From Schmidtea polychroa (Eukaryota), in the NCBI GenBank assembly GCA_044892525.1, contig JBJFYX010000274.1:1-64000 (forward strand): 64,000 nucleotides of DNA. The letters are read 5' to 3'. How positions within the stretch are numbered: the first letter of the stretch is position 1; each line of letters begins with the position of its first letter. Under the pieces are notes generated by a model. That model did no database searches and was not told where the DNA came from. It saw only the letters and a program-made list of their open reading frames with translations. The translations under genes were made by a program, and so were the position numbers. Of this stretch, positions 1 through 64,000 are shown piece by piece.

Positions 1-1452
1 AGAACACACCCATTACTCAGGGTAGTAAAAAGTCAATGGCCTATATTATTTACGATCACAGACCATTATGGAGATACACCGCTGCACAAACTTTTAAAGG
101 TCGGGAATAATGAGCAAATACTGGAAACGATCGAAGCATTTCGCGACTGTAACATTTCGACGGATCAAGAAAACAACCAAGGTTACACTCCACTAATGAT
201 AGCAGCCAATCGGGATAAAGCTAAAGATATTATTATCGCATTACTTGAAACTGGGTCAAAGATAACCACACAAGATCACAACCAGAAAAATGCACTACAT
301 CATGCAATCGAAGGGAAAAGTACGGAAGCCTTCATAATCTTAGTAGATCTATTATCGTACGAGGATAATAGGGAGATAGGAAACATGTATGACGGGCTAT
401 TAACTGCAATCAAAGAGAAATTAATAACAATTACTGGATTACTAATTGCATGGAGGAACCCGATCAAAAACGATTATATGGTAGATATAAACGAAACATT
501 TACCAAAGGAGAAAACACCTTGATGAGAGAAGCGATGAGAGGACATCACCTATTCGAAATTCCAAATCAACTACTACAACGTGGCATAAAGTTTTCAAAT
601 CACAAAGACGAACAACTAATCAGAAAACGAATTACCAACTTCGAAAAAGCTATATCTCAATTTACCGATAAAGTACAAGTAAAATTTTGGGAAACCGTGA
701 GTGTATTATATATGATGGAAAATATGAATAACATTCGAGAAACTTACCTAAGTATTATTCAAGTTCTAACGGCAGAGGAACGCATTAACAGTTCGAACAA
801 GAAAAAGATAAAAATCAAGAAAATAACAGCAAGGGAGTCTGAGAAACGAGTCAATCAAATAATAAGCGATATAGCAACAACAAGTAAACCAAAGATAATA
901 AACTCCGACCAAGAGATAGTAGTACGTAAGGCTAAAGAAGTATTCTTGGAAGAAATGCAAGATCTATCCGATGAAGCGATACTAGCAAAAATAACAAAAA
1001 CAGTACACACCTACGCAAGAGACCAGACCACAAATCTAGACATAGGAAAAATAAAAACATTTATACCACTAGCATTCACCTTACCAACAAAAGATTCAAG
1101 AACACCATTACAACAAGCCATTTTAGCAGCAAAAGAAAACAGAGCAATAACCATCATAAGAATTCTTAGAGACTTCGGAGAAGAATCTAATGCAAAAAAT
1201 GAACAAGGAGAAACAGCAATGATGTATGCAGCAATAACAAAGATACACCCGAAAACCTTACATATACTACATCAATCAGGTTCGAGACTTGACGAAATAT
1301 CAAACGAAGGAAATTCTACCATGGATTGGGCAACAATACAACCAAACTTGGAAATGATTAGATTCATTTGTAAAAATGCTACAAGAACTGAGGTAGAAAA
1401 TATCTGTAAAACACGTCACAGTTCCAATGGAACACGATACGGAAGAGCTTAG
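1..1452 (+). CDS. Ankyrin-repeat protein, 5'-partial (frame open from base 1); continues via a frameshift near 1410 into the next ORF
   Basis: Repeats GDTPLHKLL, GYTPLMIAA, QKNALHHAI, GENTLMREA, SRTPLQQAI, GETAMMYAA, GNSTMDWAT. No stop in frame 1 from position 1 to 1450. Confidence 0.85.
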   Translation, partial: RTHPLLRVVKSQWPILFTITDHYGDTPLHKLLKVGNNEQILETIEAFRDCNISTDQENNQGYTPLMIAANRDKAKDIIIALLETGSKITTQDHNQKNALHHAIEGKSTEAFIILVDLLSYEDNREIGNMYDGLLTAIKEKLITITGLLIAWRNPIKNDYMVDINETFTKGENTLMREAMRGHHLFEIPNQLLQRGIKFSNHKDEQLIRKRITNFEKAISQFTDKVQVKFWETVSVLYMMENMNNIRETYLSIIQVLTAEERINSSNKKKIKIKKITARESEKRVNQIISDIATTSKPKIINSDQEIVVRKAKEVFLEEMQDLSDEAILAKITKTVHTYARDQTTNLDIGKIKTFIPLAFTLPTKDSRTPLQQAILAAKENRAITIIRILRDFGEESNAKNEQGETAMMYAAITKIHPKTLHILHQSGSRLDEISNEGNSTMDWATIQPNLEMIRFICKNATRTEVENICKTRHSSNGTRYGRA

Positions 1453-1457
1453 AAGCC

Positions 1458-3053
1458 ATGAAGTTATTGCTAACATGGAAAATACCGCAAAGCAATAAAT
1501 ATGCAATAAATATAAATGAGTTCTACGAAAAGGGAGAAAATGCTATGGTTAAAAATATACTAACAAAAGGAGGAACTCCAAAAATCATAATGATCGTATT
1601 AAACAGGGAAGACCTCAAATTCACGCAGAATCTAAACGAACAAAAGCGAATCGGAAAACATCGTCGGATACAATTAAGAGAATTAGTAAAAGAATGGAAT
1701 AGAAAGAGACATGCAGCAACAGGCAGAAAGGAGTTCGAATTCGAAGCAAAATTAGCAAGAAACAGAGTGCTAACGGCATACCGCAGATTGTTGAATGATA
1801 TAAATGTCGAGGACGACATTTTAAACGATAGCGGGGGAGATAAAGACGATAAAGACGACGATAATAATGAAAAAGGTCGAAACGGGAATAAAGAGAAAGA
1901 GAAATCAGAGGAGAATAATCAAGAAAATAACGACGCGAGTATGAAAAAAGAGGAAAATAACCCGGGAAACCGAATGAAGCAAGAAGAAAAGACGAATAGT
2001 GGAAAACAGAGGGTATGTCTACTTTTTACCAACAAAGAAATGGAGACAAATATGATGATAATGATACTCGTATTAACAATGGTGGAAATGATAACAGCCC
2101 AGGGAGGAATGAGAACGATAAAAGAAGCCAAAGAAACGGAAAATAAGGACAACAAAGAGGAAGAACTAAAACAAGAAAAGAAAAAACAAGTACAAGAGCA
2201 GCAATGGGATCTAAAAGAAGAATGGGATTTAAAAGAAAGGTGTATATTAGGAAGATGTATGTCTAGAGCTTATCAGAGACTAGTGTTAAAAAATGAAGAT
2301 GCAGAACCAATAACGGAAGTGGGAATACAAGAAGCGTACCAACATCGAAACGGGAAGAAGATAACAAAAGTCAAATGGAAAGAGGTACACCTGAGTAAAG
2401 GAGGTGAAATAGTGATAACACAGCTTCAACCAAGAAAAGAGCACAAAGTGTGTATTTCAAGGCTAGGACCAGGAGAAAATTGTCTACAATATGTAACGCA
2501 ACAACAACCACCAAAGGAATATACGGTCTGTATCCTGAGAAACGGTCCAGAAAGAGAATGTCGACGATACCCTGGGAAGAGAAGGAGGAAAAGAAAATTC
2601 AATGATGAAAAAGATGAGCAAGGAAAACGCAAGAAAACCGTTGAGAAATATCAGGACAATTATGTGTCAGAGGAAGAGATGAAAAAAATACAAAAGATGG
2701 CAAAGGAAGGTATGAACGAGGAAATAGCAAGAATACGAGGAATGATAAAAGGAAATGGCAAAGACGGTAATCTAAAAAGCACAGAGGCAATATCAACAAT
2801 AACGAACAAGGAAAAAGCGGAAATTATAAGCGTAAAACAGATGATGTGGATCAGCGGCATAATAATAGCAGGGGCATTTTTAATCATAACGGGGGGAACA
2901 ATAAAAATAATCAAAGATAGACAACATCGCGGGGAATTAGAAATGACCCGAATCAGAAATTTTCAGCATCGAGTAAAACGACCAAATAATATCAAGCAGG
3001 AACAGTGGGTGGAGGCCTGGAATGCTCAGCGCCCTCCAAACTCACGTATATAG
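1458..3053 (+). CDS. C-terminal ankyrin repeats, charged linker, then a membrane-protein module (hydrophobic segment 2052-2100, Cys-repeat loop, polybasic site, TM 2841-2900, tail ending SRI)
   Basis: Frame is open from 1410 and reads WNTIRKSLEAMKLLL and INEFYEKGENAM (ankyrin-like). Downstream ATG at 2040 precedes MMIMILVLTMVEMITAQ. Duplicated VCIxRxGPxxxC motif; KRRRKRK; WISGIIIAGAFLIITGG. Confidence 0.75.
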   Translation: MKLLLTWKIPQSNKYAININEFYEKGENAMVKNILTKGGTPKIIMIVLNREDLKFTQNLNEQKRIGKHRRIQLRELVKEWNRKRHAATGRKEFEFEAKLARNRVLTAYRRLLNDINVEDDILNDSGGDKDDKDDDNNEKGRNGNKEKEKSEENNQENNDASMKKEENNPGNRMKQEEKTNSGKQRVCLLFTNKEMETNMMIMILVLTMVEMITAQGGMRTIKEAKETENKDNKEEELKQEKKKQVQEQQWDLKEEWDLKERCILGRCMSRAYQRLVLKNEDAEPITEVGIQEAYQHRNGKKITKVKWKEVHLSKGGEIVITQLQPRKEHKVCISRLGPGENCLQYVTQQQPPKEYTVCILRNGPERECRRYPGKRRRKRKFNDEKDEQGKRKKTVEKYQDNYVSEEEMKKIQKMAKEGMNEEIARIRGMIKGNGKDGNLKSTEAISTITNKEKAEIISVKQMMWISGIIIAGAFLIITGGTIKIIKDRQHRGELEMTRIRNFQHRVKRPNNIKQEQWVEAWNAQRPPNSRI

Positions 3054-3221
3054 AAAGGATTATGACTGTATATAGATTGTAAAAAGTAAGTAGATAATAT
3101 TTATTTATATAACAGTATGATATATTTTTATATAACCGCGGTATCAATATTATATAATGATGGGGATAAATAATATAAAAATAAAATTGGATAAGGGTTG
3201 AAAAGTATATATAAATTAAGA

Positions 3222-3581
3222 ATGGAGCGAATAGGCGAGGAAGTAAATCACAGTACGACAACCGAAGAGATGTGGAAACAACAATGTGCAATGTTAACTC
3301 AAGTAATTTCAAATTTACAAGAACAAGGACTGGCTGTACAAAGAAGCTTAGTCGAAAGTTTAAATAAAGGCTTCGGCTATGTAAGAATAATCGAAGACCA
3401 ACGAAGAAAAATAGAACAAATGCAGCGAGAGATAGACCGAATATCACTATACAGCCAGGTGCAAGAAGAGGAGTTAATGAGAATCGCTGAAGAGATGGAG
3501 CGAGAAGAGATGGAAGACTGGTCAGACTGGCTAACCAGCAGGGAAGAGGGCGGACAAGAGGCCGACTCTTCCAGCCAATAA
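3222..3581 (+). CDS. Small coiled-coil protein with acidic C-terminus, unknown function
   Basis: First ATG at 3222 (the track starts at TTG 3198). Heptad-like helices; codon bias matches neighbouring ORFs. Confidence 0.7.
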   Translation: MERIGEEVNHSTTTEEMWKQQCAMLTQVISNLQEQGLAVQRSLVESLNKGFGYVRIIEDQRRKIEQMQREIDRISLYSQVQEEELMRIAEEMEREEMEDWSDWLTSREEGGQEADSSSQ

Positions 3582-3671
3582 ATATAACCTAAAACAAAAA
3601 ATGTAAATAACTGTAAATAAAAATACGAAACTGTACCAGTAACGAATATATGTATATATATAATTATAGAA

Positions 3672-5060
3672 ATGGATAAGCAACAACGAGAAGAATTCAA
3701 AGAGATCGTCGAACAAGTCAGAAAGTCCACCACAATTCGAATACACAACCACGTAACGTGTGGAATATGCAAGAGCTTATTAAAAGAACCTCACCAAACC
3801 AGATGCGGATGTCGAATGTGCAAAGAATGTGTAGAGGAGATAATAAAGAAGGGACCACAATGGTGCCCAGTATGTAAAGAAACCATGATAACAAGTTTGG
3901 GAGATACAAACGAAGATAAAGCAGCTGTGAAAGATATGTTAAATGCAAATTTAGGATGTAAAAACACCCCGTGCAATTGGCGAGGAGTGATATGGGGAGT
4001 GAAGCAACATATAGAGAAGTGTGAGTATAAAATCAGTCAATGCGAACGTTGCCAGGAAGAGATTAAAGCAAAGGAAGAGGAAGAGCATCAAAGTCGATGC
4101 GTAGAAAGGTTAGAAAAATGTGAATATTGCGGAGAGACCGATACCCGAAGAAAATTAACTAGTCAACATCATAATTTACAAGAGGAAAAAGTATGCGCGG
4201 AATTCAGAGGAGAATGTCCCAATAAATGCGATAAATCTGGAGTAATAAAACTCGCTCAACATCTCAGAGAATGTGAAAGGAAAAAGATAACGTGTGTGCT
4301 AGGAAAATGGGGATGTCAGAAACAATTACACCGAGGAGAATTACCCCAACATCTAGCAGAAAACGTATCAACACACGCGGAAATATGGTCAACGGTATTA
4401 CAAGAAAACGAAAGGAAAACCGAAAACTTAGAAAAAGAAATGATCTCGCTAAAAGCGTTGGTAAAAGAGCTATTGCTAGAAAGAGAAGCATTCGAAGAGG
4501 CAAGAACAAGTACAAAGATACAGACAGATCTAGTGGAAACTAGCAACATTATGGTGAAAGAACTACATCAAAAAGTAAGCGAATTGAACCTCAACGAATT
4601 AATACCAACGGCTCCATACATATGGAAAATAACGGGAGTAAAAGAGAAGATGCAGAGAGCGAGAAATGGGAAGGATACAACATTACTAAGTCCAGCTTTC
4701 TACTCATGGAAAAACGGGTATAAAATGAAAATGAAAGCATACCCCAACGGGGACGGAAGTGCATACGGAACGCATTTCTCAGTATTCTTCTTGATGTGTA
4801 AAGGGCTATACGACGAGTTAATAGAATGGCCATTCAAAGCAAAAATAGACCTCGCGATGATGAACCACCAAAGTATACGTGAACAAAGTTTCCATACAGC
4901 AGGAAACCTCGTATGTTACCAAAGGCCCCTGGAAGAAGAAGGACCAGCAACCGGAGCACCGAATTTCATCCTACAGCGGAAAGTAGAAGACATGACGAGA
5001 AACGACACTATATACATAAAAATAGCGGTGAGGCGAGACGGGAAGAGTAGGACGGAGTAG
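3672..5060 (+). CDS. TRAF: TNF receptor-associated factor (TRAF2/3/5-type): RING, five TRAF Zn fingers, coiled coil, MATH domain; intronless
   Basis: RING CGIC...CGCRMCKEC...CPVC; fingers such as CKNTPCNW...HIEKC and CVLGKWGC...HLAENVSTH; MATH motifs YIWKI, SPAFY...GYKM, NGDGSAYGTHFSVFF, EWPF, NDTIYIKIAV. Confidence 0.96.
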   Translation: MDKQQREEFKEIVEQVRKSTTIRIHNHVTCGICKSLLKEPHQTRCGCRMCKECVEEIIKKGPQWCPVCKETMITSLGDTNEDKAAVKDMLNANLGCKNTPCNWRGVIWGVKQHIEKCEYKISQCERCQEEIKAKEEEEHQSRCVERLEKCEYCGETDTRRKLTSQHHNLQEEKVCAEFRGECPNKCDKSGVIKLAQHLRECERKKITCVLGKWGCQKQLHRGELPQHLAENVSTHAEIWSTVLQENERKTENLEKEMISLKALVKELLLEREAFEEARTSTKIQTDLVETSNIMVKELHQKVSELNLNELIPTAPYIWKITGVKEKMQRARNGKDTTLLSPAFYSWKNGYKMKMKAYPNGDGSAYGTHFSVFFLMCKGLYDELIEWPFKAKIDLAMMNHQSIREQSFHTAGNLVCYQRPLEEEGPATGAPNFILQRKVEDMTRNDTIYIKIAVRRDGKSRTE

Positions 5061-5279
5061 AGAGACGAATAATTTTGTATATACTAATTATAAATATCGA
5101 TGTATATACCCAGTAAAATATTATATAGTAGTGTAGAAAAATTCCCCCAAATCTACTAAAGGTAAACTTAAGCGTAAAACTCCTAAAACAACCCCTATAA
5201 CGAATTGTAACAATAAATAAATAATAAAACAGATATAAGCGTACGACGTTGAGTTAATGATATCGTTATTCAGACAAAG

Positions 5280-6317
5280 ATGACTCAAGATCAAACGGAA
5301 GCCCCAAATAACGAAATAAACATCAGTAAAATACACAGGGAAAGATGGGCCAAAGTGATGGCACAATTATCCAATCAAACACGAAATTACCTCGAAGAAG
5401 CGAGAGAATGGGAAAACCACCAGTTCCAGTGGTTAGTGCAGAATTTACGGGCGGAGGCCGAGGCCTGCAAACGGGCCGCCAAATGGTCAGCACTAGAAAA
5501 TACCAGGCAAGAGGCACATGGGCATTATCTGAAGCAACTGGTACAAGAGTCAAGAAAAAGACTCACTGATGAGAATAAGAAGCGGGAAATAGAAAAACAA
5601 AAGGAGGAAAGGAAGACCTGTCAACTATTAGCAGAAGCCAGAAAATGGAAAACCCAACATCGAGAAATCAAAAAAGAAATGAGAGAATTGCCGCAGAGAT
5701 TGGAATACGAGAGTGAGCAAGGGAAATGGGAAGAAAATCTGGATCAGAGAGAAGATCTAAGAAGGCTCCGAAAAATCGCCGCTAGAAGTCAAACCTGGCA
5801 GACCAAGGCCATGGAATTTGAAAGGCATCTGGCCATGAAACTGTCTATGAAGGAACAGGAGAATACCGCCATGGAAGAGATGATCCTGCAACAGTCAGGT
5901 AGAATCGTTGAACTTGTGAATAAGGTGGCAGACCTCGAAAGAGACAATAACGGCTACAAAGGGGCACTAGAACAAAGAAATATAGTGCTAGCCGGTAAAA
6001 ACAAAAAATTAGAAAATGAGAGGAAGATGTATGATGAGAATATCAAGAACCTAGAAAAGGAGATCAAAAAATGGGAAAACGGCGAAAAAGCGGAGGAGTT
6101 AGAAAAACAGATAGAAGTAAGAGATGATGAAGCCAGGTATCTGACATACCTGTTGGACGAGGAACTCAACGTGTCAAGAGCGCTAAGAGACGAAGTCCAA
6201 GAGCTTAGAGCACAGATTCCCCGGTACTACATCCCATTCGATCCCATCGCACTCCAACTACAAGCGTCGATAGAAAGCGATGAAGGATATGTAGGTCAGG
6301 AAGAGACCTTTGTATAA
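5280..6317 (+). CDS. Long coiled-coil protein ending in ETFV
   Basis: 345 aa open frame, E/K/L/Q-rich heptads, same codon bias as the cassette. Confidence 0.8.
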   Translation: MTQDQTEAPNNEINISKIHRERWAKVMAQLSNQTRNYLEEAREWENHQFQWLVQNLRAEAEACKRAAKWSALENTRQEAHGHYLKQLVQESRKRLTDENKKREIEKQKEERKTCQLLAEARKWKTQHREIKKEMRELPQRLEYESEQGKWEENLDQREDLRRLRKIAARSQTWQTKAMEFERHLAMKLSMKEQENTAMEEMILQQSGRIVELVNKVADLERDNNGYKGALEQRNIVLAGKNKKLENERKMYDENIKNLEKEIKKWENGEKAEELEKQIEVRDDEARYLTYLLDEELNVSRALRDEVQELRAQIPRYYIPFDPIALQLQASIESDEGYVGQEETFV

Positions 6318-6490
6318 AGATAAATAGAAAAGATAAAAAATATAAAAATCGGGACCTATATCCCAACAAAAAAATTAATAGTACGATAAAAGTATTGATG
6401 GGACTGTAACCCTGATTATATAAAATTACCTATAAATGTATAAATATAAGTCGCACTGTAGCGCAAATATTAATTGTACATATTACAGAA

Positions 6491-7180
6491 ATGAAAATAG
6501 AGGAAATATTCGCCACAACTGAGCTAGAAGAGGGAGAAATTGAAGTAGAAGAAGTGGAAAGGAAGAAAACCATCAAGGAGGAATTACAAGAGGAGAGACA
6601 AGAGAACGAAAGATTGGCAGAGAGATGGAGAGATAATCGAAAAATAATTAAAGTATTGAAAAAAGAATATACCTTGTTAAAAGAAGCAAAGAAAGAAGTA
6701 GAGGAAGAAAATGAATGGCTCCTCGAGCAAAGAAAACGCGGAAGAAATTGGAAGAAGATTGCAGAAGAATTATGGCAGGAAAGGGCCAGTAGAAAGGCAG
6801 ACGAAGTCATCAACGATTATTGGAGAACAGAGGCACGAAAACATCAAGAAAGCCTGAAAGAATTACGACTTCAATTACATCAAAAACAAAAGGAGTATGA
6901 GATAATGAGGAAACTGAACAGCAAATATCAAGAAATAGAGGACGAGGAAGACGAGGAAAGAGGAAATGATTTCTTACAAGTACTAAACCATAAAAACCTA
7001 GAAAGAGCAACACAGGAAATAAAGGAGTTAAAAGGAAAAATAAAGTTCCTAGAGCAACAGATAGATGAAAGAGATAAACAACTAGAAGTACTGCCAGAAT
7101 TGAGAAAGCGGGTAATAAAAGCGGAAACGGAAGTGATGAGAGCGTCTGAGAAAGCCCGTAAAAAGAAATCCCGATCATAA
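6491..7180 (+). CDS. Coiled-coil protein with basic C-terminus (KARKKKSRS, NLS-like)
   Basis: 229 aa open frame, highly charged heptad pattern. Confidence 0.8.
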   Translation: MKIEEIFATTELEEGEIEVEEVERKKTIKEELQEERQENERLAERWRDNRKIIKVLKKEYTLLKEAKKEVEEENEWLLEQRKRGRNWKKIAEELWQERASRKADEVINDYWRTEARKHQESLKELRLQLHQKQKEYEIMRKLNSKYQEIEDEEDEERGNDFLQVLNHKNLERATQEIKELKGKIKFLEQQIDERDKQLEVLPELRKRVIKAETEVMRASEKARKKKSRS

Positions 7181-7234
7181 TTAAAAAGGGATAATTGATG
7201 TAAATAAATGTATATAAAATATTCGTATAGTAGT

Positions 7235-7879
7235 ATGTGGTCCGGAGCAACCCTGATAACCTTAATGATGATCACCATAAACGGAATACCCATGTGGCAG
7301 TCAACCCCAACACGTTGGAAGAGTCCCAAGGAGCAACAAGATCCAATAATCAAACTAAACAACGAAAGAAAACTCTATAACAACATCCTGAAACCCTGTG
7401 GGAACAAAGCCGTCTGGCAAAAGATCCAAATGAAACTCAATCTCCAAACCCAAAGAATCGAACAACTCGAAACTCTTCTACAAGAACAAACCACCCAACA
7501 ATCTCTAAAAGAAACCCTTACGAAGAAAGAAACCAAAGAAAGTCAAGTCCTGTTCTATGTTACAATTGGTGAAACCATCCTCATCTGCGCGCTAGTCATC
7601 TGGAAAGCGTATGATAGCTATCGAGCATGGAAAAGAAACAAACCTCAAGTCGAGAAACCCAGAAGGAAGAACCCACGACCAAGAAACAAGCCTACACGAA
7701 CAGTACATTTTCAAGCATCAGACCAATCTAACCAAACGCGAAAAAATCTATCCTCTAACCAGACACCTGCCACAACCCAACTCTCCACGGCAACAACGTC
7801 AACCAGCCATTCAATTCAGAAATCCCAGAGATTCCCGAATAACAATTTACCAAGACAAGAACGACAATCAGAACTTTGA
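7235..7879 (+). CDS. Small type I membrane protein: signal peptide, short coiled-coil ectodomain, TM, basic and S/T-rich cytoplasmic tail
   Basis: MWSGATLITLMMITING signal-like N-terminus (ATG 7235; track start 7208); TM VLFYVTIGETILICALVIW at 7547-7603; basic juxtamembrane stretch. Confidence 0.75.
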   Translation: MWSGATLITLMMITINGIPMWQSTPTRWKSPKEQQDPIIKLNNERKLYNNILKPCGNKAVWQKIQMKLNLQTQRIEQLETLLQEQTTQQSLKETLTKKETKESQVLFYVTIGETILICALVIWKAYDSYRAWKRNKPQVEKPRRKNPRPRNKPTRTVHFQASDQSNQTRKNLSSNQTPATTQLSTATTSTSHSIQKSQRFPNNNLPRQERQSEL

Positions 7880-9852
7880 GATCCTGTGACTACCCATAAC
7901 TTTGTGTATATGAATCCGGTCACCATAAGTGGCCACTGCTTGCTTTTATTTGTCTTTTATCTGTTAATTAAAGTATTAGTCAGTTAATTTAAATTTTTAT
8001 TTTTTTGTGTGAATGTTGAATTGTGAGATCAGATTAGATACCAAAGGAAGTATGATGTGAGTGGATAATATTATGTGAATTGCGGGACGCAATTTTAACG
8101 GGCCCCGGAGTGATTTGTTGGGCTAAGTTTTGAAGTAGAGAAAAACTGGGTTAAATCGGGAAACGAGCCGCGAAAAATATAAACGAAATATAATAAAAAT
8201 AAATCCCCATCAAACCTCAATAATAAATAAGGAAACAATAAAATACCCATAAAAAGAAATAAGAATAAATGATAAATAAATAAAGCCCTTAAGAATTAGA
8301 AATAGGACATAAGAGAAATGAGTTAAAGCACAATAAATAAAGTAAAAATAGAATAAGCAAAAAGGTAAGAGAAAATAAACGAGAAATTAAAGCAATAAAT
8401 AAAAAATAAAAATATCTTTAAGTTTAATTAAAACAAAAATTGCATTATGATAAAGTAGCAGTGAACCCGCAGAAAAAATAGGAGAAAAATAAGAAAAATA
8501 GGAAAAATAAATAAAATAATAATAAGAAATAAGTTAAGTTATTAAAAGCTAATATATTATAATAAAAACATAAAATAATAATAAATATTAAAAATTACAA
8601 CCTAACTAAGTCCTGATTGGATGGAAAATAGTATATAAGAAACGCTAAAAATCAGTAGAGTACCACTTTAATCAAAAACTCTACAGGTTTCAAGATTTTA
8701 TTCACAAACTACTACAGAGGACTAATCCAAAGAAGACTAATTTGAATTGAGGAAGAAACATACAGCGAACTATTTACAGCATTATACAGGAAAACCTTAG
8801 CCGATTTAACCCAGTTATTTAATCTCAAGGTATGGTAGGATATTTTTAGGTTTGATTTTATGATAGATATGATGGAATTTAATAAATATTTATAATTGAT
8901 ATTAAATTTTGTAAATAACAAGGAAAATTTGTTCAATAAATTTATTTAAAAACAGAACCTGCCTTTCTTCATGGAGCCGACGACTGTACCTTCTGATGAT
9001 TTCAAGTATGATGCCAAATGGAGAGAGTAGCCCCGAGGAATATTATGATATGTAGCCAAGAAATGTTGCGCGGATATTGGATCAGGAGCAAGCGATAATA
9101 GTGGATACGATGCCAATACTGTAAGGGAATATTGGGTTGGAAAATGAGAAAGCATCATACTTGGAACTCAGACGATATGGTCGCCGGTAATTTGATTCAT
9201 TTACTTGATTATTATTTGTTCCATTTTTATTATTTATATCTGAAATTTGTTTTTAAATTGCTGAATGCGAAAGAGTCGACTGGTCCCTCATGATCGTCCG
9301 AGAATGGCGGCAGAGATGATTGCCTTCTTGGGTGTGTTATGAGGGGTGTAGAGGCTCAGTAGGTTGGGATAACAGGCTGAAGGATGGAATTTCTTCACCG
9401 AGCTCGCATCGTTCTTAGCAAGTTCCATAGCTTCAATAAGTCACATCGATACTTCTAATAATAGCGGAGGAGATTTAAGTTGAGAGCCGAAGACAGTTCG
9501 GAGTTGAGATTGACAATTTCATCAACGTATTAAGAATCCACATAGTTCGGCGAAATTTCTTCATAACGGTCAACCCGTCAGTCGGAATAGTGAACGAGAA
9601 TGTTGTCGTCAAAGCTTGGAGTATAAATCCAGTAAATTTCGCAGAGTACTGTTTTCCTCGGTATACTAGCAGAATCTGAACCGTCGATATATTAGCGATG
9701 ACACCCGTCGACGAATGCACTTTTAAGTTAAGTGATTAGCTTCGAATCGCTGATAAACATCGTTTTTCCTGAAAAGAATGTAAATAAGTAGGAGAGGTTA
9801 TCAGATTACTCACGGAGAAATGACAGAAATCGCGGACAGATCTATCGATTGG

Positions 9853-10746
9853 TCACTGACTGAATTGAGGAACCACTGTAGGAGTTATCAGTGACTTGAG
9901 AAATGAATTGCCGGCAGATGATAACTGATCGAATTGAATGACCAACGAAGCCAGATAACACCGATAATAAATTTCCACGAGGAATAATCTAATTGACGCG
10001 TGGGTAGACCTTGTCTTGTACTGGCTGCGTAATGATCGAGGCAGATTAAAAATTCTAGCTTAGTTAATGCTCATCGGATTACTATGTACAATTCCAGGGT
10101 GATACTTGTGAACACTTAGTGATAATTCCAATATATTATGTAACTGTACACACCTACACACTCCATCGTGAATCGTCTCCCAGTAGGATAGCAGAGTACC
10201 CTTGGCATTGGAATTTGGCCGTGATGTCAAAATTACATAGTAACCTGCTCGTAATTCCCTGAGTTGGTAGGCTGGTGTGTATGAACAACAGAGCAGATCG
10301 TCTCCACTGCGATTTAATACGACGTCGAATTTTCTCCACTATCACATAGAAATAGACACACATGAAAGCTCAAGGTGGAGATACTCCAACAATGCATACC
10401 GACTCAGTTGATAAATATAAGAATAATGCACACACCTACAGGTAGGCGTCACTAGGGCGACAGAAGTAGCGCGATTTTTAAAAGAATTTTTGGAATTTAA
10501 ATTATAATTAGCTAATAGTATATATTTAAAGTCCTTTATGTCAATTCGTAATAACAATGCGCCATAAGGAGAGATAAATTTTTCATGCGATTTAGCAATA
10601 CGAAGTAGGTGCAAATTAATAAACTGAAATCCCCAACGATCGGATGCTATTCTTTTCTAATGATTACGAACGTAAATATGTTTGACTATAGCAGCCGACT
10701 AAAATGCAATGGGTATGTGTTATCCGACCCGAGGTAAATTTCTCAT
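9853..10746 (-). pseudogene. Decayed antisense ORF (~298 codons, 6 in-frame stops, no frameshift) inside the putative LTR
   Basis: One frame runs from ATG 10746 through the track ORF 10342-10614 to 9853. Internal repeat CRCVxxxxIxxLS occurs twice, 94 codons apart. Confidence 0.4.
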
Positions 10747-11119
10747 CGAATAAGTTAAAATCGAGGATTCCCCGTTTTTCTTCTCTCCATCACCTTGAAT
10801 CAATAAATCGATCGAAATGTTGTTTCCTAAATGAGTGAATGAGGAGTGTTGAATTGTGTGAAAACAAGTTGTTTTATTGTATGCCGTGGCGTGGTATGAT
10901 GAGTGAAATCTTTGAGTTTAGTGTCTCGATAGAATTTGGAACTAGATATATTTTAACCGTTAAAACGGATTACTAGAGAAAACTTAGCTGAGACATTAAA
11001 AACATCAAATTATGAATCAAAACACTTCGTGAGAATTTCAGAATTATAACCAATAAATTCTTGTACTGGATACCTTAATAAGTATCGCAATTCGGTTTGA
11101 ACTATGATTAACTTTCTAG

Positions 11120-11881
11120 ATGACAACACCATCCAACAACGCCCAAGAACTTCGTCCGTGTTTCTCTTGCGCTGACAAGAACTCGGACATCTCTCAACTT
11201 CATTTATATATAGGGGCCCTCAAGAAGAGGATAGATCTTTATGAAGGAACGTGGTTCTCCCCGCCACAGATGAAGGAGGAAAAGGCTAAGATCCTCAGGT
11301 TAGAACATTGTAGGGACAGCCTACTAGAAGAAAGCCGATGCCAAAAGCTCACAATAAAAGCACAATCAGAAGCCCTCCATAAGGTCTACATGGAGGCAGA
11401 AATAGCAAAGCGGGTACGCGAATATCCCGTGTTGGATGGATCGAATGTCTTTCCTCTCCATCACCAGTCATCTACAACTCCCACCTCAGCTTGTCGAGGG
11501 CACGGTTCCCATCTACCGCCCATCCCAGCCCCAGTGCTGTCAGGATACTTACCTATGAAAGGGGGTCCATCTGACCCAATTCTGGCCCCGGTCCTAGTGG
11601 CACCCACAGTATCTACTACTGTTGGAGGAAATCCGCCATCACGCAAACGCAAACACCCAACTAGGGCCGAGAAGACTAAGAAACGAAGAAATGCAATGAA
11701 GGCGCTCGAGGCTTCTTTGTTTGCAGCGCAGACGACAATAGCAGAGATATCCACCACTCATACGATTCCCTCGAAAGAAGTTTTCCATATCATTCCAGCT
11801 AACGGCATCAAGTTTATCTCGGATTGTAGATTGCCGGTAGACATCGACGAGTTAATTGCCGACGGAGAAAACTTTAACTAA
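11120..11881 (+). CDS. Unknown protein: CxxC, short coiled coil, Pro-rich middle, bipartite NLS-like RKRK...KKRR
   Basis: 253 aa intact ORF immediately preceded by a splice-acceptor-like TTAACTTTCTAG. Confidence 0.65.
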   Translation: MTTPSNNAQELRPCFSCADKNSDISQLHLYIGALKKRIDLYEGTWFSPPQMKEEKAKILRLEHCRDSLLEESRCQKLTIKAQSEALHKVYMEAEIAKRVREYPVLDGSNVFPLHHQSSTTPTSACRGHGSHLPPIPAPVLSGYLPMKGGPSDPILAPVLVAPTVSTTVGGNPPSRKRKHPTRAEKTKKRRNAMKALEASLFAAQTTIAEISTTHTIPSKEVFHIIPANGIKFISDCRLPVDIDELIADGENFN

Positions 11882-12406
11882 AACGGTTTGCGAGTGATCT
11901 TGAATGTATTTCGAGTCGTGAATGGACTGATAAACTTCGTTAATAATGTGCATCCTAACTGTTCGTATGATATTGTATTAATAAGTGTGATGATGTTTGT
12001 TTTATTTTCATTTCGGTATTAATATATTTTGTCTATTTGGTTCTGTTTTATAAAGTTTTTCATATGTTTGGTTTTGAGAATAAATGATTTAGTGTTGTGG
12101 AAGGAAAGCTAGTAGGCTAACGGTCGTTCCCTTGGACCAGGATCGAACCAAGACTGAAGCATGAATAAGGGTAAGTCCTTCTAAGGCACCAGTGAACCTG
12201 AACCGCGAGCGGGCTATCAGTAGTCCTAAGATAGGGGCTCACCTGTTAGTCAGCTCCGACCCGTATGGGCACTACCAACGTGGAACATCACCACGGGCTC
12301 ATGCGTGGGAATATGTAAATGATCATTTGGCGTATGTATGGGAGGTGTCTGAGCTAACCAATGCGGTCGGTATGATAATGGTTGTGTAAGTTTTCTTCTC
12401 CCTCAC

Positions 12407-12547
12407 ATGCCAACACTAATGCAGAAGATCCATGATCGCCGATATCTGATACAAGACCAAAGTTGGAAAATGCTTCAAAGAAATGTTGAAAAGATGAAGG
12501 AATTTCTTAAAGAATGGGGATGTGAGATGTTTTCAGCTGAGAATTAA
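12407..12547 (+). CDS. Orphan terminal coding fragment MPTLMQKIHDRRYLIQDQSWKMLQRNVEKMKEFLKEWGCEMFSAEN
   Basis: 46 open codons, protein-like, followed by AATAAA. A GTAAGT...CTAAT...CAG intron-like stretch occupies 12386-12424. Origin (host or element) is unresolved. Confidence 0.3.
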   Translation: MPTLMQKIHDRRYLIQDQSWKMLQRNVEKMKEFLKEWGCEMFSAEN

Positions 12548-13082
12548 ATATTTCAATGATTTATTAAGATATTTTAAATGATAAATAAAGGACTATAAAA
12601 ATATTTTTCAAAATAATTTTTAAATTGAATTTTTTAAATTGAAAAATTAAATAAGCTTTTTGAAAGAAGTTTTATTAGTAAATAATTTTTAAATAAATAT
12701 ATTTTAAATATCGAAATTTTAGTAAACGGTTTTCAAAATATTTTATTCAACGCTGAAAATTTGTTTGAAAATTATACAATATTTCATTAAATAAATACTT
12801 GGAATTATGACGTTAACCTTTTAACCGGATTTAAAAAATAATTTAGATGTTTTAGCAGCTTCTAATAAAAATTATTAAATGTTTGTCTGTTTTAAAATAT
12901 TTTATTTTTGAGATAAAGACAAATACAAATAACAATTACAAAATATTCATAAAATCAGATTAAAATCAGCACATTAAAAATTGCAATCACTATTATAAGC
13001 AATTCTTTGTCCAAACTTGTGAATTTAAAAGTGTAAGGTCAATTATTTTAAGAAAAATTTCATGAAAAAAATTTTCCTAAAA

Positions 13083-15802
13083 TCAGTACATCATAATCCC
13101 ATCTTCCTTGCAATGATTATCATCCGGTCGCTTTTGAATTATAATTGAACAGTCGATGGAAGTTATAGTGTAAAATGATAAATTGAAAATAAATCCGATG
13201 ATTCCACCAATAATTAAGTAAAACGCATTGTCCAGATGAATGTTTTTATTAATGTACCAACCAAAATTTTTTTCATCAAATGACAATAAAACTAAAACGG
13301 CTTTCTGACTTAAAAAATCATAACCAACTAACGCAGCCACAATTAAATCGATAACTGTAAAAATAATAATATTAATATTTAAATTAAAAATAAGCCTAAA
13401 ATATTTTATGTCAATAAATATAAATTAGAGCAGGGCAGTTCAAATCATATTGATTTCCACAAAGAGAAAAAGTAAATTGAAACCATTATTAAAGATTTGA
13501 ATATAATTTCATTTGGTAGTTATAAGATTAAATAATAATACGTGATATATATACCTCTTGTGTGTGTACAACATATAAATATTGGGACAAATAATAAACG
13601 ATAATATAATCTTAGGACACAGACAATCAAGGTTAATCAATTAAAAATGCTGGCATTTATATCTATTACTCATATTGACTTACATAACATAACGTAAGAC
13701 AGGCCTGGGTAAACCACGTCCCACCAATTATTTCTGTGAAGGCCTCGAGGTTTAATTGTATTTATGAAAAAAAGTTTACTTTTTCTACATTTAAACGCCT
13801 TTTTAAAAATAAAAATTAAATATACATATAATACATTAAATAAATTGTCAACTTGTTAATTATTTTATCATCTCTGACTTCGTTCAAGCTGAGACAGAAT
13901 TTGAAATTGTTCCCGAACAAACCGAACCAATGTCAGAGAGAAAGATGAAAATTTAGGATAAAATTTACAATTGTCCTTATTACAATTTAACTTGGCCAAA
14001 TTGTTTCAGTGAGTATGGAACTTAAAAGAAAATATTATTCTTTTTTAAGAAATGAAAAATATTGTGAAATTTCTTGAATTAACTGATATTAACTGTCTTT
14101 TTGATTTTGGCATTTATTCTGAACATTATGACACACTTAAATACATTCAACACTGTGTTACAAGGAAAGAATTATATCCACACAATATGAGTAAATGTTT
14201 GAATGGATTTCAATTAAAACATACTATTTATTCAACTATTATTGATAACAAAAAATAGAAACAAGCTTGGCAATAGTACGCGATTTATTTCCAAAAGATT
14301 TATAAAATACCTAATGGGCTACAACTTGAAATTATCGACCTGCAGTGTGATAGATTTAAGGGTATTGTACCATCGAGAAGGAATCTGCATATTTCATGAA
14401 ACTATTAATTCGGACAAATTCGAACAAACTTTTCAATTATCAATATCAATAAAAACTATTTGTGATCAATCATCACTGAATTTGTGAATTTTCAAATTAT
14501 TTTATTTGATCTGAATAAATTATTGTAAAAGATCGTAGAAATAAATTTACTATAAAAACTTCATAATAAATGAAAATAAAAAGGTCAAGCTGAAAAAAAT
14601 CCATTACTATTTCAAATAATTAAAAGCAATAAAATAAGCGTTAATAAAATGATTATGAATAATTTATTAAGAAAAACAAAAAGACAATACCGAAATATGT
14701 CTGAATGCATTTCATTTGAAATCTAATAAAAAGTAATTGTTTTTATTTTATTATTTACTTTGAAATGATTGCATTAGCAGTTTATTTGATAAAAGTTTAC
14801 TTTTAATGTTTTGTTTAGCTCATTAAATTAATGTTTCAATAGTAGAATAGTTTAAATCTGACTGAACATGTTATTTATTCAGTAACAAACACGTCAGAAT
14901 ATTGAAACTCTACTCACAATTCAAAATCACACGAATATCTCCATCAGATATTAGATCCACAATCAAACTTGATCTCTTTAATTTCTTCGTTGTCGAATAG
15001 CAAATTTTTTTTCAAATCTTGAAAAATATTATTTTGTTTATTAATCGATTTGAATTTTTGTTTAAAAATTATTTGGCATGGACTTTTTTAAAAATGGCTA
15101 CCTGATTCCACTTCTCCCGTATTGATATTGATATTTCCACAATGAATTAATTTTTAATTAATATTGTTATATTCAAACAATTGTATTAAATTTTTAATAT
15201 TGCAAGAAGTTGATTTATATTTTTTAATTTTCAATATAAACAAATAAATAAAAGCAAAAAATAAAATAATAAAAACAATTTCATGCATTTAATTTCTAAA
15301 ATCTTACTTCCAAATATGTTCCACAAATAAATTAGTATTGGCTTACTGAGAAAGTGTTGGGGAGATCTATTGATCACAATAAAGAAAAAAAGCATGTTTA
15401 AAAAAGCCGAAAATATTCCCAAGCATAAAAATATTTGAACAACAATCCACTCAATAAATGTGTAAAAATTGTCTTTTACAGAAGTAATTACTGAAACATT
15501 TTATAATTATAATTTTAAAAATAATTAAACATACAGTCGATGTATTTTATTTTCACTATATACCCTCCTCCATAATCAAGGGACTCTGTTCCACTGAATA
15601 ATCCAATTGATATCGTTCCAGTTAGTAAATTTGAAGATATATTTTGACCGGTGTCATAAATATTTTGAGTAAAATTTCTTTCGATCTCATATCGACACCA
15701 AAGTGGTAATCCAATAGACAATGAAATTATAGAAAGAATACATAAATTCATTATTATTTCAAAAATTAAAAATGCTTTCCGATATCGTTTATTTTTAATC
15801 AT
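13083..15802 (-). CDS. CLRN: Clarin-family four-TM protein; exons 15802-15535, 15490-15308, 13354-13083 (240 aa)
   Basis: GT-AG introns with matching phases give an open 723-nt CDS. SIGLPLW, GTISIGLFSG...YGGG, PILIYLWN and C-terminal DGIMMY match clarin hallmarks. Confidence 0.85.
13950..14490 (+). mobile_element. Degenerate Buster/Charlie-type hAT transposase fragment inside clarin intron 2
   Basis: LQLEIIDLQCD and a frameshifted EQTFSIININK, typical of GTF2IRD2/Charlie-like C-termini; many stops. Confidence 0.6.
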
Positions 15803-15971
15803 TTTAATAGAATATTATTCATCGTTTACAGATTTTTAGGAAAAATTATTTCTATTTAGAGATTTAATAAAATATTTAAATTATTTTCAAACGATTGTAT
15901 TTTCATGTTGATAAAGTAAAACAAACATTTCATAATGACATTTTCAAATGATAAACCATATTAAAATCGTC

Positions 15972-15974
<3 letters not shown>

Positions 15975-16032
<58 letters not shown>
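15975..16032. repeat. (TA)n microsatellite
   Basis: Pure TA run. Confidence 0.97.
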
Positions 16033-16036
<4 letters not shown>

Positions 16037-17065
16037 TTCTATGCTGATCTATATCTAATATATCTAATTAATTTTTATTATTTTGGATAAAGCTAATAAT
16101 AAGATTAAAAAAATCACCAGAGCAAATAAATTATTTGCTCTTATATATTAAGTGAAGATATTAAGGGGTTATTAGACATATTTGGTTTTATTATTTTACC
16201 TAAAAATTTATTTTGGGTCATTTTTGACTCCATTCTACATAGTTAATTTTACATTTATAATTTCAATCACATATCGAATTTATTCTTATCAACACCAAAA
16301 AAATTATAACGAAATTGTATCTAGAGCAACACAATCCTGACATTGATATAATCAGATATTTTAAAATCCTTAATTTGCTTTGGGGGAATTTTTAACCCCA
16401 CATTGAGTGTTAAAATATTGGAACAAATATTAGGAAACATAATTGCCATAGAAGATGGTGGTATAAATTCTAACTAGTGGCGCAACCAGGAATTTTGAAG
16501 ATGTCAAAAATATTTTACTACAATTTCGCTTATAAGCAATATAAGGTTATAAATTTATTTTAACTTGTATTATAAATACAATTTATTTAACTAAACATAA
16601 GTTATTACCACGATTGTAAAAGGTGAATTATAAAAATAAACACGTAATAAAACCAATCGGTTGGTACGCATCAAGTGGGATTTGCAAAAGGACTGAAGAG
16701 AAAAATATAAACAACCAAAAATAAACAATAATCATTAATTAGATAGTAATTGTCCAATTTTCTATTTTGCTGTAAATGGTGCAGGTATCGGTAAGTTATA
16801 CGTATTCTGATAATATCGTAGTTATTATACACCTTTTGTTTTAGGATTGCATCAGCTCTTTGATTTAGTTCATTAAATATCATATCTGCTGAATACCGAA
16901 ATTCCTCAAATTTGGTATTTACATCTTCACATATTTTAATATGTCACCAGATCAATTGATAACCTTTGCAACACCCTGCTTAATGGCAATGTGTACGAAA
17001 ATATTTTACTATCGTCAAGAGATAAAAAAAATTAGGACATTTTATTGCACAAAGTAAACCATGTA

Positions 17066-17303
17066 TGGTATCAGGACAATATCCCCCTTGACAATATCCC
17101 CCTGGGCAACAGCCCCTGGACAAATACCCCCCCCCACTCTTATTAATAATGCGTATATTTTAGTATGTATATAATAATAAAGACATTGTAGTTTATTAAC
17201 TAGTAATTATTATAAATTAATTATTTAATTAAATTATTCTTTAGTTAATTAATTGTTTATTAATTGTCCAAGGGGCTGTTGTCCAGATGGATATTGTATA
17301 CCC
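17066..17303. mobile_element. MITE with GGACAA...CCCC subterminal repeats in inverted orientation
   Basis: CAGCCCCTGGACAA on the left mirrors TTGTCCAAGGGGCTG on the right; AT-rich core. Confidence 0.6.
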
Positions 17304-18800
17304 GAAAAAGATTTTGTCCTTCCATGTTTTAGTCTTTTTTAGAGATTGAATAATGGAATTGAACAATTCAACTATTATCATAATTGTGTCATGTCATTCA
17401 ATCCAGCGTGTTGAACAGAGTTTTTCAATTTTACTTTATTTGTATCAAAAGATTTTAATGGAATAAATGGATTTCTTTTTGGTGTAAGTAAATCGTTCTA
17501 CGGCTTGCTTAGACTGAAATTAAAAGAATATATGTCTCATTAGCCTCTCAGTGGTAAACCGTTTCTGCGAAAAACCAAAACTGATTTAATTATAGATGTG
17601 AGTTTGATTCTTTTTCTTGAGCCAGTTTTTCTCTTACTGTATGGCTTATTTCAATAATAGACTATCATCTTCCGCCAAAAGCATTTTTAAAATTGCCGGA
17701 ACACAAGACTGAAAATTAGTATTTTTATGTTCTTTGAGATTGTCATTTACTTTACTTCTAAGTGGTTCTTTTATGAACTACCTAGTAGATTGAGATTTAA
17801 AAGTAAGTACAGTTTTTAAAGTTCAAATTAACCCGTTATGGATAATCTAAAAGTCACGAATAATTAAATCTTCTTTTAACTTTTTCCTTTTGTATTATAA
17901 ACAAATTTTATACTATTAAAAAATCCTTTTTATTAATTTTGGTAAAAGAGACTGTTGACAAGTTTATTAAAAATCCTAAGGATCCATCTTTGAGAAATTC
18001 TGGGTATGATGTTGCTGAGGTGTGTGAGTCTGATGAGTTAAAATCTGGGTGTGATTTTGTTGAGGTGTGTGAATCTGATGAGTCAAATATTTATACTATG
18101 CTGCATCATTTTAAAGGTAATCTGGGATTTTTTTCAAAATCTAATGAAAATGATGATAAATTTTCAGGTTTCCATTATGCCTGTCAAACTCTGAGATCCT
18201 ATTTTTTGAAAGAAATGATTTATAACTTCAACAAAATTTGAATTAATCCATTTATAATTTTTCAATTGCATTTTCTGGGAATCTTTAATAAATTTAAAAT
18301 TAGCATAATCATTTTAAACTCATACTTTCCTTCGAAAATATCGATTTTGTTCGGATTTTTAATTAATTTTGCATTGAATTTAAATCTTATTTTTATCCTT
18401 TAACATAACTCCGACAATCACAATTTAATTGTATATTCTCTGATAATTTTTGTCACCAGTTAGTAAAAATGTGTAATTTTCAAAAAATTAAGTTTTTCTT
18501 CAGCCAATATTTTGAGTTTATTGTGATTCAATATTTGCATAGGAATTAACAATTCACACAATAAACTATTCCCTTTACTCAGAATGATATGCGCATCATT
18601 CATTTACAAGCTCAATAATCATTAAAAATGATGAACTATTAAAATCTCCAAACGTTAGCCTTTAAAAGTAGTCTGGATTTCCAGGATCATTTCAATCAAA
18701 GGGCTCAGTGAATAGAAGTGAGTTATGGGTTTCTGCACGGGGATACAAATGAACCAATAAAGATTATGATATGCCAATATATAGTTTTCCCTGGTCAAAT
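17300..18800 (-). mobile_element. Heavily decayed hAT (ZMYM-like) transposase relic
   Basis: Remnant motifs RRNGLPLRG and NDPGNP on the minus strand; many stops. Confidence 0.35.
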
Positions 18801-19000
18801 TTAGATCAAACATCTCTATAACGTGATTTGAGCTTTCTGAAAGTTGTATGCAACGGCGAGGAGAGATGGATTATGCTATTGATCAATGTAAGTATATATT
18901 AATAGTATATAGTGAGTATATTCATAGGGTAACAGCCAAAAATCCGTCTCATCCACATTAAAAAACTGCTTCAACCAATTGAATCTTTGCTTTTTTAATA

Positions 19001-19255
19001 CACTCATACCTCGCTATACGGCTTTTCGCTATAACGGCCTACTTTAATTACGGCACTTTTTCGATTTACGGCCTAAAATGTTTCGTTATACGGCCAAAAA
19101 AAGTGTGAAAAAAATGAATCCAGCCAATGGATCAAGGTGCAATAGCCACTTTTAAGGCATATTATTTACGTAGAACATTTGATTCGTTATGCGGCGTTTC
19201 GCTTTGCGGCCAACTTTCCTGGAACGTATCTAGGCCGTAAAGCGAGGTATGAGTG
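19001..19255. mobile_element. Tc1/mariner/pogo-type MITE, 255 bp
   Basis: 22-bp TIR CACTCATACCTCGCT(A/T)TACGGC, flanked by TA on both sides. Confidence 0.9.
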
Positions 19256-22170
19256 TAATTATATAATTGGCACAGTGTAAAATGAAATAACAAAATAATT
19301 ATTATTAATTATTGAATTCTTATTAAATTAATTAAATAAAAGAGTGAAGTCTGGAAAATTTTCAAATAATGTTTATTGTAATATAAGATATTCATTTACT
19401 CCAATAATGAAAAATATTGCTCTCATCAAAATTCTTGCAAGCTTTTTCAATTAAAAATGTAAAAAAATAACACAAAAATGTTAACGATTTTTGCTTGTAA
19501 TGCTGATCGAATATTATTTACGTTTCATCCAAATTACAATTGTTAAAAATAATAATATAAACATTTGAGACTTCAGCGATAATTCATTTAGAAAACTATT
19601 AGTGGATCTACCTAATATTTTGAATAATTTTACCACAACCATGTCAAGGAAATCAAATGTAATCTAAATCGAAAATTTCAAAAGTAAAAATAAATTAAAA
19701 TAAGACATTGATAGGCGAAAATTCTAAAATTGGTATGCTATAATATGCATCAAAATATATTTCACAATAACTCTTGGAAAAGTAAGTTTTGAAGTTATTA
19801 ACAAATACGTTTAAAATGTTTGGATTTAAACATAGTTCTTGGTACTAAATATTATCATTTCAAACATAGATTTAAAATTAAACTACTTTTGTTAACAGAT
19901 TCATTCTTCTAGAGCAGGCATTAGAGTATCCATTTAATCCATAACAAATATATACCAATATTACAAATACAACAGCAGATTTTTTAAAAATTGTATGTGA
20001 CTTTTTAAAATTTGAACTTCTATTTGTCTGAAATTGATCATACACCAAATGATATCTTGTTCAAAAGTTGTTTAGAAAACGTTTTATAATGAAAATTAAT
20101 TACTGGCAAGGTTTTACATCAGTTTTGCGTCGATTGAAAATATTATTATTAACATAATTTTTAAATTTAAAATATCCACGATATACATGTTTTCGATTAA
20201 TAAATAAAATTAAACAAAGAAAATACAAATTTAATGTTTCCTTAATCATGCTTTTAAAAATATTTAAATTATAATATTTTCTATTATTAAAACAAGCCAA
20301 TGTTTAATATTCTTAATTTTTTAATAGCAATTACCAGCCGAAATAATAAGATAAAGTTCTTTGATAAATATAAATAATAAATAGACTATAAATTTTTTAT
20401 TTTGGATCCTTTGAATAATTTCATTTCATAAATTATATTCAATCATTTTTCTTGAAAATTATTCAGAAAATAAATTATATAAAATATTAAAAATCGAATG
20501 CTAAAGTCTATAAGTAAAATTATTTTACCAGTTTTATAATACATTAGTTTGACTTAAACACTAAAGCCGAAAAAAATCAAAATATTATATTCATTCATAT
20601 GTTACACCAAAATGTAGTGATGTACATATATTGTTTAATCATGATCATGTTATTATGGTTTTAATTTCTTAGACAACCTTTTGAATTTGAGAAGGTTTAT
20701 ATTTATTGATACATTATTACTATGACTTCCCCAATGGTGTATAAATGTTTAGGTCTCAGAAAATTGTTGAGGTTCTCAACATCTACTGGTTAAGAGATAA
20801 ATAATCTAATATATTAAAAACAAAATTGTTTCATTACAAACTTATTGGTAAAGTAAATTTAACAAATTATATTCCAGTAATAGTTTCGATTAACTTTCAA
20901 CTCGAAAAATACAAAATTTGTATGTTATGCATGCATGTTATGTTATGTACGATTTGTCGACGTTTTATATTATCAGTATTAATTTAAGATTTAGTAAGGA
21001 TTGTACTTTAATCACAGAGCTGAGGTTCTGATTTTTGGGCGAAAATTAAGAATTTTATGTGATTATATATAATAATATAAATAATTTTATATTTTAACCT
21101 ACATTATTGTACACAGTGGCTTAAAATCAATGAGCCGGTAGGGTCTACTACTAGAACTACTCATTGCATTTTTATTTTCGGGTTCATGACTGTCGATAGA
21201 AGCTCTTATGTCGCTTGGATTATTGGTGTTCCAAATGTAGACAACGGGGAGTTAAGTACTTATCCGCATTCCACTAACAATCGTCCATATAGACAACAAT
21301 TGTTAAGGTCTCCGTAAATGGGGGTTGAGATCTCAACTATATTTTACTAGTGATTCTTACTTTATATATGTATAAATAAGATAAGACTGGTTCTATGAAA
21401 GTTTATAAATAAAAATTACCGATAAAAAGGTTTGACAATGTTGTTTGAACAATTCTAGATGTTAGACGAATGTGTGTTTTTGTGTGATTGTGCTTGTTAT
21501 GTAGTGTATGCAAAACAACAGTGTATTATTTGACAAAAATTCCTTTTGAATTTTGTACTGTTTAGTAAAAGTCTTTGAATGATTGTCTTCTAAAATTTTC
21601 CAGTGAAAAATTCGACGTTGAAATTCAAATTTTCCATTGCTTATTTATATAATTTTTTATTATGATTTTAAATTTATTCATTTTCCACCTTAACATCTGT
21701 TATTATTAAAATTTAATTTATTTATCCTTAAAAGAAATTACTATTTCGTGACTAAAAACTTTTATTATTCTTATGATTAACCGTTTGCGAACGAATTTTG
21801 TTCCAGGCGTTCAACAATGAATAAACTTTAAAAAATCATACCACGATATCGGGTATTCGTATACTAAAAAATATATAAAATAATGATTAAAATTAATTCC
21901 ATAATTAAAATTAATTAAAATTAATTTGCATTGAATTAAATTGTATATACCTACTCATTTATTATTTTAATTAGGAAATTTTTTTTTCTTAAAAGTTTAT
22001 TTGTAATTTATATGATAATTTATATTACCTATATGTAATTTACAGTTTCCAAGAGTTTATAAAATAAAATTATTGAAAAAAATATGCATTGTTTAATTTT
22101 ATGTGTGTATTACTGGTTAATGGCCTTAGTTGCCAAAACCAAATAAATGAATTTAAAAAAATGTGAAATT

Positions 22171-22229
22171 CGCTTAATTGGGACAAAATGCCAAAGTCCC
22201 GATGTGTCCCAATTAAGCGGAATCGACTG
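22171..22229. mobile_element. pogo/Tigger-like terminal remnant forming a hairpin
   Basis: 15-bp inverted repeat CGCTTAATTGGGACA / TGTCCCAATTAAGCG; ends ...GACTG followed by TA. Confidence 0.5.
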
Positions 22230-22367
22230 TATATTATTCAAATTCCCATATGTAAAATTTTATATTTTTTTTCTTTACATAAATACGTACAAAATATATC
22301 TTTCAATAAATATGTACAAAAGATAAAACATAACCAATATAAATATGCCCGATTAGATAAATAAATA

Positions 22368-23364
22368 CAGTAAACTTTTCTACAACGCGACGGATACGTT
22401 TTTAGGAAACATCGCGTTGTAAGAGACATGCACTCTATAGACAAAAAGGGGTTAGGCTCCAAGTATAAAAAACTGCATTTAAATTAATTAAATGAAACTT
22501 TAGTAAGTTAATATTCAAGATTTTATTAGGATTTTATTATCTTCAATACAATTATAATAAATTAATAAAATTTAACAAAATAATTCATGCTTCTAAAAAT
22601 TAAGAACTAAATAAAAATTCAAATTTATAAAAATTCAAATATAAAAAGAAATTTTGATGCATATTATTTATTTTCTTCATCACTGCTAAGCGGGTAATGC
22701 CGCGGAAGTTTCCCAGCTGACGATTCTCCTATTTCTTTTAAACATTTAAATATTTTTAAAGCTTTTTCTTAGATCACATTTCCTTCTAAAGGTAACCGTT
22801 TTTTGTCATATCTTCTACGCATACTATGAGGGCTTGTTCCATTTTTTCCATTATATTTTCTCTCGGACGAGCAGTAATTTTGGCAAGCACAGATGATCCG
22901 GATGCTACCGAATTCTTAATTTTTCTTGTGTTTATTTTATGGTTCTAATTGTTGACTCATTTAAATTAAAGTATTTGGCAACTTCTCTTGATGTCTAAGC
23001 CTATCCAAAATTTGAATTTTGGTTTGAAGTGAAATAAATTTTCTGATTTTCTTTCATTCGGCATTTTGAATGGTATAATGATTTTTTTCCTATAAATTTA
23101 AATTATATGTATAATAAATTTATAAATTTATTATATGTAAATACATATAATAAAATTTCTTTTCATCCGAAATTTCTTTTAACTGCAAAATACACACACC
23201 TTTCTGTATTTATTTATACATTGTGATTTTTTTAAAACGTACATTTTTTAAAATCGCGTTGTAGGTAAAAAAAACTCGCGCTGTGAGAAAAATTGCCGTA
23301 ATTTATAAATCGTGTTATATCGAAAAGGCGTTATAGAAGTGTTGCGTTGTAAGATGTTTTACTG
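22368..23364 (-). mobile_element. Internally deleted Tigger/pogo DNA transposon
   Basis: TA-flanked imperfect TIRs CAGTAAA...TACAACGC; decayed CENP-B-type HTH (MEQALIV...LPLEGNVI*EKALKIF) on the minus strand. Confidence 0.8.
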
Positions 23365-24815
23365 TATACACAAAAGATCAAATAAATAAATATATCCGAT
23401 TAAATAAATAAATATACAAAACAAAATATGCCGGATTGAATAAATTTGCACCAAAGATCAAATAAATAAATATGTCCGATTAAATCACAAGGGAATTTTA
23501 GTTCGATTGCTTGTGACATATATTGTCTGGGTTTGATATTGAATTGGGATTTGAATTAGATTGCTAAGGATTTTGAGTTTGATATTGAGTTGTTGAGGAC
23601 TAGTTCTACACTGACTTTTCGCTGTAAATATTGACCCTAAATTTCTTTGGCCCAGTCCTATAATCGCTTGTTAGGACAAATATATCTATGGGCCTACATT
23701 AATCATCTAACACAAGGAGATTACTAATGAACGGTGAAGTAGGAACTACTCACTCCTCGTAGGTTAATATCATTCATGATTTACTACCATGTCGTTTATA
23801 ATGGTGGCTGTGGGTGGGAAAAGGTTTAGCGATTTTATTGTATGAAAGTGAATTCGTCTTTTGAATATAACAAACGAAAACAAAAATTCAATTTAAAACT
23901 TTAATCGTATATTGAAAATTCTAGACTTAGATATAGGACTGATTCTTACTTCAAGGTGGCACAAATTCAGAAAAATTTGGTTTATTCAAAATTTCAGCAT
24001 TAAATTGTGACTGAAATGCGTGAGTATTTAGTTTGATTTTGGTGTGCGAGTATGAGTGCATATTGATTCAGTAAAACAAATTTGAGTTATTTTAATTCTG
24101 ATTACTTTTGAATTTTAATTTTTATCAATTTGATGGCGATTTTTTATAATTTATGATTTATTTTATTTTCTGATTTATATATTTTATTTTATTTGAAATA
24201 ATTTCGTCACCATGATGGATATGACCATTTTCTGGAATATTCTATGCTACTTTAATAATTCTTATTATATAATTCCGTTTTTTAATTCCTTCGTTATTTT
24301 ATTTTAGTTTTTGGTAATTTAATTTCTAAATTTTTATATTTTTCTAAACTTTAACTAATTTTTGGCGGGCATGGTGGATTTCGCCATTTTTATAGAATAT
24401 TCTAGCATTTCTTATCGTCTCCGTTATAATTTTGAACCATAATTCATTTTAAAATGATATTTTGTGAAAATCTTTTCCATTTCCATTCCTACTTTCCCTT
24501 ATTGCTATTAACTCGCATTTTTAAAAATTCTATTATTTATCTATGCTATGTTTGAGTTTGTTTCGTGCAATACTTATTGTTTTATTTTATTTTTAAGTGT
24601 TATAATTTTGGTGTTGTATAAGTTTTTTTAATGGTCTCTACTTGATATTTTATGTGTTTTCATTTTCACCTTACTTAGTGCTATGTCTGTGTAATATTTT
24701 CCGATGCATCTCGATTATGTTACTGCAGCATGGGCCTAAATCCAGTTTTTGCTCAACATTTAGAAATGGGTAGAATGATGATGCCTTGCTTTGCTAAAGT
24801 CAAGTAGGTTATCGT

Positions 24816-24946
24816 NNNNNNNNNNNNNNNNNNNNNNNNNNNNNNNNNNNNNNNNNNNNNNNNNNNNNNNNNNNNNNNNNNNNNNNNNNNNNNNNNNNNN
24901 NNNNNNNNNNNNNNNNNNNNNNNNNNNNNNNNNNNNNNNNNNNNNN
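24816..24946. other. Assembly gap (N run)
   Basis: N characters. Confidence 1.
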
Positions 24947-25523
24947 AGTGCGTTTTATTATTTATTTTTTAATGGATTATTTTAAGAATTGTTTATTTTG
25001 TTAATAGTTAATTGAAAATTTGACTTGTTATGTTACCTAGAGATTTGACATAATGTCTTATACGGATGGATTCTTGTTCAACAATATTTTACTTGAGTAT
25101 TCCGACAATGAAATTTTAAAACAATAGATTTTCCCCAATAACAATAGAATTTTCACTCAACAGCTATTTTAGTATACATATATCACTTTGTATGCCTCAT
25201 ACAATATAAATCTTTCCTATGAAGGTATAAGAGGGAACTTGCTATCATGTATTGAAATTAACATCATGTCAATATTTACTAGTAATAGACAAATTGCTTC
25301 ATTATCGGCTCGCACAATTTGTATAAAATCGGCTATCAATTGTTAGAATATTTATTTTGTTATGGAATCAAAGCCGGGCCCCCAAACTTAACAAAAAATT
25401 TATTAACACTCAAAATTGACATATTGAAATATAGATTTTAAATATTAATTTTAAACAAAATTCAATTATAAAAATAAAAAGTCATGATTCATAAGGTAAA
25501 CAAATTTCTACATAAAAAAAATC

Positions 25524-25911
25524 GGTAATACTTAAGTTTTGGGGGGGGGGCTGAATTCAAAAATGAGTTAATTAATATATACTCTGAGTTTATCCGACAA
25601 AATATTCTGTCCCCCTATATGTATTGCTCACAAGGGTACTAGATTTTTGTAAATTTCTAACATTTTTATGAATTTTTATCATTTTTGTGAATTTTTGGTA
25701 AAATTATCAATGAATGCCTTAAACAACAAATTTGCCTAAATAATCATTCAAATAAAAGCATTAAATACCTTTACGACATGTTGAATGTGAGTAGTACCCT
25801 TGTGAGCAATACCCATAGGGGGACAGAATATTTTGTCGGATAAACTCAGAGTATATATTAATTGACTCATTTTTGAATTCAGCCCCCCCCCCAAAAAACT
25901 TAAGTATTACC
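25524..25911. mobile_element. Mutator-like (MULE) foldback MITE
   Basis: ~118-bp near-perfect TIRs starting GGTAATACTTAAG; 9-bp direct repeat AAAAAAATC on both flanks (25515-25523, 25912-25920). Confidence 0.88.
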
Positions 25912-26219
25912 AAAAAAATCTGATCCTATTAATAAAAATAACTACAAATATAATTTTTTCCATTAATTTTTTTTAAATATGTTAATAAATGAATATAACT
26001 AGTCTACAGCAACTATATATATTGAAGTTACAAGCTAAATATTATTTAAATAAAAGTGACTCTGATCCCTACAACAGTATTGTTTTTAGTAGGCACTGCA
26101 AAATCAGTGTCTCTTGAACATTTTAAGAACAACATTTTGTTGTTATATTTTTAATAATAATAAATAATTATTTTTGTAACCATTTTTCAATACATAAATT
26201 TTTATGTGCCACTTCAATA

Positions 26220-28167
26220 CACCTAATTCCGAAATTTAATAACTTCTATAATCTAAAAAAAATCAATAAATATATATTATAGGAACACACAAACTTACCT
26301 GTGTGTAGAAATTTATTGTTCCGAAATTTAGTAACTTTATTATACACCTAACTGCGAAAGTTAACATTGTCTATAATATACGTTGGTGTGCACACCACCT
26401 GAGGTGAGTCACCAATTATATGACAATGTTAACTTAATTTCATTTTTACAATTTTTCAAAAATCGTTTTAAGGTAAGTTTTGGAATTGAAGTAATTTTTA
26501 GGACTTGAATTTTGATTTTATATAATTATGAGATCATTATTCAAGTTCTTAAATATTACTGTTAGTCAGCATTTATAATATTGATAATATATAACATTGA
26601 TAATTAAATTTCAGGTGTTTTTTTAGGAATTTTATGGTATTTTATTTGGATTTATTTGGATTTATTTCGTAAAAATGTAAGTTAGATATTTTTATAATTA
26701 TAAATAAGTAAAGTAATCACCAAACATTTATTTTTTAAAGACATTTAGTAAAGAATGGATAAAATATTTTTTAAGTTTTTGTAATCTTCTTTCGAATTTT
26801 GACTATTTCTGTAATTCTATGAAAATATTAATTTGTTAAAATTATTTATTAAAATTTACGATTTGCGATTTTTTTCCTGCAAATTCAAAGATGTCGAAGG
26901 ATCTTCTTCAATATCTGTAAATCTAAAGAAATTTTATATTCTAAATTATTTTATAATTAAATCTTACGATGTATTTACTTCATTTTCCCTAAAGCTCAAG
27001 GTAGAGCAGTCAGAATCTGATTCAAAAGTTTTTTTGCACATAACTTTTTAAATAATTTGAAAATATTGATATGTTAATTATATGTTAATCAATGTATATT
27101 TCGCATGAAAAACACTTTACTTAATTTTGTATGTATTTTTCATTATGCTGTGCTTGTATGCTTAATCATTTTCTCTCACTTTTTAGATTCCTATAATAAA
27201 TATGTTAAATTTCGCAGCATTAAATTTCTACACACAGGTAAGTTTGTGTGTTCCTATAATATATATTTATTGATTTTTTTTAAGATTATAGATAATGTTA
27301 TATTTCCCAGTTAGGTGTAGGTTTTGTGAAGGTGAGAGAAAAATAACTGAACACACCAACACAAAACACATAATGAAAAATGCATGCAAAATTCTTATAT
27401 AGGTTTTTGTTCCGAAATAAATAACTGTTAACATATTGTTAACATATTAATTATATATATAATTATATATAATTATTTTAAAATTATTAAAAAATGCAAG
27501 AAAATACTTTAAATTTAGATTCCGACAGCTCTACCTTGAGCTTTAGGGAAAAAGAAGAAAATACAATGTAAGTTTTATTCATTAAATTACAAAATATTAA
27601 AATATTTTATAGTATGTGTGAAGGCAGCATTTCAAATATTGAAGGTCCTTCGAGATCTTTTGATTTACAGAAAGAAAAAAGCCATCGAAAATGAGCTGCT
27701 GAAAGATTATAAAAATTTAAAAAACTATTTCATTCATGTACGCCGATTTTTTCCTAAATGTCTTATAAAAATAAATGTGTTTGTGATTACTTTATTTATT
27801 TATAAATATAAAAATATCTAACTTACATTTTAGCGAAATAATTCCATATTAATGCATAAAATATCATAAATTTCCTAATAAACACCTGAAATTTAATTAT
27901 TAATATATTTATAAATGATAAATTATAAATGATGACTAACAGTAATATTTAAGAACTTGAATAATGATCTCATAATTATATAAAATCAAAATTCAATTCT
28001 TAAAATATACTTGAAATTAAAAAAATTACCTGAAAACCATTTTTGTTGCTAATAAATTATTGAATAAATGAAATTGAGTAACTTCATTTTCACGTAAATG
28101 GTGACTCACTCAACTGGTGTGCACACCAACGTGAATTATAGAGGTTACTCAATTTCGGAATTGGGTG
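26220..28167. mobile_element. Tc1/mariner-like non-autonomous foldback element(s) with long imperfect inverted arms
   Basis: TA-flanked termini CACCTAA(T/C)T at 26220 and 26345, reverse termini ending 27317 and 28167; arm ~26370-27030 mirrors ~27520-28130. Confidence 0.75.
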
Positions 28168-30086
28168 TAGCCTCATATCCAGCCCTATGTGCAATTACTC
28201 ACCTTTATTGAGTTTTTTTTAATTTTTCAGCAATTATATATAAAATACACTGTAATAATCAATACAGACTTTTATTTTCGTAAATTTAAACGTTTGAACA
28301 ACGTCCCGAAAATGGACGGTTTTGAAAAGCATACAAACTTGGGCTTTATGAAGACTAAACTAATATTGATGCTTAGATTATTGATTGGCTCACTAATTGA
28401 TAATAAAAGGTTTAACCACGTTTCATTTAAGTTAATTTTCTTTCTTTTAAAATTGTCGCAAAGTCTCTGGTTCTTCAATAGAAAATAACTCAAGAGTCTC
28501 AATTCGTACTATTTGTGTAACATGTAATATTTCATGGGACTGTGGATGAGAAATTCCAACAGGTTTTACTACGACACATTCAATTTACAATTTAAAATTA
28601 AAAATAAAGAGAATAAATTTTATTTCTGTAAATATTCATCATTATATTAATGAAAAAGTGCTACTAAATAAGTACGTAGTGAATTTTCTGAGATTTAAAA
28701 TTTAAACAATTTTACTTTGAAATATTTATTAATTTTCATTGCTGCAATGAGAAGGGTTTAAGAACTCTTCCATAACTAAGGTTATATTCTGAAAAATTCA
28801 TAATCAAAATTTACAATAATTACAAATTATATAAAATTACAACGATTTCTAAGGTTTATTTTAGTAATAGTTATATAATTGAATTTATTTTTCGAACTCA
28901 GAAATCAACATATTTCAGAAGGAGTTGAAACCAATGACCAAGGTCATTAATTATTATAAAGAAAATATTAATGACTATAAAGAATATTAATTTGAAATGG
29001 AATCTTCTTCTACAGAAAATAAAGCAAGCTCTAGAAAAACAAGTTGAAATTCTTAAAAATATGCATGATGAAGTCGATTGTGTAAAAAAATTGCTAGAAC
29101 TTTATAATCGTTATAATCGACATACAAATGGATCGGAATTTTTAAAGATTTAGAAAGTAATACAATTGATCAAAATTCTTTTTTATAAGGTCTGGTCGGA
29201 AAAATTTAGGTATATCAGAAAATATGTTAAAAGTTGGTAAGATTTTTCAAAAAATGCTAGAAAATGAAAACATTAGTGCCTCTCAATCCTCCGTTTTGTT
29301 ATATCGTAATAAACTAAATTTAACAAGAAAAAGATTAAGAAAAGTCGCAGATAAAATCTGTTTCTCTAGAAAATCGGGCCAAACAAAAAAAATTGCTTTC
29401 AAATACCGTGGGTTACCAGGTTCTTCTTTATTGTATTTAGTATTATATTTATTGGGTGAAACAGGATTCAACCTTCATACTTCTAAAATGTACTGTTATT
29501 CCTCAAAAATGTTCTTGAAAATTTGTTTGTAGAGGTCGGAACATTAGTTTACTGACATTGATTTCTAATGAAAAGTTTTTTGCATACAAAATGTTTCTAT
29601 TGTCCTTTCAATTCTTCTTCCTTTATTGAATTTTTTGAAGAGTGTTTTGTTTTAAATTTTAGAAAGATTTTATTAATTTAAGTATTCTGTATGCTGGTTT
29701 TTGAAATTTGTGTTATTTGGGTTTTTAAATAAAACATTTGAATGGTCTTGGAATTCAAATTCAGTCCCACGGAAAAGTATTGATGACTATGTGAAATTGA
29801 TGCAATGCTTTACAATAATTTTGGACATTTACTACTTCAATGTAATTTCTAAAATGAGTGTCATGTTGTATGTTATAGACAAAACCAGTTCTAGATTAGA
29901 CATAATTTTTTTGTAATCCTAAAAAATTATATATTTTCCGAGAAAATGATCTTCATCTTCCGCCTGTTATCTTAATCAGTGTCAAATATTATATTCACAA
30001 GCAATCAATACTCTTCAATGGGATTCATTTGCGGACTATATGGCGGAAGAAATAAAATGTTGTGTCCATATTCCGTTATAACATTT

Positions 30087-30819
30087 TCAACGCCCAAAAC
30101 CCTGGAAAGCCACATTATCCATAACTATTGTATAATTTTCCATGTTCAACTCTTTCATTTTTCGAAATAGCTCTGTCAAGAATTCAATAAAAGTATCTCC
30201 ATTATAAGCTCGATTTTGTGTCTTATGAAAAACGATTCCGCGCTTAGAAATCCCGGTACAAACCGAATAGTTTCTTGATCTTATTGCTCTTACCACTTTC
30301 CTGGCTGGAGTCCCCACCAAACTTCTTCCATAATTCAGTCTAAGTGAACAACTCACTCCCATTTCATCGACAAAAATCGTTTTATCTTCATCAAGTATAG
30401 GATATGCGTTCCCATTATTATATCTCCGAGCTATATTATCAGGACTGTTTCTAGCCTCAGGGATCAAGCTTACCCGTTTTAATGAATAATTTAGCCTCTG
30501 TAAAGACTTCTCTACCGTTGGTAACAATACAACTCTTCCCTTTTCGGTGTAAATACGACTTTTAAGAGACTTTAAAGTAATAGAAACATCATTTTCGATT
30601 TCATCAACTATGAATGTTTCAACATTCGAGTCAATTTTCATTGCTTTTGGTTTTGTTTAATAGATTCGGTTCTACCAAATCGTGTGTACGTCCGTAAAAC
30701 ACTTCTAATTGTCTCATAGTTCAACTCCAGGGCCGTCGCAATTTCTTGAGGCGATTTTCCAGCCTCATGTTTATTTATCTTCGTGTTTCATCTGACATTT
30801 GCCTTTTCCTGTTGTTCAT
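30087..30819 (-). mobile_element. IS630/Tc1-family DDE transposase, disrupted and 3'-truncated
   Basis: N-terminal HTH (GKSPQEIATALELNYETIRSVL), IFVDEMG, IVMDNVAF; third catalytic residue region missing; frameshift and stop near the 5' end. Confidence 0.85.
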
Positions 30820-31354
30820 AGGGTTTTTAAAAAATTTTGATTGAATTTTAAAAACGTATAAATAATTAATTTAAACACCTGGTTTAATTTTTATAAAAAA
30901 TCTGGCCATGTACTTGCATCGTATAATATATAGCTTTTGCTTTTTTAATAGATTTGTGTTTTTTTTAATATAATATATTTTTAACATGTTTTTTTATTTG
31001 TTAATATAGTTTTTTTATGTGAGAAACGCTGTAAATAATTTCAATACATTTGTGCTTTTGAATATTAATTATGAGAATTGCGATTTATTCACCGATACTT
31101 CACACAAAGACCTTTCCAAATAATTATCAATTTTTATGTATAATTTTAAAATTTAAAATTTTTTATTATTTAGTAATATTACTCAAACATATCAACTGGC
31201 TGTGTTCCTAAATGTATTCCTATGTATTATTTTGCTTTTGTATTGTATTTATTCGTTAAATCGTGTGAAAACTGGATTTTTAATTGCAAAACATGTGTAT
31301 TTTTATCTTCATTTTTGTCACTTCAAAAGCTTTCTTAGTCTTACTCTTTCAAGA

Positions 31355-31499
31355 CAGTCATGGGATTCGGCCGGTACGCAACGGTACACCCGTACCGATT
31401 CTTCATAAGTTCTAGTAAGTGCGTACAGATTTTTCATTTTACAAATCAATAAAAATTTGGAAAGGTACCGGTTCCAAATAAAATTGAATCCCATCACTG
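31355..31499. mobile_element. hAT MITE, 145 bp
   Basis: TIR CAGT(C/G)ATGGGATTC; 8-bp TSD TTTCAAGA on both sides. Confidence 0.92.
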
Positions 31500-32189
31500 T
31501 TTCAAGACATATTATTTCACATCTGAAAATCCTGTATAATAACATTATTTTAACCGATGTGATTTATCAAAAAACATGAACTGTCAGGCAAAAACAAAAA
31601 GTGGCTAGATCGGGGTAATAAATATTAATTCAAAATACTGAAACAATAGCATTGTTCCTTACAGTTTCCCATGGTAAAGGGTTTTATCAATTGAAATTTT
31701 ATATATAGGATATTAGTTAAAATAATTAATGAAAAAGTAAATTACTGTGTTATTCATTGATTGAGATATTTGATAAGCATTATGCCCTGACTGAAAAAAA
31801 TGAATAGAGAATTTAATAGAATAAATTATCAACATTTTTACAAAATTCGTTTTTTACACAAATGCAATAATACTCGATCTAACGTTAATTCACTGTAACC
31901 AACTTAAGATTTAAAGGAATTTTATTTCAATAACCATTTCCATAAATGGTTTAAAACGATGTTCAATTTTTGCATTCCAGAGCCAAGAAAATATAAATAA
32001 AAAATGGAAACTCTAGAGTCAATTTTATAAATGAAAAAAAAATCAGTTATTAAAATTTATTCTATTACTACATAATCGCAAGCATTAATATCTAGGATAG
32101 TAGAGATTGAGTCTTAATTCATCAAAGGTTTATAAATGTAACAACACACATACATACAAACATAAAGCTATTAATTCCTTTAATTAAAA

Positions 32190-33370
32190 ATGGTCGACAG
32201 AATAATGGACCAGAGGAAAGAAATGCTCAACATTTCTGAAATAAACAACATCGAGGACGAAATAACAGCAATAAAATCGTCCTTTCAATCACAGAAAAAT
32301 GTATGGTATTATCATAGAACGTTTGTATCGAAAGCCAGAAAATATCACCCCATCTTATTAATGGGAACAAAGGAACCAGAAACAGAACGAGAAAAGGTTC
32401 TAGTGAATTCGGTAAATGGAACCTCTGAGACCACATCTACATACAATCCAAATCAGAACCAAACTTTCACTATTCTTAGCAACTGTTGCCAACAACAGCA
32501 TTGATTTCCTCATAGACTCGGGTGCGGACACAAGTGCATTACCATCAAAAATCTTTAAACTTAATCTTTCGTTGAATGAAAATCGAACATTAGTCAGTGG
32601 CTCCATCATTGAATACTATGGTGACAAAAAACATCAATAAAATTTAAAGGTTTTCGAAAACCATTCAAATGGATATTTGCAGTAGCAAACATCAGCAGAC
32701 TAATAATAGGAGCAGATTTCTTGGATCATTATAATCCACATGTCAGTTGGAAAAACAAGTAAATTTACAATATTGCAACCTCAGAATTTGCACAAAATCT
32801 CGAAAATGAATAGTAGATAACGTGAATATGAAGATATAATTTTGAAATTCACAGGAGTCCACAATTAGTTCTAAACCCGATGCCCAAATGAAAATGATAA
32901 CAGAAAGAGAAGCTGTATCTCAGAAATTTTAAAAGCTTTTCGGAAAACGATTGCAAGCAACCAAAGAATTTGATCGATTACTGAAAGAAAACGTCATCCA
33001 AATCAGCAACAATTGTTGAACTCCGTCCTTGGTTGTCGATAAAAACCACGGTGCACGTGGAGACCATGTAGTGACTATAGACTCCTCAACAATGTCACAA
33101 TTTCTGACAAATATCCTCTTCCGAGAATCCAGGATATTCTTGATAACTTAATTGGAAACACATACTTCACAAAATTAGAAATAATTAAAGCCTATCACCA
33201 GATACCGATTGCTTAAGAAGACAACCACAAAACCGCAGTGATAACCCCCATTTGGTTTATTTCAATTTAATACGAAACCTAGAAAAACATATTTCACGTC
33301 AGAACAGTTCTCAAAAACCTCTATGAAGCCCGTCTCAAAGTCAATGTCAGCAAATGTGAATTCAATAAAG
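32190..33370 (+). mobile_element. Degenerate Gypsy/Ty3 gag-pol fragment
   Basis: Gag end WYYHRTFVSKARKY, protease FLIDSGADTSALP, RT DYRLLNNVTISDKYPLPRIQDIL and KAYHQIP...TAVITPFGLFQF; stops and frameshifts. Confidence 0.88.
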
Positions 33371-33826
33371 AATATTTTTCAGATATTTTTTCTGTGATTT
33401 AGCTAATTTTCAAGTGATGCGATTTCCAGTGTACGAGGGAAAGTATGCAATAGAGTTGAATCAGCAATATTTTACACCATTACCGGTTTGACAATAGTTT
33501 GTAGCGTTTGCAAACTCAACAAAATGTTCGAATCACTATTTTATAGATCCTATGTATTACATTTTGGTTTTGGTATTAATGGCATCAATAATTAAAAATA
33601 TAAATATTCTAAATTTTATTTATTCAAAAAATTGTGTTCCGAAAATATTATTTAATCAAATCTCCAATATACAATAATATAATTATTTGTCAATAATTTT
33701 AATTAATTCAATTAATCACTTTAATTAATTTACTTAATTAGATTCTCACATCACTCACTGAATGAGATTTCGGAAGCGTTTGGCAATCAAAAACTAAAGA
33801 ATCTAACAAAACAATTGAAACTATAC

Positions 33827-36646
33827 CTTATTTTTTAAGTGGGTATTGGCACCATGAGATAGGAGTACTCGGGTCAATTCTTGGTGGCTATTATGGAAAG
33901 CGCAGTGTATCAGCGCTGAATTTCCAAATATATCTTGTTTATTAATATTTGCTCCATGCTGTAAAAGAAGAAGTCCAAGTTTAGAATTTCCGTTATTAGC
34001 TAAAACTGCTTTATTTATCAATGAAATGTTTTAATGTGTAAAAAATGTACCTAATCTTATTAATGGAGTCCATTCATTTTCTTTGTCTGTATCATTGACA
34101 TCACAACCAGCATCGAGTAACATTCTTACAATGTGAATATTTTCATTGTCGACACCGTAAAATAAAGCTGACATTCCTAAAATATCCTGAATTGTAAAGT
34201 CTGGGTAAGAATGATGTAATACAAAAATGATTCATTAAAAAGAACAAAAGTTGGATATATTAAATTAGAAAATCATTTACTTCTTCTTCAATCTTAATTT
34301 ATATTCATTTAATTTGCAACTATAGATCAATATTTTAACAATTTAACACTAATTTTTAGTACTGTTTTTCAAGATATTGCACAATATTACAATACATAAG
34401 AGCATATAGACTGGTTATACTAATTTAATTTATTTTAAATTAATTATTTAGTGTAATGATAGATTTTAATAGTAATTTTTAAGTTGTTTAATGATTAATT
34501 TTTATGCTTTTGATTTTAACAAATTTTTTAAAATATTTTTTAGAATTTTTGCCGGATTTAATCATTATAAATTTAAATATTTATTATTAAAATATTTACA
34601 CTCTTGTTATTAATTTAATATTTTGATGAATTTCTAATTGTTTCTATGTAATAACTTTTCTTAGTAGAATTCCGCAATTTTTGACACAAATTCTACCGAA
34701 AATATAATTTAACTAAAATCTTACATTTTTGTTTGAATGGAATAATTTGAAATGTAGAAACATAAAAAATATTCGTAATTCCTTCTTATATTTAAAATAT
34801 GTAAATATTTATTGTCAATGAGTCTTAATTATTGTTCGACTGCGTGAATTTTTATTGTGGATATTTTGTGCACCGTGTAAATGTGTATGATTTTATTATC
34901 TCTCATTAAATTTTTTTACACCTAATTCCGAAATACACCAAAGCGCAATTGATAAATGTATAATCTAAAAAAATTGATTAAGGAACACACAAACTTACCT
35001 GTGTGTAAAAATTTTGTTTCAAAATTTTTTATATATAAATTGAGAAAGTGGTAGAAAAAATTTTTATATATACAAACAAAGAGCACATAATAAACAATAC
35101 ATAAAAATTTCATTCAGGTTCTTCTACCTCTTGATTTCAAGCAGAAAATCGAAAATCGTAAATTTTAAGTTAATTTTAAAAAAATAATATTTTAATAGAA
35201 TCAAACCATGACAAATTCGATTAATTGGTGCCTTCGAAAATGGTGAAGATTACTATGAATTTGAAAGATTGATGAGAATGTATTAAAAAGATGAATGTGT
35301 TTGGCAATTATTTTCTTTAATAAATAATTCTAAATTGATCTGACCTACTTTATATCGAAATAATTCTAAAATAAATTTCATAAAATTGCTGAAAATGCCT
35401 GAAAATTAATTAAAAATAATTTATAGTACAAATGTTGACTAATATTTAAGAACTTGAATATCTCATAATTATATATAATCAATTTTACTTAATATCAAAT
35501 TTACTTAAAATTAAAAAACTTATATGAAATCCATTTCTAAAATTAAATAAATGAAGTTAGAAACTTCATTTGCTCATAAATGGTGAGTCACGTACGTGTA
35601 TTATAGAAACTTTTATTCGTTGGAATTAAATGTATATTGAAAGCTTTTATATATTGTCATTTTTGTTAGTGACACGCATTTATTAATGGTTATTTTTTTA
35701 TATAATTGAGGCTTTTATTTTATTGTTTAAGCTTATCTCTTCAAATTTGTAAATTATAAAGTTAGATGAACTTTTTGGTATTATAAATAACATTTTATTA
35801 TTTTTTGTTATTTTATTATTTTTAAACTTATAAATAACCTTTATATCAATATAAATTTAATTAACTAATTATTTTAGACATGAAATTTCATGAATCGAGG
35901 AGGTAAATTATTTTTTTTAAGTTAATATTATTTTTAAAAAAATCTATTTGGGTGCTACAGAACGCAATTATATTTTTGATCAATCATTTTTTTTAGCATT
36001 TTCTTATTGTTGAAATTTTATGGTGAGAGAATATTAACTTTTTTGTCCAAGTTAGAATCCTATAATAAAGATGTTATCCTGTGTATCAATATAGAATTTA
36101 TTGATTTTTGTTAATTATAAAAAATGTTGTCAAATGGAACTGATTTTAGAAAGATAGAAAACCTAGATGCTAGAAAAATAAATTTATTCGTACAGGCACG
36201 GTGCACAAAATGTTATAAGTGAAAAATACACACATCTGAACAATAAATAAGGGCTTCGTTTTAAATATAAAAAGGAATTACTAATGTTTTTGAGGAAATC
36301 TTTGATGTTTCTACATCTAAAATTATTCCATATAAACAAATATGAAAGTTTTTTAGAGAATTTATGTTTTTGATAGACTTTGTGCCAAAATCTGTTGACA
36401 TCTACTAAACAAAATACATAAAATTCGAAAAATTAAAAACACATTTAAAAATTTATCAAAATATTATGTTAATAGCAAGAGTGTTGACTTTCACTAATTA
36501 AATCCATCAAAAATTCTAAAAAAGATTTTAAAAGATTTGAATAAAATCGAAAGCATCCTTGTAGGGATCCCGTCTGCTCGATGATATACTTTTAGTCGTT
36601 TTTATCTGTACTATAATTATCCTCTTAAACTTTCTATTTATAACAT

Positions 36647-36744
<98 letters not shown>

Positions 36745-39700
36745 ATGTTATAAATAGAAAGTTTAAGAGGATAATTATAGTACAGATAAAAACGACTAAA
36801 AGTATATCATCGAGCAGACGGGATCCCTACAAGGATGCTTTCGATTTTATTCAAATCTTTTAAAATCTTATATCGATTTTGACAGAAGTACTACTATGTA
36901 TTCAAATCTATTTAGAATATCATAGTCATGTAATACAATAAATTTTCAATCCAACAATGACTCAGACCGTTGAGCTTGCTCTTGCTTGTTGCACAGAAGG
37001 AATCGAAGGTGCAATTTGTCTTTGTTTTTGCATGATGAATAAATTTCCTCCATTACTTTGATTGCGCGCTCGCCGCATTGATTACTTCAGGGTATCTGTA
37101 GTATGGATGGCTCTCACTTCCAGTGATTTTTCAAAGAGCTTAAAGCCTTTTTGTATGGATTCAGTATTTCAGCCAAGTTATTAAAGTCGTTTTCGTTGTA
37201 CAGTTGGTCTGTAAACCAATGGTCTGCCCAGCCATACGATATAAATCGACATACTCTCTGCTGAACTGTCCTTGTTGAAGGAATTAAAATGAAGGCCAGG
37301 ATCGCTAGTATAGCTCTGGAGTTCCACCTCGCATTGCTGATGTTGGGTATTTTTTGGAACTTGATCAATAGAAAATGTCCCTTTTCCTCAAAAAATCGGA
37401 AAACTCGAGAAAAATTTCATATTATCTCTCCAGCCTGATGTTTCGAGAATTACTTCTGTTTCGTTATCAAACTGTGTTTTCAGTTGTTCATACTCCTTTA
37501 ACAGTTGAGATATAAATGGATATTCGATGTTTGGCGATTGTGTTTTACTTCCAAGTTCTTCATCCATCACCAAACGGAGGATTCTATCTAATACATGGTG
37601 TTGACAACTGATAAACTGAGGTTTGTTGATGCGTTTCTCTGTGAACATTCGTTGCAATATTACAACACAATTCTTTTTCCAGTCCTAACGTTGGTGGTAT
37701 CTGCAACAATCATCTGTATTGAATTCCATAGGTGAAATTCATCGAGGACTTTAGAAATTCATCCAGCAATAGTTAAAGCCCTACCATTCATCAAGCCAAG
37801 GACATTCAATTTGATTTCTCTTCTTTCATTTTTAAGGACGACCACTTGATAATCCATTCTGTCGATGTGCTTGCCATCAAAGTATAAGGACCAACTTTCC
37901 ATATGCAACTTTTCAATCATTTCTTCCTTCAGCTTGATTGCCTCTTTGATTGTTGACTTGTAAATAGTTGATTGACATGGAATTGGGATGTCAATGCCTT
38001 CACGAGCCAATTGCTTGCATATGTTAGCAGCTTTGTTAGCTGATACTCTTGAGGACGTCACTATGTTGACTGCAATTTTGTTTTTATGATGTTTATGCTT
38101 GGTGTAGGAGTTGTCTCATCTTCTTCTTCATTGTTTTCATATTCACTGTCGTCGGCCTCAGAGTCAGAATCACTAAAACCAGGATAGTAAGATGATGAGT
38201 TGGATGACTCATTAGAAAGTTTTTGTCTTTTAGAGAGATGGATCGTTTCTTTACTGGCCGCTTGGCCTGTAGACTATCCAACTGTTCCTTTGCTTTCCAC
38301 TTGGAGATGGTACAATCGCTTGTCCTCGGAAGATAACCATGTTCCATCCACTTTAGTAATATCAAAGATTTCATCAAGGGGTTCGTAGCTTCCCCGCTTG
38401 ACACATTCATCATAACATTTCAGTATTTTATCAAGCTTTGCTCGTATAACTTGATCAGATACATGGGGATAATTCAGTTTATTCTTCTACAATTTGGTGA
38501 CTTCTTTGGAAATTTCCGCTTTTCGCTCTTTTCTTTCTTTGATTTTTGGTCCAAGGAAATGGTAGCGTCCGATAATTTGCTTTTGGAGAGGCATTCTGCA
38601 CTTTTCTTCCAGTGAATATTCTTCCAAAGGGACCATTCTTTTTCTTTTATGAGAGTCTTCAAATTTTACCAGATTATTGGTCCAGGCATCCTTGTTCTTC
38701 TGAATGCTACTATTGCTAGGCTTGTACGACGCCATGTGTTGCTTCTGTAATAACTATATAATTAGACTATTTGACTTTAAAAAAAAATTAATTTTCTGTG
38801 TCATAAATCGATGAACTTTTATTAGAAAACATTGAAAACATGTTCAAGTCCTCTCGGTTGTAAAAAAAGGTCACCCCGCAATTCAAATTACGTTTCGCCA
38901 TTTATTTAATCTTGTTACTGCTACTACTAATACGTGTGGCTTCCTGCAAATCATTTAAAACTTGTATAGATTAGAAGTGTTTAGAACTTTAGAACAATTT
39001 GGAAAATAACAGAATATTTTAGAAAACTTTAGAACATTCTAGAACAATGTATAGCTCAATATATAGCTCAATATATAGAATTAATATATAGCTGCTCCTC
39101 AGTGGCGTATCTAGGGTTCACGGCGCCCGGGGCAAAACTTAAAATTGCGCCCCTCTCCACGTGAATTTTTTCTTTTCCTTATTATTGGTATATTATTTTT
39201 GCACTAAAGTGACATTTCTTTTTTAAGAAAAAAAAATTATTTAAAAAAAATCAAAAATTTTCACTCTTTAAAATTGATTTGCAGCAGTTTTAAAAAAAAT
39301 TAATTTAATTTTGCAACAAGTTAGTTTTAAACTTTATTTATTGTAATAATTTACAAACAAATTTTTCATGCTTTAACACTTGCGAACTTGTCAATGACAT
39401 CATCAAAGTTAATTTTGTTCACAGTGTTTTTCGCAATACTTAATAATGCCAAATTATTTAAACGTTCTTCACTCATTGTTGCTCGAAGATATGACAAAAT
39501 TAATTTTAATTTGCTAAAGGAACGCTCGCATGTTGAAACAGAAATACCAATTGTCAAAAGAATTTGCAATGAAATTCTTAAATTTGGGAAAACATCTTCA
39601 CCATAAGATATTAAAAATTTTAAAAGTTCTATAGGTGATTTTGGAATTTCATCTTTTCGAGCATTAAGAAGCATTTTACAGTCAGTAACTTCATTGCATA

Positions 39701-42700
39701 GTTCGTTTTCATCAATATCTGAATTGTAAAATTTTCCCAAATTTGAACATTTTTCTTTTAATTTAGCAGGATCATGGCAATTTAGAAAATTTTCAGTGTC
39801 AAGGAAATATCCAAAATTTTCGTTCAATGAATTAAGGCGAGTAAATCGAGTTTTTAATTCTTGAATTAATCTATCAACTGAGCATTTCAACACACGATCT
39901 AACTCTTGTTCAGCAGTCAAACCAGAATCAGTCATTTTTTCACCTAATCTAATTTTTATACGTCGCACTCTTTTCTTTATTTCAACGCCCAATTCAAAAC
40001 ACTTTTTTTTACCTGCTTCAATTGATTGAATGCATAGATCTTCAAGAAATTGCTGCATATGTATGCTTAATCCTTGTAAATCATCGGAGGCATCTTTAAA
40101 ATTAATTTTTGGATCTTGCATTCGTTTTTGTACACGATCAATTTTCTCGAGAACGTGATGCCAAAAATTTATCAAAACCAGAAAATTAAAATTCAATATA
40201 TTTTGCAATAAATTGTATGATTCGCTTCTTGTGTCAGATGTTTGATTGAAATCATCAGAAAGATCTTCAATTAATTTCAAAAGATTATCGATTCCAATAA
40301 AAATTGCTTTTACAGCTTCTGCTCGTGCACTCCATCGTGTTGTTGATTCACGTTTTACAGTCAAAGGAATGACATCGGTTAATTTTTGCCAACGATTGGT
40401 TGATCTTGAAAAAAATAAATAAATAGCATTATGGGATTAGTTTGAACAGAATGTAATCCTGCAAGATTTAAACTATGATTATCGCAGTTAATAAACACTG
40501 CGCGAGGGTTCAATTTGGTAATTCTTTGTTGCAATCCAGAAACATGACCAGACATAACTGCCGCATTATCATAACATTGCGATCGACAGTCCGAGAGTTG
40601 TAATCCATCAGTTTGTAATAATTTGAGTATAGTATTTTTAAGAGCTTCGGCATCTTTTTCAGCTAGCTCAATAAATCCCAGAAATGATTCCTTAATTTCC
40701 ACTGTTTTTTTATCAAAATCTATTTCAACGTGACGAATAACTTCTGAAAATTGTTCACGATGTTGTAAATCTGGAGTAGAATCAAATATCATGCCAAAGT
40801 ATTTGCTCTTTTTTAATATTTTCAATCAAAACATTTCGAACTATTGAAGCTAAAAGGTGAATAAACTCATTTTGTATGCCTGGTGATAAATAAGATGTTG
40901 TTCCTGGATGTAAACGAGAATGTTCCATGTGACTTGCCAAAAGTGGATCATATTGCGCAATCAATTGTAAGAGACCCAGAAAATTACCTGGATTGCCTTC
41001 TGTATTCAACAAATTTTCATTATAACCACGTAATGCTAAATTATGAAATGCTAAGAATTTTATGCATGAAAGAAATCTTTTTAAAATTTCTCTCCATCGA
41101 TCTTTTTCCAACAATATTTGAGCTTGAACTTCCATATCGATTCCAGCACCTTGAGACAATCTTCGTTCAGTTTCTTTCCATGTTGTAAAATTCTGACGGT
41201 GTATAATATTATTTTCATGATCATTTACTCTTTCTGAATGCTTAAAATCTCTAAAACCAGCCGGTGAAGAAAATGCAGTTTTACAAAAATCATTATAAAA
41301 TAACAAACAACAAAAGCAGAAAAGTGTTTCTTTATGAGGCGAATAAATTAACCAAGATCGATTAACATATATACCGTTTGCCAACTTCTTCTTAAACCAT
41401 GATGATGTAATTGAACGTCCATTATGCACTGTAAAGCTTCCTTTATTATTTTGAAATAAATTCGGGCCACGTAAAATGACTTCAGTTCTTAGTTTTTGTG
41501 AAACTATTGGACTGAATGAATGAAAACTTTCTTGAAATTCCAAATATCCAAAATCATTGAACAAAAACAGATTCGGAATATTTTCTGAAATTGTTGAAAG
41601 ACATGATCTATTGTTGGATTCAGTCATTTCATAATCAAAATCCGACTCTTCATTGTTTTGTGAGGCATCAAAATCAAAAAATTCATAATCTGACTGCGGC
41701 ATATGTTTGTCTTCTTTAATATCCTCTATCTGGTCATTTTCTTCAACTTTTTCCTTTTTTAAATAATTTTGCAACATTTGACTTGACTTTTTAGCTTCAT
41801 TTCGGAATATTCTGGCCTTTTTACGATTTTGTGCGCCACTTAATTTCGGTTTCGGCATCTTTGATATTCTAAAGTTTGAAAGTTTTTTCAAATAATTTTG
41901 AGCTTAACAAATAATTCTATAAATCTTACGATTGAGTTCTGGATATAACTCAAATTTCATGTATTTTGGAAAGGCTTTGAAATATATAAACAAAGTTCAC
42001 CATAAAATTTAAATTTAATTTTAGTACTATTTAAATTAAATTTAAATATTATGGTGAACTTTGTTTATATATTTCAAATAATCAAAATTCGTTATTTTAA
42101 TGTTGGTTAAATTTCAAAATCGAAAATCTTTAAATAAAGTTTAGGTTTCAAAAATCAATTTGGCGCCCCTAAAATCGTGGCGCCCGGGGCAAATGCCCCG
42201 CTTGCCCGGCCCTAGATACGCTACTGATATGATTCATATGGCAAAGTACGCAGGGCCGTGTCTGACCGGCGTTCATTACGTGTGCCGCACGCAGGCGGCA
42301 AAATTAAAAGGCGGCCTGACGACCAGAAAAACAAAAAAAAATTAAAAAGCAAAAAAACAATGTTAATATATAGTCATAGTCATATATAATCGAAGTAAAT
42401 TGTCAAATAGTTGAGTGTTGTTGTCAATTCGTCAATTGTAATCATTATCATTGCGCTCTATGGCGTACTAAATTTTTTTTAGCTGCACCTATCAAAGAAT
42501 ATTATTCTGTGCGCTTATTGGCGAGCGTATGCTGGCGCAGTGGTCGCATAGAACTCCGTGATGTAAGAATAAGGAGAGATGAACACTCTTTTTAACCCAC
42601 GATGAACAGAGTACATCTCTCTTTATTCTAACTGATTTTAACCTTACTGAGTTCTACGGGTTCTACGCGCCAGCATGCGATCACATGTGCTCGGCATAGG

Positions 42701-45700
42701 CCATATCAGAATCAAGTGCAAAGTGCAAATTCATCTTTCACGTGTGTTCAGTTGCTCTACATAGCTGTAGGTAAGTTGGGAGCGCGTGTGTGTGTGTGTT
42801 ATAATATGTGATTTACCTGTCTGCCTATAGCACGGCAAGCGTCTCAGCTGTGTGGCAATAAAACCCTATTCGAACTCGGAAAGCACTTGGGCAGATTCCC
42901 TCACCGCCTCACCCAACGCTTTGTTACAAAAGGTTGAAAAAAGTAATGAATTTAATTCTATAATAAATTAATTTCAATATAAATCCTTATTGATATTTTT
43001 AAACATTTTAGTAAAAGGCCTAAGAATAACTGGAAGAAAAACGAAAAGATTGTCTGGAGCACAGTATAAAAGAAAACAAGAAGAAAAACAACATGTTGCT
43101 AAAAAATCTTTGGTTCACTAACCAAATATTTGGAAAAACCTCCAGAAATGCAAAATGCTTGCAGTAGCCAAGCAAATCCAAGCAGTGAATTTTTTTCTAA
43201 TGAAAATGAATTATCTGCCGAAAATACAAATGATAATGACAATATTAGTAGTAATGATGAAATAGGAGATATTGCAGTTACAAATATCGACGATATCACT
43301 GAAATTGATGAAGAATATTTTGCTATGTATATAGAACTAAATGATCCAGCTTGCTGGCCTTTAACACTTACCAATAAAATGCTGGATATTTTAATTGAAA
43401 AAGGCCCTATTCAAAATATACAATCTACATATCCACTAAATGAATTTGGAAAATCATTTTCAAAGGTTTATTTCTATAGAAAACTGCCAAATGGTGAAAA
43501 ATTTAATCGTGAGTGGTTAATCTATTCTCGGAAAAATGATGCCACATTTTGCTTCTGTTATGAATTATTTGGCAAACAAGAAATAAAATTAGTCAATGAA
43601 GGCTTCAACGATTGGCAACACATATCTGACAACTTATCTCGTCACGAAAAAACATCGCTGCACATCGAAAATTGCACCTGTTGGAAAAAATTGGAATTAA
43701 ATTTAAAAAGAAAAACTAAAATTGATAAGAATATGCAACGGTATTATGACGCCGAGAAAAAACGATGGTGTCAAATTGTCAGGCGCATGATATCTGTGGT
43801 ACAATTTCTAGCAGGACAGTGTTTAGCTTTTAGAGGTTCTTCCAGCAAATTGTACGAAAAAAATAATGGAAATTTTCTGAAAGCAATTGAAATGATAGGA
43901 AAATTTGATGATATAATGGCAGACCACATAAAACGCGTACAAGAACCAATCGCTTTAAAGAACCACATGCCACATTACCTGGGAAATCGCTTTCAAAATG
44001 AAATAATCACTATCCTTGTAACCCAAATTCAAAAATATATATTAACATCAATAAAAGAGGCAAAATATTTTTCAGTCATTTTGGACTGTACGCCGGACAC
44101 TGGACATGTCGAGCAAATTACAATGATTATTAGGTATGTACATATTAAAAATTATGAAGTTGAAGTAAGAGAAAATTTCATTGGCTTTTATCAAGCTGAA
44201 AAATGTACTGGAGAATCTTTTTACGACATCTTAATTTAAAAGTTAAACTATCTTGAATTAACGATATGAGGGACCAGGGATACGATAATGGGTCTAATAT
44301 GTCCGGAAAACATAAAGGATTGCAAAAACGATTTTTGGACAATTATCGACGAGCTCTGTTTATGCCATGCAACGCGCATACATTAAATTTGACCATTAAT
44401 GATGCAGCTAAAGTTTCGTTTTCAAAGGTGGATTTTTTCAGTAATGTATCTGCAATATACAACTTTTTCAGTGGATCACCATTTAGATGGCAAGTTTTAA
44501 AGAAAAATGTAAAATCTTTAACATTGAAAGAAGTTAGTGAAACTCGATGGGAAGCAAGAATTAAAGCGATTAGACCACTGCGAAATGAATTAGGTGAAAT
44601 TTATGACAGAAACTGAAATCTTATAAATTTATTTCTTCAATAATAATATGGTACGAAATTTTGGAAAAGGTAGATTTTATTAGCAAAATGATGCAGAAAG
44701 TTTTTTGGAATATCAGTTCGTTTGCTGAATCAATTAAGGAAGTTTTGAAATTTTTCAAAAGCATTAGAAATGACGAAAGTTTCGAAAATTATTTGCAGAT
44801 TTCGAATGAACTTTGTAAAGCACTTGAAACAGAACCGGATTTTCCTGCTGAAATTAGTGTACGTCGCCGACATCACCGAAAACAATTTAGCTATGAAGGA
44901 GATGAAGATATTCAATTTACTCCAAAAGAACATTTTCAAATTAATTTTTTCTATGTAATACTAGATACAGCTATATCATCTCTTACCACCTGTTTGGAAA
45001 CTTTGTCAAATTTCGAACAATGTTTTGGATTTCTATACAAATTTTTTGATATGGAACATGAGGAAATAAAAAAAAGTTGTTTCGATCTCCATAATAATTT
45101 AAAGATGGTGAATCTTGTGATATCAGTGGCGTAGAATTATATCAAGAGTTAATTTCTCTAAAAATTATCATAAAAGACAGAAAGCAGCCCGAAGAACTCA
45201 TAAAGTTTTTATACAAATACAACTTGGAGACTTCTTTTCCAAATGTCGCCACAAGTTTAAAACTTTTACTGGCAGTTTCAGTATCTGTTGCATCTGGAGA
45301 GCGAAGTTTTTCAAAATTAAAAATAATCAAAAACCACCTGAGAACTTCTATGACTCAAGAACGTCTCAGTAATATATCAATTATTGCAATTGAAAGTGAA
45401 ATTGCTGATTCCTTAAATATTGAAGGGGCGATTGAAGAATTTGCCTCTAAAAAATCGCGTAGAGTAAATTTTTGATTGTAATATCATAGATTTATAGATG
45501 TGCCAAAACATATTAATGTATATTCAATGGTAATATGTACATGTACATTAGATATATAAGTATAATAATAAACATTAAGAATGAAAATTTGATTTTTTTC
45601 TTTGATTTTGATGTTATCTCAAAGGACGGCCATGCATACTAGCACGCAGGCGGCCATATACCCAGGCACGGCCCTGAAAGTACGTTCCCATTCTAGAAAG

Positions 45701-48700
45701 CTGGAGAAGCAAAGATTATGCCTTTGAATTCGTGGAATGCATCAATGCGGTTGTACAAGAGACCATCATGACTGAAATCCGTGCATCTGCCTTCCATACA
45801 TTGATTGTGGACGAAAGCACGGACATTTCAGTAACTAAGATGTTAATAATTTACGTAAAATATCGCCCAATAATAACTACGACACATAAAACGCATTTTG
45901 CTGGAATTGTTAAACTAATGGCTTGCGACAGCAAGACAATTTTTTCAGCAATTAAACAATTTTACATTAAAAACAATCTTGATTTGCAGAAGATGGTCAA
46001 GTTCACTTCGGATGGAGCGTCAGTGATGCTTGGCAAGCGAAATGGTGTAGCTGCTTTGCTCCGAGCTGAGGCTCCTCATTTGTCCGAGCAGCACTGCGTT
46101 GCACATCGAGAAGACTTGGGAATAGACGATGCATGGAAAAATATGACGTTGATGAAGGACATTGAATTATTGCTTCGAACAATATATACATTGTTTAGTC
46201 GATCAAGTGTGAAGAAATCCAAATTTCAAGAATTGGCTAATGTTGCCGACACCGATTGTGTCTCGTTTAGACCGCTGAATGAAGTTCGATGGCTGTCGCG
46301 GCATTTTGCCGTGAGAGCTTTGGTTCGTAACTATTCTGTCGCAATAGAATATTTTACAAAACATGTGGATGCTGACAACGATCCGGTATCTAAATTCGTC
46401 CTTAATAAGCTGGGAGATCCCCAAGTTCATGTTGCAATTCTCATTTTAAACGACGTTCTGGCCGAACTTGCGGAGCTGTTTCGTATTTTTCAGAGGAGCT
46501 GCATTACAACAATTGAAGCTGTTCAGTTTGCCAAAGCAAAGATAAACAAATTGAAATCGCAATATTTAGAAGGGAGAATGAGCTGGAGCAAGGAGGTCGC
46601 CGATTTACTTTCACAAGATGGATATAAAGATGTTGATAATTCGACGATATTGTCATTTATTGGACGAGTTTGTATTCATTTGCAAGATAGATTCCCGGAA
46701 GGAGAACTAAAAGAATGGGTGGCATTTGATACGCAAACAATAAAAGCACACAATACATTTGAATTTGGAAATGATGATGTGCCGAAAATGATGATTGGCC
46801 GAAAAGTATGAATATTTTCTTTCTTCCAACGATGATAACATTGAGAAACAAGAAGTTAACGAAGTTATCAGACAGAATATGCTGAATTTAAATATGTTTT
46901 TACCGAGAAATTGATAACAGGAACAATAAAAACTTTTGCAGACGTTGTTACTTATGTACTGTCGGAAGAAAAATTTGCGACAATGGCACCGTTAGTTGAT
47001 ATTTGTGGTACGTTTCAAGCCTCTAGTGCAGACGCAGAACGTGGATTCAGTTTGATGAACAACATTAAAACTAAATCGCGAAACAGACTGGAGGTGGGGC
47101 ACCTAGATATGTTGATGAGGATTAAATTTTACCTCTTAAGCGGTCAAAATGTCGATCTCGATTCGGTGTATAAATTTTAGAAAGATGGAAAAATCAGAAG
47201 ACAAAAGTTAGAGGTCCTTCCATATTCATTTTTCTAAATGTGCTGAATTAATTAAATTAAATTAAATGTGCTAATTTTTATTTTATTTTCACCTTCCAAT
47301 TAACATATTTATTATAAAACATTACGAATTTTTGATACTCAATATTATTATGTGGTTCATTTTGAATATTTAAAAATTTTCAATGTTAATAACCAGATGC
47401 ATAATAACGGTATATTTCTGTAGTGTCGTTTCAAAACTCTTACAACCACGTTATAGCATTTTGACGCTCATTTGTATTTAAAGGCTGCTCAGTGCAGCTG
47501 ACTTTGCGCGCACTGCTGCTTATGGCTTAGAGGGANNNNNNNNNNNNNNNNNNNNNNNNNNNNNNNNNNNNNNNNNNNNNNNNNNNNNNNNNNNNNNNNN
47601 NNNNNNNNNNNNNNNNNNNNNNNNNNNNNNNNNNNNNNNNNNNNNNNNNNNNNNNNNNNNNNNNTACTTATCGCCAAAAGGAGTTTTCCTACTCAAAATA
47701 CTTACCCCCATTTTAAATAAAGGTAAACAATGCCTAACTGTTGAATGGCAACCCAAAACCACAGACTGATAAACCTTCCAAAAAAATCGGCACAACATTC
47801 TATCACTCCAATTCAGTGACATAGGAAGCCCATCTCGAGAACCAGAGCTAATTTTAATCAATATAATGAATCATATGAATCATATATGAATCATATATGA
47901 ATCATAACGGCCACGGCTTGCCATGCTTATCCTGGACTGCCTAAAGGATTCAAAACCTAATTCCAATGAATAACGAAGTTTAACGCAAGAAGCATTGCTC
48001 TAGCGTTCGAAGTATATGAAATTAAGAATTACAGAATACAGAAAGGCGAGAAATTCTCCCCTTAGGTCGTATGGCCAGTTGCATTGAATAAAATAAAATC
48101 TGATTTTTTTGTACACGATTTAAGCAGGATCATAAATCTACTAATAAATACAAAGTACAAACAGCATGACTGAATTGCGTATTAAAGTGGAACATGTTTC
48201 TTTAAATTAATACACGATTTTGTTTAGATATTTTCTTGTTTAAAGTATTTTTCTGAGCGTTTTCAATACACTATTTTGCAGATTTCAATATGAATATTTA
48301 AATATTTGCTGTTATCAATACATATTCATGCAATTTTTTATTATCCACTTTTTTCCACTATTGATTCTATTCCTGACAAAATTGACTGCTTTAGAAGGAT
48401 AATGATGCATTAAATTTGATGTTATTAAAACATTTGAGACGACCTGCATACTCGTGGCTTGACTAGAACATTTACGTGAAAATATTACAGAAATAACCCT
48501 TTTATTTATATATAAACATTTCTGAATGTCTTTTACGAAAGTAACGGCTGCAAATTCTATAATGTAACTGACTTGACATCTCATTAGTACACGTAATGAC
48601 ATGCAAAAGAAAAATCTATTAGATGTATTGAAATAAAAGTCAGGAAAATCTTTCTTATTTAATTGAAAGGCAAAATGCATATTGACATTGTGTTAACTCG

Positions 48701-49583
48701 AGACCAAAAAAATAGACTTCCTTTTGAATTAATGAGAGCTGAGACAGTCGGCTAAATCATGGCAACGAATGTGTTAAAATAATTCAATTGAATTTATAAT
48801 TTTAAATGAATAAAAATAATATTTAAGTATACCTTTAAAAGCGGATTAGCTCCGTGATTGAGAAGCAGTTGTACCATTCGAGAATTTCCTTTGTTTGCTG
48901 CTAACATTAGAGCTGTTTTTCCAGCTTTATTTTGGATATCAAGTTCAACTTTATACTCTACTAAACACGCAAATAATCTGCAATTAATAAAAATTAGTCT
49001 AAAAAGATGAAAGAATGAACCCTTCTAAGTTGCGGATAGCACAAGCCATCAAAGGCGTATAATCATATCTATCTGGAATGTTCATATTTATCTTTCTAGT
49101 TTAAGATATCAGTAATTCATATCAAAAGTAGCAACTAACCCGGATTGTAATAATTTAAGTAAAAGCTGTTCATCATTCATAATAATAGCACGATGCAAAT
49201 CATCCCCTGTAACTGGTTCCTTAGGAAAATGAATGGATTTTTCATCTGAATATTCACCCCAACCATTTTTATTGCGTAGTCTGATTCGATAATTATATAC
49301 TGAATCTTGATCGAAATCTTCCACTTCGCAACTATCGGCGTAGCCCCTATTTTTATTTTAATCATATTTTTAAAAATAATACATATTACATGTACTTTAC
49401 GATCCAAGGCTCGTCGAAATTATTAATCTTCTTAAAAGAAATCTCAGCCAAACATTTCGCTTCTTCTTCCGATAATATTAATGTCAGCCTTTTATTAATA
49501 TCACTCCAACTAATACTTAGTATGTGATGGTTAATAATTTCAACAGTGGGAGCAGGAGTTTTTGGAGGAACTTGATGGAGCAA
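33827..49583 (-). CDS. FANK1: Fibronectin type III and ankyrin repeat domain protein 1; exons 49583-49390, 49346-49140, 49095-49021, 48977-48833, 34186-34051, 34008 (or 34005)-33827; last exon unresolved
   Basis: FN3 (SISWS...YNYRIRLRNKNGWGEYS) then ankyrin repeats. All junctions are GT-AG and phase-compatible, including K|DILGMSAL across the 14.6 kb intron. GCDVN...EWTPLIRL...GANINKQD matches the FANK1 repeat order. Confidence 0.88.
34919..35632. mobile_element. Shorter copy of the 26.2-28.2 kb Tc1-like foldback family
   Basis: TA-CACCTAATTCCGAAAT start, shared GGAACACACAAACTTACCTGTGTGT and AATATTTAAGAACTTGAATA blocks, degenerate right terminus. Confidence 0.7.
36522..36869. repeat. Perfect 348-bp palindrome centred on a (TA)n run
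   Basis: ~130-bp unique arms are exact reverse complements around ~85 bp of TA repeat. Confidence 0.93.
36900..39097 (-). mobile_element. Sola2-like (Cc8K15.2-like) DDE transposon, degenerate
   Basis: Motifs LYFDGK, VADTTNVRTG, SCQHHVLD, NARWNSRA, PRSNQCAERAIK across broken ORFs 38735-36960; candidate GAG terminus at 39097. Superfamily assignment is from recalled motifs. Confidence 0.7.
39100..42226 (-). mobile_element. hAT transposon 1 (ZMYM1-like, TTF Zn finger), near full length, two frame disruptions
   Basis: 17-bp TIR CAGT(G/A)GCGTATCTAGGG. ORFs 41891-40782, 40825-40379 and 40364-39366 give FCFCC, LALRG, IFDSTPD, QCYDNAA, CDNHSLNL, TRWSAR, CERSFSKLK. No TSD match. Confidence 0.93.
42251..45676 (+). 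mobile_element. hAT transposon 2 (ZMYM1-like), full length but disrupted
   Basis: TIR CAGGGCCGTG(T/C)CTG; exact 8-bp TSD AAAGTACG. ORFs 43130-45475 carry LAFRG, LDCTPD, QGYDNG, CNAHTLNL, TRWEAR, GERSFSKLK. Confidence 0.95.
45685..47518 (+). mobile_element. hAT transposon 3 (ZNF862/KIAA1586-like), 3' half
   Basis: VDESTD, FTSDGASVM, HCVAHR, VRWLSR, SSADAERGFS. The frame also runs through 42227-42250, so hAT2 inserted into it. Candidate end ...GCGCGCACTGCTG. Confidence 0.88.
47536..47664. other. Assembly gap (N run)
   Basis: N characters. Confidence 1.
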
Positions 49584-52500
49584 TAAATTTTAGGTTTCAA
49601 TTAATTAATTAATTTACTTTTTGTATTCGACATCAGTAAAGTAATTTGAATTTTCCTAACAATAATTAATTAAACAAATTATCCATTTCAAATGCATTTT
49701 CAAAAAATCTTTAAACTACTTTATACAACTATATAAATAAATACAACTATATAAATTAACTATATAACTAACTATACAACTATATAAATTAATTGTTCAG
49801 ATTGATAGAAAATTCAATAGATTTTTATATAATTAAATAGATATTTAAAATTAACAATTATAGTTGTATTATCTTTTGTCAAAATAGTTAATAATTATAT
49901 AAATTAATGTAGGGAGTTTCATAATTTTGGACGAAAATATTTTATTAAAATTTTGTTAATTATGCTTGTTCATAATAAATGAAAATCTAATATAGAGTTT
50001 CTCATTTATAAGTATAGCCTTTTCATTCCATAGAGTTAATATTTAATAATAAAAATTATTCATTAATAGCCTTTTTTTCATTATTTCACATAATTTATTT
50101 ATAATTATAGTTTAAATCAGTAATTCTTAACTAATTTACTACTGGTATCCATAAAATTTTCAAAGAATATCCCCGTATCTCTTACCCAAAATTATGAAAT
50201 TATATAATTATATAAATTATATGTGCATTATACTTATTTGGTTATTTATAGAAAATTTTAATTCTTATCTGAAATATAAATTACATAATCACATCATATA
50301 ATATCATGTTGTTGGTAACACTTGTCCACTCAGGCGCGTTTATACTGAAACCTTAAACTCAGAGCTCGGAATGAAACGGCAATAACATTTGATTTTCTTT
50401 GTAAACTTTTTGTGGTCCTGTGTAGTGGAATCTTCTTTCTATAAGATAATAAAAATTTTCCTTCAACATTCTCATCATTTATTCTCATCGCAATCAGCTT
50501 CACACTATCTTTGGGCACTCATCCGTTGACTCATGGTTCCCATATTATTCATACACCCGACTGATTTTATAGTTATGTCAAAGGTCTTCTTGAAGTTTAG
50601 AAGATCACAACATTCTCTGGATTGAAATGCCTTGGAATTGCAAAATGAATAATTCTTCATTTTATCCTAAATTTAATTCCTTTAATATTTAAATTAATAT
50701 CGAAGCTAAATATTAGAGTATTAGAGTAATAATTCTACCAAGCAAACTGATTTACGATTAATAACGAATTGGCATTAAAGTGAAACTCACCAATGTAGTA
50801 ACTGTGTAATATTTGATTTTAAGAACTCATTTTTTATCATAAACCTAATCTAATAAATTTTTGAACCAGCATTAACCCTTTCAATACTGTAGGGACATAT
50901 TGTCCCAGAAGATTTCTAATAATTACTAAAATAATTTAAATGCTTACAAATGCATTGGGATCAGGGATTTTAGTACTGTATTATATTAAATCAAATAGAT
51001 TAAATGCAACTTACAATGTTGTGGTAATGATAGTAATTACCAACAACATAGCTCATTGGTACTTAATTTTATCCTAGTTCTAATCTAATCTATGTTAAAT
51101 TAGTATGCTAATCATGCATTTAATTTAATCAACTAATTTACTGTAAATTATAGAATTGAAATGAAGATACAAAAGAAGATATCAAAAATATAGTTAAAAT
51201 TACCATGATGCATAGTATAATTATGCTCTCGGGTAAGGCAATTTGGCTTTCTGTTTTTATTAGCTAGTGGTAGGTTGTCTTGCATGATTGTGATTTTCCT
51301 GCTGAGACAAAGTTTATATAGTTTGTGGGTCACAAGTAATCCATGTTTGACCTTTTTTGTGTCGTTTCCGGTGCTAACAAAGATACAATTGCTTACTCTG
51401 TCATTCGATACCTCTGTACACTATAATTGTCGAGCCTTTGAGTGGGTTCGGGGACTGCGGATAGTAGGTCTATGCTGGACTTCAATCAGGTCAATTTGCT
51501 TTAAACGCTATTGATTCAAGCCCGTGAAATCAAGATAAATTAAAATCGTGACTTATATTATAATACTAAGTTCATAGAACCTTTATAATTAAACTAACAA
51601 AACACAATATGATCAAACAACTTTAATTTGACACATAGTTCATTAAGGAGGAGTCGGATTCGATTTATACCATGCATTGAGTATCCGGTTCAAGTGACCC
51701 AAGATTCGAGTGTCCTTCCACGCGTATCACCTAGCGCGCTCAACTTTTCCTGACCGCTTGCGCTTTTTTTGCTGGCCGGTAACCTGAACTAGACTAGCTT
51801 GGGCGGCTTGTAGACCTATAGTTTTTAATCATGACACAGGGTCGTTCAACATATGCTCGACCAGATATTTGTCAAAGAGAGCTCGATTTTGTTCCAGCAG
51901 TCAATGTTCCCACGAAAGCATTGGCACTTGATCTGGCGATTGTACTGAGATTGTTGATGAACTTGCATTTGGACATGTAGACTCCAGTATCATAAGATGT
52001 AAATGTATTGGTATCTTTATCTGGAATAACTTTGTTCAGGAACTCCTGAAAACGGGTGGGTCAGTCAGGTTCTCGTAACGAACTTTATCAGGAAAATCGC
52101 TAGAATCGGGAATTAGTATTCTTAGACATATTTCAAGCTCATCAACAAGAAGATCGCAGCTAGGAAAACAAAGGCTTCAACTTCTTGAATGTTTGGCATA
52201 TTTTCTTTATTGGTTATGATGAGAGTTAACGTTTGAGATGCCGAATGATGCATGGATTGCTTTATATCATTTGTTTTTTTTAATCCTTGTGTCATTTTCA
52301 TGCGCGGGGTTCTAGCCAGCGCTGCATCCGATTTAAGAAATTCATCATCGTTGTTGGGTCCACAACCCTCAATGACTATGTAGGTCTACTACCTAACATA
52401 CATCAAACTTATAATTCCTTTATCACTGGAGGTCTTACTGACTTCGTAGTCTTGTGCCAGGGAGTTCGTGTGTTAATTTTTCTCTGTGGTGGCCACCATA

Positions 52501-53540
52501 ACCATGTAGTTATGCCGGCGAAAATCAAAGCTAAATAATTAGGTTCGACGTTGCAACACCTTTTGCTGCAACGTCGACCGCAACACAACTCTAGGGCCTA
52601 TCGTACCGAGTTCAGTGCCGCCGGGAAAGTAGGTAAATTTTAATTAATCGACCTTTAGCAGTAAGATTATATACTTAAATTCACACATTCAAAATTTTCT
52701 ACTGCACAAATCACTAGGTGTTAACGCTCTCAGACTGAGTCGGCCGAAGGAGGTAAACAGTTAAATTTTGTTGACTCGATTTCAACACTATATCACTATT
52801 AATGTATCTGATTATTTCTAAACGAATTCCTCTTAAACTGTAAAGTCAAGATGAATCTAAAGATAGTAATAAAAAGTAATAAAAGACCAGATAATTATGG
52901 TCTTAGAAATTTCGGATTACCCACTTTCTCAACAATCACACCTACCAATTGTACCATCAATTCGATTTTCATACATAGAAATTTTTATATCTATAGAATC
53001 CGCTACATGCCAATTACCCTACAGCCGATAATAATAAGTAAAATACTTTTCATCATTATATATATGAATTTTATTTCTATCCACTTATGATATATAAATT
53101 TTAAATCTATATCTATGTTTCGTGGACAATTCTACCTTATTATATCCATAAGTCAATAATACTAAATAAAATACTTTTCATCATTATATACATAAATTTT
53201 ATTTTTATTTATTTATGATATACAAATTTTATATCTATAACTATGTTTCGTGCAAAATTCTACCTTATTGTATACTTATATAAATTGTAATTTAGACAAA
53301 TTCCCATGATCATTTAATTTGATGATGATAAAAACCTAACCTGCATGCATAAATTTTATTTATAAATTGTAATAGTATCCTTTTCCATTATCATTTTCAC
53401 GTTGGTTGAGCTTCTTACAAGTCATTAATCTTATTCATTAATAGTCCTACAGGTATAAAGATTGTTACATGTTAATAAAATTAGTTCTTTCGTCACCATC
53501 CCCACATTTACTATGTTCATTACTTATCGAATAAAAATAA

Positions 53541-54780
53541 TTGAATAAAAATAATGTTAATGAGTATATGATGTCGTTTGATGTATGTAGTTTATTTTCT
53601 AATGTTCCGTTGAAAGAAACAATCAATTTATGTTATGAATTATGGAATGAAAATATTAATGCGCATAATATGTGTGATGGAAGTGCATTTAGGAAGCTTT
53701 TAGAGTTTGCAACTTCCAAAGTTAATTTTCTTTTTAATAATGAATGGTATGAACAAATTGATGGAGTGGCTATGGGTTCGTCCTTAGCACCAACAATGGT
53801 GTCAATATTTTTGGCATGTTTAGAAAAGAAAATTGCTTCTTTTCAATATGAAAAACCAATTGTGTATAAAAGGTATGTTGATGATATTTTTCTGATATTT
53901 AAACATAAATAACATGTGGAACCTTTTTTGCATTACATGAATGGATTGCATAAGAACATTATATTCACGTGTGAAACTGAGAATGATTCATCCATAGCAT
54001 TTCTTGACTTGTTAATTAAACGTAAATATGAATAATATGAGACAGATATTTATAGAAACCAACAATACCGGCCTCTATACTACCCCAGAGAGTTTTTGTG
54101 AATTTAAATATAAAAGAAACATGGTGAAAGGATTGGTTTATCGATTATGGTGCTTATCTTCCACTTTTAAAAATTCAGTAAAAAGTGTAGATAAATTAGT
54201 TGAATTACTGGTGAAGAATGGCTACTCAAAATGGTTTTTATTGTTAACGTTGAAAGAGACTGTTGATAAATGTATGGATAATGCTAAGGATCGTAGTATG
54301 AATGAATGTAAATTGACTGACATGTCGAATGATGTAGTGAATATGAGTATTGATACTAACAAACAAGATGAGCCAAAATATACGATGGTATTGCTGTATT
54401 CTGAAGGATATAAAGATTTCAAAAGAAAGATGGGTAAACAGCTGGGTAAATTGAATTGTAGAATTGTTTCAAAATCGTGAAAGGTACGTAGTATGTTTGT
54501 TAGTAAATCTCAAACGCCGGTTGGATTGTGTTCGGATCTCGTTTATCAATTCATATGTAATAGGTGTAATGCCACATACATTTGAGAGACATCCCGTCAT
54601 CCCTGTACTCGAGTTGAAGAACACTGTAAGCCGAATGGAATGTCCAATATTAAGGTTCATCTGTATGAGAGAATTAGGAATGTCGGATTTTAAAATCTTA
54701 TCAAAAGATTTTGATAATTGTTTTGAGCGTGTGATATGTGAAGCATTATTGATAAGAACTTGAATGATGATAGACAATTT
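53541..54780 (+). mobile_element. Penelope-like retroelement, 5'-truncated and degenerate (RT plus GIY-YIG endonuclease)
   Basis: SFDVCSLFSNVP, QIDGVAMGSSLAP, YKRYVDDIF; then LVYQFICNRCNATYI*ETSR...RVEEH and EALLI. Confidence 0.92.
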
Positions 54781-55497
54781 CTGGAAATGTTTTGCATATA
54801 ATCTATATTTTGTAATTTTGTCATGTTACAGTTAAATTTCTCTCCATATTTTATTAAAATCTGTTGAAAAATATGATAAAAAAATGGTTACACTATTTTA
54901 GTATATTAAAAAAATAAAATCTTATTTACATTAAAAAATTACAATTTAGAGATATCAAATATATTTATTTTTTTCAATGCAAATAATTTATAAATATTAA
55001 TATGATTTAGAAAATCATTTAACAATAGCATCAAAACATCTGCCACTCAATTGCCAATAAAGCGTTTCTGTAATAATTGACTCGACAATTTAATTATTAT
55101 AATTATTATGAAAAATCAACAATTTGTGACGCCTTTCGTCTAATTAAAATTATTAAATAATTAACTAAATAATTAACTAATTTAATTTGTGCTGCTACCC
55201 AAAAGTAACTTCAATATTTAATATATGATGCCACCAAAAAACCAAATATAAAAATATAATCATTTACACAAAATAAATCAATGAAATAAGTATCATATTC
55301 AACTTTCCATATGCTATTCACTCATATACTTCCCCGAAAGATTGATTTTTCGAACTTTAAAATTAATTAATTTTTTTCAAAAGTTGTTTACATTTTGCAC
55401 TTAAATTTTTGTACTTGATATTAATTCTGATTTAAGTGATCAGGATATTAAAGTTTAGTGAATATTTGTTTAAATATTGAATATTTAAATTTTTTAC

Positions 55498-57683
55498 ATG
55501 AATAAGGTCATGAGTAAACCATTGAAGTCTTCTCGACAAAAAGAAAAGAAATTAAGTAAAAAAATTAAAAATCTTACTAAAGAAGGACTTTTAGAAGAAG
55601 GAATTAATTATTTCGATTCGAATTTAATGACTGGAAGTGATGTTGCAGAGAATAAAGGTTTAATCTATTTTCATTATCTTAATTAAATTTCAACACATTT
55701 AGAAAATGAAAATTTAAATGTATCTATGGATGTAGAAAACTGTGATATTATTAATACTGACGTCAATAAAGAAGAAACAGCCTGTACAAAATCTGTGAAT
55801 GGTATGCAAAATTTATGTTAAATTTTAATATAATTATTATTATAGAGAGTTCAAAATATAATGTCGTTATTTTAAATTTACCACTTGATGCCAGTACTGA
55901 AGAATTGAATAATTTTTTGTCAAAGCGAGGCATTCCAGTAAATGCATTTAGCATAGAAAACGGTAAATATGCCGTTATTGAGTCAAGCGATATCAATTCA
56001 CACGAGAAAATCAAAAACAGTCTTACCAAGAAATCGTTAGTAAATTCTGAAAACATGATTGTTTCGAAATTGTCGGGAAATTCTCAAAAATTAGAGACAT
56101 TGTGCCAAAGTAATGCCATACTCAACAGATCCATAATAACTGTCAAGAATGTTAACAGTAAAACCGTTATTGTAATTATTATTATTTAAAATGAAATTGT
56201 TAATTATATTATCAATGCTGGTTCGACGAAATCATATTAATAATTTCAAAAAATAATATTTCTCTAAATTCTATTTACGTGTATGTTATCATGCCTTTAT
56301 TCATGATCACTTCACTTTTTTAATTCAAATTATTGAAACTCCTGTTATGCACAAAATTTAAATCTAGGCTTGTTTATATTTTATATTATTTACAAAAAAT
56401 CATTAATTATTTGATTTTAAAAATAGGATGATATTTTATGTTTAATACCAAGTGATTTTGAAATAAAAAGTCACCAGGGGCCCAAGAAGCATATGGCAGT
56501 GATAGAATTTATTAATCCATTGAATACAGATGCTGTCATAGACAAATTGAACAGTACCATTCTCCATGGTAATAAACTAGTTGCGGATTTTAAGCATAAA
56601 TTAGGTAGATCTCTATATTTTGCTAAATCTAACCTCTTAATCCCGGTTTGCAGTGAAGGAAAGCAATGCTGAGAAAATGTTTACCCTTCGAATAGGAAAT
56701 CTTTCTGAAGCAACAAGTTATGAAACCATAAAAAATTTGGAATTAAATAGTTCAAAAATGCATTTGTCCAAAAAGTTTGGAAAGCGAAATTGTTTTCTAA
56801 CTTTCAAGTCCAACGAAGACTTAACGGATGCATATCAAACGCTTTTGAATAAAGAAATCGACGGCACCAAAATAACAGTGAAACTCGTTGAATTTAAAAC
56901 CGACATCGTATCGGAAGAGGATTTTGATTTGACGAAATTGCATATCACAAATCTGCCGTTTACTTGTACAAAAGAGGAATTGGAAAAAGAATTTGAAATG
57001 GCGAAGTCTTTAAAATTTCCGTTGACTAATAGTGGAAAAAGCAAAGGGTATAAGATGAGATATAAGATGATCATATTGATAATGTAAAATATCTAGATGT
57101 TGCTATTTGTCATTCGATTCCAAAGAATTGGCGGGATTAGCGATGGAAGGGTTTAAGGATAAAATAATCAATGGAAGAAAGATCAGGTGCCAATATATGA
57201 AAAAAAATCAAGACTTGGTGGTAAAAAAACAAAAACCGAAAAAAGAAAGAGAGCCAAAGAAAAAACTGGAAGGAAATGTCGTCACTTTGTTCAATCTTCC
57301 GAAATCTGTCACAGTTGATGAAATCAAAGCCAAATTCGATCATGTCAAATTTGTTCATATTATCAAGAAAGATAATATTTTCAAAGGGTATGTAACAAAG
57401 ATTTTCATGATGATTGTATAAAGGGAATTGTTTAGAATTGCAGAGGTACATTTTATTAAAGCGGATTTTGCTAAAGCTGCAATCGACGCTCCCGGGTTTA
57501 AAATGAGTGGCAGAGAAATTAGAAAGGAATTAAAAGGTGGCAAATGGAGAGATCGCGTGGTAACGAATACGAAATTTGTAAGATGATATTTGATTATTAA
57601 TTTGATTTATATATATATCTTCATTTCTTTAGAAGCCAAAAGATAAGGAAGACATATCTGAAGTTGAAGATAGTGATGAATAA
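55498..57683 (+). CDS. Multi-RRM (about five RRMs) nucleolin-like RNA-binding protein, 8 exons
   Basis: Phase-compatible short GT-AG introns join VVILNLP, VKNVNSKTVI|DDIL, LRIGNLS...NCFLTF, LHITNLPF...KG|CCYLSF and VTLFNLP...KG|IAEVHF; basic N-terminus, acidic C-terminus; stop at 57681-57683. Confidence 0.8.
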
Positions 57684-60600
57684 ATTTTTCTGAATTTTAT
57701 TGATTCTTTATTTTGTATATTAAATTTCTGTAGAGAAACTTTGAATTTAAATATTTTAAATCTAATGATTACACAATACTTTTGTTTAAATGAAGTTGCC
57801 TCCATTTTTGTTAACGTTCGATTATCGTTGCTATCGATCATCCGTTGCTAGGGAATGTTGTGACTGCTAAATAGATGACTTTCAACAAATTTTCTTCCAT
57901 AATATGAATCACTTCTTCATTACCATACCTTTTTAATTTACATATACTTAAAATTCCCTCCTTGCTAGATATTTTAAAGAGATGCAAACATAATAAAAGA
58001 AAACAACATTAGAATTTGGTACCAAGTATTTTTGCGACGTCACCGGATTCTTTACACCTTTCCAGGTTTATACTTTCCCAAGGAAGAAAGTACTTTTTTT
58101 AATTCACTTGAATGTTCTCGATTGCCTTCCTGTCATGTTTTTTTACGGAATTAACGACATGACCAGAATTTCGATTTGTTCATAACTGATATGATCTTGG
58201 AGAAGTTGGTTAGCCTTTTATTTCATTTCTTCAGGCCGAAATAAGGTGCTTTTGAGTTCTCTGTATCTGATTTTTAGTGCACGTCCATTTTGGTATGAAA
58301 CTGAAACATATATGTAAATCAGTGTAAAAAGTCGACATACATCAAAGTCGATTAACAAGTTTACTTGTATTGCAATTTCCATTCATTAAAATAAAAGCAA
58401 ATACATCTTTAATGAAAGTCAATCAAGCAAAAACGAAAATATTGAAACATAATTCTCATGATTACTAACTTTTTATCATAAGAAATATTCAACAAATAAA
58501 ATTATAAGTTACATATAAATCAACAAACTATTAAATTTTATCCAGTAATAAAATGTTGGCATAAAAATTCTTCAACATTTTCTAATACTTTTTAATCATT
58601 TTGTTTTTCCTTGTCACGAGGATTTTGCTTTTAAATTCACTTTTTTATTGTTTTTTATTTAAATTCATTTTGAAATGACGATTCATTAATTTTATGTTCT
58701 TGATATCCCTTTTATTTCTAATTATTTTTTTTGGTTTCTTTTAATTTAGGTTTTCAGAATTTTCGGATGTCAATTTTTTTATTTAATATGATATTTATAA
58801 TCTATCAACTTTTAAAACCAATTTCAAATCCACAACAATTGTCAAAACTGACTTGTTTTTCTGCCTGACAATGATGCATGGAATCAATAATTTTTTGAAT
58901 GAATTAATTAATTTTTAATTTGAAATTACATGATAAGCATATTTATTATATCACTAATTTCCCCCTAAAAATGTTGATTTATTAACCTGTAATTTAATTA
59001 ATTTCTATTGTATTTAATTTTTGATTAATTTGTGATATCTCTCATGTATCTTTTAATTTTAATTACTTTACTTTATTCACATTAAGTCTCTAAATTTCCC
59101 TGACTTCCGTTTTTTGTGAATTAAAAAGTTTATTTTTCAGTATTTTATAATTTTTCGAGTCAACTAGGTAAAAGTAGGTAAGAAAGTAATATCGTAATTG
59201 GTAAAATAATAAATATGCATTTGAATAACAACTATAAATAAATTATTTGTAAATTTTTATTCAAATTATTTAAACATGAAATTATTGGTAAAACAGTTCT
59301 AAGGAAAACAAAAATAATTCATTTGAAACTATTATAAATTACAAAACAAATATTTTCCTATTTCTAAACAAAAGTATTTACAATAAAATCAATAAATAAA
59401 ATTATGTTTTTTGTTTTAATCTTACTTCATTTTTTAGATTTCAAATGATCAATTACCGTGAAAATAAAGTAGACTGAGAAATCAAGTACAATAAGTCATA
59501 ACTAATTTACTAATATCATAACCAATTTTTCAATAGCTACTAATAACAAATAAAAGTTTTGCAATCAGATATTTAATGAAAAAAAAACTAATAATATAAA
59601 TAATAATTAATCATACAAAGTTACTCATGCGTTGACATTTAATGTTGCATGAATAACATTTGATATAGAAATTTTAAAGTGGTTAAAAAATAATTTTAAC
59701 AAAAACACAACATACGTGTAATAAAAATGAATGTAAACTTTCGATATGTGAAAATGTTGCATGGAATAATAGCATTTAAAATTTTTATTTTTTGAAGGAA
59801 CAATGACAAACATTACAATACCAAAAATTTTATTGAATTTAATTTAATACTCAATAGTTATCGAAAAAATAAAGAAAAAAATATTAAATGATGAAGATGA
59901 ATTAAATAGTTATTATGAACACCAAAAGTTCATTTAGATCTATAAATCTAAAAATACACAAATTTTTTCAATTCATAATTTGAAAAAATATTTCTGACAA
60001 ATTATGATTCATACATTGATTTACTTAGCAACCTGTATTGTAGACGTTATTATTCCATGCAAGCAGATGTACTGATTTCAGAGTCTATTAATGCATTATA
60101 AGCCTGTGCATATTTTTGTATTGGTAAGGACAAATAAAATGGGGTCTTATAGATATAGTGTATCATATAGTGGCAACTATTTTTATACCTGAAAATAGTC
60201 TCATCGACCTAGATATCAAAGACAGAAAAAGAAGTACTAATTTCATGAAGCCAGAGCTTAAATTTATGGATTTTTCTTTTTTAGACAAACATCTAACCAG
60301 TAATTTTAATGATGATGCCAAATATGAAGTCACCAGTAAGTTCTTTAGACGATTAGAAAAGCTTTATTATAAATAATAATGATTACACAAAAAATTATAT
60401 TTCTAGGTGTTTTATTTAGTTTTTACTTTTATCAGTAGATTCATTCATCTATTTGTTTACTCTTAATCTGTTCTTCCCTTTTGAACTTCATTTATCTTCA
60501 TTTAGATTCAGATTTAATGTTTTTTCGTACAACACAACTTTCTGACATCGAAACGAAATATGTTGATTTACATAGGATTGCCAATTTTATGCTTATGTTG

Positions 60601-61420
60601 ATCCTTATGTCGGTGGTGTTGACTGTCTTAAATTGGAACCTAGGTTCATGATGGTCACGTGTATAATATGTTTGATTTCTGATTAATATTGAAAATACAA
60701 GCCATACTGTAAATATATGAATTAATCCATTCGAATTCACCCGGAGCTCGAAGAATGATCTACAAACCTGGAGTTTACAAGTCAAAATGACCGCGTTGGC
60801 ATCTCCAGATCTATAATCGAAATCTAATTTAAGATAAATGATATTTGTTGATTATTCATCAATAAGAAGTTTTTGGTTTTATTTATATAAAATGAAATAA
60901 ATTTCGTGAAACTCATTGAATCATAATATTTTTTATAATATTACATAAATAATTGATTTCAGTATTTCTTTCAAATGAGTTTAAAAAAAAACAAATAACA
61001 AGTTTTTAATTATAACCCAAAATGAATTTGTCGGATAAATTTGAAAGAGTTTAAACGACGAGTATTTTTACATTTAAATTTCTATTTCAAATAAATTTAT
61101 TTGTCGTTTTTTAAAAATTAAGATTGTTTAAATAGGCATTTCCTATAGAGCAATGAAAAATCGGAAATTTTCATATACTCAGTTGAAAATGTTTCCTTAA
61201 ATTCCCGTACAATCACATTGATAAAAACAAAAATTTCATTCACTGCACTGATATAGATTGCTTGTTTTGATAACAATGAGTCTAATATTATAATAGTCAA
61301 AATAATTACACTTCATTATTAGAAATAGAGCTAAAATAAACGATTCAATAACTTTTGAAATTATTAAAATTTAATTTTTCTACTTACTGGCAAAACAGCC
61401 ATATTTTCTTCCTCGAAATA

Positions 61421-62182
61421 ATGCCACAAACTCGAGGAAATGTTTCTTGGATGACAAATAAACGAATCCAACCAGTTGAAAGGAAAATCCGAACTGAAAA
61501 TTTATCATTTCATCTGGAAAACCGAAGCATATCAAACCTCTCACTGAAACATTCGAATTCGATTCTTGATAAAAAATATCGTTCACAAGCTGATCTGGAT
61601 TTTCAGCTCCGTCAAGCTAGAAAAGAAGCAAACAATGTTTTCTTTCAGACAAAACTTATCACTGAAATGAGTGGACAATGGTCTATAATAATTAAAAATC
61701 GAAAATCTCTTATTGACGAATCAAACAAAGAAAAAATCCCAGAAAACCAAAATATTGACAATTCTTTTCAGCGTCCATTTCATAATGGAACTGTTTCCGC
61801 AAATCCTGTCAATCGAATTCCCAAAACAGACAATGATAAAAGACCGACAAAATCTGCTAAATTATCTCGAGAAAAATGTAAAAGTAAAGACGATTTGGAA
61901 ACATATTCAAGATCGTACAACTATTTAAGAAATCTCGTCGAAATCGACCATTTGACAAGAGATCGCTTTCAGAAATATTATGATTCCAAATTACTTGACA
62001 GAAAAGCGATACAAGAGAAAAACGAATTAATACTAAAAGATAAATTGAATGCTTTTTACAGCGGTGTTGATGAGTTTGTGAAAAAAAATAACAACAATTT
62101 TACATTCGATGAACAAAAACGAAAAGATCATAAATTTTTGGAAAGTTTACAAATGCCTGATTTTTCAATTTTATTACAGTGA
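61421..62182 (+). CDS. Hypothetical single-exon protein (253 aa)
   Basis: Long ORF in very AT-rich context, host-like codon usage, AATAAA downstream; no domain recognised. Confidence 0.65.
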   Translation: MPQTRGNVSWMTNKRIQPVERKIRTENLSFHLENRSISNLSLKHSNSILDKKYRSQADLDFQLRQARKEANNVFFQTKLITEMSGQWSIIIKNRKSLIDESNKEKIPENQNIDNSFQRPFHNGTVSANPVNRIPKTDNDKRPTKSAKLSREKCKSKDDLETYSRSYNYLRNLVEIDHLTRDRFQKYYDSKLLDRKAIQEKNELILKDKLNAFYSGVDEFVKKNNNNFTFDEQKRKDHKFLESLQMPDFSILLQ

Positions 62183-62475
62183 AAATAATAGTTTATATTA
62201 ATTTTATGTTTGTAATTTGAATTTTTCTTATAATCTGCACAAAAATATATTTTTTTTATATTGTAAAATAAATATATTTACTTGATTGCGGCTAAAAATT
62301 AAATTTTTATAACGACAAATAAATTTGTCATTTGGTATATTGACGAACAAGGTATCAAACTATTGAGGGTGCCGTAATCACTTGAAAAAAAATTAATTAA
62401 AAAAATATATTTTACAGTATAGCTTGACATATTTTTTATTTAACACATTCATTATACCTTATTTTCTGGCATACG

Positions 62476-63658
62476 CAGGCCCTAGGAGAGGCGGGGCCAG
62501 AGTGGCCCCAAAATTTAGGGGCCACAAATCTTCAAAATTTTATTTGAAAAAATTTTTTTGGAAACAAAAATTAATTTTTAAAAATTCAACAATTTGAAAA
62601 TGGACTAATGATATAACTTAAATCAGATTGATCTAAGATTAGGAATTCGTCATTTAAAATTGCTTGATCGTTATTAAAATCCACGAATAAGAGATTTTTA
62701 AAAATATTTTTAAGATTATTTTTAAAAATATCCGTTTATTAATGATATGATATTGGGGCCGCTAATTAAAACCCAACTAGCGTGGAATTCGAAAGAATAT
62801 TTTAAATTTCATTAAAATTTTTCTACTAAAAATATGAAATGAAATGGCTTGAAATATTTCGAAAATTTATCATTGAAGTTTTAAATTTAAAATTGTCGGT
62901 GTTAAACTGAATTAAAATTTGTTTATATTGTTTGTGCTTCTATTTGATAAAAATTAATTTCAATAAATTTTAATACTAAAAGAACAGAACAGAAGGTATG
63001 AAAAATTTTTTTCGATTGAAATATATCCCTTAATTTAATGAATATTATTTAATTTAGATGAAAAGACACAAGAGTGGAGCAGAATGATTTCAAGAATGAT
63101 TGAAATTTGTGATAATTTTAAATTCCTGTGGACCTTCAATAGCATTGATGAAGACATATTGCAAAATCAGTGCGACAAGATTAAAATTTAATTTTCGGAT
63201 GATATTTCAACAGATATTTTTTAAAAGCATTTACGCAACCAACTTCAAATCATCAAAGCCAAAAGAAGTGCTTAAATCTATTATTGAAATGAATTTGGAG
63301 TCAATTTTTCTAAATCTTGTAGTTGTATTAAGAATATTTTTGACAATCCCGGTTTCTGTAGCCGAGTCTGAACGTACGTTTTCAGCTCAAAAACGTATTA
63401 AGAATTTCTTGAGATCTACAATAGCACAAGAGCGGCTAAATGGATTAGCAACGCTGCATATTAATAACGATATTGCAAGAAACCTAAATATTTGTGAAAT
63501 AATTGATAAATTTGCAATTTCAAAAGCCCGTAAATCATTAATATAATAAAATTTGTTTTTATATTGTGTTGTCGCTAACTATATATATTTTTTAATTATA
63601 AAAAAGGGGCCCCAAAAAAATTTGGCTCCGGGCCCCGCACTCTCTCTCCTAGGCCCTG
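62476..63658 (+). mobile_element. Internally deleted hAT element retaining the C-terminal dimerisation domain
   Basis: TIR CAGG(C/G)CCTAGGAGAG; 8-bp TSD GGCATACG on both sides; ORF 63100-63546 with PVSVAESERTFSAQKRIKNFLRSTIAQERLNGLA. Confidence 0.93.
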
Positions 63659-64000
63659 GGCATACGTTGCTACATTTTTCTATATCAAGACAAGTGCGAC
63701 TAATACAAAACAGTGACTGATAAGATAAATTTTTTAACCAGCGAAATAACAGCGAAGTAACGATTGTGTGCGACTTTTATGATAATTTTTTAGACAAAAA
63801 AGGTTATTTACGCAGGTGCGTCTGATACCACGGTGCGACTTATAACTAGTGCTGTGTATACACTATAACAAGGAAAATAAGGTAATAAAAAATTAATAAA
63901 TTTTATTTAAACTTCTTTGTATTTCATTATCAATAGTCAAGGTATTATTAGGTAAGTCAAGAAAAATATTTATTAAATTCTTCTTTTTTAGTAAATTAGT

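Follow-up and report, generated by a model that had tools for sequence, protein, structure and literature searches.

A young env-bearing Burro-type Ty3/Gypsy element in Schmidtea polychroa, with accessory genes under purifying selection and a separate full-length TRAF

The window analysed here, the whole 64,000-nucleotide stretch of Schmidtea polychroa contig JBJFYX010000274.1 (assembly GCA_044892525.1), opens with the 3′ third (positions 1-12415) of a 31.1-kb Burro-type Ty3/Gypsy (Metaviridae) element. Seven co-oriented, intronless frames could be read in this portion (1-1452, 1458-3053, 3222-3581, 3672-5060, 5280-6317, 6491-7180 and 7208-7879; these and all features below lie on the forward strand), separated by spacers of 5, 168, 90, 219, 173 and 27 nt, and are followed by the 3′ LTR (8116-12415; 4300 bp; TGTTGG...CCAACA). 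The original prediction took these frames for the segment that separates pol from the 3′ LTR in a giant Burro-like member of the Metaviridae, and the upstream gag-pol and 5′ LTR that it called for were both found in a chromosome copy, together with env, a primer-binding site and a target-site duplication. In this copy the internal region spans about 22 kb, the 5′ LTR lies 26.5 kb upstream of the 3′ LTR and is 99.5 % identical to it, and the element is bracketed by a 4-bp duplication (CTAA), with duplications of this length present in 4/4 full elements examined. The primer-binding site lies 7 nt past the 5′ LTR, and its sequence is the complement of the 3′ terminus of the tRNA-Pro(TGG) encoded in this genome. 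A check for a polypurine tract showed that the 20 nt preceding the 3′ LTR are conserved among copies and GC-rich, with no purine run. Pfam analysis of the upstream frames distinguished, in order, gag with CCHC knuckles, a Monjiviricetes-type fusion protein (E 5e-72, ahead of the protease within one frame), protease (PR), reverse transcriptase (RT), RNase H (RH), integrase (IN) and ankyrin, and the closest relatives of pol are Ty3/Gypsy pol proteins (about 40 % identity). No pPolB, ATPase or Polinton capsid family was detected in Pfam scans of the polyprotein frames and the termini are direct LTRs with TG...CA ends, which argues against the Maverick/Polinton alternative.

The LTR bounds were reproduced at both ends in every copy examined; the block predicted at 8056-12407 is thus an LTR, with its true ends at 8116 and 12415. 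The element is young, multi-copy and env-bearing, with an LTR pair recovered in 19/20 further copies and an identity of at least 99.2 % in 18/19 of these. The copy in the window was inserted into an older, decayed Gypsy element, with protease and RT frames in the left flank ending at the target site, and the RT frame resuming after the duplicated CTAA in the right flank (12416-12550; read by eye). The A-rich skew noted previously was also measured (AT skew +0.39 in the cassette vs -0.01 in the flank), but the upstream gag-env stretch has a skew of +0.38, and the skew therefore marks the sense strand of the whole element rather than the cassette alone.

The first two frames form part of a gag-env-pol polyprotein. 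ORF1 (1-1452) constitutes its ankyrin-repeat part, located after the integrase and in frame with it in other copies, and the ankyrin cargo that had been predicted is supported by Pfam (Ank_2, E 2e-21) and PDB matches, with the repeats in two clusters (aa ~15-130 and ~345-465). Among the ankyrin PDB matches listed (60 of 87) there are generic ankyrin proteins and no IkB-type chain. A frame shift occurs near 1410 in the window's copy, the ORF1/ORF2 junction is open in 20/20 other copies, and it sits at the end of frames of 4,593-4,817 codons in 41/150 scored matches. ORF1-ORF2 is therefore a frameshifted polyprotein tail, and while the seven predicted frames are present, they comprise five rather than seven separate accessory ORFs. 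The C-terminal tail, ORF2 (1458-3053; dN/dS 0.14; homologue in a second family), incorporates a basic and acidic linker, a signal-like hydrophobic stretch, an all-beta ectodomain, a transmembrane helix and a short tail, with hydrophobic segments at aa 199-217 and 467-485 on the basis of hydropathy. A single-sequence structure model is all-beta (pLDDT 50) and has no fold match at E<=0.001, and no relative of the sequence was found among 1.84 billion representatives. This region is probably freed from the polyprotein as a type I membrane protein. Pairwise dN/dS values, which are not independent of each other, are 0.11 for ORF1 and 0.03 for both RT and env. The window's copy itself is broken, with four breaks in the polyprotein frame of its chromosome counterpart and a degenerate donor-like motif in its LTR, and the module cannot be considered intact as had been proposed.

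ORF4 (3672-5060) encodes an accessory full-length TRAF of 462 aa. The RING, zinc fingers, coiled coil and MATH of a TRAF2/3/5-type E3 ligase are all present, in agreement with the predicted TRAF cargo, with RING and MATH domains identified by Pfam and PDB matches to TRAF2/3/5/6 that cover both the RING-ZF and MATH portions. Ninety-two full-length matches at 92-100 % identity were found, 82 of them without stops, giving a lower bound of at least 92 copies in the genome, and the pairwise dN/dS is 0.11. The receptor-binding loop, which is serine-rich in human TRAF3 (NSSSF), reads NLVCY in the element TRAF, and its partners may therefore differ. The RING-ZF-CC-MATH layout is common to host planarian TRAFs, as far as the available text of PMC6109357 and PMC7586133 describes them, and the CGC RING variant to intronless non-Burro TRAFs of the same architecture elsewhere in this genome. 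The element TRAF differs from the host TRAFs in its 28-32 % identity, its long branch and its occurrence in a mobile element. A large cluster of host MATH sequences falls into a clade of its own, and Burro alone thus does not account for the planarian TRAF expansion. The intronless non-Burro TRAFs would fit a cassette of passively captured host DNA, but this, like a domesticated host locus or a Maverick/Polinton, is refuted by copy number, context and selection and is exceedingly improbable: the TRAF copies are dispersed rather than single, 20/20 of those sampled adjoin pol, Gypsy pol lies upstream, dN/dS ranges from 0.05 to 0.36 and the gene order is shared by two families.

The remaining accessory ORFs were compared across the same 20 sampled copies. 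ORF3 (3222-3581; 119 aa) encodes an acidic helical protein of unknown family (open in 20/20 copies; dN/dS 0.13), while ORF5 (5280-6317; 345 aa; open in 20/20 copies, one shortened; dN/dS 0.05) and ORF6 (6491-7180; 229 aa; open in 19/20 copies; dN/dS 0.14) encode charged, coiled-coil-like proteins, as had been anticipated, the latter with a basic C-terminus and aligning as a mosaic of two allele types. ORF7 (7208-7879; 223 aa) encodes a membrane protein with an N-terminal hydrophobic leader, a short ectodomain, a transmembrane helix with a conserved Glu (hydropathic segment aa 114-132) and a basic disordered tail, and the hydrophobic segments of ORF2 and ORF7 agree with the two membrane proteins predicted. 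No TRAF-binding motif is conserved in the tails of either. Alignment of the 20 copies separates ORF7 into two allele classes of about 24 % identity (11 class A and 9 class B), with a dN/dS of 0.36 within each class. Comparison with the sORF2/FAST-like proteins of the MDG1 group, as presented in the accessible part of 10.1101/2025.03.14.642691, shows that these are likewise small, single-pass and Metaviridae-encoded with a basic region past the helix. ORF7, however, has no MGxxxS/T motif, its N-terminus bears a hydrophobic leader, its ectodomain is approximately three times longer, and it belongs to an element with its own env. With neither the N-myristoylation motif nor the ~30-aa ectodomain, ORF7 was rejected as a FAST/sORF2 fusogen. 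A RING ORF encoded upstream has a dN/dS of 0.14.

The second family is a deeply diverged sister (PR-RT-RH 74 % identical) with the same order of ORF3, TRAF, ORF5 and ORF6 homologues, followed by a signal-plus-TM ORF. ORF3 (33 % identical) lies directly upstream of TRAF in both families, while the ORF5 and ORF6 homologues share 30 % and 25 % identity, respectively. It additionally encodes a BIR+RING IAP, and a MATH domain occurs inside its 4,791-codon frame. In the window's family, the scans detected neither a MATH domain in gag-env nor a BIR in any of the frames covered, and an assignment to Burro1 specifically, with MATH inside the polyprotein and BIR, was rejected. With both present, the second family is the closer fit to Burro1, with the window's family as its sister.

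The LTR also encodes an ORF of 253 aa (11120-11881), which has no stop in 20/20 diverged LTRs and a dN/dS of 0.09. Alignment and modelling point to N-terminal helices, a Pro-rich linker and a basic Arg/Lys-rich helix, and no Pfam family was matched. By analogy, it could possibly serve as a regulatory protein in a Tat/Rev/Tas-like role. Conserved RNA-structure-like blocks occur at 8975-9355, including a long-range stem, in which about 8975-9017 pairs with 9148-9186 (at -34 to -50 kcal/mol in the 13/21 copies caught by the pattern), and a hairpin (about 9283-9352; two-sided changes in 7/23 predicted pairs, 10 distinct copies), with no Rfam match. The dN/dS values indicate purifying selection on the five accessory ORFs as well as the LTR ORF.

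The means by which these ORFs may be expressed is suggested by motifs in the LTR and the spacers. A promoter-like block (8612-8695) comprises an inverted CCAAT box and TATA box, kept in all 11 LTRs shown, a short hairpin leader and a donor-like site (CAG|GTAA) 74-77 nt past the box in 18/20 3′ LTRs and 15/16 5′ LTRs. Under an acceptor rule set after the sequences had been seen, a T-rich YAG occurs 0-7 nt ahead of the first ATG of 5/7 accessory ORFs here and 4/7 in the second family (6/7 and 5/7 with a nearby second ATG allowed), with a background of 39/1,230 ATGs overall. The acceptor-like motif is kept even where the neighbouring LTR DNA stops aligning, with TAG and CAG interchanging between copies. 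The conserved promoter, donor-like site and YAG before most accessory starts suggest splicing from a common leader. Transcription would begin about 30 nt past the TATA box of the 5′ LTR, the unspliced RNA would encode the ~4,800-aa gag-env-pol-ankyrin-membrane polyprotein, and spliced RNAs would join the leader to the YAG ahead of the LTR ORF, RING ORF, TRAF and ORF5-7; as a whole this route is considered probable. The stretch is absent from every run recorded as RNA, no splice joint occurs among the joints listed for guessed-RNA runs, and a pattern search of the second family's LTR identified no comparable promoter or donor. The acceptor-like sites just 5′ of the ATGs and the short AT-rich spacers would also fit an operon resolved by spliced-leader trans-splicing, with the YAG as trans-splice acceptors, both phenomena being reported for flatworms in the literature as partly available. 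Trans-splicing does not, however, require the donor-like site that is conserved at a constant spacing downstream of the LTR promoter, and none of the loose ends listed was shared at an ORF start, rendering this explanation unlikely. Otherwise, in the manner of large DNA viruses, each accessory ORF might be served by a small promoter of its own inside the element and by its own poly(A) signal, with the AG sites incidental. TATA-like runs precede ORF3, TRAF and ORF6, ORF3 has no T-rich YAG in either family, and a second conserved promoter-like block (about 10455-10486; CRE-like and TTTAAA) lies upstream of the LTR ORF, so that internal promoters may serve some ORFs. As a general explanation this is opposed by the YAG enrichment (9/14 vs 39/1,230) with TAG/CAG interchange and by spacers down to 27 nt, and is quite improbable.

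Within survival signalling of the TNF-receptor type, the TRAF could function either as a RING-bearing ubiquitin ligase or as a dominant decoy, alongside the RING ORF encoded upstream and, in the sister family, the IAP. This role appears about evenly balanced between likely and unlikely. Host TRAFs are required for planarian cell survival according to the available portion of PMC7586133, and the accessory genes likely help the element to keep its host cell alive. Alternatively, the accessory proteins may serve the particle cycle (assembly, budding, RNA export, trafficking) rather than immune or death signalling, with the TRAF as a ligase or scaffold for this purpose. In favour of this, three of the five accessory ORFs encode charged helical proteins with no distinguishing features, no conserved motif for engaging TRAF was found, the binding loop of the MATH domain has changed and the ankyrins are generic. 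Conversely, the TRAF retains the entire host architecture, and TRAF, IAP (BIR+RING) and the BCL2-like cargo of PMC6431247 converge on one death-signalling pathway; the particle-cycle role is thus possible but rather doubtful. As a speculative reading, a cell-surface arms race might underlie the two swappable forms of ORF7, with variants of the element interfering with one another, for example, or a host factor being evaded. Overall, the view is moderately favoured that the selected accessory genes of this young env-bearing Burro-type element are likely expressed by leader splicing and likely target the ubiquitin and cell-survival signalling of the host, to the benefit of the element's spread.

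The gene set, initially thought to be undescribed, has a precedent in Burro/GYPSM1, where MATH_TRAF_C, ankyrin, BIR, BCL2-like, Smc-like and env motifs are reported and meddling with host apoptosis and ubiquitination has already been proposed (PMC6431247). The assignment to Burro is based on published descriptions of these elements. In common with Burro1/GYPSM1 of Schmidtea mediterranea, the element has a length above 30 kb (31.1 kb, with an internal region of about 22 kb against up to 25 kb), multi-kb LTRs, accessory ORFs and a ~4,800-aa polyprotein containing gag, in-frame env between gag and pol, PR-RT-RH-IN and ankyrin, the published polyproteins being ~4,900-5,100 aa and the frames here 4,593-4,817 codons, broken in the window's copy. 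Ankyrin and MATH_TRAF_C occur in both, but PMC6431247 places MATH_TRAF_C only within the polyprotein or, for D. tigrina, in an ORF located upstream, whereas the MATH domain of this element belongs to a full-length RING-ZF-CC-MATH frame that stands apart, downstream of pol. The BCL2-like, ubiquitin-like and dUTPase-like motifs published on the basis of HHpred correspond here to sub-threshold ubiquitin-fold matches (E 0.04-0.5), and phmmer against PDB, which is weaker than an HHpred-type search, gave no BCL2 match in either family. In S. mediterranea, Burro1 transcripts are produced and the element is repressed by PIWI, as stated in the available part of PMC8532177. Another planarian RNA-based parasite, the planarian secretory cell nidovirus PSCNV, also has a giant polyprotein with an ankyrin domain, for which modulation of host immunity has been proposed; as described in the available sections of PMC6211748, this domain is close to host NF-kB-like proteins, an affinity not seen for the element ankyrins among the PDB matches listed, and the replication machinery is unrelated. 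Fig. 2A aside, neither selection nor splicing nor an LTR ORF is mentioned in the text of PMC6431247. The stand-alone full-length RING-TRAF (at least 92 copies; dN/dS 0.11), the purifying selection on all accessory ORFs and the LTR ORF, the same cassette order in a second family which adds an IAP, the division of the last membrane protein into two swappable allele classes, and the conserved promoter, donor-like and acceptor-like motifs were not found in print.

The accessory genes of HIV and HTLV are expressed by splicing. As in complex retroviruses and foamy-like fish ERVs, accessory ORFs lie between pol/env and the 3′ LTR and an ORF is located in the LTR, while the donor-like site just behind the promoter and the acceptor-like sites per ORF are represented here by motifs alone. 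The element differs in its Ty3/Gypsy-type pol, its Monjiviricetes-type env in frame before pol and its unrelated accessory genes; foamy-like ERVs with accessory ORFs are also considered in PMC6431247. It is tentatively suggested that Burro elements may be complex env-bearing endogenous viruses of planarians on a Gypsy core, with a convergent complex-retrovirus plan in which one LTR leader is spliced onto at least seven accessory genes. These would include a functional captured full-length TRAF E3 ligase (joined by an IAP in the sister family), a regulator encoded in the LTR whose targets are structured RNAs, and a two-form surface protein. If so, hundreds of PIWI-controlled TRAF copies would represent a latent input to death and survival signalling in a regenerating animal.

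The element at the start of the window is a real, young LTR retrotransposon of the Burro type, of which the window carries the 3' third. It opens a small contig, of which the initial 30.8 kb duplicates a chromosome region at 99.5-100 % identity, and in the chromosome copy, which is 31.1 kb long, gag, an env-type fusion protein, pol and a 5' LTR lie upstream (this LTR is 99.5 % identical to the 3' LTR and precedes it by 26.5 kb). The original prediction of a Burro-like giant retroelement therefore stands, as does its description of seven plus-strand frames with A-rich skew, but it misplaced the 3' LTR at 8056-12407; the borders are 8116-12415, with a TGTTGG start and a CCAACA end in all copies examined. 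CTAA flanks the chromosome copy on each side, 4-bp duplications occur in 4/4 full elements, and seven further LTR loci are solo LTRs with 4-5-bp duplications at both flanks. The primer site pairs with the 3' end of tRNA-Pro(TGG) from the same genome, and the internal region runs through a 159-aa RING ORF, gag with CCHC knuckles, a stretch of unknown nature, a Monjiviricetes-type fusion protein, protease (PR), reverse transcriptase (RT), RNase H (RH), integrase and ankyrin, with a pol of Ty3/Gypsy type. The window's copy inserted into an older Gypsy element, within its RT frame. An LTR pair was recovered in 19/20 sampled copies, and since 18 of these 19 pairs are at least 99.2 % identical, the copies are young. 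A conserved GC-rich motif, and no purine run, occupies positions 8096-8115, where a purine run is expected before the 3' LTR, and TGATT stands at both the beginning and the end of the internal region. The tRNA-Pro(TGG), primer tRNA for both Burro families considered here, has 2,164 pattern matches genome-wide, including a tandem array with a 475-bp unit (locus L211; sequence G000:C1, about 130.90-130.95 Mb and beyond).

Pfam matches confirm that the first frame (ORF1; 1-1452) holds ankyrin repeats and the fourth (TRAF; 3672-5060) RING and MATH domains. The idea of an undescribed, intact seven-gene signalling kit fails, as Burro cargo has been published, ORF1 and ORF2 (1458-3053) form the end of the polyprotein, and the window's copy is frameshifted. 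The ORF1/ORF2 junction is a single open frame in 20/20 other copies, and in 41 of the 150 hits scored the ORF2 domain falls inside frames of 4,593-4,817 codons. The window's copy has a frame shift near 1410, and its chromosome counterpart adds three breaks further upstream. Also counting against the kit, structure-database matches show the ankyrin repeats to be generic, and neither membrane protein has a conserved TRAF-binding motif in its tail. The accessory cassette proper consists of ORF3 (3222-3581), the TRAF, ORF5 (5280-6317), ORF6 (6491-7180) and ORF7 (7208-7879), which are open in 20, 18, 20, 19 and 18, respectively, of 20 copies drawn from the TRAF matches. At least 92 full-length TRAF matches (92-100 % identity; 82 without stops) were found, a lower bound because only 92 of 1,869 candidates were scored. 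Around 152.8-153.5 Mb of G000:C1, the ORF2 domain recurs in a cluster of about ten copies, in frames of 165 codons; these probably represent a decayed copy that was locally amplified.

A sister Burro-type family, described from one long-frame copy, occurs in the same genome, with a PR-RT-RH region 74 % identical to that of the window's family. Its cassette comprises, in the same order, an ORF3 homologue (33 %), a full-length TRAF (31-33 %), a BIR+RING IAP, homologues of ORF5 (30 %) and ORF6 (25 %) and a signal-plus-transmembrane ORF, the IAP being an extra gene of this family. As the order is kept in both, the cassette predates the split of the two families. Mean pairwise dN/dS (Nei-Gojobori; non-independent pairs, with those of dS <0.03 or saturated dropped) is 0.03 for both RT and env, 0.11 for both ankyrin and TRAF, 0.14 for ORF2, 0.13 for ORF3, 0.05 for ORF5, 0.14 for ORF6, 0.36 for ORF7 and 0.14 for the RING ORF. 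The 253-aa ORF within the LTR (11120-11881, plus strand) is free of stops in 20/20 diverged LTRs, with a dN/dS of 0.09 (107 unsaturated of 188 pairs). Every accessory ORF is thus under purifying selection, and two families whose RT is 74 % identical carry the same cassette; together these findings show the genes to be maintained by the element itself. At three other loci (L135:4754-5308 minus; L131:5477-5953; L140:2176-2916 minus), homologues of the LTR ORF (35-44 %) point to further Burro-like families; one of them is oppositely oriented and sits within the second family's LTR or at its border.

The 3' part of the cassette is less uniform. ORF7 occurs in two classes, about 24 % identical, in 11/20 and 9/20 copies, and alignment of copies shows ORF6 to be a mosaic. 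The ORF7 class changes four times on the RT tree and four times on the TRAF tree (shuffled mean 7), and the copy nearest to the window's by TRAF (98 %) bears the opposite class. The 3' module has thus been exchanged by recombination. An RxVxF motif, presumably of the PP1-docking type, is kept in 12/12 aligned class A sequences of ORF7 and is absent from class B.

The TRAF keeps the whole TRAF2/3/5 architecture and a CGC RING variant common to the non-Burro TRAFs of the same genome, so that the element likely captured it from a gene of a flatworm host; in the receptor-binding loop it departs from human TRAF3. A homology search with the TRAF returned two relatives among 3,346 candidates. Profile, homology and fold searches gave no significant family match for ORF2, ORF3, ORF5, ORF6, ORF7 or the LTR ORF; PHROGs returned nothing for six ORFs, the protein atlas no usable match for ORF7, and 1.84 billion representative sequences no relative of ORF2 residues 180-531. 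The ORF2 ectodomain is modelled as all-beta, and an FN3/Ig-like fold, suggested by a motif, remains a guess because the pLDDT is 50 and no structural match reached E<=0.001. The LTR ORF is modelled as long helices and disorder; a bZIP was rejected by eye on unfit spacing. For ORF7, a FAST protein was rejected, as were a PxQE motif and a C-terminal end, presumably of TRAF2 and PDZ type, respectively, each occurring only in the window's copy. Taken with the IAP of the second family and the BCL2-like motif published for Burro, the TRAF makes survival signalling the process on which the accessory proteins would most likely act.

The anatomy of the LTR and cassette fits common-leader splicing, in which a short LTR leader would be spliced onto each downstream ORF. 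All 11 LTRs compared keep an inverted CCAAT box and a TATA box (about 8612-8640), and a donor-like CAG|GTAA follows 74-77 nt after the box in 18/20 3' LTRs, 15/16 5' LTRs with the promoter in the stretch retrieved and 12/15 close relatives, the site being degenerate in the window's copy. Under this model transcription would start near 8665, and candidate acceptors lie at about 3669, 5273, 6488, 7228 and 11119 and ahead of the RING ORF. A two-way AATAAA block lies downstream of the donor-like site, near 8936. By a rule defined after inspecting the sequences, the first ATG is preceded, at 0-7 nt, by a T-rich YAG in 5/7 accessory ORFs of the window's family and 4/7 of the second (6/7 and 5/7 where a nearby second ATG is allowed), against 39/1,230 for all ATGs counted in the element stretches, a background that includes the true starts. 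TAG and CAG are swapped between copies before ORF5, ORF6, ORF7 and the RING ORF, and the YAG before the LTR ORF is kept where the adjoining LTR DNA fails to align; this conservation lends independent support to the acceptor-like motif. Three features count against common-leader splicing: ORF3 has no acceptor motif, another promoter-like block near 10455-10486 is conserved as well, and the sequence patterns used found no promoter in the second family that matches the one in the window's family. The block near 10455-10486 consists of a CRE-like element followed by TTTAAA, is conserved in 8/10 subfamily representatives and could give the LTR an additional, perhaps bidirectional, internal promoter. 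No run recorded as RNA was listed as holding the stretch. Contigs from three presumed RNA runs and one unlabelled run cover much of the stretch, a coverage that cannot show transcription, and all joints among those listed derive from the unlabelled run, a deep one. Because its promoter, donor and acceptor motifs are conserved, the proposed leader splicing lends itself to an exact and cheap RNA test.

Downstream of the promoter are a long-range stem and a hairpin, the latter with 7 two-sided changes among 23 pairs (10 distinct but related copies, counted without a shuffle control); taken by itself, the leader hairpin falls short of significance (z -1.4), and an Rfam search of the LTR gave no match. 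On the minus strand, LTR subfamilies that otherwise barely align have in common a conserved 45-nt intron-like stretch (9812-9768) with a donor-like GTGAGT, TTTAC and an acceptor-like CAG; in one subfamily the donor is of the GC type. A protein-coding antisense gene was rejected, as no reading frame around this stretch is conserved, and RNA stems are the better explanation for the conserved LTR blocks; the intron-like stretch itself may possibly belong to an antisense non-coding RNA that is spliced and terminates at the AATAAA block near 8936.

Elsewhere in the window, inspection by eye distinguished decayed DNA transposase-like frames (Tc1-like and three hAT-like) and a retroelement fragment (30087-30656, 39366-46811, 54016-54480 and 63100-63546), as well as probable host exons for a small membrane protein (15515-15802, minus) and RRM-like domains (55770-57087, plus). 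A 185-nt perfect-arm palindrome surrounds a TA run (36511-36880), and nested inverted repeats (25537-28023) are typical of MITE-like elements.

Of the best 150 among 1,484 MATH_2 candidates, 123 fall within long frames of polyprotein type (mostly 4,791 codons) and 27 within short ones. Burro MATH domains group weakly (93/77, long branches) in a tree of 37 rows, beside intronless non-Burro TRAFs, and this weak grouping identifies no donor gene; the 21 short-frame host rows form a separate clade, and no recognisable Burro element surrounds any of the eight short-frame loci checked. The view that the TRAF expansion of planarians is due to Burro alone was therefore rejected: Burro supplies many copies of a few TRAF genes, and a host expansion exists besides. 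At least 15 related host MATH-domain genes, distinct from the Burro TRAFs, cluster at about 114.7-121.5 Mb of sequence G000:C2 (L101-L127). With TRAF/MATH matches in such planarian genomes so often element-borne, counts and RNAi of "host TRAFs" need sorting by origin. The expansion has been reported with no link to Burro in the portions of the papers available (PMC6109357, PMC7586133); the former counts 99-121 MATH transcripts in S. mediterranea.

Burro/GYPSM1 has been described as exceeding 30 kb and encoding a polyprotein of 4,873 aa, with env placed in frame after gag and before pol; the motifs listed for it are AIR1, Smc, MATH_TRAF_C, BIR, ankyrin and BCL2-like, and such elements were proposed to be proviruses meddling with apoptosis and ubiquitination (PMC6431247). 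A further study reports Burro1 as expressed and PIWI-repressed, with Burro derepressed once the nuclear PIWI is knocked down (PMC8532177). No stand-alone full-length TRAF in a retrotransposon, and no paper on selection in the cassette or splicing of Burro, was found in the literature searched; Grohme 2018, its extended data or Fig. 2A of PMC6431247 may show downstream ORFs. The second family resembles the published Burro1 in carrying MATH within the polyprotein. The published idea of meddling rested on domain lists, to which selection and a cassette common to two families now add upkeep of these genes by the element.

Follow-up and report, generated by a model that had tools for sequence, protein, structure and literature searches.

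Splicing to multiple acceptors is familiar from HIV-type viruses. In the adenovirus major late unit, which belongs to a DNA virus with demonstrated L1–L5 poly(A) sites, one leader is joined to serial acceptors. In foamy viruses, the LTR itself contains the donor, which precedes the poly(A) signal (PMC3694450). Among flatworms, LTR-initiated RNA of the Echinococcus ta-TRIM elements is spliced in cis, once to a former spliced-leader (SL) acceptor (excerpts of PMC4558846). Planarians harbour giant gypsy-like LTR elements known as Burro or GYPSM1 (PMC6431247, in part). Burro elements carry apoptosis and ubiquitin regulators, and one Burro1 accessory ORF is reported to protect planarian stem cells (work cited in a portion of PMC13465017). 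The sections of PMC6431247 consulted contain nothing on the expression of accessory ORFs, and splicing of Burro RNA was the subject of none of the papers returned by our literature search; transcript structure may be described in the Burro1 paper of 2026 and the genome paper of 2018, or in their supplements.

The locus described here lies in 64,000 nucleotides of Schmidtea polychroa DNA (contig JBJFYX010000274.1; hereafter the window). The point at stake is the expression of ORFs located 20–30 kb from the only promoter. On balance, the sequence makes it probable that the accessory ORFs are expressed by alternative cis-splicing of one short 5'-LTR leader onto each acceptor. A first-pass annotation had left the choice between splicing and SL trans-splicing; our analysis leans toward cis-splicing from the LTR leader. 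Transcripts made this way would mean complex-retrovirus-style expression in a gypsy lineage; SL trans-splicing would instead make this a transposon that follows SL operon logic.

As in complex retroviruses and foamy viruses, a single major donor is predicted near the cap and would feed many acceptors, and, as in foamy viruses, the LTR donor precedes a conserved AATAAA (PMC3694450). Unlike complex retroviruses, the element is of gypsy type, has eight or more candidate acceptors each 0–3 nt from an AUG, places ORFs ahead of gag as well as within a U5-like part of ~3.4 kb, and has predicted introns of >20 kb in a splicing scheme itself predicted from sequence. It resembles the adenovirus unit in its predicted joining of one leader to serial acceptors and possibly in internal 3' ends, but AATAAA is not enriched and internal poly(A) use is putative. 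With SL-resolved operons of flatworms and nematodes it shares same-strand ORFs 54–219 nt apart, each behind a candidate acceptor (parts of PMC12582326 and PMC8629364). It differs from them in having an upstream cis donor, one exon incompatible with an AUG-ending SL, and no SL-like end among the listed matches of RNA-like contigs. The likeness to ta-TRIMs is cis-splicing of LTR-initiated flatworm RNA, predicted here; those are small non-coding elements splicing into host genes, whereas the window element carries a coding cassette (excerpts of PMC4558846).

Structure of the element

The window contains the 3' third of a Burro-like gypsy element of ~31 kb, including the cassette and an LTR (Table 1). 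Copies A and C measure ~31 kb from LTR to LTR with LTRs of 4.3 kb, within the Burro range (>30 kb, long LTRs). Pfam searches of copy C frames gave gag (retrotrans_gag, CCHC), a fusion glycoprotein and PR-RT-RH-IN in one reading direction. The size, the gag with CCHC knuckles, the viral fusion protein between gag and PR-RT-RH-IN, the ankyrin repeats, the MATH/TRAF cargo and the accessory ORFs are all shared with Burro/GYPSM1 (PMC6431247, in part). The polyprotein frame is broken near 1452–1458 in the window copy. In copies B and C it stays open to the same stop, although each of the three copies has a break somewhere in the frame.

Burro1/GYPSM1 proper has MATH inside the polyprotein and a BIR ORF. 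The window family has neither: it carries TRAF as a downstream accessory ORF, and its scanned frames gave no match to BIR, Bcl-2 or dUTPase. A second family has both the internal MATH and the BIR ORF. No Rfam match was found in 1–13000 at E<=0.1. Neither of two single-ORF gypsy families carries the cassette, nor does either of two Bcl-2 loci, and two stretches considered as candidates for additional families proved to contain LTR fragments only.

Table 1. Features of the element in the window
Feature	Position	Strand	Remarks
gag-env-pol polyprotein, 3' part	1..3053	+	ankyrin repeats, followed towards the C-terminus by signal-like and transmembrane segments
Weak AAG acceptor candidate and in-frame internal Met 2040	2035..2042	+	precedes hydrophobic segment; not an ORF start
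TGTATATA (Pumilio-element-like)	3067..3074	+	14 nt after polyprotein stop
AAG acceptor candidate (G 3220) and ORF 3222–3581	3218..3581	+	119 aa, homologous to second-family c1
Tandem TGTAAATA pair	3602..3619	+	21 and 31 nt after stop
TAG acceptor candidate (G 3669) and TRAF-like ORF 3672–5060	3667..5060	+	RING, MATH
Two TGTATATA	5076..5108	+	16 and 41 nt after stop
CAG acceptor candidate (G 5273) and ORF 5280–6317	5271..6317	+	345 aa, charged, coiled-coil-like by eye
CAG acceptor candidate (G 6488) and ORF 6491–7180	6486..7180	+	229 aa; TAG in other subfamilies
Tandem TGTAAATA / TGTATATA	7199..7216	+	19 and 29 nt after stop
TAGTAG acceptor candidates (G 7230, 7233) and ORF 7235–7879	7228..7879	+	hydrophobic N-terminus, late hydrophobic segment
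3' LTR	8116..12415	+	4.3 kb; matches both ends of three full copies
Predicted core promoter	8616..8656	+	reverse CCAAT 8616–8620, TATATAAG 8632–8639, initiator-like TCAGT 8652–8656
Predicted AUG-free leader exon and major splice donor AAG/GTATGG	8654..8835	+	intron from 8830
Conserved AATAAA, predicted LTR poly(A) signal	8935..8940	+	105 nt after donor; in 10/12 LTR stretches
TAG acceptor candidate (G 11119) and LTR-borne ORF 11120–11881	11117..11881	+	253 aa
Second donor-like site GG/GTAAG	12168..12176	+	intron from 12171; GGGTAAG in 7/7 aligned copies

Acceptor-like sites upstream of the ORFs

The first-pass annotation had proposed that nearly every cassette ORF starts right after a splice-acceptor-like AG, and its seven AG/ATG contexts are all present where it placed them. 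An AG lies 0–3 nt upstream of the ATG at 7/7 of these sites and at 16/16 when nine held-out starts, unseen by the earlier reader, are included; eight of the nine are in the second family (~30% protein identity). Two of the seven were misassigned. Position 2040 is Met 195 of the 1458–3053 frame, the tail of the gag-pol polyprotein, and its AG scores at the 5th percentile of host acceptors and comes 72nd among the 266 AGs of 1–3050. Position 11120, taken for a cassette ORF, falls inside the LTR.

Four controls gave an AG at this distance in 6–33% of cases: 94/288 internal in-frame ATGs, 43/186 non-coding ATGs in elements, 10/38 other long-ORF starts and 1/17 host tubulin/Ras starts. Only 6 of the 28 Ras loci examined were taken as host starts because they are mostly copies of one Rab1-like gene; the controls also include two Bcl-2 loci, which by eye sit amid Polinton-like ORFs. 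Selective reading of an A-rich Kozak context could be suspected, since the earlier reader picked 7235 over 7208 and counted the internal ATG 2040, and when the rule is relaxed to YAG within 6 nt, the seven named sites taken by themselves cannot be told from host starts (5/7 vs 6/17, p=0.12). However, all nine held-out starts comply and 20,000 shuffles never exceeded 12/16, so that chance is already largely refuted and hardly credible. The Kozak context, a caveat of the annotation itself, is no explanation because host starts comply in only 1/17 and TAG-ATG puts a T at -3. ATG 7208 is not preserved in other subfamilies.

Host acceptors were represented by a matrix of 102 myosin introns, retained from 153. 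The ATG-proximal AGs score high against it, which bears out the suggested likeness of the upstream tracts to host intron 3' ends. They are the top-ranked upstream AG at 10/16 starts and among the top two at 15/16, and they outscore 146 other AGs (p=1.4e-7) while scoring somewhat below host acceptors (p=0.07). The AAG sites at 2037, 3220 and second-family c6 score low; AAG makes up 10% of host acceptors. At ORF 5280–6317, a second AG directly precedes the ATG.

The candidate acceptor AGs persist through sequence turnover. They are retained in 39/42 site-copy pairs, versus 144/196 for other spacer AGs, with CAG/TAG swaps and shifting offsets between copies, and they recur at homologous ORFs of the second family (26–36% protein identity). 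The AG of G 3220 is present in 29/30 copies and missing from the 67% copy L154; the TAG of G 11119 is retained in LTRs only 66–77% alike over ORF 11120–11881. A degraded third family retains 1/3 cassette/RING AGs.

Motifs in the spacers

A sense-strand Pumilio-type UGUAHAUA motif lies 14–21 nt after the stop in 9/11 spacers. AATAAA, said by the annotation to occur in most spacers, is indeed present in 4/5 spacers of the window, yet its count does not exceed that of dinucleotide shuffles (6 vs 5.9, p=0.56; in the second family, 7 vs 5.8, p=0.35), and its enrichment was rejected for both families. In the proposal that one LTR-driven transcript is resolved into monocistronic mRNAs, the poly(A)-signal half is not supported in the form given; the AGs as 3' splice sites are supported by the controls, the held-out family and conservation.

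Each spacer might instead be a small internal promoter whose start motif includes the AG-ATG. The window's spacers are enriched in TATA-like words (22 vs 11.7, p=0.007), and TGTAAATA contains a forkhead-like core. Yet the second family shows no such enrichment (4 vs 4.6), and the post-stop motif keeps to one strand (16 vs 1) and to a place set by the preceding stop. The YAG swaps and T-rich tracts are what acceptors would show, a phase-1 exon of the second family has no AUG of its own, and spacers can be as short as 54 nt. Internal promoters are unlikely.

An operon-like route is a better candidate, although it too is less probable than not. Cleavage and polyadenylation would occur in each spacer, host SL trans-splicing would recap the downstream ORF at the AG, and the LTR donor would serve only LTR-proximal exons. 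The acceptors are distant from that donor, and AATAAA occurs 32–82 nt before the next ATG in 9/11 spacers, beside the UGUAHAUA pairs. The spacers fit the <=300-nt operon rule of parasitic flatworms (parts of PMC12582326) and the ~100-nt peak in Macrostomum (parts of PMC8629364); the same excerpts report SL trans-splicing in Schmidtea, and PMC12582326 states that flatworm cis- and trans-splicing often use common acceptors. Against this stands the lack of AATAAA enrichment. UGUA was also ruled out as a host poly(A) element, because planarian poly(A) sites are reported without it (PMC5068929); host tubulin 3' flanks agree (1 TGTAHAT in 18 flanks of 150 nt). At 10/16 sites the AUG of an SL would not be in frame with the ORF, a weak point as this is about the chance level.

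LTR leader and proposed expression scheme

Motifs and their conservation point to a promoter-proximal donor after an AUG-free leader, as in common-leader splicing, which the serial acceptor candidates before each ORF also suggest. We take the motifs in 8616–8656 to be CCAAT, TATA and initiator elements. The promoter, leader and donor are kept across subfamilies; the 8830 donor is found at the equivalent place in 10/13 LTR stretches and is missing from both LTRs of copy C, where the upstream donor alone remains. Acceptors of an SL-resolved operon would lack an upstream cis donor, whereas both families have conserved LTR donors, 20 kb or more from the cassette. Donor-like words in coding frames are not clearly depleted (GTAAG 20 vs 26.8+-5.0), which counts against cis-splicing from the leader. 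A strong acceptor and 578 and 499 ATG-free nt precede gag in the two families, stretches matched in 11 and 1 of 20,000 shuffles.

The LTR ORF of the second family is a phase-1 exon (counts read off the output): YAG is at the same place in 10/12 distinct copies, AG/TG is seen in 8/12, and an in-frame upstream Met is absent in 11/12. In 7/9 leaders of this kind the base preceding GT is A, compared with 19% A at -1 in host donors. Such a leader would complete A/UG at the junction. Flatworm SLs end in ATG (excerpts of PMC12582326), and an SL therefore cannot open this exon, as it would put it out of frame. This argument derives from the second family's LTR and not from the window cassette, and the exon could alternatively be joined to the ORF immediately preceding it. 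We rejected a coding role for the second-family leader ATG; it is in phase 1 in 5/7 counted, but two of those have a stop.

In the favoured cis-splicing scheme, transcription would start near the 5'-LTR equivalent of 8654, and a ~175-nt AUG-free leader would end at the donor equivalent to 8829/8830. Each transcript would use one acceptor, that of the LTR ORF, the RING ORF, gag-pol or one of the cassette ORFs in turn, and therefore the first AUG met would be that ORF's own. The polyprotein would be reached via an acceptor 500–580 nt before its first AUG. Because the donor precedes the AATAAA of the LTR, it would also restrain 5'-LTR polyadenylation in the foamy-virus manner, and the UGUAHAUA copies after stops could act as 3'-UTR elements under Pumilio-type control, possibly beside internal 3' ends. 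The leader-to-cassette introns would span ~20–25 kb and bypass many acceptors, which speaks against the scheme.

A broader joint reading is tentative. One LTR leader would serve eight or more acceptors over 25 kb, one family would complete the AUG at the junction, the post-stop Pumilio elements would confer host stem-cell translational control, and SL trans-splicing would possibly rescue downstream ORFs, in which case the LTR element would have an operon of its own. If true, it would be an adenovirus-scale expression program in a retrotransposon.

Transcript searches

The junction check proposed for the named AGs was carried out on contigs rather than raw reads: neither a joint nor a loose end at these AGs, nor an SL-like loose end, occurs among the matches listed for contigs from five RNA-like runs, whose RNA status is a guess and which lose rare forms. 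The matches listed for one DNA-like set likewise show no joint at these AGs. A search for a genomic copy of a spliced junction at the TRAF acceptor gave 0 matches, and protein searches for leader- or SL-extended N-termini returned no planarian relatives. In run X6, depth peaks at ~7870–8570, although contigs cannot rank parts.

One X1 contig (601 nt, depth 157) spans 3220 unspliced. It would suit translation of unspliced RNA via reinitiation or internal entry, with the AGs incidental, but every model predicts that unspliced genomic RNA is present. Each spacer holds 1–8 ATGs, and that route does not predict the 16/16 AGs, their ranks or their conservation, which makes it very improbable. Under cis-splicing from the LTR leader, the unspliced RNA would be the genome.

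Element structure and family

The start of the window lies inside a multi-copy element, with 40 scored copies at 93-100% identity and 134 matches to one 23-letter element motif in a motif search. Three full copies measure about 31 kb from LTR to LTR, and their 4.3-kb LTR corresponds to window 8116-12415. Pfam gave the order gag, CCHC knuckles, Monjiviricetes-type fusion protein, protease, RT, RNase H, integrase, and ankyrin repeats, with a RING ORF after the 5' LTR. The polyprotein ends at 3053 and accessory ORFs follow. In planarians, a layout of gag, fusion protein, pol, and ankyrin with RING/TRAF ORFs characterizes Burro elements (PMC6431247), and its presence here points to a planarian host. 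The window element is a Burro-like gypsy element that probably works like a complex retrovirus. A second, Burro1-like family with a 4791-aa MATH polyprotein and a BIR ORF was also identified. The cassettes of both families are homologous and collinear, with 26-36% protein identity in the main matches, so the AG pattern described below reflects long maintenance rather than independent origin.

Coordinates of features in the window and in other stretches of the genome (L)
Feature	Position	Remark
Accessory ORF	start 3222	after polyprotein
Accessory ORF	start 3672	after polyprotein; TRAF-like (Pfam)
Accessory ORF	start 5280	after polyprotein
Accessory ORF	start 6491	after polyprotein
Accessory ORF	start 7235	after polyprotein
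LTR-borne ORF	start 11120	
Region of ~49-nt GT..AG segment	window 8662-8686; L018:9642, L022:3601, L167:6683, L169, L171, L173	window copy lacks the segment
Conserved LTR block	window 9143-9406	
Conserved LTR 3' block	window 12123-12415	
hAT-like transposase frames	window 39366-46811	broken
RRM-like host gene	window 55763-57529	multi-exon

Candidate acceptors at the ORF starts

The AG pattern before the ORFs is real, non-random, and conserved, and marks candidate acceptors. The first-pass annotation listed seven AG/ATG contexts, and all read as it had written them. Its cassette ORF start at 2040 is an internal ATG, because the polyprotein frame runs to 3053. A held-out set comprised eight second-family accessory ORFs that open with an ATG of their own, plus the window-family RING start. 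All nine carry an AG 0-3 nt before the ATG, giving 16/16 with the named sites, compared to 94/288 internal ATGs, 43/186 non-coding ATGs, 10/38 other long-ORF starts, and 1/17 host starts; none of 20,000 shuffles exceeded 12/16. Under a looser rule (YAG within 6 nt), 6/17 host starts comply and the seven named sites alone do not differ significantly from the host (p=0.12), in a host set that is small (n=17) and mostly tubulins. A possible counterpart of site 2040 lies in the pol tail of a degraded third family (L279), where TAG-TA-ATG precedes a signal-like segment some 500 residues before the end of the polyprotein; a Met is missing at the corresponding position in the second family.

For reference, spliced profile alignment to host myosin genes yielded 153 introns. 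After three near-duplicate loci were dropped, 102 were kept, each either short or with good alignment on its two flanks. Position -3 of these acceptors is T in 66, C in 25, A in 10, and G in 1. The proposed likeness of the upstream tracts to host intron 3' ends was borne out: the ATG-proximal AG ranks best among upstream AGs in 10/16 cases and in the top two in 15/16 (p=1.4e-7 vs 146 others), with host-like scores slightly below those of true acceptors (p=0.07). Across seven copies sharing 80-90% identity, acceptor AGs persist in 39/42 cases vs 144/196 for other spacer AGs. CAG and TAG are exchanged between copies at 6488, and AG-ATG offsets shift at 5273, 6488, and 11119. Site 2037 is weak (5th host percentile, rank 72 of 266 AGs), as is 3220, an AAG missing from a 67% copy. 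The third family keeps 1/3 acceptor AGs.

Gag lies behind the LTR ORF and the RING ORF. Upstream of it, the two families have a strong acceptor and, after that acceptor, ATG-free runs of 578 and 499 bases, which occurred in 11 and 1 of 20,000 shuffles. Both also have about 105 ATG-free open codons before the initial gag Met (L014:3871-4191; L090:1228-1536). In the window family, GTAAGT and TTTTCAG stand 27 nt apart within this open frame.

Cis-splicing or SL trans-splicing

Splicing of some kind at these AGs is likely. Resolution of the cassette as an operon by SL trans-splicing would suit its spacing of 54-219 nt, which is operon-like by PMC12582326 and PMC8629364. The two mechanisms are told apart best by the second LTR ORF of second-family type. 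With one weak unrelated match and window-type ORFs excluded, and among copies that are related, conserved coding begins in phase 1 directly after YAG in 10/12 distinct copies (AG|TG in 8/12); an in-frame stop lies shortly upstream, and an in-frame Met is missing in 11/12; a donor follows shortly after the initiator in 9/12 distinct promoter matches, and 7/9 of those leaders end in A. The leader-final A and the exon TG would form AUG at the junction. Flatworm SLs end in ATG (PMC12582326) and would leave this exon out of frame; cis-splicing is therefore needed at least there. This is no proof of cis-splicing for the distal cassette, where the operon-like spacing keeps SL trans-splicing a serious alternative; overall, cis-splicing of a common leader is moderately probable and an SL operon less likely. 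Donor-like words show no clear depletion along the 20-kb route from leader to cassette. No paper on Burro-element splicing was found in the literature searched, where coverage of key Burro papers is incomplete.

Five RNA-like runs were compared as contigs, and among the matches listed neither a joint nor a loose end fell at the named AGs. One 601-nt contig (depth 157) spans 3220 unspliced, as would be expected of genomic RNA or DNA alike. A genomic search gave no spliced DNA copy at the 3669 acceptor; none is expected if RNA spliced from the LTR donor lacks the primer site.

Predicted LTR promoter and leader

Aligned LTRs share what we take to be a reverse CCAAT, a TATA (8632), and an initiator-like TCAGT (8652), followed by the leader. 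A donor equivalent to that at 8830 is found in 10/13 LTR stretches; both LTRs of full copy C have lost it, and 340 nt of L103 show no donor. Leaders are ATG-free in 8/10 donor-bearing stretches; the two exceptions have their ATG inside a short GT..AG segment. Most window-family LTRs contain this segment, which is about 49 nt long and has a tail repeating the first ~25 transcribed bases; it is absent from the window copy and full copy A. Downstream of the donor, AATAAATTTATT occurs at 8935 in 10/12 LTR stretches. Foamy viruses share this arrangement, in which the donor precedes the LTR poly(A) signal (PMC3694450).

Within an otherwise variable LTR part, one conserved block has GT after GTCGCCG in 6/7 copies and the inverted pair CCCTCATGA/TCATGAGGGG in most, which suggests a structured RNA. 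In the LTR 3' block, GG|GTAAG is invariant (7/7 copies).

Spacer motifs

AATAAA does occur in most spacers, as first annotated (9/11 in two families), at a frequency not above dinucleotide shuffles. TGTA[ACT]ATA is enriched, with 16 sense vs 1 antisense copies, and its 7-letter core reaches 12.9 per kb vs 0.6 per kb in host flanks. The first copy lies 14-21 nt past the stop in 9/11 spacers (shuffles, at most 3/11). Copies are often paired 10-12 nt apart, and the motif persists between element copies, A and T replacing each other at its free position. Stop 7879 is followed by just a 7-letter match, and the 200-360 nt past the RING ORF, the LTR ORF, and the last ORF of the second family contain no copy. 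The motif matches the Pumilio motif UGUAHAUA (PMC5580656), and planarian poly(A) sites are reported without UGUA (PMC5068929); we infer a Pumilio-type function. Runs of 25-30 A soon after the motif in two spacers (L092:740-770; L279:6862-6887) are perhaps poly(A) relics or slippage.

Other loci

The hAT-like frames and the RRM-like gene in the window were recognized by eye in translations. Elsewhere, Bcl-2-like ORFs adjoin Polinton-like ATPase/integrase ORFs in multi-copy families (L119, L123). Among the top Ras matches, the N-terminal half of a Rab1-like gene recurs in 20 or more dispersed copies (L204-L228).

Follow-up and report, generated by a model that had tools for sequence, protein, structure and literature searches.

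A Giant Burro-Type LTR Retrotransposon of Schmidtea polychroa Carries a Full-Length TRAF Gene Kept by Purifying Selection

Results

A Full-Length TRAF Gene Downstream of the Polyprotein

The window analyzed here, a stretch of 64,000 nucleotides from Schmidtea polychroa, contains at 3672..5060, on the forward strand, an ORF that encodes 462 amino acids in one frame. The ORF, Pfam, sequence matches in the PDB (the closest being TRAF3, TRAF2, TRAF1 and TRAF5), an AlphaFold model and Foldseek, whose top matches to that model are TRAF domains, identify the product as a full-length TRAF. The nearest named proteins are planarian TRAFs; a protein homolog search yielded 1 match among 3,343 candidates and was uninformative. 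All domains lie on the forward strand and follow the order of TRAF2/3/5: a RING (aa 30-68, 3759..3875, Pfam E 8e-5), five TRAF-type zinc fingers (aa 96-235, 3957..4376), a coiled coil or TRAF-N (aa 232-305, 4365..4586, an AlphaFold helix) and a MATH/TRAF-C domain (aa 316-453, 4617..5030, Pfam E 3e-25). The fingers were read by eye as Cys/His clusters following the RING (C96-C117, C124-C143, C150-C175, C182-C201 and C208-H235), and despite these five clusters Pfam zf-TRAF gave no match in the protein. The model, built on a 19-sequence alignment (mean pLDDT 86.3), predicts one helix over residues 232-305, followed by a TRAF-C beta-sandwich; as pTM is 0.39, the arrangement of the domains is not fixed by it. 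The intact, single-frame combination of RING, five zinc fingers, coiled coil and MATH described in the initial annotation of this DNA is thus confirmed.

The RING has eight cysteine ligands and reads CGCRMC, as opposed to CGHRFC in the two solved TRAF RINGs (TRAF5 and TRAF6); with Cys47 replacing histidine, the C3HC4 type with a His ligand, as in TRAF2/3/5, is absent. Codon usage resembles that of the surrounding element: A occupies 0.58 of the fourfold sites in the TRAF and 0.55 in the element polyprotein, compared to 0.32-0.44 in ten host TRAF frames, which supports the earlier proposal of an A-ending bias shared with the element and a long residence in it.

The TRAF Lies Within a 31-kb Gypsy Element

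The element is a Burro-type Gypsy LTR retrotransposon with an env-like domain. The window begins inside it, and the missing part is provided by a twin locus on C2 that matches the window at 99-100%, where the element is complete (31,087 bp). Read from the 5' end, the twin locus consists of the 5' LTR, a small frame with a RING, the gag, viral fusion glycoprotein, protease, RT, RNase H and integrase domains, the ankyrin repeats, the cassette with the TRAF, and the 3' LTR. The LTRs are 4.3 kb long, start with TG and end with CA, and are 99.5% identical to each other at the C2 locus; the target-site duplication is 4 bp (CTAA). This position between LTRs with a target-site duplication, downstream of gag, env, protease, RT, RNase H and integrase, and the presence of hundreds of copies bear out the claim that the TRAF is borne by a mobile element.

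Within the window, all coding features of the element are on the forward strand. The ankyrin-repeat part of the polyprotein tail, following the integrase (1..1452, Pfam Ank), has its frame broken near the end, and is followed by a charged C-terminal polyprotein piece with hydrophobic stretches (1458..3053, 82% amino acid identity to subfamily A2); in other copies these two regions share one frame. The window copy is young, with a polyprotein frame broken into pieces. The 3' cassette then consists of a small accessory ORF of 119 amino acids with no family assigned (3222..3581), the TRAF, two charged ORFs and a hydrophobic ORF. The first charged ORF encodes 345 amino acids that are coiled-coil-like by sequence (5280..6317, 73% identity to A2 and 35% to the sister family B, see below), the second 229 amino acids (6491..7180, 54% to A2). 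The hydrophobic ORF (223 amino acids, 7208..7879) contains hydrophobic segments and is fast evolving in the copy comparison. The 3' LTR (8116..12415, 4,300 bp, forward strand) is flanked by the CTAA duplication (12416..12419), placed by comparison with the C2 twin.

An ORF of 253 amino acids without a Pfam family lies within the LTR (11120..11881, forward strand). It is open in 4/4 copies examined, in one of which the LTR is only ~71% identical there. Between 5' LTR and gag, both Burro families have a frame of 160-190 amino acids (L033:5999-6571, L133:5709-6215, L085:3990-4472) with a RING at its end that is similar to the one in the family B IAP; a BIR is absent. Other mobile elements sit inside Burro copies (L039:8494 to L040:3320; L082:7049 to L084:900), and by eye only, frames at 39366-46811 and 53568-54480 of the window resemble remnants of DNA transposons or reverse transcriptases. 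Positions 1-19940 of the window, on contig C274, duplicate G000:C2:38.76-38.78 Mb at 99-100%, flank included; C274 is probably a redundant haplotype of the C2 locus, and a few copy counts are therefore doubled.

A Sister Family With a Homologous Cassette

The sister family, B, is Burro1-like. It has a frame of 4,791 amino acids with an internal MATH domain; downstream of this frame come a small ORF, a complete TRAF, a BIR + RING IAP and charged ORFs. Family B thus has a pair of TRAF modules. One is the MATH in the polyprotein (L086, aa 173-317 of the frame), which has no RING and a host-like groove, the other the full TRAF before the IAP (L087:2003-4782). The latter is homologous to the TRAF in the window and occupies the same position, with the IAP directly after it. 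In family A, to which the window element belongs, we found no BIR or IAP at that cassette position and no MATH in the polyprotein. The ORFs flanking the TRAF are homologous between the families (~35% identity; the 119-aa ORF has 35% over 104 codons with the family B ORF at the same position), and since both they and the TRAFs are homologous, the TRAF was probably in the cassette before A and B split. RT is 92% identical between the families and the TRAF 33-34%, but this divergence is not TRAF-specific, as the other accessory ORFs are equally diverged (18-35%).

The TRAF Is Kept by Purifying Selection

The best 40 DNA matches, out of 372 candidates, are 93-100% identical. Among the 30 closest copies fetched, 23 are open, six have stops and one has a frameshift. 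An open frame of 461-484 amino acids is present in 89/118 copies at >=94% MATH identity, a share that is biased upward because these are the best-scoring copies. In comparison with the window TRAF, dN/dS is 0.08-0.15 for 27/28 copies, and 0.34 for one with only 12 differences; these are pairwise ratios, which share ancestry and are hence not independent. In one copy pair, selection on the TRAF (0.084) was similar to that on env (0.091). Between the TRAFs of subfamilies A1 and A2 (69% amino acid identity) dN is 0.18 and dS is saturated, and the RING (dN 0.168) and MATH domain (dN 0.174) are equally constrained. Silent changes are also more common among shared variants than among singletons (87:56 vs. 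59:71, p = 0.011). The pairwise dN/dS ratios of the TRAF copies gave no sign of positive selection.

The TRAF is an element gene kept by purifying selection, and the low dN/dS answers the question of neutrality that had been raised with the initial annotation. The stop or frameshift in 7/30 of the closest copies is what could be expected of a neutral passenger, the other form of this alternative being a single-copy host gene that adjoins an element. Against it stand the location of the TRAF between LTRs in hundreds of copies, the dN/dS near 0.1 and the excess of silent changes among shared variants. We give this alternative next to no credence; both forms are ruled out by the dN/dS and by the 293 copies of the family A motif reported below.

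Element TRAFs Probably Nest Within a Planarian Cys-RING Family

All host RINGs examined (10/10) carry Cys in place of His, as do the named TRAFs of Dendrocoelum. The substitution noticed in the initial annotation is therefore real, but it is not an innovation of the element, and we rejected it as an element-specific change. Both the RING cysteine and an insertion in zinc finger 3 are common to the element TRAFs and the planarian host TRAFs. The 151 public relatives comprise 82 with His, 15 with Cys and 54 without a scored RING (15/97 of the RING-bearing proteins thus have Cys). The echinoderm TRAF3-like proteins P0031, P0052 and P0060 have Cys for His in the RING as well, apparently independently; a horizontal origin together with these proteins was rejected (p-AU 0.0002).

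The full-length tree comprised 60 rows (5 element TRAFs, 12 host TRAFs, all 15 Cys-type relatives, 5 unscored relatives and every third His-type relative, 23 in all). The five element TRAFs form one group (99/89), which nests in a mostly Cys-type branch with 10/12 host rows and named planarian relatives (83/97, not starred); the amino acid composition of 4/5 element rows is unusual, and the tree singles out no donor paralog. In a MATH-only tree (59 rows) A and B were not joined freely; the tree constrained to join them was 7.1 log units higher (p-AU 0.62), which is no proof of a clade. There is thus moderate support from sequence for nesting of the element TRAFs in the planarian TRAF family, in line with the earlier proposal that a host TRAF had been captured.

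The lack of introns had been taken as a sign of retro-capture, an argument that does not hold, as the host TRAFs L089-L093 and L097 also encode everything between the RING and the MATH domain, both included, in one frame. Because host TRAFs are single-frame and have a Cys-RING, intronlessness and the His-to-Cys change are best regarded as inherited traits. Trees and gene order together suggest a single capture of the TRAF, which likely took place before the split of A and B, with an intronless planarian TRAF family as the source. For an LTR element, capture by way of RNA is plausible, and neither of the two traits demonstrates it. Of the host genes, L089 is single-copy over its full length; a dispersed repeat of ~300 bp bears a piece of 110-160 bp from its 5' end (L089:6797-6958; L168-L171), found in 38/40 scored matches at 81-88% identity.

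Most TRAF/MATH Copies in the Genome Are Element-Borne

The MATH motif G-x-[YFH]-D-x4-WPF, searched in the genome as a degenerate pattern, gave 996 matches, and the reversed control none. Mutually exclusive sub-patterns assign 293 of these to the family A TRAF, 262 to the family B TRAF and 266 to the family B polyprotein MATH, so that Burro accounts for 821/996, 82% or more; 6 of the first 100 matches are an unrelated repeat with an in-frame stop, and such matches were retained in the denominator. The first 30 matches comprise 24 that align to Burro over ~2 kb or more, five that belong to an unrelated repeat and one host gene. As the pattern finds 26/30 of the best-scoring host loci, host loci are somewhat undercounted, and diverged element copies escape it too.

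The best-scoring 30 MATH loci all lie outside Burro coding sequence and are without the strong A-skew of the element; 8/30 have short matches to Burro stretches, in the flanks only, and many of the 30 cluster on C2. Outside Burro, host TRAF-like genes in which the RING and MATH frames are separate form clusters on G000:C2, at about 105-124 Mb and 1-5 Mb (L057-L080, L094). Most TRAF/MATH copies are therefore element-borne, and a separate host expansion is real too; the initial annotation had suspected that part of the apparent host expansions could be element-borne, and the expansion is indeed not borne by elements alone.

Between 121 and 282 MATH transcripts of S. mediterranea have been published (in the accessible parts of PMC6109357 and PMC7586133); these numbers are not assignable from our census, because element copies that are nearly identical would be merged in a transcriptome. 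Planarian TRAF counts, expression data and RNAi probes need to be checked against Burro, and the census puts figures on the planarian TRAF expansion, which has been an open point. Contigs of one run that may be RNA cover the TRAF region, and were not counted as evidence of expression.

Discussion

The TRAF described here is a real, selected accessory gene of an already known element, whose TRAF/MATH cargo itself has been published. Its function can be approached through the receptor groove and the RING. Aligned to the hot spots of TRAF2 (as given in the available part of PMC6125299), with residues mapped through fish TRAF2-like rows, the hydrophobic pocket is mostly kept, the serine triad is replaced by L-V-C and the arginine by lysine. 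Planarian host TRAFs are likewise without the full triad, and mostly keep its first serine. With the triad gone and Lys at the R393 position, the element TRAF may not be bound by host receptors. In the RING, eight ligands are retained under constraint, and this speaks for an active ligase or adaptor rather than a decoy.

TRAFs without a RING act as dominant negatives. A decoy that joins and poisons host TRAF trimers, one of the roles put forward in the initial annotation, would fit with the coiled coil and MATH fold, both retained in the model, and with the predicted loss of receptor hot spot 2. However, a decoy could do without the RING and the five fingers, whereas in the element TRAF every ligand is retained under constraint. 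Since host TRAFs have the His-to-Cys change too, it gives no sign of a dead RING, and the RING-less MATH with a host-like groove in the family B polyprotein fits the role better. As the RING is constrained as much as the MATH domain, we disfavor a dominant-negative role and consider it improbable.

In our preferred reading, which we hold to be about evenly balanced between right and wrong, the TRAF would be an active RING adaptor or ubiquitin ligase that damps cell-death or stress signaling in cells expressing the element. It would be expressed in host cells and may form trimers through the coiled coil and MATH domain, with the RING conferring ubiquitin-ligase activity. It could then act on the TAK1-MKK-p38/JNK and survival circuit where the host planarian TRAFs work, presumably with an altered partner preference, since the receptor groove has drifted. 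This reading draws on the constrained RING, on the survival roles of host TRAFs and on the precedent of the Burro1 IAP. According to the accessible parts of the respective reports, knockdown of planarian TRAF-2A/B leads to more cell death (PMC7586133), traf2-1 inhibits infection-driven degeneration in a screen of TAK1/MKK/p38 (PMC4993586), and the IAP of Burro1 reportedly protects stem cells (Lee et al., 2026, via PMC13465017). This last precedent is not directly transferable, because family A is without a BIR. The reported lack of TLR orthologs in planarians (available part of PMC7958881) also counts against a survival function.

A ligase with changed partners could instead be directed at host defense, removing or blocking a factor of nucleic-acid sensing or silencing, and so protect the element rather than the cell. 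The constraint on the RING while the groove drifted from host TRAFs, the env-like domain of the element, the planarian RIG-I, TRAF3 and TRAF6 reported in the accessible part of PMC7958881, and the low identity of the TRAF between A and B next to that of RT are all compatible with such a target. The equal divergence of the other accessory ORFs and the lack of a sign of positive selection in the pairwise ratios speak against it, and we regard this alternative as possible but distinctly less probable than damped cell-death or stress signaling. It is also conceivable that the TRAF serves the element cycle itself, e.g., in the assembly or release of particles, with Gag or Env as its ubiquitination substrates. 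The element does have Gag, a fusion glycoprotein and, upstream of gag, another frame with a RING, but a full TRAF with a receptor-type MATH exceeds the needs of this role, which we find even harder to credit than the decoy.

If the TRAF does act as an adaptor or ligase in survival signaling, the full TRAF and the IAP-type RING, in family B joined by the IAP and a decoy MATH, may form a self-contained kit for ubiquitin signaling that mimics the TRAF-cIAP module, with the element supplying much of the TRAF activity. Element-borne loci of the full TRAF type number at least 555 vs. a minority of host loci. We consider this extension doubtful. If true, planarian survival and regeneration signaling would partly depend on a provirus-like element. 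After the Burro1 IAP, the TRAF is a selected, IAP-independent candidate for host-transposon mutualism.

In the literature we searched, only PMC6431247 links Burro and TRAF. According to its accessible part, which cites Jurka (2007) and Grohme (2018), the planarian Burro or GYPSM1 elements exceed 30 kb and have LTRs, gag, env between gag and protease, PR-RT-RH-IN, ankyrin repeats and a MATH_TRAF cargo; an element of Dugesia tigrina has MATH_TRAF in a separate accessory ORF, and the cargo was proposed to meddle with host apoptosis and ubiquitination. A BCL2-like motif gave neither a Pfam nor a PDB match in the family A polyprotein; the published Burro call used HHpred. The full-length TRAF architecture, its selection, the donor family and the census were not found in our search, which did not cover Grohme (2018) and Lee et al. 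(2026), where part of them may be described. Further related literature, in the sections accessible, includes PMC8532177, PMC11410931 and bioRxiv 10.1101/2021.10.12.463740.

Compared with known systems, the element TRAF resembles vertebrate TRAF2/3/5 in its RING, five fingers, coiled coil and MATH, and in a pocket that is largely kept (F372, L394, F407, Y416; Y357), and differs in the eight-Cys RING, in the triad (S-S-S to L-V-C) and in R393 (Lys) and C469 (Ala). With the planarian host TRAFs (Dugesia japonica TRAF2-like A, Dendrocoelum lacteum TRAF-2, -4 and -5, and L089-L093 and L097) it shares the architecture, the RING cysteine and the finger-3 insertion, at 25-33% identity; the host genes are without the A-skew, and most of them still encode the first of the three serines. 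The window element agrees with Burro, as described in the available part of PMC6431247, in its length of more than 30 kb, long LTRs, target-site duplication, domain order and MATH_TRAF cargo. There, the published MATH_TRAF_C motif is located in the polyprotein or an upstream ORF, whereas here a whole TRAF from RING to MATH lies downstream of the polyprotein. Finally, Burro1 with its B-IAP (Lee et al., 2026, as far as it is represented in PMC13465017) is like family B in having a MATH in the large frame and a BIR + RING IAP, whereas family A of the window is without the polyprotein MATH and without a BIR-containing IAP.
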